Part shown: positions 1 through 24,000 of the stretch, piece after piece
How the letters are laid out: each line of letters opens with the position of its first letter
How positions within the stretch are numbered: the stretch's first letter is position 1
Origin: an uncultured Megasphaera sp.
Lineage (GTDB): Bacteria; Bacillota; Negativicutes; Veillonellales; Megasphaeraceae
Direction of reading: 5' to 3'
Assembly: GCF_958350005.1 (NCBI RefSeq)
Contig: NZ_CATWFF010000001.1
Span: 6,616-30,615 of the forward strand
Length of the DNA: 24,000 nucleotides
Notes under the pieces: model-generated
Database searches by the model: none
Seen by the model: only the letters and a program-made list of their open reading frames with translations
What the model was told of the DNA's origin: nothing
Position numbers and translations under genes: made by a program

Positions 1-4
1 CGTC

Positions 5-40
5 AGCAGCCTTTGGTAAGGCTGCTATTGTTGTTTGTTC
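5..40 (+). terminator. Terminator-like hairpin plus U-rich tract just upstream of the murE RBS
   Basis: AGCAGCCTT (5-13) pairs perfectly with AAGGCTGCT (18-26) around loop TGGT. It is followed by ATTGTTGTTTGTT. Only about 30 nt remain before the murE start. Confidence 0.45.
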
Positions 41-69
41 TGCCACAGCGAATAGATTGAGGAGGATAT

Positions 70-1572
70 ATGATGAAAACAGTAGGAGAACTTTGCAAGC
101 AAATGAAGGGAATATACAATCTGGACGGCGCCGCCAATACGCCTGTTACGGGGATTACGTCTGATTCCCGTAATGTACAGCCCGGTGATTTGTTCGTCTG
201 CATTTCCGGCGTCCATGTCGATGGCGCTGCCTTTGCCGCTCAGGCCGTTGAAAAAGGGGCAGTTGCCGTACTGACGACAAAACATCTGGATCTGCCGAAG
301 GGAACGGTTCAGATTATGACGCCGGAAATACATCACGCCCTGGAAGACATGGTGCCTTATTTTTATGATTATCCCGGAAAAAAGATGCGCATGATCGGCG
401 TTACCGGCACGAACGGCAAGACGACGACGACCCACATTATTGCTCATATCCTGCGGGCTGCAGGCCATCATGTGGGCGTTCTCGGCACGATTCATGCCCT
501 CATTGATGACGAAGAACTGCCGATTCACAATACGACTCCTGATGTAGTAGAACTGCAGCGCTTTCTGGCGCTTATGCTGGAAAAAGGCATGACTCACGTC
601 GTCATGGAAGTATCCAGCCATGCCCTGGCACTGAACCGGGTAGCAGGCATTGAATTCGATACGGCTGTATTTACCAATCTGACGCAGGATCACCTCGATT
701 TCCACAAGACCATGGAAAATTACGTCGCTGCCAAGGCCAAGCTGTTTCAGAGCCTGTCGGCGCCGGATCACGTCAAAGATAACAAGACGGCCATTGTCAA
801 TATTGATGACGACTGGGCCGATCATATTCTCCGGGCCTGCCACTGCAAGGTACTGACGTACGGCGTAGAAAAGAAAGCAGACCTGCAGGGCTCCAATCTG
901 AAAGTAGAACTGAAAAAATCGTCCTTTGACGTCACCGGGCCTTTTGGCAGTGTTCACCTCAATATGAACATTACCGGCCTGTTCAATGTGTACAACACGC
1001 TGGCCGCCATTGGTGCCGCTCACGCCGAAGGTGTCGATACCAAGACCATTGACAGCGCCATTCAGACCTTCCATGCTGTTGCCGGGCGGTTTGAACTGGT
1101 TGAAGCGGGCCAGGATTTTGCCATTGTCGTCGATTATTCCCATACGCCGGACAGCCTGGAAAAGGCTTTGACCACAGCACGGGCCATGAAGCCAAACCGC
1201 ATCATTGCCGTATTCGGCTGCGGCGGTGACCGGGATCGGACGAAACGGCCCATTATGGGGAAAATTGCGGCCCAGGAAGCAGATATTCCCATTGTTACCT
1301 CTGATAACCCCCGCTCGGAAGATCCCGAAGCCATTGTCCGGGAAGTCGAAGCCGGCGTAGAACAGGGCCTCAAGCCAGGTCAGCACCATGAAGTCATTGT
1401 AGACCGCCGCTCGGCTATTCGCCGGGCTGTAGAACTGGCAAAGACAGGAGATATTATTCTCATTGCCGGCAAAGGTCATGAAACGTATCAGATTTTAAAC
1501 AGCGGCACCATTCATTTTGACGACCGCGAAGAAGCGCGCAACGCCGTGCTGGCTCGAAAGGGGAATCACTGA
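70..1572 (+). CDS. murE: UDP-N-acetylmuramoyl-L-alanyl-D-glutamate--2,6-diaminopimelate ligase (MurE)
   Basis: 500-aa ORF with GAGGAGG upstream. Mur-ligase P-loop GVTGTNGKTTT. C-terminal TSDNPRSEDP, where the DNPR motif is typical of meso-DAP-adding MurE. Position fits dcw order. Confidence 0.95.
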   Translation: MMKTVGELCKQMKGIYNLDGAANTPVTGITSDSRNVQPGDLFVCISGVHVDGAAFAAQAVEKGAVAVLTTKHLDLPKGTVQIMTPEIHHALEDMVPYFYDYPGKKMRMIGVTGTNGKTTTTHIIAHILRAAGHHVGVLGTIHALIDDEELPIHNTTPDVVELQRFLALMLEKGMTHVVMEVSSHALALNRVAGIEFDTAVFTNLTQDHLDFHKTMENYVAAKAKLFQSLSAPDHVKDNKTAIVNIDDDWADHILRACHCKVLTYGVEKKADLQGSNLKVELKKSSFDVTGPFGSVHLNMNITGLFNVYNTLAAIGAAHAEGVDTKTIDSAIQTFHAVAGRFELVEAGQDFAIVVDYSHTPDSLEKALTTARAMKPNRIIAVFGCGGDRDRTKRPIMGKIAAQEADIPIVTSDNPRSEDPEAIVREVEAGVEQGLKPGQHHEVIVDRRSAIRRAVELAKTGDIILIAGKGHETYQILNSGTIHFDDREEARNAVLARKGNH

Positions 1573-2957
1573 TGGCTTCCTTTTCACTGCAAGACGTACT
1601 GCAGGCAACAGGCGGCACTGTAGCCTGCGGGAAAAGGTCTGAACAGCATTTTTCCGACGTGTCTACCGATACGCGGACTATTGCGCCGCAGTCCCTGTTC
1701 GTCGCCCTGAAAGGGGAAACCTTTGATGGCCATGCCTTTGTGGCGGCAGCAGCTGAAGCCGGCGCTTCCGGCGCTGTCGTATCGGAATGGCGCGATGCAT
1801 ACCGCAGCCTGCCCCTGACAGTGATTGTCGTAACGGACACGCTGCAGGCCTATCAGGATCTGGCCCGGTTCCACCGGCGCCGTTTCTCCATTCCCGTCAT
1901 TGCTGTAACGGGCTCTGTCGGCAAGACATCGACGCGGAATATGATTGCTACCGTTCTTTCGCAAAAACTGCAGGTCCTGCAGACAGAAAAGAACTTCAAT
2001 AATGAAATCGGCTTGCCCCGGACGCTGCTCCAGCTGACAGACCGGCATGAAGCCTGCGTCGTAGAAATGGGCATGCGCGGTCTGGGACAGATTGCAGCCC
2101 TGGCGGCCATTGCCGAGCCGACAATCGGCGTCGTAACCAATGTGGGTATCTGCCATATTGAGCTGCTGGGCTCGCAGGACAATATTGCCCGGGCCAAAGG
2201 GGAACTGGTAGAAGCCATTCCGGCCAATGGCACGGCTGTATTAAATGGTGACGACCCCTATGTCTCCGCCATGGCAGACAAATGCCGCGGCACCGTCGTT
2301 ACCTATGGCGAACAGGCGCAGGCTGATGTACAGGCCTGCCGGATTTCGGCAGATGAACGGGGTGTGTCCTTTACGTGCCAGTCAGGAGGGGAATCCTTTG
2401 ACGTAACGGTGCCGGTTATTGGGCGGCATCACGTATATAATGCCCTGGCAGCCGTAGCCGTTGCCAGACTGACCGGCGTGACGACAGAACAGATACAGAA
2501 AGGACTGGCTTCCTACGCCGGCATGCCCATGCGGGAGGAACTGATTCATATCGGCGGCTGTACGTTTATTAACGATACGTATAATGCGAATCCGGCCTCC
2601 ATGGCCGCTGCTGTCCAGACGCTGGCTCATCTGACGAAGGGCCGCAAAATTGCGTTCCTCGCCGGTATGGGCGAGCTGGGACAGTGGGCTAAGAAGGCTC
2701 ATGAAGATATAGGCCGCCTGGTTGTAAAAGAGCATATTGACATTCTGATTACGCTGGGGACGCTGGCAGAAAACATTGCTTCTGCTGCCCGCAGTGAAGG
2801 AATGACGGCCGTGTATACGACGGAGACGCATGCCGAAGGGGCTGCGCTCCTGCAGTCTTTGTTGAAGCCGGGGGATACGGTTCTGCTCAAGGGATCCCGC
2901 AGCTTTGCCATGGAAAAGATACTGCCTTATATGGAAAGGAAGTCATGTGAATGTTAA
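1572..2957 (+). CDS. murF: UDP-N-acetylmuramoyl-tripeptide--D-alanyl-D-alanine ligase (MurF)
   Basis: 461-aa ORF. Its ATG overlaps the murE TGA by 1 nt (TGATG). P-loop AVTGSVGKTSTR and Mur-ligase middle and C-terminal domain pattern. Position fits dcw order. Confidence 0.95.
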   Translation: MASFSLQDVLQATGGTVACGKRSEQHFSDVSTDTRTIAPQSLFVALKGETFDGHAFVAAAAEAGASGAVVSEWRDAYRSLPLTVIVVTDTLQAYQDLARFHRRRFSIPVIAVTGSVGKTSTRNMIATVLSQKLQVLQTEKNFNNEIGLPRTLLQLTDRHEACVVEMGMRGLGQIAALAAIAEPTIGVVTNVGICHIELLGSQDNIARAKGELVEAIPANGTAVLNGDDPYVSAMADKCRGTVVTYGEQAQADVQACRISADERGVSFTCQSGGESFDVTVPVIGRHHVYNALAAVAVARLTGVTTEQIQKGLASYAGMPMREELIHIGGCTFINDTYNANPASMAAAVQTLAHLTKGRKIAFLAGMGELGQWAKKAHEDIGRLVVKEHIDILITLGTLAENIASAARSEGMTAVYTTETHAEGAALLQSLLKPGDTVLLKGSRSFAMEKILPYMERKSCEC

Positions 2958-3916
2958 ACACCCTGATTTTTGGATTTGCTGTCAGTTTAGTCGTCGCCCT
3001 GGTGCTGGGAAAACCGGTTATTCAGCAGCTGAAGAAATTTCATGCCCGTCAGTCTGAACGGGAAGAAGGACCGCAAAGTCATAAATACAAGGCCGGTACG
3101 CCGACAATGGGGGGCATCCTTATTTTAGCAGCCCTTGTCGTTTCCTGCCTGGTCTTCAATCCGACGGACCTGCGCAAGGGGCTGGCCTTATTCCTGACCT
3201 TGGGACACGGCGTCATTGGGTTTCTGGATGATGCCATCAAGGCGGTAAAACACCGGAACCTGGGATTGACAGCAAAGCAAAAATTACTGGGCCAGTTTAT
3301 TATGGCCGCCATATTTTGCTTTATCTTAAAAGAATTTCTTCAGTTCCCTACGACTTTGTGGATTCCCTTTACGTCACTGAATATTGACCTGGGATTTTTC
3401 TATTACTTCGTCGTATTTATCATGATCGTCGGCACGAGCAATGCTGTAAATCTTACTGATGGCCTTGATGGCCTGGCTGCAGGCTCCTGTGCCATTACGT
3501 CCGTTGCCTATGTCGTCATTGCCGTGGCTCTCGGCTATGTCAACTTTGCCGTCTTCAGCGCCGCTCTGACCGGTGCATGCCTGGGCTTTCTGTTTTACAA
3601 CCAGCATCCGGCCAAGATGTTTATGGGCGATACGGGCTCTTTGGCCTTAGGCGGGGCCCTGGCGGCAATGGCTATTTTGACGAAGACCGAACTGCTGCTG
3701 ATTCTGGCCGGAGGGCTGTACGTAGTCGAAGCGCTGTCGGTCATTATTCAGGTCGTGTCGTTTAAAACGCGAGGTGTCCGGATTTTTAAGATGAGTCCTA
3801 TTCACCATCATTTTGAATTATCTGGCTGGAGTGAAGTCAAGGTCGTTACTGTTTTTTGGAGTTTTTCCGCTCTTATGGCTATTTTGGCGATTATCGTCGT
3901 CTTGACGACAAAATAA
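2951..3916 (+). CDS. mraY: Phospho-N-acetylmuramoyl-pentapeptide transferase (MraY)
   Basis: 321-aa polytopic membrane protein. MraY motifs TPTMGG, NAVNLTDGLDGLA, MGDTGSLALGG and SPIHHHFE. Overlaps murF by 7 nt. Confidence 0.95.
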   Translation: MLNTLIFGFAVSLVVALVLGKPVIQQLKKFHARQSEREEGPQSHKYKAGTPTMGGILILAALVVSCLVFNPTDLRKGLALFLTLGHGVIGFLDDAIKAVKHRNLGLTAKQKLLGQFIMAAIFCFILKEFLQFPTTLWIPFTSLNIDLGFFYYFVVFIMIVGTSNAVNLTDGLDGLAAGSCAITSVAYVVIAVALGYVNFAVFSAALTGACLGFLFYNQHPAKMFMGDTGSLALGGALAAMAILTKTELLLILAGGLYVVEALSVIIQVVSFKTRGVRIFKMSPIHHHFELSGWSEVKVVTVFWSFSALMAILAIIVVLTTK

Positions 3917-3963
3917 AGCGGATATGAATACATTCATTTTCATGGCAAAGCAGGTGTTGGCAA

Positions 3964-5328
3964 ATGAGCATTATGGATTTTACAGGCAAACATATACTGG
4001 TTCTCGGCGCCGGTATCAGCGGCCAAGCTGCGTCGCTGGCCCTGGCCCGGCACGGCGGCAGCGTCGTACTGAATGATAAAAAAAATATTGATACGTCAGA
4101 AAAACCATGGCCGGAACTTGCCGCTGCCGGTGTGCAGCTGGTTTTCGGCAGTCAGGATATGGGTCTTCTCGAGGGCGTGGATATTGTCGTTCCATCACCG
4201 GTTATTTCTCCGGAAATGCCGCTGGTAGCAGAAGCCCTGCGCCGCGGACTTCCTGTCTGGAGCGAAGTCGAAGTGGCCTGCCGTCTTACGAATGCGGAAA
4301 TACTGGGCGTTACCGGTACGAACGGCAAGACGACGACAACGACTCTTCTCGGTGAAATGATGAAGGCTTCAGGCCGTCAGACCGTAGTAGGCGGCAATAT
4401 TGGCGCCGGATTATCGGAACTGGCAGAAGATTTGCCGGCCACGGCCGTCGTAGTAGCCGAGCTGTCGAGTTTTCAGCTGGAATTGACGCAGACCCTGAAG
4501 CCGAAGGCTGCGGTTATTCTGAACATTACGCCAGACCATCTGGACCGTCATCATACGATGGAAGCCTATGCTGCTGCGAAAGAACGGATTTTCCGCAATC
4601 AGGACAGTCACGATTTTGCGGCGCTCAATTATGATGACGCTCGGGTTCGGGCCATGGCAGACCGGATGAAAGGTCATATTCTGTGGTTTTCAACGGAAAG
4701 GGAAGTGCCGGAAGGGGCCTTCTATGACGGCACCTCTCTCATCCTTCGCCTCCACGGTGCCGATACGGTTATTTGCCGGGATAGGGACCTGCATCTGTTT
4801 GGCCGCCATAATATACAGAACTGCCTGGCTGCGTCTCTTCTGGCTCATGCTGCCGGCGTATCGCTGGATGTGATCCGCAAGGTACTGATGAGCTTTAAAG
4901 GCGTAGAACACAGACTGGAAAAAGTTCGCGTCATTCATGGCGTTACGTATTACAATGATTCCAAGGGAACCAATACGGACGCTTCCATTAAGGCGTTGGA
5001 AGCCTTTTCCGGTCATTTGATTCTCATTGCCGGCGGATACGATAAGATGACGCCTCTTGATGAGTTTATGGCGCTGGCAGCGAAAAAAGTCGATACCCTT
5101 ATCCTTATCGGCAATGCAGCTGACCGGTTTGAAGAAGCAGCTAAAAAGGCGGGCATTACAGATATTCGCCGTGCCGGGTACAGTATGGAACAGGCCATTA
5201 TGATGGCCCGCAAGATTGCCAAGGCACCGCAGGCCGTGCTGTTGTCGCCGGCTTGCTCCAGTTATGATATGTATGATAATTATGAACAGCGCGGACGGGT
5301 CTTTAAAGGCATTGTCAACGCAATATAG
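3964..5328 (+). CDS. murD: UDP-N-acetylmuramoylalanine--D-glutamate ligase (MurD)
   Basis: 454 aa. N-terminal Rossmann loop VLGAGISGQA and P-loop GVTGTNGKTTTT. GCAGGTG RBS lies 7 nt upstream. Confidence 0.95.
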   Translation: MSIMDFTGKHILVLGAGISGQAASLALARHGGSVVLNDKKNIDTSEKPWPELAAAGVQLVFGSQDMGLLEGVDIVVPSPVISPEMPLVAEALRRGLPVWSEVEVACRLTNAEILGVTGTNGKTTTTTLLGEMMKASGRQTVVGGNIGAGLSELAEDLPATAVVVAELSSFQLELTQTLKPKAAVILNITPDHLDRHHTMEAYAAAKERIFRNQDSHDFAALNYDDARVRAMADRMKGHILWFSTEREVPEGAFYDGTSLILRLHGADTVICRDRDLHLFGRHNIQNCLAASLLAHAAGVSLDVIRKVLMSFKGVEHRLEKVRVIHGVTYYNDSKGTNTDASIKALEAFSGHLILIAGGYDKMTPLDEFMALAAKKVDTLILIGNAADRFEEAAKKAGITDIRRAGYSMEQAIMMARKIAKAPQAVLLSPACSSYDMYDNYEQRGRVFKGIVNAI

Positions 5329-5360
5329 CAGTTAGTAATCTGGTAATGGGGGACGAAGAC

Positions 5361-6488
5361 ATGCGCCGAGTCATTATTTCCGGAGGCGGAACAGGCGGGC
5401 ATATTTATCCGGCAATTACGATTGCCCGGGCAATTGCCGACATCGAACCGACGGAGTTTTTATATGTAGGTTCTAAAATTGGATTGGAAAATACGCTGAT
5501 CCCTAAAGAAGGACTGCCGTTTGTTACCTTGGATGTACGGGGACTGGAACGAAAAATCTCCTTCCGCAACCTGGTTACGCTGGGGAAAACGGCGGCCAGC
5601 CTGATTCGGGCAGAAGGTATTATCCGTAAGTTTAAGCCGGACGTCGTCATCGGGACAGGCGGCTTTGTCTGCGGTCCCGTGCTGCTGGCAGCCAGCCTGA
5701 GCGGCGTGCCGGCACTGATTCAGGAACAGAACGTCATTCCTGGCGTGACCAATATGATTTTGAGCAAGTTTGTCACTCGTGTGGCCTTGGGATACAGGGA
5801 AGCGGCAGGCCGGTTCAAGCGGAAGAATATACTGGTATATACGGGAAATCCCGTCCGCAAGGATATTCTGACAGTTACAAAAGAAGAAGGGCGGCAGATG
5901 CTGGGGCTGGATCCTCATAAATTTACGCTCCTCGTAGCCGGCGGCAGCCGGGGGGCCAGAAGCATCAATTCTGCCATGATAGAAGTACATAAATATTTTG
6001 CCAATGCCAAGGATATACAAATCCTGCATGTAACAGGCGATCATGAATACGATCGGGTCGTCAAGCAGCTCGACGGCATTGACGGCAAGGGCCGCTACGG
6101 AGAAGGGAGCCGGATCATTCCCTATCTCCATCACATGCCGGCAGCCCTGGCCGCTGCTGATCTGGCCGTATACCGCGCCGGTGCCGTAGGACTGGCAGAG
6201 CTGACGGTCCGGGGCGTACCATCTATTCTGATTCCCTATCCCTATGCCGCAGAAGATCATCAGCGCTATAATGCCCAGGCTCTGGTCATGTGCGGCGCCG
6301 CCAAAATGATTCTGGACAAAATGCTGACCGGACGGGATTTGCTGGAAGAAATTCTGCACCTTAAAGAGGATCCGCAGGCCCTGGCAGCCATGGCCAAGGC
6401 CAGCAAGGCATTGGGGAAACCGCAGGCAGCCCATGATATTGCCACCCTGGCGTTATCCATTGCCCGCTGTCGGCACAGCTCTCACTAA
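5361..6488 (+). CDS. murG: Undecaprenyldiphospho-muramoylpentapeptide beta-N-acetylglucosaminyltransferase (MurG)
   Basis: N-terminal G-loop ISGGGTGGHIYPA with GT28 family layout. I chose the ATG at 5361, which has GGGGGA 7 nt upstream. The ORF-track ATG at 5346 has no SD and adds MGDED. Confidence 0.9.
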   Translation: MRRVIISGGGTGGHIYPAITIARAIADIEPTEFLYVGSKIGLENTLIPKEGLPFVTLDVRGLERKISFRNLVTLGKTAASLIRAEGIIRKFKPDVVIGTGGFVCGPVLLAASLSGVPALIQEQNVIPGVTNMILSKFVTRVALGYREAAGRFKRKNILVYTGNPVRKDILTVTKEEGRQMLGLDPHKFTLLVAGGSRGARSINSAMIEVHKYFANAKDIQILHVTGDHEYDRVVKQLDGIDGKGRYGEGSRIIPYLHHMPAALAAADLAVYRAGAVGLAELTVRGVPSILIPYPYAAEDHQRYNAQALVMCGAAKMILDKMLTGRDLLEEILHLKEDPQALAAMAKASKALGKPQAAHDIATLALSIARCRHSSH

Positions 6489-6511
6489 ATAAAGGATGTG
6501 TAAGAAAGACC

Positions 6512-7891
6512 ATGGTTAATCTTGACGATATACGAAAAATACATTTTGTTGGCATTGCCGGCGCAGGTATGCGGGCTATTGCCAATGTATTCATAGAAAA
6601 AGGATATGACGTATCCGGTTCTGATATCAGAGAATCGGATATTACCAGACGGCTGGCAGAAAAAGGGGCCCGCATCTGTATTGGACAGAAAGGGGAAAAC
6701 CTGGAAGATGCGCAGGTCGTCGTCGTTTCTTCGGCTATCCGCAGCGACAATGCCGAAGTCGTTGAAGCGCGGCGCCGGCAGATTCCGGTCATCCATCGTT
6801 CTGACGCCCTTGTCCATATCATGACCTGGGGTAAGGGAATCTCCGTTGCCGGTGCTCACGGCAAGACGACGACGTCGTCCATGCTGGGCCAGGTATTTGA
6901 AGAAAATCATATGGACCCGACTATTGTCATTGGCGGCGAAGTCGATTACCTGCACAGTAATTCCATCCTTGGCAAGGGCAAATATGTCATTGCCGAAGCC
7001 GATGAAAGTGACGGAACCTTTCTCAAGCAGAAACCGTACATTGCTGTAGTGACGAATATTGACGCCGACCATATGGATCATTACGGCTCACTGGCCAATG
7101 TGGTAGAAGCGTTTAAAGAATTTATTCAGAAGCTGGACCCGGAAACGGGACTGGCTGTGCTGTGCGTGGAAAATGAACGCATCCGTGCGCTGGCACCGCA
7201 CGTACAGCGCCGATATGTATCGTACGGCATTGATCAGCCTGCAGATTATCAGGCTTCCAATCTTCACTATGTGGCAGGACGGCTGCACTTTGACGTCTCG
7301 TTCCAGGGTACACACCTGGGAGAAGTGGTGCTCCATGTTCCAGGTCGGCATAATGTGCTCAATGCCCTGGCAACGATTGCCGTCGCCCTTCACTGCGGCA
7401 TTCCCTTTGCCGGAATAGCAGAAGCGCTGTCTCATTTTCACGGAGCAAAACGGCGGTTCCAGACGAAGGGAATCGTCAAAGACGTGTGGGTCGTTGACGA
7501 TTATGCTCATCATCCGACAGAAATCAATGCCACCCTGACGGCAGCCCGGGACATGGGGACGCACCGCGTCGTATGCGTGTTCCAGCCGCACCGGTATACG
7601 CGGACGAAACTCCTGCTCAACCAATATGGAGCGGCCTTTGCCAAGGCAGATGAGCTCATCGTCACCGACGTGTACAGTGCCGGTGAAGATCCCATTCCCG
7701 GCATATCAGGCAAGCTGATTGCCGATAAGGTGCGGGAAACGACAGGGCAGGATGTGCGGTATATTCCCCATGCTGATGACGTTGTTGCGTACCTGGAGGA
7801 AACATCCCGGCCTTTCGACCTGATTATCACCATGGGAGCCGGCGATATTTACAAAGTAGGCGAACGTTATTTAGAAGCAGTCAGAAAATAG
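6512..7891 (+). CDS. murC: UDP-N-acetylmuramate--L-alanine ligase (MurC)
   Basis: 459 aa. N-terminal IHFVGIAGAGMRAIA and P-loop VAGAHGKTTTSSM, with a Mur-ligase C-terminal domain. Confidence 0.95.
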   Translation: MVNLDDIRKIHFVGIAGAGMRAIANVFIEKGYDVSGSDIRESDITRRLAEKGARICIGQKGENLEDAQVVVVSSAIRSDNAEVVEARRRQIPVIHRSDALVHIMTWGKGISVAGAHGKTTTSSMLGQVFEENHMDPTIVIGGEVDYLHSNSILGKGKYVIAEADESDGTFLKQKPYIAVVTNIDADHMDHYGSLANVVEAFKEFIQKLDPETGLAVLCVENERIRALAPHVQRRYVSYGIDQPADYQASNLHYVAGRLHFDVSFQGTHLGEVVLHVPGRHNVLNALATIAVALHCGIPFAGIAEALSHFHGAKRRFQTKGIVKDVWVVDDYAHHPTEINATLTAARDMGTHRVVCVFQPHRYTRTKLLLNQYGAAFAKADELIVTDVYSAGEDPIPGISGKLIADKVRETTGQDVRYIPHADDVVAYLEETSRPFDLIITMGAGDIYKVGERYLEAVRK

Positions 7892-7907
7892 GAGCATACA
7901 CAGGACT

Positions 7908-8846
7908 ATGGAAATGATGAAAGAGAAAAAAATCGCCGTCATCGTAGGCGGCCCTTCAACGGAAGCAGCTGTTTCGCGCAATACTGGGACCTCGGTGGCC
8001 AAAGCGCTGAATGAAAAGGGATATCATACGGAAACGATCGAGCTGGTGCCGCATGAACTGGCCAGAGAACTGGAAGAACGCCATATTGACGTCGTCTTCA
8101 ATGCCCTGCACGGCCGGTACGGTGAAGACGGCGTGCTACAGGGCATGTGTGAAATGATGGGCATTCCCTATACAGGTCCCGGCGTCATGGCCAGTGCCGT
8201 AGGCATGAGCAAAGTCATGAGCAAGTGCGCCTTTCAGGGGGCCGGTATTCCGACAGCTCCCTTTGCGTATTACTTTGCTTCCCAGGGAACGGATGCTATT
8301 TTGAAAGATCTGCACAGCCGCTTCTCCCTGCCTGTAGTCATCAAGTCTTCCGGACAGGGTTCCAGCATTGGCACGGTCATTGTTACAGAAGAATCGCAGC
8401 TGAAAGGCGCCCTCGATGAAGCCTTCAAATATGGCGATTCCATTATTGCCGAAGCCTTTCTGACTGGCGATGAATTTACGGTTGCTGTCATGGATGACCT
8501 GGCCTTTCCGGTTATTCAGATCGTGTCGTCTACAGGAAAGTACGATTATTATTCCAAATACACGCCAGGCGTGTCTACCCATCTTTGCCCGGCACCGGTG
8601 TCAGAAGAACTGACCAAAGAGATGCAGGACCTGGCGCTGCGCGTGTTCCACCTGTGCCACTGCAGCGGCGTAGCCCGCGTCGATTTGATGACAGACGGAA
8701 AGGGCAATCCTTTTGTTCTGGAAATCAATACGGTCCCCGGCATGACAGCGACCAGTCTGGTGCCGGATGCAGCCAAGGCCATGGGCCTTTCCTTTGCCGA
8801 TTTATGTGAAAAGATTCTGCTGGAAGCTTCTGTAGGTAAATTCTGA
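7908..8846 (+). CDS. ddl: D-alanine--D-alanine ligase (Ddl)
   Basis: 312 aa, ATP-grasp. KIAVIVGGPSTEAAVS N-terminus and LEINTVPGMTATSLVP near the C-terminus. The omega-loop segment YYSKYTPG keeps the Tyr that aligns with E. coli DdlB Tyr216, as expected for D-Ala-D-Ala rather than D-Ala-D-Lac ligases. Confidence 0.93.
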   Translation: MEMMKEKKIAVIVGGPSTEAAVSRNTGTSVAKALNEKGYHTETIELVPHELARELEERHIDVVFNALHGRYGEDGVLQGMCEMMGIPYTGPGVMASAVGMSKVMSKCAFQGAGIPTAPFAYYFASQGTDAILKDLHSRFSLPVVIKSSGQGSSIGTVIVTEESQLKGALDEAFKYGDSIIAEAFLTGDEFTVAVMDDLAFPVIQIVSSTGKYDYYSKYTPGVSTHLCPAPVSEELTKEMQDLALRVFHLCHCSGVARVDLMTDGKGNPFVLEINTVPGMTATSLVPDAAKAMGLSFADLCEKILLEASVGKF

Positions 8847-8847
8847 T

Positions 8848-9741
8848 ATGCCAAAGGACAGATACACGTTGCCCGAACTCCATCGAACCAGCGATGTGTT
8901 TATTCCTCCCCAGATTGAACACGATCCGCTGGATGACCTGACGCCGGGAAACGAAAAGAAAGAACAGCCGGAACCTGGGGAAAAGCGCCGCCGTCTGCGC
9001 CGAAAGAAAAAGGACAGCCTGCGCCGCCGGCGCCGGCGGAAAAAGCGCAGCCGCCTGGCAATCGCCGGAGGTGTTCTGGGAGTTTTGGTTCTGTGGCTGC
9101 TGCTGCGGGTGGCACCGATTTCGTTCGGCACTCTCCTTATTGAAGGCAATGAAGCGCTGACGGCAGAAGACGTACGTCGGGCTGCCGGCGTGCCAGGGTA
9201 TGTCAATGTCATTCAGCTGTCGCCGGACGATATGCAGGAACGGATGCAGAAGGATCTGCGCATCAGCGCTGTCACAGTAAAGCGGGAATTTCCGGCGGCC
9301 ATACGCATTACGCTGACGGAACGAAAAGCAGCTGCTGTTGTCCGGACGCTGTATGGCTTTGCCTATGTCGATGCCAAAGGCACCGTCATGGATATACAGC
9401 CGCAGATTCAGGGCATTTCCGTTCCCATCATTACAGGTACCAAAATGGATGCGCTCCTGCTGGGTGATACTATCAGCGACGGTCCCATTGCACGGGGACT
9501 GGCGTATCTGCAGGAACTGCCGCCGGATATTCTGAAGACCATTGCCGAAGTCAATGTGGGAAATGAAACCAACCTCATTGCCTATACGAGTGATTCCCTG
9601 CCTATTTATCTGGGGACAGGCGACCACCCGGCAGAACGGGCAAAGCTTACGGAAGAGCTGCTGCAGGAAGTGCAGCAGCGGCATATGATGGTTCAGTATA
9701 TTGATACGGATATACGGGCCCCCCTGGTCAAAAGCAAATAG
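8848..9741 (+). CDS. ftsQ: Cell division protein FtsQ/DivIB (POTRA domain) with a polybasic N-terminal tail
   Basis: 297 aa. Cytoplasmic tail, a single TM helix (IAGGVLGVLVLWLLL), then a POTRA-like segment (IEGNEALTAEDVRRAAG...ITLTERKAAAVV). Lies between ddl and ftsZ. Confidence 0.8.
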   Translation: MPKDRYTLPELHRTSDVFIPPQIEHDPLDDLTPGNEKKEQPEPGEKRRRLRRKKKDSLRRRRRRKKRSRLAIAGGVLGVLVLWLLLRVAPISFGTLLIEGNEALTAEDVRRAAGVPGYVNVIQLSPDDMQERMQKDLRISAVTVKREFPAAIRITLTERKAAAVVRTLYGFAYVDAKGTVMDIQPQIQGISVPIITGTKMDALLLGDTISDGPIARGLAYLQELPPDILKTIAEVNVGNETNLIAYTSDSLPIYLGTGDHPAERAKLTEELLQEVQQRHMMVQYIDTDIRAPLVKSK

Positions 9742-9850
9742 GATGGGTTTACATAAAAAAAATATGGATAATTTTTTCCAGATAGTGTAAAATAATAGAG
9801 AATCCTATGTATACAGCAGTATTCACGATTTTGAAGGAGGAAAAAGTAAC

Positions 9851-10882
9851 ATGGCAGAGTTTGCAAATATAAAAGTAATTGGCGTTGGCGGCGGCGGAAA
9901 TAATGCTGTCAACCGTATGATAGAAAGCGGACTTCAGGGTGTACAGTTTATTTCGGTCAACACAGAAGACCAGGTACTGGAAGTATCGAAGGCAGATGTT
10001 AAAATTCAGATCGGTGAAAAACTGACCCGTGGTCTTGGTGCCGGTGCCAATCCTCAGGTTGGCGAACAGGCAGCACTGGAAAGCAAGGAAGAAATTATCA
10101 AAGCCCTTCAGGGTGCCGATATGGTTTTCGTCACAGCCGGCATGGGCGGCGGTACCGGCACAGGCGCTGCGCCGATCGTTGCCGAATGTGCCAAGGAAAT
10201 GGGCGCCCTTACGGTTGCTGTCGTTACCAAACCCTTTGCATTTGAAGGCAAACGCCGGAAAGAACAGGCAGAAAAAGGCGCTGCCTACTTAAAAGAAAAA
10301 GTAGATACGATCATTACGATTCCTAATGACAAACTGCTTCAGATTATTGACAAGAAAACGCCGCTGAAAGATGCGTTCCTCGTTGCCGATGACGTTCTCC
10401 GTCAGGGCGTACAGGGGATTTCCGACCTGATTACGACGACGGGCCTGATTAACCTGGACTTTGCTGACGTGAAGACCATCATGTCCGACCAGGGCGAAGC
10501 CATCATGGGCATCGGCGTAGGTTCCGGCGAAAACCGTGCTGTTGAAGCTGTTGACGGAGCTATTCACAGCTCCCTGCTGGAAACGGGTATTGACGGCGCC
10601 CAGAGCATTCTGCTCAACGTAACAGGCGGTCCTGACATCAGCCTGTATGAAATCAATGAAGCGGCAGAAAAAGTTGCGGAAGCAGTGGATCCGGACGCAA
10701 ACATCATCTTTGGTTCTGTCATCGATCCGGATATGGAAGACTCCATCCGTATTACTGTCGTTGCTACGGGATTTGGCAAAGAACCGTCGTCTATCCCTGC
10801 ATTTGGCCAGAACGGCAGCGTAAAGACCGGCAGTGACACCCGGGAAGCAGGCGGCGTAGAAATTCCTACGTGGATGAGATAA
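9851..10882 (+). CDS. ftsZ: Cell division GTPase FtsZ
   Basis: 343 aa. [15 protein letters not shown] and tubulin signature [11 protein letters not shown]-terminal anchor-binding peptide EIPTWMR. Strong GAAGGAGG RBS. Confidence 0.97.
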
Positions 10883-10895
10883 GCAGTATACTGGA

Positions 10896-10925
10896 AAAGC
10901 GGATCCTGGCGGACCCGCTTTTTTT
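10896..10925 (+). terminator. Rho-independent terminator after ftsZ
   Basis: AGCGGATCC / GGACCCGCT stem with one A-C mismatch, loop TGGC, followed by seven T residues. Confidence 0.7.
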
Positions 10926-10970
10926 GAAAATGCACGGCAATAGCGCCGATGTTAGGAGGAGAGACGCAGT

Positions 10971-11477
10971 ATGAGATGCCCTTTTTGCCGGAATGATGAT
11001 ACGAAAGTTACAGATTCACGAGCTACTGACGATGGAAAGGCCATTCGCCGCCGCCGGGAATGTCAGCATTGCGGAAAGCGCTTTACGACCTATGAAATGG
11101 TGGAAGAAGTGCAGCTCATCGTCATTAAGCGGGACGGAAGCCGGGAATTGTTTGACCGCAATAAAATACTGAACGGTCTGTTGCGGGCCTGCAATAAACG
11201 GAACGTCACGCGGCAGCAGCTGGAGGACATTGTCATACATGTAGAGCGAAATATTCGCAATACTCTCGTACAGGAAGTGACCAGCGAAAAAATCGGCGAA
11301 ATGGTGCTGGCCGAATTGCTTACAGTCGATGAGGTAGCCTATGTTCGCTTTGCTTCCGTATATCGGCAGTTTGCCGATCTGGGCAGCTTTATGGAAGAGC
11401 TGCAGCGCCTTATGGGCAGAAAATACGGGAATGTGACAGGCCGGAACGGCAGGGAAAGAGGCGACAGGAATGACTGA
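10971..11477 (+). CDS. nrdR: Transcriptional repressor NrdR (zinc ribbon plus ATP-cone)
   Basis: MRCPFC...CQHCGKRFTTYE zinc ribbon followed by an ATP-cone (KRDGSRELFDRNKILNGL). AGGAGGAG RBS. 168 aa with a Gly/Arg-rich tail that overlaps hldE by 8 nt. Confidence 0.92.
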   Translation: MRCPFCRNDDTKVTDSRATDDGKAIRRRRECQHCGKRFTTYEMVEEVQLIVIKRDGSRELFDRNKILNGLLRACNKRNVTRQQLEDIVIHVERNIRNTLVQEVTSEKIGEMVLAELLTVDEVAYVRFASVYRQFADLGSFMEELQRLMGRKYGNVTGRNGRERGDRND

Positions 11478-12951
11478 AAATTATATTGACAACTTTTTGA
11501 ATACCGTCCTTCCCGGGCTTCGTATTGCCGTCATTGGCGATATTATGGTAGACCGCTATATTTTTGGCAGTGTAGACCGGATTTCACCGGAAGCGCCTGT
11601 TCCGGTCAATAAAGTAGACCATATCTCGTCGGTTCTGGGCGGCGCTGCCAATGTTGCCGCCAATCTGGCCAACCTGGACTGCCACGTCTTTCTGAGCGGT
11701 CTTATCGGTAATGATGATAATGCCGTGCTGCTCCGGCAGCTGCTGAAGGATGCCGGCATTGACGGCACGGGCCTTGCTGTCCGCGACGGCCATGTGACGA
11801 CGACGAAAATGCGCGTCCTCGGTGCGCGGCAGCAAATGGTGCGCCTTGATTTTGAAGAGGCTGCATCCCTTAAGGCCGATGAAGAAGCCTATATTGGACA
11901 CTGGCTGGAAATGCGCATTGCTGACGGGCTGGACGGCATTATTCTGTCTGATTACCAGAAGGGCGTACTGACCTGCAGTCTGGCAGCCAAGGTCATCGCT
12001 GCTGCCAGGAACGCAGGAATTCCCGTCCTCGTCGACCCGAAAGGCACGGACTGGTCCAAGTATAATGGTGCTGATTTTGTCACGCCCAATATGAAAGAAC
12101 TGAGTGACTGCCTGGGGCGGCGCGTACCGAATGAAGGCGACGCCGTAGTGACAGCTGCCAGAGAGCTTCACAGGAAATACGAGTTTGCTCACCTCATGGT
12201 CACGCGTTCGGAAAAAGGCATTACCGTCATTGGCCGGGACGGCAAGGTATGGAATAATCCGGCTGTGGCGAAAGACGTATTTGATGTGTCCGGTGCCGGT
12301 GATACTGTAGCAGCTTCCTTTTTATCAGCTGTTGCCGGCCATTTGTCGATCCGTACGGGTCTGCAGATTGCCAATGCCGCTGCCGGCGTCGTCGTGACCA
12401 AAGTAGGGACCTATCCGATTCACCGCAGTGAACTCCTCAAGCTGTGGGATGAATGGCATCCTGTTCGCTGGGCACCGTACCGGGCTCTTACGTGGGACGA
12501 AACGGCAGAAAAGGTGCGGCAGTGGCAGAAAAACGGGGAAACTGTCGTGTTTACCAATGGCTGCTTTGATATTCTGCACCGCGGCCATGTGTTGTATTTG
12601 CAGCAGGCAGCCATGTTGGGACAGCATCTGATTGTCGGATTGAATTCCGATGATTCCGTCCGGCGCCTGAAGGGAGAAACGCGGCCTCTCGTCGCCCAGG
12701 AAGACCGGGCTATCCTGCTCAGTGCCCTGGACTGTGTCGATGAAGTCGTCATCTTCAATGAAGATACGCCGGCTGAACTGCTGCGCGTTCTCCGGCCGGA
12801 TATTCTCGTCAAAGGCGGCGATTACAAAGCCGAAGACGTTATTGGCCGCGAATATGTCAAGCGCGTGGAAATTATATCCTTTGAAGAAGGCTATTCGACG
12901 ACGGGACTGATTGAAAAAATACGTGATTTAGTAAAGAAGGGAAAATTATGA
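11470..12951 (+). CDS. hldE: Bifunctional D-beta-D-heptose 7-phosphate kinase / D-beta-D-heptose 1-phosphate adenylyltransferase (HldE/RfaE)
   Basis: 493 aa. N-terminal PfkB-type kinase (VIGDIMVDRY...RISPEAPVPV, DVSGAGDTV). C-terminal cytidylyltransferase domain (FTNGCFDILHRGHVLYL). Confidence 0.92.
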   Translation: MTENYIDNFLNTVLPGLRIAVIGDIMVDRYIFGSVDRISPEAPVPVNKVDHISSVLGGAANVAANLANLDCHVFLSGLIGNDDNAVLLRQLLKDAGIDGTGLAVRDGHVTTTKMRVLGARQQMVRLDFEEAASLKADEEAYIGHWLEMRIADGLDGIILSDYQKGVLTCSLAAKVIAAARNAGIPVLVDPKGTDWSKYNGADFVTPNMKELSDCLGRRVPNEGDAVVTAARELHRKYEFAHLMVTRSEKGITVIGRDGKVWNNPAVAKDVFDVSGAGDTVAASFLSAVAGHLSIRTGLQIANAAAGVVVTKVGTYPIHRSELLKLWDEWHPVRWAPYRALTWDETAEKVRQWQKNGETVVFTNGCFDILHRGHVLYLQQAAMLGQHLIVGLNSDDSVRRLKGETRPLVAQEDRAILLSALDCVDEVVIFNEDTPAELLRVLRPDILVKGGDYKAEDVIGREYVKRVEIISFEEGYSTTGLIEKIRDLVKKGKL

Positions 12952-13913
12952 AAATTGTAACAGGCGGAGCCGGTTTTATTGGCAGCAATATTGTGAAGCA
13001 TCTGAATGACCGCGGCATTGATGATATCCTCATCGTAGATGATCTGACAGACGGCCGCAAATGCCGGAATTTACAGGGCCTGGCATTTTATGACTACATA
13101 GATTACGAAGATTTTGATGATGCCATGGCTGACGATACGTTCGACTGCGGCTATATTGACGTCGTATTCCATGAAGGTGCCTGCTCAGATACGATGAATT
13201 ACGACGGCCGGTATATGATGAAAAATAATTATGAAGGAAGCAAAAATCTGCTGCACTACTGCATGCAGCGTAAGATTCCCTTCCTGTATGCGTCTTCTGC
13301 ATCGACGTACGGCAGCGGCAAACATGGCTTTAAGGAAGAACCGCAGTGCGAACAGGCACTCAATCCCTATGCCTATTCGAAGCTGCAGTTTGACCGCTAT
13401 GTCCGCCGCATGATGCCCCTGGCCAAGAGCCAGATCGTAGGGTTCCGCTATTTTAACGTCTTTGGGCCGCAGGAAAATCATAAAGACCGCATGGCTTCGC
13501 TGATTTATCAGAAATACCATGAACTGCAGAAAACAGGCAAGATAACGCTGTTCAAGGGAACGGCAGGATATGGAGACGGCGAACAGATCCGCGACTTCAT
13601 TTATGTCGGCGACGTTGTGAATGTTATCTTTTATTTCTGGGAACATCCGGAACTGTCCGGTATTTTTAACTGCGGCACCGGCACAGGCCATACGTTTAAT
13701 GAATTTGTACAGGGCATTATTGACTATTGCGGAAAAGGTCATATTGAATATGTACCGTTCCCGGAAATCCTGCAGGGAAAATACCAGAGTTATACCCAGG
13801 CCGATACGACGAAGCTCATGAAAGCCGGATATGACCGCGGGTTTACGCTGCTTCCCGAAGCAGTTCGCGAATACTGCCGGATTCTGGAACAGAGTGACGG
13901 GTATTTTGAATGA
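12948..13913 (+). CDS. hldD: ADP-L-glycero-D-manno-heptose 6-epimerase (HldD/RfaD)
   Basis: 321 aa SDR. MKIVTGGAGFIGSN NAD loop and catalytic YAYSK. ATGA start/stop overlap with hldE. Confidence 0.92.
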   Translation: MKIVTGGAGFIGSNIVKHLNDRGIDDILIVDDLTDGRKCRNLQGLAFYDYIDYEDFDDAMADDTFDCGYIDVVFHEGACSDTMNYDGRYMMKNNYEGSKNLLHYCMQRKIPFLYASSASTYGSGKHGFKEEPQCEQALNPYAYSKLQFDRYVRRMMPLAKSQIVGFRYFNVFGPQENHKDRMASLIYQKYHELQKTGKITLFKGTAGYGDGEQIRDFIYVGDVVNVIFYFWEHPELSGIFNCGTGTGHTFNEFVQGIIDYCGKGHIEYVPFPEILQGKYQSYTQADTTKLMKAGYDRGFTLLPEAVREYCRILEQSDGYFE

Positions 13914-14431
13914 GAAAGGCCGTGTTTTTTGACCGCGACGGCGTGCTGAATGTGGATAAATCCTATTTATGGCGCATTCAGGATTTTGAGTGGGTCGACG
14001 GTGCCAAAGAGGCCCTGGCCTATGTGGCAAAGGCCGGATATATGAGCATTGTCGTAACCAATCAGAGCGGCGTGGCCAGAGGCTACTATACGGAAGAAGA
14101 TGTCCGCCTTCTTCATGAATGGATGTGCCAGGAGGCAGCGAAAGCCGGCGGCCCCATTGCAGCCGTATACTACTGCCCTTATCTGCCGGGCGCACCGGTT
14201 CCTCAGTATGACCGGCAAAGCGACTGGCGAAAGCCGGCGCCGGGCATGGTGCTGCAGGCGGCCAGAGAGCATGACATCGACCTGTCCCGGTCCTTTATGA
14301 TCGGCGATATGCCCCGTGACGTAGAATGCGGCGAGCGGGCCGGCATGAAGGGCTATCTGTTTTCCGGAGGTTCGTTATTGACGTTTGTACAAAAAATCAT
14401 TCAGGAAAGGAATCAGCGTGAAAGCATATAA
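13910..14431 (+). CDS. gmhB: D-glycero-D-manno-heptose 1,7-bisphosphate 7-phosphatase (GmhB, HAD family)
   Basis: 173 aa. HAD motif I FFDRDGVLN, VTNQSG, WRKPAPGM and GDMPRD. Aligns along its length with my recollection of E. coli GmhB. ATGA overlap with hldD. Confidence 0.87.
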   Translation: MRKAVFFDRDGVLNVDKSYLWRIQDFEWVDGAKEALAYVAKAGYMSIVVTNQSGVARGYYTEEDVRLLHEWMCQEAAKAGGPIAAVYYCPYLPGAPVPQYDRQSDWRKPAPGMVLQAAREHDIDLSRSFMIGDMPRDVECGERAGMKGYLFSGGSLLTFVQKIIQERNQRESI

Positions 14432-15449
14432 GAATATTCTGATTGTCAAGATGAGTTCCCTTGGCGATGTGCTCCATGCGCTGCCTGTCGTTTACGCGCT
14501 GCGGGAAAATTGTCCCTCAGCGCGTATTGTTTGGGCAGTGCATCCTAATTTTGCCGCTGTTCTGCCAGGTAAGCCCTATATTGATGATGTCGTATATATT
14601 GATAAAAAACGGCTTACTTCGCCGGCATACTGGTGGCACCTGCGCCGGACTCTTCATGCCTATCATTTCGACCTGTGTCTGGATCTGCAGGGCCTGGCCA
14701 AAAGTGCCATTGTTGCCTTTAACAGCGGCGCCAGGGAAAAATATGGCTACTGGGAAATGCGGGAAGGCAGTTTTCTCGTAAGCAAAGGCCTGAAAGGGCC
14801 CAATCAATATGGACACGTTATTGAACGATATCTCGATACGGTCCGGGCCCTGGGCGGCATTGTCGATGCCGTGGAATTTCCGCTGCCGCCGGTGAAGAAA
14901 GAAGAGGATGGGCTGCGGCGAAAATTTGCCGATGCCGGATTTACGGGGCCTTATATTGCCGTCGTTCCCGGTGCCCGCTGGGCCGTCAAGGAATGGCCCC
15001 TGGCGTATTGGCAGGATTTTGTCCGCCGTGCAGCCGCTTCAGGCATGAATGTCCTGCTCCTGGGCAGTAAGGACGATCAGGAAAAAGGGCGGGCCATTGC
15101 CGGGGCCGCAGCATCACCGCAGGTCCTCGATTATACAGGGCTGACGACACTGCGGGAACTTATGGCGGCCATTTCCATGTCCTGCCTGTATATCAGCGCT
15201 GATACAGGGCCGCTCCATGTGGCCAATGCGCTGAAAAAGGAACTCATCGCCCTCTTTGGTCCGACTTGTCCCGATCGGACCGGCCCGTACGGCGGAATTC
15301 ACAGCCAGTATATCCATCTCATGATTTCGCCGACCTCTCAGGCTTCGCCGGAACGGCCCTTAGTCGACGATCCGGCCTGCATGGCTCAGATTAGGGTAGA
15401 CGATGTGTGGAAAACATACGAAACTGTCATGAAGAAGGTGAATATATGA
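14418..15449 (+). CDS. waaC: GT9 LPS heptosyltransferase, WaaC-like (heptosyltransferase I)
   Basis: ILIVKMSSLGDVLHALP, DLQGLAKSA and GHVIERY parallel E. coli WaaC IVKTSSMGDVLHTLP, DAQGLVKSA and HAVER. I chose GTG 14418, which has GGAAAGGAA 5 nt upstream. The ORF-track TTG at 14385 lies deep inside gmhB. The gene symbol is less certain than the family. Confidence 0.8.
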   Translation: MKAYKNILIVKMSSLGDVLHALPVVYALRENCPSARIVWAVHPNFAAVLPGKPYIDDVVYIDKKRLTSPAYWWHLRRTLHAYHFDLCLDLQGLAKSAIVAFNSGAREKYGYWEMREGSFLVSKGLKGPNQYGHVIERYLDTVRALGGIVDAVEFPLPPVKKEEDGLRRKFADAGFTGPYIAVVPGARWAVKEWPLAYWQDFVRRAAASGMNVLLLGSKDDQEKGRAIAGAAASPQVLDYTGLTTLRELMAAISMSCLYISADTGPLHVANALKKELIALFGPTCPDRTGPYGGIHSQYIHLMISPTSQASPERPLVDDPACMAQIRVDDVWKTYETVMKKVNI

Positions 15450-16519
15450 TTAATTTGCGGCACAAACGAATTATTGTTACCTTTTTAATGCATTTAGGTG
15501 ATCTGGTCCTGATTACGCCGTTTCTGCAGGTCCTGCGCCGTCATGCCCAGGGCTCGGACATTACCCTGGTTGTCGATGAAAAAGTTGCCGATGTTGTCCG
15601 GTATAATCCCAATGTCGATCACGTCGTGACAGTCGATAAAAAAGGGAAAGATAATTCTATCGGCGCATTGTGGCACATTGGCAGGAAGCTGCACCAGAAT
15701 CACTACGATGTACTTATCAACCTGCATCCAAACGAACGGACGTCCTTTCTGGCGACGGTCATTCAGGCCAGGGAATTTCTGGGCATGAGCCATTTTCTGT
15801 TTCGCCCTTTCATGGATCGGTATACGCGGCTGGATCGGATTCATCTCCATGCTGCCGACATGTATATGAACGTACTGGAGCAGCTGGGAATTGATGATTA
15901 CCGCAATGACGGCCTGCAGCTCTTTACCTGCCCGGCCTGGGACAAGAGGGCTCATGATTTTTATGCAGATCAGGGCGTGACGAAAGACAGGCGGCTCATT
16001 GGCTTTAATATTGGCAGTGCTGTTCCGCAGAAACGGTGGCCTCCGCAGCGCTTTGCCGCTGTTGCCGATTACTTTGCTGGCCAGGGATATGGCTGCGTCT
16101 TTTTTGGCGGCTCCATGGACAAAGCCATGGTACAGGAAGCGGCATCATTCATGGAGTCCAGGCCCATCGTGGCAACAGGGAAGTTTTCCATTGGTGAACT
16201 GGCTGCTGCCATTCGGCGCTGCTCCCTGTTTATTACCAATGACAGCGGTCCCATGCATATTGCTGTCAGTCAGGGCGTTCCTGTAGTGGCCCTGTATGGC
16301 CCGAGCAACCCCAAATTATACGGTCCCTATACGGATAAGGCTATCGTCCTGGAATCGACGGATCACTATGAACTGGGCAAGAGCATGAAGAAGATTATCA
16401 AAGAAGGACACTACAAAGGCATTTCCGTTATTCCCATGCAGCAGGTTATCGATGCCGGAGAAGAACTGCTGCGGCGGTATGGGACAAGTGGGCAGATTTT
16501 GCCTTTTCCCGGGAAATAG
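15446..16519 (+). CDS. waaF: GT9 LPS heptosyltransferase, WaaF-like (heptosyltransferase II)
   Basis: KRWPPQRF...VFFGG...ITNDSGPMHIA...PVVALYGPSNP matches the WaaF pattern KRWP...LFG...TNDSGLMHVAAA...LVALYGPSSP. I chose ATG 15446, which forms an ATGA overlap with the upstream stop and has AAGGTG upstream. The gene symbol is less certain than the family. Confidence 0.8.
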   Translation: MINLRHKRIIVTFLMHLGDLVLITPFLQVLRRHAQGSDITLVVDEKVADVVRYNPNVDHVVTVDKKGKDNSIGALWHIGRKLHQNHYDVLINLHPNERTSFLATVIQAREFLGMSHFLFRPFMDRYTRLDRIHLHAADMYMNVLEQLGIDDYRNDGLQLFTCPAWDKRAHDFYADQGVTKDRRLIGFNIGSAVPQKRWPPQRFAAVADYFAGQGYGCVFFGGSMDKAMVQEAASFMESRPIVATGKFSIGELAAAIRRCSLFITNDSGPMHIAVSQGVPVVALYGPSNPKLYGPYTDKAIVLESTDHYELGKSMKKIIKEGHYKGISVIPMQQVIDAGEELLRRYGTSGQILPFPGK

Positions 16520-16527
16520 CGTATAAT
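16499..16527 (+). promoter_or_regulatory. Candidate sigma-70 promoter for the OMP gene
   Basis: -35 TTGCCT (16499-16504), 17-nt spacer, -10 TATAAT (16522-16527). Two further TATAAT hexamers sit at 16529-16534 and 16544-16549. Confidence 0.45.
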
Positions 16528-16562
16528 ATATAATGTATATGTGTATAATGGAGGTGGTTTTC

Positions 16563-17144
16563 ATGAAAAAAACAGCATTAGCAGCTGTATTGGCTGCCCT
16601 TCTTTCGATCGGTGCCGTATCGATGGCAGCACCGCTGAAAGATCAGCAGGCCGGAGATTTCAAAGCCAATGTCAACTATGGATTTGATCAGGAAGAAGGC
16701 AGTCGCTCCGCAGACAGCCGGTTTACAGGCGGCGATGTAACCTATGCCCTGAGTGAACGGTTCGATGTGCAGTATGCCAACAACTACACAAAAGGCGACA
16801 ATGGCAATAAAATTAACGAAAATTATCTGATTGGCAACTATCGCTTGGCGCCGAATTTGTCTGTATATGCAGGCGGTTCCTATGTCAAGACGGAAACGTA
16901 TAACAATACGAAGTCCTATGGATATCAGGTCGGCGTCAAAGGACAGCTTCCTCTGACGGACCGGCTCCAGGGATTTGCGTCTGTCGGTGTCGGCGATGAC
17001 GTAAACACCTATGAAGTAGGCCTGGGGTACGACCTGACGTCTGACTGGGATGCCCATGTTAAATATCGCAGCAGCAGCGTTGATGTCGACAACTATGATG
17101 ATGAAGTAAAAGGCTGGCAGGTCGGTATGGGGTATAAGTTCTAA
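16563..17144 (+). CDS. Small outer-membrane beta-barrel protein (OmpW/OmpX-size class)
   Basis: GGAGGTG RBS. Signal peptide MKKTALAAVLAALLSIGAVSMA followed by AP. Alternating amphipathic strands rich in Y/G/N. C-terminal beta-signal GMGYKF ends in Phe. The start was moved from the ORF-track 16533 to the SD-supported ATG. Confidence 0.8.
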   Translation: MKKTALAAVLAALLSIGAVSMAAPLKDQQAGDFKANVNYGFDQEEGSRSADSRFTGGDVTYALSERFDVQYANNYTKGDNGNKINENYLIGNYRLAPNLSVYAGGSYVKTETYNNTKSYGYQVGVKGQLPLTDRLQGFASVGVGDDVNTYEVGLGYDLTSDWDAHVKYRSSSVDVDNYDDEVKGWQVGMGYKF

Positions 17145-17166
17145 TACGGATGGTGTAAGAGCCTGG

Positions 17167-17220
17167 AATCTCTCTTTGCAGAAATACAGAAATGGTATTC
17201 CTGTAAAGAGAGATTTTTTA
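17167..17220 (+). terminator. Rho-independent terminator after the OMP gene
   Basis: AATCTCTCTTTGCAG / CTGTAAAGAGAGATT stem with one G-U pair and an inner AATAC/GTATT extension, followed by TTTTTT. Confidence 0.7.
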
Positions 17221-17270
17221 TGCGCAAAACGCATAGCTTGCATTCTAACTATATTGATTTATTAAGATAA

Positions 17271-17298
17271 TTGAGATTCGTAAAAATTATAGTAGAAT
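17271..17298 (+). promoter_or_regulatory. Candidate sigma-70 promoter of the PTA-hydrogenase operon
   Basis: -35 TTGAGA (17271-17276), 16-nt spacer, -10 TAGAAT (17293-17298), in an AT-rich 230-nt intergenic region about 78 nt upstream of the ATG. Confidence 0.4.
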
Positions 17299-17375
17299 AA
17301 TACGTAAGGATAATTGTCTAGTAATTGTGAATGGGCAGGTGTTATTCTTTACTATCAGCAAAGAAGGTGTCTTAC

Positions 17376-19817
17376 ATGTCTCGTTTTATGAATAACCTGA
17401 AGCGGCGCGTAGCCAAAAAAGTAAAAAGAATTGTGTTGCCTGAATCGCACAGCCGCCGTGTACTGCAGGCCGTAGAAATGGTGCAGACCGAAGGGTTTGC
17501 CCGTCCTATTCTGGTCGGCAGGCCTCACGAACTGATTGAGCGGGCCGGAGAATACCAGATCGATCTGGACGGCATAGAAATTATCGATCCGGAAACGTAT
17601 CCCATGCTGGACAAATTCAGCAAGTATTATGCAGAAAAATCCAGCAAAGGCAGTATGTCGGAAGAAGAAGCACGGACCATATTGCTGCAGAATCCTATTC
17701 GCTTCGGTGCCTGTCTGGTAGCCTTTGATATTGCTGACGGCATGGTAGCCGGCATTACTGATCCGTCATCAGAAGTCCTTCATGCATCGCTCCAGCTCAT
17801 TGGCGTACACCCTGGCGTAACCACTGTCAGCAGTACGATGATCATGATTACCGATAAGCCCCAGTTTGGCGATGACGGTATTTTTGTTATCGGCGACCCT
17901 GACGTCATTATCGAGCCGACGGCGCAGCAGCTGGCCGATATTGCCGCCAACTGCGTGGAACGGGCCCGCCGGACCGTACAGATTCTGGACCCGCGGGTAG
18001 CGCTCCTTTCGTATTCCACCATGGGCAGCGGCGAAGGTGAGGAAGTAGATCGCGTACGGGAAGCAGTCCAGCTCCTGCGGGACCGGAACGTAGATTTTGC
18101 CTTTGACGGTGAACTGCAGCTGGATACGGCCATTGTTCCCCGTATTGCCCAGAATAAAGCTCCCGATTCTGCCGTAGCCGGCCAGGCCAATATTCTGATT
18201 TTCCCAAACCTGTCGGCTGCCAATGTGAGCTACAAAATGCTGAAATACTTATACGACGCCCAGGCTGTCGGTCCTATGCTGCAGGGGCTGAAAAAGCCGG
18301 TTATGGACTTGCCCCGCGGCTGTTCGCCTGAAGATATTGTCGATGTCATGGCTGTCTGCTGCAGTGATGCCATCTATATGGAAGAAGAACGGAAGCGGGA
18401 TATTGAGTTTACGAGCCGCTTTGAAAAACTCGATCGCCGCGTAGCTATTGCCAAGCATAATGTGTCTATTCAGTTCGACGAAAGCAAGTGTAAGAACTGC
18501 ACCCTGTGCCGCCGCCGCTGTGCTGATGTCATGACCATTACGGGGTATTATTCGCTGGAAAGTACGGGAGACAAGCCTATTTGCGTCAACTGCGGCCAAT
18601 GTGCCCTGACCTGTGTGTTTGATGCTACTAATGGCGTATCGCAAAGTGAGTTCATCCAGCGGGATATAGACGATCCTGACAAGATTGTTATTTTCCAGAC
18701 CGCACCGGCCGTGCGCGTGGCGTTGGGCGAAGAATTCGGCATGCCTTACGGCTCCATGGTGCAGGGGAAACTGATCGCTGCTCTGCGGGCTTTAGGCGGA
18801 GACTATGTATTTGACACTAACTTTGGTGCCGATTTGACGATTATGGAAGAAGCGTCAGAGCTGCTGGACCGACTGGAAAATAAAAAGAAACTGCTGCCCC
18901 AGTTTACGAGCTGCTGCCCGTCATGGGTGGAATTTACGGAAATTTTCTTCCCCGAACTGATTCCCCATTTGTCGACGGCAAAAAGTCCGATCAGCATGCT
19001 CAGTTCCATGATTAAGACCTATTTTGCCGATCGAAAACACCTGGACCCGAAGAAGATCGTTACTGTCTGCGTTACGCCGTGTACGGCAAAGAAAGCGGAA
19101 ATTGAACGGCCTGAACATAATGCAGCCGGCAGATACTGGGATCAGCCGGAAATCCGCGATACTGACTACTGCATTACGACGCGGGAACTGGCCAACTGGA
19201 TGCGTAGCCGAAACATTGACTTTAACAGCCTGGAAGACTCGGCGTATGATTCCGTATTCGGCGAATCGTCAGGTGCCGGCATGATTTTCGGCGCCAGCGG
19301 CGGCGTGATGGAAGCAGCGCTGCGGACGCTGGTATATCTGGATACGGGCCGGGTTGCCGATAAGAACTTCCTGAACTTTACGCCTGTTCGTGGATTAGAC
19401 GGCGTCAAAGAAGCATCCATTACGTTCCGCAACGATATTATCCGCGTTGCCGCCATCAGCGGGCTAGGGAATGCCCGCAAGATTATGAACGTGCTGAAAG
19501 AAAATCACTCGTGGAAGAAGTATGCTTTCATTGAAGTCATGGCCTGCCCGGGCGGCTGCATTGGCGGCGGCGGCCAGCCGCGGACGAAGATGCCCCAGGA
19601 AATTACGGCCAAGAGAGCCCGTATCGAATCGGTATATGCCCTGGACCGGGAAAATATTATCCATTCGAGCTGGCAGAATCAGGAACTGAGCCAGCTCTAT
19701 GCCCGATTCCTGGATAAGCCCCTGAGTGAACGGGCTGAGCAGCTGCTGCACACGCAGTATGTCAATAAACACTATATGTTAGGGAGAGAAGACAATGTAG
19801 AACCGATCAGTTCGTGA
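17376..19817 (+). CDS. Fusion protein: N-terminal phosphate acetyl/butyryltransferase (PTA_PTB) domain plus C-terminal M2-type [FeFe]-hydrogenase, copy 1
   Basis: 813 aa from the ATG at 17376, which has AAGAAGGTG 6 nt upstream and gives the same MSRFMNNLKRR N-terminus as the paralog. PTA motifs: IVLPES, ADGMVAG, LLSYSTMGSG, DGELQLD, VAGQANILIFPNL, MDLPRGCSPEDIVD. Hydrogenase motifs: CKNCTLCRRRC and CVNCGQCALTC; FDTNFGADLTIMEE; FTSCCPSW; TPCTAKKAE; EVMACPGGCIGGGGQP; small-subunit-like tail LLHTQYVNKHY. Confidence 0.9.
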   Translation: MSRFMNNLKRRVAKKVKRIVLPESHSRRVLQAVEMVQTEGFARPILVGRPHELIERAGEYQIDLDGIEIIDPETYPMLDKFSKYYAEKSSKGSMSEEEARTILLQNPIRFGACLVAFDIADGMVAGITDPSSEVLHASLQLIGVHPGVTTVSSTMIMITDKPQFGDDGIFVIGDPDVIIEPTAQQLADIAANCVERARRTVQILDPRVALLSYSTMGSGEGEEVDRVREAVQLLRDRNVDFAFDGELQLDTAIVPRIAQNKAPDSAVAGQANILIFPNLSAANVSYKMLKYLYDAQAVGPMLQGLKKPVMDLPRGCSPEDIVDVMAVCCSDAIYMEEERKRDIEFTSRFEKLDRRVAIAKHNVSIQFDESKCKNCTLCRRRCADVMTITGYYSLESTGDKPICVNCGQCALTCVFDATNGVSQSEFIQRDIDDPDKIVIFQTAPAVRVALGEEFGMPYGSMVQGKLIAALRALGGDYVFDTNFGADLTIMEEASELLDRLENKKKLLPQFTSCCPSWVEFTEIFFPELIPHLSTAKSPISMLSSMIKTYFADRKHLDPKKIVTVCVTPCTAKKAEIERPEHNAAGRYWDQPEIRDTDYCITTRELANWMRSRNIDFNSLEDSAYDSVFGESSGAGMIFGASGGVMEAALRTLVYLDTGRVADKNFLNFTPVRGLDGVKEASITFRNDIIRVAAISGLGNARKIMNVLKENHSWKKYAFIEVMACPGGCIGGGGQPRTKMPQEITAKRARIESVYALDRENIIHSSWQNQELSQLYARFLDKPLSERAEQLLHTQYVNKHYMLGREDNVEPISS

Positions 19818-19832
19818 AAGAAGGAATGACGT

Positions 19833-22262
19833 ATGTCACGGTTCATGAATAATCTGAAGAGACGTGTAGGGAGACAGCAGAAAAAAATCGTCCTGCCTGA
19901 ATCGGACAGCCGCCGGATACTTCAGGCTGTCGATCAAATTGAAACGGAAGGGTTTGCCAAGACGGTCCTCGTCGGCAAACCGCGGCAGCTGATGGAACGG
20001 GCCTTTAAATACCAGATCGACCTGGACGGCGTAGAAATTATTGATCCGGAAACGTATCCCATGCTGGATACATTCAGCCGCTTTTATGCAGAGAAGCGCC
20101 GCAAGAAGGGCATGACTGTTTCCCAGGCCCGGGAAATTCTTTTAACAGATTACATTTGCTTTGGCGCGTGCCTCGTGGCTTTTGATATTGTTGACGGCAT
20201 GGTTGGCGGGGCGACGGTGCCGTCAGCCGATCTGATTCGGGCAGCCCTGCAGATTGTCGGCATGCATCCTGGTATTTCCACGGTCAGCAGTTCCTTCATT
20301 ATCATTACGGACAAGCCCCAGTTTGGCGACGACGGCATTTTCGTCCTTGGCGATGCCAGCGTCGTCATTGAGCCGACGGCACAGCAGCTGGCCGATATTA
20401 CGGTAAACTGTGTACACCGGGCGCGGCGTACGGTGCAGACCCTGGACCCGAAGGCGGCGCTCCTGTCGTATTCGACCCTGGGAAGCGGATCAGGAGAACA
20501 GGTGGACCGTGTGCGGGAAGCGGCCAGGCTGCTGCGGGACCGGAATGTGGATTTTGATTTCGACGGCGAGCTCCAGTCCGATGCGGCCATTATTCCCCGC
20601 GTTGCCCGCTACAAAGCGCCGGGTTCAACCGTTGCCGGTCAGGCTAATGTTCTGGTATTTCCCAATCTGGAGTCCGGCAATATTTGCTATAAGATTTTGC
20701 AGCATCTCTATGGCGCCATCGCCTTGGGGCCTCTTCTGGAAGGGACGGCCAAACCTATTATGGATCTGTCCCGGGGATGCTCTGCTGAAGATATTGTCGA
20801 TATTGTGGCTATTTGCTGCAGCGATGCCATTTATCAGGATGCCGAACGGCGGCGGGATCAGGATTTTACCAGCCATTTTGCCATGCTCGATCATCGCGTG
20901 GCTGTGGATGAACATAATATATCCATTCGCTTTGACGGAACAAAGTGCCAGAACTGCTCCCTTTGCCGCCGCCGCTGTGCAGAGGTTATGACGGTGACGG
21001 GATATTATTCCCTGGCCAGCACAGGAGACACGCCGATCTGCGTGCACTGCGGACAGTGTTCGCTGGTCTGCCCCTTTGGCGCAACCAAGAGCATTTCTCA
21101 GGAAACCTATATCGAGCAGGCTATGGCAGATCCCGATAAAATCGTCGTATTCCAGACCGGTGCCGCTGTACGGGTGGCCCTGGGAGAAGAGTTCGGCCTG
21201 CCTTATGGAACGAATGTGGAAGATAAGCTTATTGGAGCCCTGCGGGAACTGGGCGGCGATTACGTCTTTGATACCAATGCAGCCTCTGATATTGCCGTCA
21301 TGGAAGAAGTGGCCGAACTGCGGCAGCGCCTGAAGGAACACCGGGAATTGACGCCCATGTTTACCAGTGTCTGCCCGTCGTGGATTGAATTTATGGAAAT
21401 CTTTTTCCCTGAACTGCTTCCTCATTTGTCAACAGCTAAAAGCCCTACGAGCATGATGGGCGCTGTCATTAAAACGTACCTTGCCAAAACCCTTCATGTC
21501 GATCCGGAACGGATCGTTACGGTCAGCATTACGCCGTGTACGGCAAAAAAAGCGGAAATCTCCCGGCCGGAACGCAATGCTGCCGGCCAGTTCTGGCAGA
21601 AACCGGATATGCGGGATACCGATTACTGCCTGACCGTGCGGGAACTGGCCAACTGGATGCGAAGAAAAGACATGAACCTGACCGATATGCCGGCTTCACA
21701 GTATGATGCGCCGTTTCACAGGGCATCTGGCGGGGCTATGCTGGTCGGCGCCAGCGGCGGCATGATGGAAGCGATGATGCGGACCTTTGCCTATGAAGAG
21801 ACAGGCAAAGTCGATGAGGAATTTCTGCATTTCACGCCTGTCCGCGGACTGACTGGCGTGAAAGAAGCATCTGTTTCCATTGGAGATGCCCTCTTCCGCG
21901 TCGCCGTCGTCAGCGGCCTGGGAAATGCCAGGGCCTTTATTAATCGCCTGAAAGAAAAACATTCGTGGAAAAAATATACGTGTATTGAAATCATGGCCTG
22001 TCCTGGCGGCTGTATTGGCGGCGGCGGCCAGCCCAGAACGGAAATGGCCGATGAAATACCGGCCAAGCGGGCCCGCATGGAAGCCATCTATCAGGCTGAT
22101 GCCAATAATCCGCGTCATGGCAGCTGGCAGGATGAAGCAGTCCGGGATGTCTATGCCGGCTTTTTAGGCGAGCCCCTGGGACCTGCGGCGCATGCGCTGC
22201 TGCATACGCAGTTTATTAACAAGCACTATCTGCTGGGAAAAGAAGACCGCGTTTCGCCCTGA
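19833..22262 (+). CDS. Fusion protein: N-terminal PTA_PTB domain plus C-terminal M2-type [FeFe]-hydrogenase-like domain, copy 2 (L1 motif TSVCP)
   Basis: 809 aa, 15 nt downstream of copy 1, with an AAGAAGGAA RBS. Collinear with copy 1, roughly two-thirds identical by eye. PTA motif MDLSRGCSAEDIVD is intact. Hydrogenase motifs: CQNCSLCRRRC, CVHCGQCSLVCP, FTSVCPSW (Val replaces the first Cys), TPCTAKKAE, EIMACPGGCIGGGGQP. Confidence 0.9.
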   Translation: MSRFMNNLKRRVGRQQKKIVLPESDSRRILQAVDQIETEGFAKTVLVGKPRQLMERAFKYQIDLDGVEIIDPETYPMLDTFSRFYAEKRRKKGMTVSQAREILLTDYICFGACLVAFDIVDGMVGGATVPSADLIRAALQIVGMHPGISTVSSSFIIITDKPQFGDDGIFVLGDASVVIEPTAQQLADITVNCVHRARRTVQTLDPKAALLSYSTLGSGSGEQVDRVREAARLLRDRNVDFDFDGELQSDAAIIPRVARYKAPGSTVAGQANVLVFPNLESGNICYKILQHLYGAIALGPLLEGTAKPIMDLSRGCSAEDIVDIVAICCSDAIYQDAERRRDQDFTSHFAMLDHRVAVDEHNISIRFDGTKCQNCSLCRRRCAEVMTVTGYYSLASTGDTPICVHCGQCSLVCPFGATKSISQETYIEQAMADPDKIVVFQTGAAVRVALGEEFGLPYGTNVEDKLIGALRELGGDYVFDTNAASDIAVMEEVAELRQRLKEHRELTPMFTSVCPSWIEFMEIFFPELLPHLSTAKSPTSMMGAVIKTYLAKTLHVDPERIVTVSITPCTAKKAEISRPERNAAGQFWQKPDMRDTDYCLTVRELANWMRRKDMNLTDMPASQYDAPFHRASGGAMLVGASGGMMEAMMRTFAYEETGKVDEEFLHFTPVRGLTGVKEASVSIGDALFRVAVVSGLGNARAFINRLKEKHSWKKYTCIEIMACPGGCIGGGGQPRTEMADEIPAKRARMEAIYQADANNPRHGSWQDEAVRDVYAGFLGEPLGPAAHALLHTQFINKHYLLGKEDRVSP

Positions 22263-22275
22263 TAGGCCGGACTAT

Positions 22276-22305
22276 TGACACCGGCGCGCATGGCCACGTA
22301 TAATA
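22276..22305 (+). promoter_or_regulatory. Near-consensus sigma-70 promoter driving the structured RNA
   Basis: -35 TTGACA (22276-22281), 18-nt spacer, -10 TATAAT (22300-22305). It starts 14 nt after the copy-2 stop codon. Confidence 0.6.
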
Positions 22306-22310
22306 AACAG

Positions 22311-22513
22311 GACATGTGCTGTGGTTGAAAGTCGATGCCAGTCGCAGGCAAAGCGATCCACGTAAGGGATGCAAAGTCATCCTGATCATAGTGCGGCCTA
22401 GACGTAAGACCTGCCGCAAAAAGCGAGAGAAGCAGTAGTGGGGGATGCAGACCATCTAGGAGCGAACCTTCCAGCAGGCGAGTGTGGGGGTAAAAACCAG
22501 GTCAGACATGTCC
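22311..22513 (+). ncRNA. Unassigned structured RNA of about 203 nt (family not determined)
   Basis: No plausible ORF. The predicted TSS is 6-7 nt after the -10. The 5' GGACAUGU pairs with the 3' ACAUGUCC (22506-22513), extended by CUG/CAG and UGGUU/AACCA. Internal hairpins lie at 22332-22358, 22368-22383, 22394-22418, 22444-22458 and 22460-22473. A terminator follows directly. Confidence 0.6.
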
Positions 22514-22518
22514 GTATA

Positions 22519-22567
22519 CAGAAACGCTTCGCAGCACAACAGGCTGTGAAGCGTTTCTGTGTGTTTC
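22519..22567 (+). terminator. Rho-independent terminator after the structured RNA
   Basis: 17-bp stem CAGAAACGCTTCGCAGC / GCTGTGAAGCGTTTCTG with one G-U pair, 7-nt loop, then TGTGTTTC. The U-tract is modest. On the opposite strand the hairpin is followed by TATAC, so + orientation is favoured. Confidence 0.65.
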
Positions 22568-22627
22568 AGGATATATTCATCATTTGGCAGCTGCGCTTGT
22601 TAAGGAGGCAAAATTAATCCTTTATTT

Positions 22628-22655
22628 TTGCTTGATGTTTTTTTACTGATATAGT
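22628..22655 (+). promoter_or_regulatory. Candidate promoter for the thioesterase / acyl-CoA dehydrogenase genes
   Basis: -35 TTGCTT (22628-22633), 16-nt spacer, -10 TATAGT (22650-22655), in an AT-rich stretch. Confidence 0.4.
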
Positions 22656-22704
22656 AAAATGTAAAAGTGTTTATATTCAGCGGCCTGAAGGAGTGATGCT
22701 GCCG

Positions 22705-23157
22705 ATGCAGGCAGATGTAGCAGCAGTGGACAGAGAATTGCATAAAAATCCTTTTGATCGTTTTATGGATTTTCACATCGCCAAAGCCGATGAAGAAAGT
22801 ACGGTTCTCGTGTTTCAGAATAGAGGGTCATCGTGGGAAAATCCCAATGGCACACTCTATGGCGGCGTCTTGTATGCCATGGCAGACTCGGCGATGGAAA
22901 TTGCCTGTGCAGTCTGCGGCAATGCCGTCCTTACCCTGGATCTGGGAATGAACTATCTGCGCCCGGCTTTTTCCGATACGACGATTCGGGCAGAAGTAAA
23001 GATCATCCACAAAGGGCATACGACGATGGTGGCATTGTGCGATTTCTATGATAACCAGGAACGGTATCTGGCACACGGCAAGGGAACGTTTTTCGTAACC
23101 GGCCCGTTTGTATTTGGAGGTGAAGACACCGATGCTGACGGACAGACGGCGCAGTGA
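22705..23157 (+). CDS. PaaI/4HBT-type hotdog-fold acyl-CoA thioesterase, copy 1
   Basis: Hotdog thioesterase pattern NPNGTLYGGVLYAMADSAMEIA followed by a long central-helix and beta-sheet region. The start is uncertain. ATG 22705 lies 11 nt after AAGGAG. ATG 22696 and GTG 22693 sit too close to or inside the SD. Confidence 0.78.
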   Translation: MQADVAAVDRELHKNPFDRFMDFHIAKADEESTVLVFQNRGSSWENPNGTLYGGVLYAMADSAMEIACAVCGNAVLTLDLGMNYLRPAFSDTTIRAEVKIIHKGHTTMVALCDFYDNQERYLAHGKGTFFVTGPFVFGGEDTDADGQTAQ

Positions 23158-23575
23158 TGAAGCACTTCGCAGGCGGCTGCGAAATATTCAGCAGGGCATA
23201 TTCAGCCGAACGCCATATTTTCGCAATTTACCTTCAGAAATCGAAGACATTGATGAAGGGTGGGTACGTTTGGGCTTTGATATTTCTCCTCACCTGTGCA
23301 ACTATCGGGGTATAGCGTCAGGAGGGGTCCTGGCTGCGTTTTGCGATACCCTTATGGGGATGGCCAGCCGTACGCTGGGATATAAGGTGACGACGCTGGA
23401 AATTAATATGAACTATATCCGCCGCGTCCCGTCCGGCTGCCGCATTACCGGCATTGGTCAGGTCGTCCATCACGGCGGCAAGACCATTGTGGCAGAATGC
23501 GAATGCTTTGACGAAGATGGCGGTATTGTAGTGAAAGGCCGTTCTTCTTTTTACGTTTTGGGACGGTTGGACTAG
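23132..23575 (+). CDS. PaaI/4HBT-type hotdog-fold acyl-CoA thioesterase, copy 2
   Basis: NYRGIASGGVLAAFCDTLMGMA core. ATG 23132 has GGAGGTG 9 nt upstream, whereas the ORF-track start at 23108 is a TTG without an SD. Overlaps copy 1 by 26 nt. Confidence 0.78.
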   Translation: MLTDRRRSDEALRRRLRNIQQGIFSRTPYFRNLPSEIEDIDEGWVRLGFDISPHLCNYRGIASGGVLAAFCDTLMGMASRTLGYKVTTLEINMNYIRRVPSGCRITGIGQVVHHGGKTIVAECECFDEDGGIVVKGRSSFYVLGRLD

Positions 23576-23609
23576 ATATGTATTTAACAGGGAAGGTTGG
23601 TTAAACAGG

Positions 23610-24000
23610 ATGGATTTTGGATATAACGAAGAACAGCAGGAACTGATCAAGGTTGTTCGTGATTTAGTGGAAAAGGAAATCGTACCGTATGCAGCTGAAA
23701 TGGATGAAACAGGCAAACTGCATGAAGGATTGCTGGAAAAACTGGCAGCTCAGGGACTTCTCGGCGTGGCGATTCCGGAAGAATTCGGCGGTGCCGGACT
23801 GGATGCCGTAACGATTGCTGCTATTTATGAAGAACTCGGCAAGGGCTGTGCCGGCGTAGCAACGACAGTTGCTGCCAATGCGCTGGCTTCGTATCCTGTT
23901 ATTATTGCCGGCAATGACGACCAGAAAAAGCGGTATTTTGATATTATTAATGAAGATAATCTGGCTGCCTTTGCTCTGACCGAACCGGGAACCGGTTCTG
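23610..24000 (+). CDS. Acyl-CoA dehydrogenase (butyryl-CoA dehydrogenase-like), 5' partial, runs off the window
   Basis: My own translation gives MDFGYNEEQQELIKVVRDLVEKEIVPYAAEMDETGKL...GLLGVAIPEEFGGAGLD...AFALTEPGTGS. This matches the ACAD N-terminal domain pattern, including the conserved FALTEP segment. The ORF is open to the window end and is absent from the ORF track because it has no stop. Confidence 0.88.
   Translation, partial: MDFGYNEEQQELIKVVRDLVEKEIVPYAAEMDETGKLHEGLLEKLAAQGLLGVAIPEEFGGAGLDAVTIAAIYEELGKGCAGVATTVAANALASYPVIIAGNDDQKKRYFDIINEDNLAAFALTEPGTGS

Follow-up and report, generated by a model that had tools for sequence, protein, structure and literature searches.

Two co-oriented open reading frames (ORFs), FUS1 (positions 17376 to 19817, + strand) and FUS2 (19833 to 22262, + strand), were found in the 24,000-nucleotide (nt) stretch of gut Megasphaera DNA that was analyzed (the window). 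Both encode a phosphotransacetylase (PTA)-[FeFe]-hydrogenase fusion; by residue comparison, FUS1 has a canonical hydrogenase site and a degenerate Pta site, and FUS2 has a canonical Pta site and a hydrogenase whose proton relay is lost. The FUS1 frame opens at 17331, and its likely start is the ATG at 17376, based on the Shine-Dalgarno sequence AAGAAGGTG, the starts of orthologues (MSRF), and an 813-amino-acid (aa) gene call in an independent assembly (L048). The products are 813 aa (FUS1) and 809 aa (FUS2), each followed by a stop codon, in agreement with the initial annotation of two adjacent ORFs of about 810 aa separated by 15 nt. The FUS1 protein has the same sequence as P0001 (“uncultured Megasphaera sp.”), and FUS2 corresponds to the P0015 cluster. 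The 15-nt spacer (19818 to 19832, + strand) carries the FUS2 Shine-Dalgarno sequence (AAGAAGGAA) and contains no terminator; therefore, the two genes are likely cotranscribed as one probable operon. A promoter-like site (TTGAGA-16-TAGAAT, 17271 to 17298, + strand), a consensus match only (10/12 in a consensus scan), lies upstream of FUS1 within an AT-rich 230-nt gap downstream of an OMP gene. No HydEFG maturase genes were found within the window.

An assembly or annotation artifact, with separate pta and hydA genes joined through sequencing error, has next to no probability and was refuted by the continuity of the ORFs both here and elsewhere. The tandem pair was reproduced in L048 with the same layout (99.95% identity, 5 single-nucleotide polymorphisms per 10,168 nt), and the fusion ORF was unbroken in the isolates M. 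cerevisiae DSM 20462, M. elsdenii MSK.21.52, M. massiliensis NP3, and M. intestinihominis and in many metagenome-assembled genomes. A few split or truncated database entries would favor an artifact (P0021, P0030, and P0341, which are truncated or frameshifted entries in draft assemblies), but the tail of P0030 is obviously frameshifted, and thus the split forms are themselves the artifacts. The earlier judgment that a frameshift or misassembly was unlikely was upheld by the L048 pair and by the presence of the fusion in approximately 20 clusters at 90% identity.

Each protein comprises a full PTA_PTB domain, a linker of approximately 10 aa, and an M2-type group A [FeFe]-hydrogenase. Pfam matches occurred in the expected order in both copies, with PTA_PTB (PF01515) at aa 4 to 328 (E values of 5e-102 and 1e-104; profile positions 2 to 318 of 319 in both), Fe_hyd_lg_C (PF02906) at aa 436 to 732 (8e-90 and 1e-79), and Fe_hyd_SSU (PF02256) at aa 746 to 798. 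The architecture first proposed from the sequence was thereby confirmed (Pfam E values of about 1e-80 to 1e-104), as it was by the NCBIfam model TIGR02512 (“[FeFe] hydrogenase, group A”; 468 bits for FUS1 and 421.6 bits for FUS2, cutoff of 405.95), and every motif quoted with that proposal was present in both translations. For the Pta (EC 2.3.1.8) equivalog model TIGR00651 (cutoff of 311.2), FUS2 scored above the cutoff (324.8) and FUS1 just below it (310.2). The N-terminal hydrogenase domain of each copy contains two CX2CX2CX3C [4Fe-4S] motifs; Fer4-type Pfam matches in FUS2 were below the cutoffs, and no further N-terminal Fe-S domains were found in FUS1 or FUS2. The Pta fold extends to about aa 336, and the segment from aa 345 onward (FTSRF...) matches the N terminus of the stand-alone Megasphaera HydA (P0040); by this alignment, the linker is shorter than the approximately 25 aa originally assigned. 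The AlphaFold monomer model (pLDDT, 67; pTM, 0.50) carried no information on domain packing or on dimerization.

The PTA-hydrogenase fusion was confined to the genus Megasphaera, where it formed a single 50%-identity cluster among 1.84 billion representatives, and it was abundant in gut metagenomes (1,563 members in the largest cluster). Full-text literature searching returned no description of such a fusion, and RefSeq names for these proteins are generic (“phosphate acetyltransferase” or “[FeFe] hydrogenase, group A”), consistent with the initial statement that no characterized hydrogenase with a PTA domain was known. FUS1 and FUS2 share 65% aa identity and are old paralogues, rather than products of a simple tandem duplication; the orthologues of the one and of the other occupy separate loci in other Megasphaera genomes. 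The two types occur on separate contigs in L003 and L016, so that physical pairing is not required across the family.

In a neighbor-joining tree, from which the class was read rather than from HydDB, the fusion H-domains were placed within group A beside group A1 M2 enzymes and formed one clade, sister to stand-alone Megasphaera HydA; the single clade indicates that one fusion event gave rise to the family. The prototypical M2 group A enzyme, M. elsdenii HydA (MeHydA), belongs to this sister lineage (P0040, approximately 62% identity) and shares with the fusions the two-F-cluster N-terminal domain, the TPCTAKKAE variant of motif L2, and the small-subunit-like tail. In contrast to MeHydA, the fusions bear a 336-aa N-terminal Pta enzyme, and proton-relay residues that do not vary among the stand-alone enzymes are missing from FUS2 and from several relatives. 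The genus also has stand-alone Pta and M2 HydA of canonical type.

The PTA_PTB domain of FUS1 (aa 1 to 336; 17376 to 18383, + strand) was mapped to the class I Pta of Methanosarcina thermophila (MtPta; PDB 1QZT, 2AF3, and 2AF4), with which the fusions share the full-length PTA_PTB fold but from which they differ in their covalent attachment to a hydrogenase. Relative to MtPta, FUS1 carries Ser89 for Arg87, His136 for Arg133, and Pro313 (codon CCC, 18312 to 18314) for Ser309. Mutagenesis of MtPta assigns Arg87 and Arg133 to binding of the CoA 3'-phosphate. The equivalents of Arg310 and Asp316 are kept, and the triad of proposed catalytic residues (Ser309, Arg310, and Asp316; PMC10194888) consequently reads P, R, D. 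In total, 11 of 21 functional residues were identical to those of MtPta, and 8 of the 11 acetyl-CoA-contacting residues were retained. The catalytic role of Asp316 is itself a proposal and the loss of activity through Ser309Pro a prediction, and both points count against the division of labor favored below. The hydrogenase half of FUS1 consists of an N-terminal lead and F-cluster domain aligning to P0040 (aa 345 to 432; 18408 to 18671, + strand; CX2CX2CX3C motifs at aa 372 to 382 and 403 to 413) and, by Pfam and residue mapping, an H-domain with the small-subunit-like tail (aa 433 to 813; 18672 to 19814, + strand; TSCCPSW, TPCTAKKAE, and MACPGGCIGGGGQP). No residue of the proton pathway or the H-cluster departs from the canonical set, and all five of Cys299-Glu279-Ser319-Glu282-Arg286 (CpI numbering) are present, with Cys513 (codon at 18912 to 18914) equivalent to CpI Cys299.

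FUS2 showed the opposite pattern. Its PTA_PTB domain (aa 1 to 336; 19833 to 20840, + strand) matched 1QZT over its full length (E value of 1e-73) and keeps the equivalents of Arg87, Arg133, Ser309 (Ser313, 20769 to 20771), Arg310, and Asp316; 16 of 21 functional residues were as in MtPta, equal to bona fide stand-alone Megasphaera Ptas. In the F-cluster domain and H-domain (aa 345 to 809; 20865 to 22259, + strand; residue mapping in CpI numbering), the motif TSVCPSW places Val513 (codon GTC, 21369 to 21371) at Cys299, and second-sphere changes occur in FQTGAAVR (Ala230Gly and Pro231Ala) and MLVGASGG (Phe417Val). The remainder of the proton pathway (Glu279, Glu282, Arg286, and Ser319) is kept, as are Lys358 and every H-cluster and F-cluster ligand, including Cys300, Cys355, Cys499, and Cys503; in both proteins the four H-cluster cysteines lie within motifs L1, L2, and L3, and L2 (TPCTAKKAE) is as in stand-alone HydA. 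FUS2 ends in ...LLHTQFINKHYLLGKEDRVSP, with no Cys after the small-subunit-like tail, and no PAS domain was detected in it by Pfam. In saturation mutagenesis of the equivalent residue of CaHydA (Cys298), only Asp preserved efficient turnover (PMC3485046).

The predicted active-site losses of FUS1 and FUS2 are thus complementary, each falling in the opposite half of the protein. The description of both domains as complete in each copy stands with respect to their length but not as two complete bifunctional enzymes, given Ser309Pro in FUS1 and Cys299Val in FUS2. Likewise, the motifs TS(C/V)CPSW and MDLxRGC, which had been listed as variable, are present, but the meaning of that variation (Cys299 to Val and Ser309 to Pro) had been missed. 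Such reciprocal loss of key catalytic residues suggests that hydrogen and acetate metabolism are inherently connected through these proteins.

Conservation of these positions was benchmarked against the 99 nearest hydrogenase-only relatives and the 110 nearest stand-alone PTA proteins. Cys299, Glu279, Glu282, Ser319, Ala230, Pro231, Lys358, and Met497 were conserved in 100% of the 99 hydrogenases, among which the positions altered in the FUS2 H-domain were 98 to 100% conserved; Pta Ser309 was present in 108/110 and Arg310 in 110/110 of the PTA proteins. Within the fusion family, most members, including M. elsdenii (L009), M. cerevisiae (L004), and P0009, have fully canonical Pta and hydrogenase sites, and the ancestral fusion protein was therefore probably simply bifunctional. 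Elsewhere, Cys299 is replaced by Ala or Ser with cluster ligands retained (M. massiliensis clade), the pathway residues carry Glu279Leu and Arg286Gly (P0017), and Pta Asp316 is replaced by Asn, Gly, or Glu (many members). In M. massiliensis, Cys299Ala occurs together with Asp316Gly, so both domains are altered.

Values of dN/dS were 0.02 to 0.15 in every comparison, including those of H-domains lacking Cys299; unsaturated pairs of the FUS2 clade gave 0.02 (PTA) and approximately 0.055 (H-domain), with the dN of the FUS2 H-domain approximately 3 times that of its PTA domain. These ratios, far below 1 for the PTA domain and the H-domain alike, show that purifying selection acts on the two halves of each paralogue. 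Among the full-length copies compared (approximately 30 in total), no frameshifts or stops were found, and all eight F-cluster and four H-cluster cysteines were retained. FUS2 was 71% identical between two genomes whose adjoining acyl-CoA dehydrogenases share 94.6%.

FUS2-type genes lie amid acyl-CoA genes: a CoA-transferase gene precedes them, and genes for two thioesterases and an acyl-CoA dehydrogenase follow. In the window, this conserved downstream neighborhood is represented by two overlapping 4HBT-fold thioesterase genes (22693 to 23157 and 23108 to 23575, + strand) and the first 130 aa of an acyl-CoA dehydrogenase whose gene runs past the end of the window (23610 to 24000, + strand; 94.6% to the L016 homologue by tblastn), which is Pfam supported in the L016 and L046 orthologues. 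No conserved neighborhood with pyruvate:ferredoxin oxidoreductase (PFOR), ferredoxin, or acetate kinase was found among the fusion loci compared.

Besides MeHydA and class I Pta, three known systems resemble parts of these proteins. Class II Ptas of enterobacteria (E. coli, approximately 714 aa) join the catalytic domain to a large modulating extra domain. The fusions matched only the C-terminal Pta part of the class II model PRK05632 (positions 384 to 700, NCBIfam), and the class II extension is N-terminal, nonredox, and regulatory, whereas that of the fusions is a C-terminal metalloenzyme. Hybrid malic enzymes (MaeB, DME, and TME) likewise fuse a PTA-family domain to an unrelated enzyme; in MaeB, this domain has lost its catalytic residues and serves as an acetyl-CoA sensor and oligomerization core (PMC7902834), a role that could plausibly apply by analogy to the PTA module of FUS1. 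In MaeB, however, the PTA domain is C-terminal rather than N-terminal and its partner is a malic enzyme rather than a hydrogenase; the fusion PTA domains are nearer to true Ptas (1e-57 to 1e-76 for PDB Ptas versus 1e-41 to 1e-47 for MaeB), and that of FUS2 appears catalytic from its residues. Assignment of the fusions to the MaeB type was excluded, with no malic-enzyme domain found by Pfam in FUS1 or FUS2 and scores far below the PRK12861 cutoff. Putative sensory hydrogenases of groups C and D lack Cys299, mostly having Ala instead, and are frequently encoded in one operon together with a group A hydrogenase (PMC8163306, PMC10407848). Like FUS2, HydS proteins (TmHydS of T. maritima, group C/M2f, and TamHydS of T. 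mathranii, group D/M2e) have lost Cys299 and kept the H-cluster ligands, and their genes adjoin that of a prototypical group A hydrogenase. FUS2 differs in being nested inside group A beside MeHydA, in keeping Glu279, Glu282, Arg286, and Ser319, in lacking the C-terminal Cx2Cx4Cx16C cluster domain and PAS, and in having an enzyme as its appended domain. Membership in HydS was excluded on the proton pathway otherwise kept, the group A placement, and the missing Cx2Cx4Cx16C domain; because of the first two, the resemblance is a functional analogy at most. The absence from FUS2 of an output domain like the HydS PAS speaks against a sensor role.

The initial annotation had offered two readings, coupling of two reactions or control of the hydrogenase by acyl-CoA or acyl-phosphate, and the FUS2 residue pattern points to a third, a sensor-like H-domain on a catalytic Pta. 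We tentatively favor a division of labor, though at somewhat less than even probability, in which hydrogenase catalysis would fall to FUS1 and Pta catalysis to FUS2, whose H-domain would be sensor-like, the two proteins jointly coupling acetyl-CoA partitioning to H2 and redox state. FUS1 would catalyze ferredoxin-dependent H2 evolution, its PTA module serving only in dimerization or ligand binding, and FUS2 would convert acetyl-CoA to acetyl-phosphate while its H-domain, with H-cluster bound and turning over slowly, reads out H2 or the redox state of ferredoxin, the role suggested for sensory hydrogenases of the HydS type. Because Ptas are dimeric, coexpressed FUS1 and FUS2 could form FUS1-FUS2 or homodimeric assemblies via their PTA domains. 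Directing acetyl-CoA through Pta and acetate kinase (ATP-yielding acetate) instead of chain elongation would leave reducing equivalents for H2, and the fusion would in this way tie the acetate branch to the capacity of the cell to dispose of electrons as H2. A connection among Pta-Ack flux, H2 production, and the chain length of the products has been described in preprints on chain-elongating organisms (10.1101/2025.05.02.651941; 10.64898/2026.09.09.750506). The existence of canonical stand-alone enzymes in the genus would free the fusions for specialized roles. Only the first relay residue of FUS2 is missing, which counts against slow turnover, and an alternative proton route may exist. The M. 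massiliensis changes in both domains at once and the canonical sites of most members (M. elsdenii and M. cerevisiae) are at odds with a clean division of labor.

The coupling reading, in which both proteins carry out both reactions and fusion provides coexpression, 1:1 stoichiometry, or colocalization near PFOR, was considered unlikely. The fused steps consume acetyl-CoA and reduced ferredoxin, the coproducts of PFOR, and the canonical sites of most members and the strong purifying selection on both domains also agree with it. Yet one of the two sites is altered in each window protein: in FUS1, Pro replaces the catalytic Ser309 and both CoA-phosphate arginines are lost, and FUS2 has Val where only Asp substitutes functionally in CaHydA (PMC3485046). 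The two reactions have no common intermediate and hence offer no channeling benefit, and the conserved PFOR, ferredoxin, or acetate kinase neighborhood is missing. Similarly doubtful is the second initial reading, that the PTA domain of both proteins is, as in MaeB, a noncatalytic sensor of acyl-CoA, CoA, or acetyl-phosphate and an oligomerization module exerting allosteric control over the hydrogenase. The PTA domain of hybrid malic enzymes transmits acetyl-CoA inhibition without catalytic residues (PMC7902834), FUS1 retains most acetyl-CoA contacts without Ser309, and Asp316 varies in the family; however, in FUS2 the PTA domain is no less canonical than stand-alone Ptas and exceeds the TIGR00651 cutoff, and there would be little to regulate in FUS2, as its hydrogenase half is the degenerate one. 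Moreover, MaeB cannot sense acetyl-CoA without R535 (PMC7902834), and the equivalence of this residue to the 3'-phosphate arginines, both lost from FUS1, is by analogy only; PRK12861 (MaeB) matched the PTA part only, at 153 to 155 bits against a cutoff of 1178. Slow decay of redundant paralogues, with stand-alone Pta and HydA doing the real work under relaxed constraint and no new function, was judged less probable still. The stand-alone enzymes, the lineage-specific mosaic of variation at “essential” residues in both domains, the faster FUS2 H-domain, and the divergence of FUS2 beside a conserved acyl-CoA dehydrogenase are in keeping with decay, but the low dN/dS throughout, the intact full-length copies, the retained cluster cysteines, and the abundance in gut metagenomes argue against it.

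A further reading, for which the probability is low, is that FUS2-type fusions and the M. massiliensis fusions lacking Cys299 are Ptas gated by their own H-cluster, a covalently attached sensor of H2 or ferredoxin redox state. An H-domain without fast proton transfer would then allosterically set the flux of acetyl-CoA between the acetate branch and chain elongation. If so, these would be the first metabolic enzymes directly regulated by an [FeFe] H-cluster, and a “sensory” hydrogenase would have arisen independently and recently inside group A, with ancestral catalytic forms extant in sister species.

Two neighboring ORFs in the window, FUS1 (17376-19817; 813 aa) and FUS2 (19833-22262; 809 aa), were each predicted to encode a phosphotransacetylase (PTA) domain fused to an [FeFe]-hydrogenase. 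As the initial annotation had proposed, both products matched PTA_PTB at aa 4 to 328 (E values of 5e-102 and 1e-104) as well as Fe_hyd_lg_C and Fe_hyd_SSU in Pfam, and both exceeded the cutoff of the NCBIfam model "[FeFe] hydrogenase, group A"; every motif that it had listed was found in the translations. The linker, described there as about 25 aa long, comprises about 10 residues, with the N terminus of stand-alone Megasphaera HydA alignable from aa 345. The predicted structure of FUS1 (20-sequence family alignment; pTM of 0.50 and mean pLDDT of 67, with pLDDT below 50 for the linker and F-domain at aa 342 to 415) was unusable for domain packing and the dimer interface.

The ORFs lie on a segment of the chromosome of an uncultured Megasphaera (Negativicutes, Veillonellaceae) that carries a cell wall and division cluster, murE-murF-mraY-murD-murG-murC-ddl-ftsQ-ftsZ, followed by nrdR, LPS-heptose genes (hldE, an epimerase gene, gmhB, and two GT9 heptosyltransferase genes), and an outer membrane beta-barrel gene. 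FUS1 is separated from the last of these by 230 nt of AT-rich sequence containing a promoter-like site. The 15-nt spacer between FUS1 and FUS2 is without a terminator, a Shine-Dalgarno sequence is present, and the two genes are probably cotranscribed. Within the division cluster (3964-6488 and 8848-10882), no ftsW-like ORF was found between murD and murG and no ftsA-like ORF between ftsQ and ftsZ, and FtsZ is short (343 aa).

PF01515, PF02906, and PF02256 occurred together in approximately 20 clusters (90% identity) in a search of 5.8 billion protein clusters. All named fusion clusters were from Megasphaera (M. elsdenii, M. massiliensis, M. cerevisiae, M. sueciensis, and M. intestinihominis), and that of M. 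elsdenii contained 1,563 members. In an exhaustive HMMER scan of 1.84 billion representatives at 50% identity, both domains were covered by one representative alone (P0010); outside the Megasphaera fusions, the other long matches checked by Pfam had NuoF, NuoG, or flavodoxin domains in place of PTA. A genome scan with patterns taken from FUS1, which may have missed divergent FUS2 genes, found fusions almost only in Megasphaera-named records, the exceptions being one bin of an unclassified "bacterium" and two short contigs binned as "Lachnospiraceae bacterium." Fusions are labeled "phosphate acetyltransferase" or "[FeFe] hydrogenase, group A" in RefSeq. Full-text searches of openly readable papers returned no published description of a PTA-hydrogenase fusion; the sequences are already public under generic names, and the architecture itself is apparently undescribed in the literature searched.

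Functional residues were mapped with M. thermophila Pta (1QZT) as the reference for PTA and with CpI numbering for the hydrogenase. The alignments showed complementary losses of predicted functional residues, in the Pta half of FUS1 and the hydrogenase half of FUS2. The FUS1 Pta site carries Ser309Pro (Pro313), Arg87Ser, and Arg133His, with 11 of 21 listed functional residues identical and a TIGR00651 score of 310.2, just under the cutoff of 311.2; its hydrogenase site is fully canonical. In FUS2, all five key Pta residues are intact, 16 of the 21 listed residues are identical (equal to bona fide stand-alone Megasphaera Ptas), and the TIGR00651 score is 324.8. Its hydrogenase half has lost the proton-relay cysteine (Cys299Val; codon GTC, two changes from TGC) and also carries Ala230Gly, Pro231Ala, and Phe417Val; all H-cluster and F-cluster ligands, Glu279, Glu282, Arg286, and Ser319 are retained. 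Among the 99 nearest stand-alone hydrogenases, used as a control, Cys299, Glu279, Glu282, Ser319, Ala230, Pro231, Lys358, and Met497 were invariant, and among the 112 nearest stand-alone PTA proteins, 108 of 110 had Ser309 and all 110 had Arg310. When the equivalent CaHydA cysteine was subjected to saturation mutagenesis, Asp alone kept turnover efficient (PMC3485046), and absence of Cys299 is characteristic of groups C and D, putative sensory hydrogenases often encoded in the same operon as a group A enzyme (PMC8163306, PMC10407848). The catalytic residues proposed for Pta are Ser309, Arg310, and Asp316 (PMC10194888). Two other features were discarded: Met353Thr is a lineage trait common to the active stand-alone MeHydA type of M. 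elsdenii and not a sign of degeneration, and the CC motif in the Pta C-terminal helix is found in all Megasphaera and Caecibacter Ptas and is not fusion specific.

Loss of proton-pathway residues recurs within the fusion family. FUS2 orthologs carry Cys299Ser, Glu279Thr, Arg286Cys, and Met353Val, with Lys358Gln in one; the M. massiliensis clade carries Cys299Ala or Cys299Ser along with Ser in place of both Ala230 and Pro231; and P0017, from the M. sueciensis group, carries Glu279Leu and Arg286Gly. On the Pta side, several fusion lineages have Asn, Gly, or Glu in place of Asp316. PTA and H-domains alike are under purifying selection, with dN/dS between 0.02 and 0.15 in all comparisons. Unsaturated pairs inside the FUS2 clade gave values of 0.02 (PTA) and about 0.055 (H-domain). 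Because these values are low despite the residue losses, the fusion proteins are taken to be functional, but selection apparently does not favor the fastest catalysis in both halves. Megasphaera also has canonical stand-alone versions of both HydA and Pta, and the stand-alone Ptas rule out the fusion as the sole Pta of the genus. P0017 and its relatives P0018 and P0019 (865 to 873 aa) have an insertion of about 50 residues in the PTA domain past the Arg87 region (alignment A1 columns 101-154), Asp316Glu, and a distinct genomic context.

All fusion H-domains grouped in neighbor-joining trees as a single clade whose sister is Megasphaera stand-alone M2 HydA (about 62% identity), which indicates that the fusion arose in one event within the lineage. 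FUS1 and FUS2 are 65% identical, dS is saturated, and each has separate orthologs with its own synteny elsewhere, which rules out a recent tandem duplication. FUS2-type genes in three other loci (L015, L016, and L046) are followed by the same 3' order as in the window (raiA RNA, two 4HBT thioesterase genes, an acyl-CoA dehydrogenase gene, pheS, and pheT), and in L016 a CoA-transferase gene and a LytTR response regulator gene lie 5' of FUS2. The nearest FUS1 relatives (81%) occupy a different locus, between pfk and an ABC transporter gene. In M. elsdenii, M. massiliensis, and M. cerevisiae, the main fusion gene lies 3' of glmS, and a divergent stand-alone pta-like gene comes next. Since one MAG has the two types on separate contigs (L003 and L016), the tandem layout is so far confined to the window species. 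No PFOR, ferredoxin, ackA, or hydEFG genes were found in the fusion neighborhoods inspected.

We tentatively favor a division of labor between the two proteins. FUS1 would be a ferredoxin-dependent hydrogenase with a noncatalytic PTA module, FUS2 would be a working Pta with a slow, sensor-like H-domain, and PTA-domain dimerization might bring the two together. The physiological rationale would be that, in chain elongators fermenting lactate, the Pta-Ack acetate branch is stoichiometrically tied to the release of H2 (10.1101/2025.05.02.651941; 10.64898/2026.09.09.750506). The FUS2 neighborhood is rich in acyl-CoA genes. Weighing against this division are the retention in FUS2 of four of five proton-pathway residues and the occurrence of family members altered in both halves. 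Set beside the complementary losses, plain bifunctional enzymes coexpressed by fusion appear unlikely. Comparably improbable is acyl-CoA control of the attached hydrogenase as in MaeB, the hybrid malic enzyme, for which there is precedent (PMC7902834); the idea of PTA as a regulator is shared, but FUS1 and FUS2 are not MaeB proteins. Redundant, drifting paralogs, in a family with low dN/dS throughout, are more doubtful still. An artifact is extremely improbable: an independent assembly (L048) repeats the tandem pair and differs by 5 SNPs in 10 kb, and the split or truncated database entries of the fusion have frameshifted tails and are themselves the artifacts.

Both hydrogenase halves belong to the group A/M2 [FeFe]-hydrogenases, but FUS2 lacks the proton-relay residue; both Pta halves belong to PF01515, but FUS1 is altered at catalytic residues. 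The resemblance of FUS2 to the putative sensory HydS enzymes would be functional only, as FUS2 falls within group A and has neither the PAS domain nor the C-terminal cluster domain of those enzymes. [FeFe]-hydrogenases are classed by accessory domains (M1 to M5 and subclasses); to our knowledge and in the literature searched, a fused nonredox metabolic enzyme is not among the described architectures, and Pta would be a new kind of accessory domain. M. elsdenii, which has the fusion family, is a model organism for hydrogenase biochemistry, and Megasphaera is relevant to lactate use in the rumen and gut, beer spoilage, and medium-chain carboxylate production, settings in which the product spectrum and H2 release are set by how metabolism divides between chain elongation and acetate plus H2. 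A single genus holds a natural series of fully canonical fusions, proton-relay losers, and Pta catalytic-residue losers, and the window genome has a reciprocal pair within one probable operon. This catalytic-to-degenerate series is unusually informative; homolog comparison could test how a catalytic hydrogenase evolves into a sensory one and whether H2 status can be wired posttranslationally to acetyl-CoA partitioning.

The stand-alone pta-like gene 3' of the fusion in M. cerevisiae, M. elsdenii, M. massiliensis, and relatives (L004 8804-9829, L009 8559-9599, L011 8494-9588, L014 8545-9582, and L049 9486-10496) shows greater degeneration than the fused PTA domain, with 7 to 9 of 21 functional residues, Asp316Thr, Gln244Glu, Tyr282Cys, and a variable Lys257. 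Its product might form heterodimers with the fusion; contigs mostly terminate shortly past this gene. An ordinary glmS ribozyme (L004 3712-3863, L009 3740-3889, and L014 3811-3964) precedes glmS within the conserved cdaA-ybbR-glmM-glmS block, which is located 5' of the main fusion gene.

Mosaic sequences were also found. In L010 (CAVKEA010000007; 5959-8439), a fusion gene has its H-domain in the FUS1 clade and its PTA domain in the FUS2 clade, which suggests paralog recombination or a chimeric MAG assembly. Three 473-aa hydrogenase-only proteins from ENA metagenomes (P0022, P0025, and P0028) have mutually identical N-terminal thirds of the stand-alone HydA type, and their middle and C-terminal parts alternate between stand-alone and fusion types, a pattern indicative of gene conversion involving the fusion and stand-alone hydA, or of chimeric assembly.

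FUS2 is evolving much faster than the neighboring acyl-CoA dehydrogenase gene, which is 94.6% identical between the window (23610-24000) and L016 (9721-10860); in the same genomes, FUS2 is 71% identical and the thioesterases are 74 to 78% identical. The two thioesterase ORFs (22693-23157 and 23108-23575, forward strand) overlap by 50 nt as listed; the second has a TTG start in the ORF list, its true start is probably later, and the L048 gene calls are 150 and 147 aa. Between FUS2 and these ORFs lies a full-length raiA motif RNA (Rfam RF03072, 184 bits; 22309-22514, forward strand), which is also immediately 3' of the FUS2-type genes in L015, L016, and L046. It is preceded by a perfect sigma-70 consensus (TTGACA-18-TATAAT; 22275-22304, forward strand) and followed by a hairpin and T-run at about 22520-22568 (forward strand).

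Follow-up and report, generated by a model that had tools for sequence, protein, structure and literature searches.

Organization of the tandem fusion genes

The window (the whole 24,000-nucleotide stretch of Megasphaera DNA that was analysed) contains two adjacent genes, each encoding a phosphotransacetylase (Pta) joined to an [FeFe] hydrogenase. The relevant features, all on the forward (+) strand, are:

17271..17298, +, candidate promoter 5' of copy 1, TTGAGA-16-TAGAAT, from a consensus scan (10/12 matches)
17376..19817, +, copy 1, an 813-aa Pta-[FeFe] hydrogenase fusion (P0001, WP_367881534.1; 100% identity to P0001)
17385..18359, +, copy 1 Pta domain, residues 4-328, aligned with 1qzt, four other solved Ptas and 20 canonical Ptas
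18489..18614, +, copy 1 F-domain, residues 372-413, with eight Cys for two [4Fe-4S] clusters
18681..19769, +, copy 1 H-domain and small-subunit-like tail, residues 436-798
19818..19832, +, 15-nt spacer between the copies with the AAGAAGGA ribosome-binding site, read directly from the sequence
19833..22262, +, copy 2, an 809-aa Pta-[FeFe] hydrogenase fusion (P0015, WP_367881535.1)
19842..20816, +, copy 2 Pta domain, residues 4-328, in the same alignment to solved and canonical Ptas as copy 1
21138..22220, +, copy 2 H-domain and small-subunit-like tail, compared with 114 canonical relatives in CpI numbering

The only domains matched by Pfam in either protein are PTA_PTB, a ferredoxin-type domain, Fe_hyd_lg_C and Fe_hyd_SSU. 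The two copies are collinear, with 65% identity and one single-residue gap. Their hydrogenase half consists of two [4Fe-4S] clusters, the H-domain and a small-subunit-like tail. The copy 1 linker, FTSRFEKLDRRVA, resembles the N-terminus of stand-alone M2 hydrogenases; in the fusion, the C-terminal side of the Pta runs straight into the N-terminal end of a group A [FeFe] hydrogenase of M2 type. Each copy has both domains, but its NCBI annotation names one half of the fusion (hydrogenase for copy 1, phosphate acetyltransferase for copy 2), a practical annotation issue.

Residue numbering assumes that copy 1 starts at 17376 (MSRF...), a start that agrees with the 813-aa database protein and has an AAGAAGG ribosome-binding site. 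The candidate promoter sits within a 231-bp gap 3' of an outer-membrane protein gene, and the ribosome-binding sites of the two copies are alike. A scan for + strand terminator-like sites between copy 1 and copy 2 found none, from which we infer that the copies probably form one operon and are co-transcribed.

The Pta domain is altered in copy 1

PTA_PTB is matched over its full length in both proteins (profile positions 2-318 of 319; E-values of 5e-102 and 1e-104). The sequence-only reading held that each paralog keeps one canonical motif and carries a substitution in the other; this contrast extends to the whole domains and is stronger than had been claimed. On the Pta side, copy 1 has Pro313 in MDLPRG (codon CCC, 18312-18314) and copy 2 has Ser313 in MDLSRG (codon TCC, 20769-20771). 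Residue 313 is indeed the catalytic Ser position, aligning to Ser309 of Methanosarcina thermophila Pta (MtPta; 1qzt). DLSRG occurs in all five solved Ptas aligned, and each of the 20 canonical Ptas used for comparison has this Ser. Copy 1 also has His136 (17781-17783) at the position of MtPta Arg133 and a K88-S89 loop (17637-17642) in place of the Arg87 motif, while retaining Arg314 and Asp320 (MtPta Arg310 and Asp316). The copy 2 Pta is canonical throughout (Arg89, Arg136, Ser313, Arg314, Asp320).

According to the summary in PMC6461089, kcat of MtPta falls greatly when Ser309 or Arg310 is replaced, and Arg87 and Arg133 variants alter Km. Given the loss of Ser309 (to Pro), Arg133 (to His) and the Arg87 loop, the copy 1 Pta probably has little or altered transacetylase activity. 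The latter two changes are weak evidence of loss, because His at the Arg133 position is shared by other family members (P0017-19, SA_L081) and the Arg87 motif is absent from E. coli EutD, itself annotated as a phosphate acetyltransferase. Profile scores follow the same division. Against the NCBI equivalog cut-off of TIGR00651 (pta), 311.2 bits, copy 1 (310.2) and its relative P0002 (299.8) fall below, whereas copy 2 (324.8) and the canonical fusion P0007 (344) lie above. In the copy 1 lineage, the Pta domain shows no acceleration (dN 0.115, versus 0.119 in the H-domain), so a changed function fits as well as a lost one.

The H-domain is remodelled in copy 2

Both copies have all eight F-cluster Cys, as do 19 of the 20 fusion clusters. 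Both copies, and all 20 fusion clusters, also have the H-cluster Cys ligands (CpI 300, 355, 499 and 503) and Lys358. The copy 1 motifs are canonical: TSCCP (Cys513/Cys514), TPC (567-569) and MACPGGC (722-728). Its H-domain departs from consensus at 2 of 145 columns conserved at ≥95%, with complete proton-path and ligand residues.

Copy 1 reads FTSCCPSW (codons TGC TGC, 18912-18917), whereas copy 2 has Val513 in FTSVCPSW (codon GTC, 21369-21371); the further divergence of copy 2 to FDTNAASDIAVMEE was likewise confirmed. Residue 513 corresponds to the proton-relay position, as had been supposed: it aligns to CpI Cys299, with CpI numbering checked on PDB chains, and is Cys in 114/114 canonical relatives. 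The substitutions are more than chance: the Ser and the Cys are invariant among the canonical relatives compared, TGC to GTC takes two base changes, and both substitutions recur in an independent assembly (L128, below). When Cys299 is replaced by residues other than Asp, prototypical enzymes lose activity or are severely impaired (PMC10055695).

The substitution is part of a broader remodelling. Relative to the 114 canonical relatives, the copy 2 H-domain is off at ~25 near-invariant positions; for its clade, with P0012 counted in, the figure is 34 of 145 near-invariant columns. Changes include Gly443/Ala444 at CpI A230/P231, Ala483-Ala484-Ser485 at F270/G271/A272, Ala488 at T275, Thr539 at the Q325 position, Leu637/Val638 at I416/F417, Met644 at V423, Met648 at A427 and Cys717 at F493. 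A230, P231, F417 and V423 are among the di-iron cavity residues of [FeFe] hydrogenases (PMC10147833); at these four positions copy 1 is canonical and copy 2 carries Gly, Ala, Val and Met, respectively. Copy 2 nevertheless retains the ligands Cys514, Cys569, Cys723 and Cys727 and Lys572. The proton-path residues Glu279, Glu282, Arg286 and Ser319 are intact in both copies, so some turnover in copy 2 via another route is possible. The copy 2 ortholog P0012 lacks three of these four.

Both proteins exceed the 406-bit cut-off of TIGR02512 (copy 1, 468; copy 2, 421.6), with copy 2 ~46 bits under canonical relatives. Drops in NCBIfam score thus coincide with the altered domains, Pta in copy 1 and hydrogenase in copy 2. 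The Thr in motif L2 (TPC), also remarked on in the sequence-only reading, is present in both copies but is not special to the pair: Met occurs at this position in 0 of 119 relatives. TPC is the family norm, and we rejected it as a hallmark of the pair.

Both states are fixed in old lineages under purifying selection

Comparison of orthologues showed each state to be fixed in its own lineage. Pro at 313 occurs in P0001, P0002 and P0003 and at 17 further loci (L001, L088-91, L141-150, L161); a residue other than Cys at 513 occurs in P0012, P0138 and P0015. An independent metagenome assembly, L128, differs from the window by 5 mismatches in 10,168 bases (99.95% identity) and has both Pro313 and Val513. 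Agreement at both sites and clade-wide fixation led us to reject sequencing error or strain polymorphism as the source of the substitutions. Recent tandem duplication or gene conversion was also rejected, as third-position identity between the copies is ~0.5 along their full length and dS is ~1.5.

Per-domain dN/dS indicated strong purifying selection in both lineages (ω ~0.02-0.06), although pairwise dS was saturated in most comparisons. For P0012 versus P0138, where dS is 0.44, ω is 0.023 in the Pta domain, 0.046 in the F-domain and 0.055 in the H-domain; within the Pro lineage, at dS 0.12, Pta-domain dN is 0. The copy 2 H-domain has evolved ~2.7 times faster than its own Pta domain. At the sequence level, the division is asymmetric: the copy 2 H-domain is broadly remodelled and faster, in contrast to the few targeted changes in the unaccelerated copy 1 Pta.

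In the Pta tree the two lineages group as sisters (91% bootstrap), which fits subfunctionalisation following duplication; every tree was built by neighbour-joining alone, and resolution in the H-domain tree is poor. The earlier suggestion of subfunctionalisation thus stands with respect to the sister relationship and the complementary domains, but strict reciprocity does not always hold: in a third clade, Cys299 and Pta Asp316 are both lost within one protein.

The relay Cys was lost more than once

In a second Cys-less clade, located at glmS, loss of the relay Cys was an independent event, and 11 conserved columns altered there are also altered in the copy 2 lineage (P≈3e-8). That the same columns changed twice suggests that the Cys-less H-domain is a defined alternative state and not decay. 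A single origin of all Cys-less H-domains was rejected, being in conflict with the filtered H-domain tree, the Pta tree (100%) and synteny. Bootstrap support for Cys-less monophyly is 31-34% on all columns and 0-2% without the conserved-but-changed columns, a removal that biases the tree against grouping Cys-less clades; the Ala clade then joins P0007 at 97%.

Each lineage also occurs alone

The Pro lineage occurs without a partner at the pfk locus (17 loci), and the Cys-less lineage occurs without a partner upstream of raiA RNA and thioesterase genes (11 loci with flanks: L082, L131-140). The lists of samples for the two lineages (12 for Pro, 21 for Cys-less) do not overlap. No tandem pair was found in the 40 metagenome loci in which it was looked for, and a search 5' of the single gene in L082 found no copy 1 remnant. 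A scan of species genomes gave at least two fusion loci among the matches listed.

These distributions bear directly on the idea that the copies form an obligate heterodimer, pairing through their Pta domains so that one working Pta site and one working hydrogenase are combined and neither protein functions alone. The adjoining genes, 15-nt spacer and similar ribosome-binding sites would suit such an arrangement, as would the complementary altered sites and the retention of the pair in independent assemblies; solved Ptas are dimeric, and the PgPta dimer binds acetyl-CoA (PMC6461089). Because each lineage is found singly in other Megasphaera, however, an obligate pair is not supported, and we regard it as improbable.

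Interpretation of the tandem pair

On balance, we lean towards the view that the two paralogs are old and specialised in complementary ways after duplication, with the pairing retained but not obligate. A fusion gene of Megasphaera and close relatives would have been duplicated, after which the two lineages specialised in different halves. Which activities each copy has kept or lost, and what the altered domains do, we infer from sequence. Copy 1, with its canonical hydrogenase, would most likely be a ferredoxin-dependent, H2-evolving enzyme. Copy 2, with its canonical Pta, would most likely be an acyl-CoA/acyl-phosphate transferase whose hydrogenase domain should still bind iron-sulfur clusters. 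With the relay Cys lost and the di-iron cavity rebuilt, this H-domain probably serves as a redox module that turns over very slowly or not at all. In each copy, selection would maintain the altered domain for a non-catalytic or changed role, with structural, dimer-forming or regulatory functions all possible. The tandem pair seen here could be a leftover state of the duplication, one lineage apparently being enough in related species.

Other readings of the altered domains were weighed against this one. Copies 1 and 2 could be a catalytic and a sensory partner; the copy 2 H-domain would still bind an H-cluster and, like HydS, slowly sense H2 or redox state and control either the Pta to which it is fused or another target. 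Sensory enzymes of groups C and D have a hydrophobic residue in place of Cys299 (PMC10407848), and copy 2 retains every cluster ligand; the strong purifying selection on the altered domain (ω ~0.055) and the parallel change of 11 columns point the same way. Yet Pfam matched neither a PAS domain nor an extra C-terminal cluster, copy 2 keeps Met497, and its Thr in place of Met353 is usual for the family. Moreover, Lys358 of [FeFe] hydrogenase binds the distal cyanide, and the commonest ortholog, P0138, has Gln at this position, which may prevent di-iron binding. We consider a sensory role for copy 2 unlikely. A broader form of the proposal is that the Cys-less, cavity-remodelled H-domain is a new functional class within group A [FeFe] hydrogenases, a slow H2- or ferredoxin-redox-sensing gate on the fused Pta that arose at least twice in Megasphaera; this too we hold to be doubtful. 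If it were true, a sensing H-domain would couple acetyl-phosphate (ATP) formation to hydrogen pressure. One origin would lie in the lineage found upstream of raiA RNA, to which copy 2 belongs, and another in the lineage that sits downstream of glmS.

Alternatively, both proteins could be fully bifunctional, with Pro313 and Val513 tolerated or compensated and protons reaching the H-cluster by another path. Both ORFs are intact and strongly constrained, copy 1 has the Arg310 and Asp316 equivalents, copy 2 has the remaining proton path, and TmHydS, with Ala at the Cys299 position, outperforms CpI C299A (PMC10055695). It is difficult to reconcile this reading with the invariance of the Ser and Cys among all canonical relatives compared, the many additional cavity changes in copy 2 and HMM scores that drop exactly in the altered domains; model-enzyme mutants at both positions also lose much activity. 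Full bifunctionality therefore appears quite improbable. Neutral decay, in which redundancy with stand-alone enzymes lets one domain per copy drift, seems least credible, and we would be surprised if it were correct. The genus does have a stand-alone Pta (L003) and a stand-alone M2 hydrogenase (P0040), the family includes departures such as Asp316 to Gly or Asn, Ser309 to Thr and Lys358 to Gln, a frameshifted variant (P0030) is on record, and the rate excess of the copy 2 H-domain over its Pta domain would be expected under drift. But ω in the altered domains is 0.02-0.06 at unsaturated dS, all twelve cluster-binding Cys are retained, the changes are parallel and column-specific, and truncations are absent from well-covered contigs. 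Complementary specialisation after an old duplication is the reading that we carry forward.

Significance

Pyruvate:ferredoxin oxidoreductase yields acetyl-CoA and reduced ferredoxin, and in the Pta-hydrogenase fusion the enzymes that use up these two products share a single chain. Gut metagenomes from humans and animals contain the fusion in abundance, and one cluster alone numbers 1,563 member sequences; our literature search found no published description of it. With the tandem pair, the way in which a duplicated bifunctional gene can divide its labour domain by domain becomes testable in a compact system. Because the relay Cys and the same set of cavity positions were lost twice under strong selection, these proteins are natural variants for probing the second coordination sphere, and the Cys-less clades let one ask whether sensor-like behaviour can arise within group A.

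Comparison with known systems

The closest stand-alone counterpart is P0040, a Megasphaera M2 group A hydrogenase (486 aa) that is presumably the biochemically studied M. elsdenii enzyme. It resembles the fusions in its F-domain and H-domain (60-63% identity), shares their FxSRFxxLxRRV segment at its N-terminus and has TSCCP, TPC and MACPGGC as in copy 1. Unlike both fusions, P0040 lacks a Pta domain, and unlike P0040, copy 2 is missing the first L1 Cys and has a rebuilt cavity. On the Pta side, the fusions align along the whole of the PTA_PTB fold with MtPta (1qzt, 2af3) and further solved Ptas (8fir, 6iow), and copy 2 keeps all of Arg87, Arg133, Ser309, Arg310 and Asp316. In contrast to the solved Ptas, the fusion domain carries a hydrogenase, and copy 1 departs further, with Pro replacing Ser309, His replacing Arg133 and a changed Arg87 loop.

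A precedent for a Pta domain with lost catalytic residues is the hybrid malic enzyme MaeB, whose PTA-like domain is non-catalytic and binds acetyl-CoA. As in copy 1, PTA_PTB is fused to an unrelated metabolic enzyme, although it is C-terminal in MaeB and N-terminal in the fusions. E. coli MaeB reads HVLTPIAS at the DLSRG position and has lost Ser309, Arg310 and Arg133 together, whereas copy 1 retains D-L-x-R-G and the Arg310 and Asp316 equivalents and shares ~50% identity with active Ptas.

Thr at the CpI Met353 position of L2 is also found in CpII of Clostridium pasteurianum (PMC10055695), a stand-alone enzyme that shares this residue with the whole fusion family; as the norm in the family, it cannot tell the copies apart. 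The sensory hydrogenases TmHydS (group C) and TamHydS (group D) have Ala at the Cys299 position (PMC10407848). Like copy 2, they combine a non-protonatable residue in place of the relay Cys with retained cluster ligands (PMC10407848, PMC10055695). Copy 2 differs from them in belonging to group A by sequence, with a TIGR02512 score over the cut-off, in lacking the PAS domain and C-terminal cluster, and in having Met497 and the remaining proton-path residues.

Architecture of the tandem fusions

The uncultured Megasphaera is a diderm Firmicute, and its 24-kb window carries every gene on the + strand. A murE to ftsZ cell-wall/division cluster is followed by nrdR, heptose and LPS-core genes, a small outer-membrane beta-barrel gene, the two Pta-[FeFe] hydrogenase fusion genes (copy 1 and copy 2) and two thioesterase genes. 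The fusion proteins match WP_367881534.1 and WP_367881535.1 at 100%.

Features of the window
70-10882, +, cell-wall/division genes in the order murE, murF, mraY, murD, murG, murC, ddl, ftsQ, ftsZ
17376-19817, +, copy 1, 813 aa
19833-22262, +, copy 2, 809 aa
22275-22304, +, sigma-70 promoter of perfect consensus (TTGACA-18-TATAAT), 5' of the raiA RNA
22309-22514, +, raiA motif RNA (Rfam RF03072; 184 bits, gathering score 101), directly 3' of copy 2
22693-23157 and 23108-23575, +, two tandem 4HBT-type thioesterase genes, ORFs overlapping by 50 nt

The cell-wall cluster lacks an ftsW-like gene between murD and murG and ftsA between ftsQ and ftsZ, and its FtsZ has only 343 aa.

Each fusion protein contains a full-length PTA_PTB domain, an eight-cysteine ferredoxin-type domain, an [FeFe] hydrogenase large-subunit domain and a small-subunit-like tail. 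The copies are collinear and 65% identical, with one single-residue gap. Because the segment C-terminal to the Pta domain (FTSRFEKLDRRVA...) aligns with the extreme N-terminus of stand-alone 470-490-aa Megasphaera hydrogenases, the fusion event united an entire Pta with an entire M2-type enzyme. The 15-nt spacer between the copies contains a ribosome-binding site and no terminator was found there, which suggests that both would be expressed from one transcript. The copies are old paralogs. Recent gene conversion between them is ruled out by a dS of ~1.5 and a third-position identity of ~0.5 over the whole length.

Reciprocal alterations in the two copies

The codons and motifs listed by the sequence-only reading, which had pointed to Pro313 in copy 1 and Val513 in copy 2, were all found where it had placed them. 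By alignment, residue 313 is Ser309 of Methanosarcina thermophila Pta (MtPta), part of a DLSRG motif in all five solved Ptas displayed. Residue 513 is Cys299, the proton relay of Clostridium pasteurianum hydrogenase (CpI), followed at 514 by the ligand Cys300; CpI numbering was verified on PDB chains. Serine is invariant among 20 canonical Ptas, and cysteine is found in 114/114 canonical relatives. This invariance, together with an independent metagenome assembly (L128) that keeps both Pro313 and Val513 while differing at 5 of 10,168 bases, rules out sequencing error or chance. The look-ups suggest that the pair lies on a single contig in four assemblies. Threonine in motif L2, common to both copies, is the norm of the fusion family and is already known from CpII (PMC10055695).

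The Pta domain of copy 1 retains Arg310 and Asp316 but has His136 at the Arg133 position of MtPta, and its Arg87-bearing R-K-x-K-G loop reads K-S-S-K-G; the loop is deleted in the closest relatives. The kcat of MtPta falls greatly when Ser309 or Arg310 is replaced (PMC6461089). Across the 145 columns with at least 95% conservation among 114 relatives, the hydrogenase half differs from the consensus just twice. Copy 1 would thus appear to work as a hydrogenase, its Pta domain being impaired or re-purposed.

Copy 2 shows the opposite pattern. Its Pta domain is canonical at all five positions compared, and its hydrogenase half departs from ~25 near-invariant positions by the same measure. These include, in CpI numbering, A230G, P231A, F270A, G271A, A272S, T275A, C299V, the Q325 position, I416L, F417V, V423M, A427M and F493C; A230, P231, Q325, F417 and V423 are among the residues listed as cavity-forming or cyanide-contacting in CpI (PMC10147833). 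The four H-cluster cysteines, Lys358, Met497, the other four proton-path residues and all eight F-cluster cysteines are retained. In prototypical hydrogenases, any replacement of Cys299 except by Asp abolishes or severely impairs activity (PMC10055695). Copy 2 is therefore predicted to be a working Pta, with a hydrogenase domain that may turn over slowly or not at all and serve as an iron-sulfur module. A role as Pta fits acyl-CoA metabolism, since thioesterase and acyl-CoA dehydrogenase genes adjoin.

By domain and score, each protein falls within the PTA_PTB and group A [FeFe] hydrogenase superfamilies, and each departs from the catalytic residues expected of one of them. The claim that each paralog keeps one canonical domain and alters the other is mirrored in the wider residue changes and in the NCBI scores, whose split accounts for the naming of copy 1 as a hydrogenase and copy 2 as a phosphate acetyltransferase.

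Scores against curated models: TIGR00651 pta (cut-off 311.2); TIGR02512 hydrogenase (cut-off 406)
Copy 1: 310.2; 468
Copy 2: 324.8; 421.6
P0007, canonical fusion cluster: 344; 468

The fusion family and its loci

A search of 5.8 billion proteins, clustered at 90% identity, yielded 20 fusion clusters among the best matches considered; every further match was single-domain, and named fusion members come from Megasphaera only. The fusions occupy three types of locus.

Locus types
Type 1: glmM-glmS-[fusion]-[stand-alone Pta-like gene], common in human gut samples
Type 2: pfk-[fusion]-ABC transporter
Type 3: [fusion]-raiA RNA-two thioesterases-acyl-CoA dehydrogenase-pheST, the window's own locus

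No second tandem pair was found among 40 metagenome loci, nor on the contigs looked up. Both altered states are lineage-specific. Proline at Ser309 is fixed throughout the copy 1 clade (P0001, P0002, P0003), which occurs singly at the pfk locus in other species (L001, L088-91, L141-150, L161). Cys299 is absent throughout the copy 2 clade, being replaced by Val in P0015 and by Ser in P0012 and P0138; the latter two also lack Glu279, Arg286 and Ser319, and P0138 has Gln at Lys358. This clade provides the sole fusion at the raiA locus in other species (L082, L131-140). Obligate pairing is thus not supported. Pro-lineage contigs occurred in 12 samples and Ser-lineage contigs in 21, with none shared, a non-overlap that is suggestive only because look-ups were by exact sequence. 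Another single gene at the raiA locus, P0005, combines a canonical hydrogenase and Ser309 with His at Arg133. The glmS-locus clade (P0010, P0011, P0016, L111-L124) has Ala or Ser at Cys299 and, in most members, Gly at Pta Asp316, so that two domains are altered in one protein.

Several features of these loci deserve mention. The raiA RNA and its promoter are kept 3' of the fusion in L129, L082 and L131, and as a synteny anchor they serve the copy 2 lineage best; in related contigs the thioesterase pair is followed by an acyl-CoA dehydrogenase gene and pheS-pheT. Upstream of P0138 (L131-L140), in the species whose only fusion is the Ser variant, an acetyl-CoA hydrolase/transferase gene and a LytTR-type response regulator, ~640 bp from the fusion, may indicate a regulatory link. 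At the glmS locus (L002 7767-8795; L081 10486-11496; L094-L122), a stand-alone 336-342-aa PTA_PTB gene with DLSR[SA]S and Thr at the Asp316 position always lies 3' of the fusion, and many contigs end just beyond it. It branches within the fusion family in the Pta tree and may be a fission product or the donor of the fusion.

Another glmS-locus clade (P0013, P0014; L085, L125) has a canonical hydrogenase, MTLTRG for MDLSRG (Asp307→Thr, Ser309→Thr) and Gln at Arg133; here the Pta site has changed a third time, independently. Distant fusions of 865-873 aa (P0017, P0018, P0019; L086, L109, L110) carry a ~54-residue Pta insertion exactly at the Arg87 loop and have different neighbours (radical SAM, DUF4130). 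Frameshifted or split Ala-variant fusions (P0030; L106, L111, L116, L118, L121, L123, L124) are likely assembly errors, since coverage is mostly 1-4x; with 40 sequences in the P0030 cluster, some strains could nonetheless hold pseudogenes.

Phylogeny and selection

In a bootstrapped neighbour-joining Pta tree, P0005 joins the copy 1 and copy 2 clades in a single group (91%) whose sister is the glmS-locus clade; the Ala clade at that locus is nested beside canonical P0007 (100%). The hydrogenase tree was poorly resolved. It placed two 473-aa stand-alone hydrogenases (P0022, P0025) within the fusion clade beside P0007 (58% support, neighbour-joining, hydrogenase half), which may reflect Pta-domain loss or a gene-calling artefact.

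The Ala clade has changes at 11 near-invariant columns, every one of which has changed in the copy 2 clade as well (hypergeometric P≈3e-8), mostly to unlike residues. When conserved-but-changed columns were removed, 97% of replicates placed the Ala clade with P0007, and 0-2% recovered the Cys-less clades as jointly monophyletic. Together with the Pta tree and synteny, these results indicate that the proton-relay cysteine was lost twice independently, with the same set of positions affected.

Pairwise dS was mostly saturated. Wherever it was usable, the per-domain dN/dS comparison that had been proposed revealed strong constraint. Rates are asymmetric: in the copy 2 clade the hydrogenase domain has accumulated ~2.7x the amino-acid change of its Pta domain (dN 0.295 vs 0.108), whereas the two halves evolve equally in the copy 1 clade (dN 0.115 vs 0.119).

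Selection by domain (Pta; F-domain; H-domain)
P0012 vs P0138, dS 0.44: ω 0.023; 0.046; 0.055
Two Ala-clade genes, dS 0.6-0.9: ω 0.024; 0.008; 0.054
Two Pro-lineage genes, dS 0.12: dN 0; 0; 0.0034

Interpretation

On these sequence data, we give a slightly better than even chance to complementary specialisation, in which copy 1 would supply hydrogenase activity beside an altered Pta and copy 2 Pta activity beside a remodelled hydrogenase. In view of Megasphaera fermentation, the ancestral fusion is likely to have coupled the two sinks into which the products of pyruvate:ferredoxin oxidoreductase flow. The altered domains would then be kept for another role, for example dimer formation, scaffolding or regulation.

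A sensor-like copy 2 is unlikely. It would fit the parallel, constrained remodelling of the H-domain, but copy 2 has neither the PAS domain nor the extra cluster of known sensors, and Gln at Lys358 in P0138 counts against di-iron binding. An obligate heterodimer, also raised by the sequence-only reading, is weakened by the occurrence of each lineage alone in other species, and we rate it a little lower still. That both copies are fully bifunctional is improbable, as mutagenesis in model enzymes speaks against it. Simple decay of the altered domains is the least credible account, being contradicted by both the ω values and the retained cysteines.

Comparison with known systems

No publication on a Pta-hydrogenase fusion was found in the literature searched, whose coverage is incomplete. 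The complementary specialisation of the pair, verified in its sequence changes, is tidy. Compared with the PTA domain of MaeB, that of copy 1 is far less degenerate. Sensory group C and D enzymes have Ala at the Cys299 position (PMC10407848); copy 2 resembles HydS at this position only and lies outside those groups. More surprising than complementary specialisation is a Cys-less state that lies inside group A, evolved twice and is selectively maintained.
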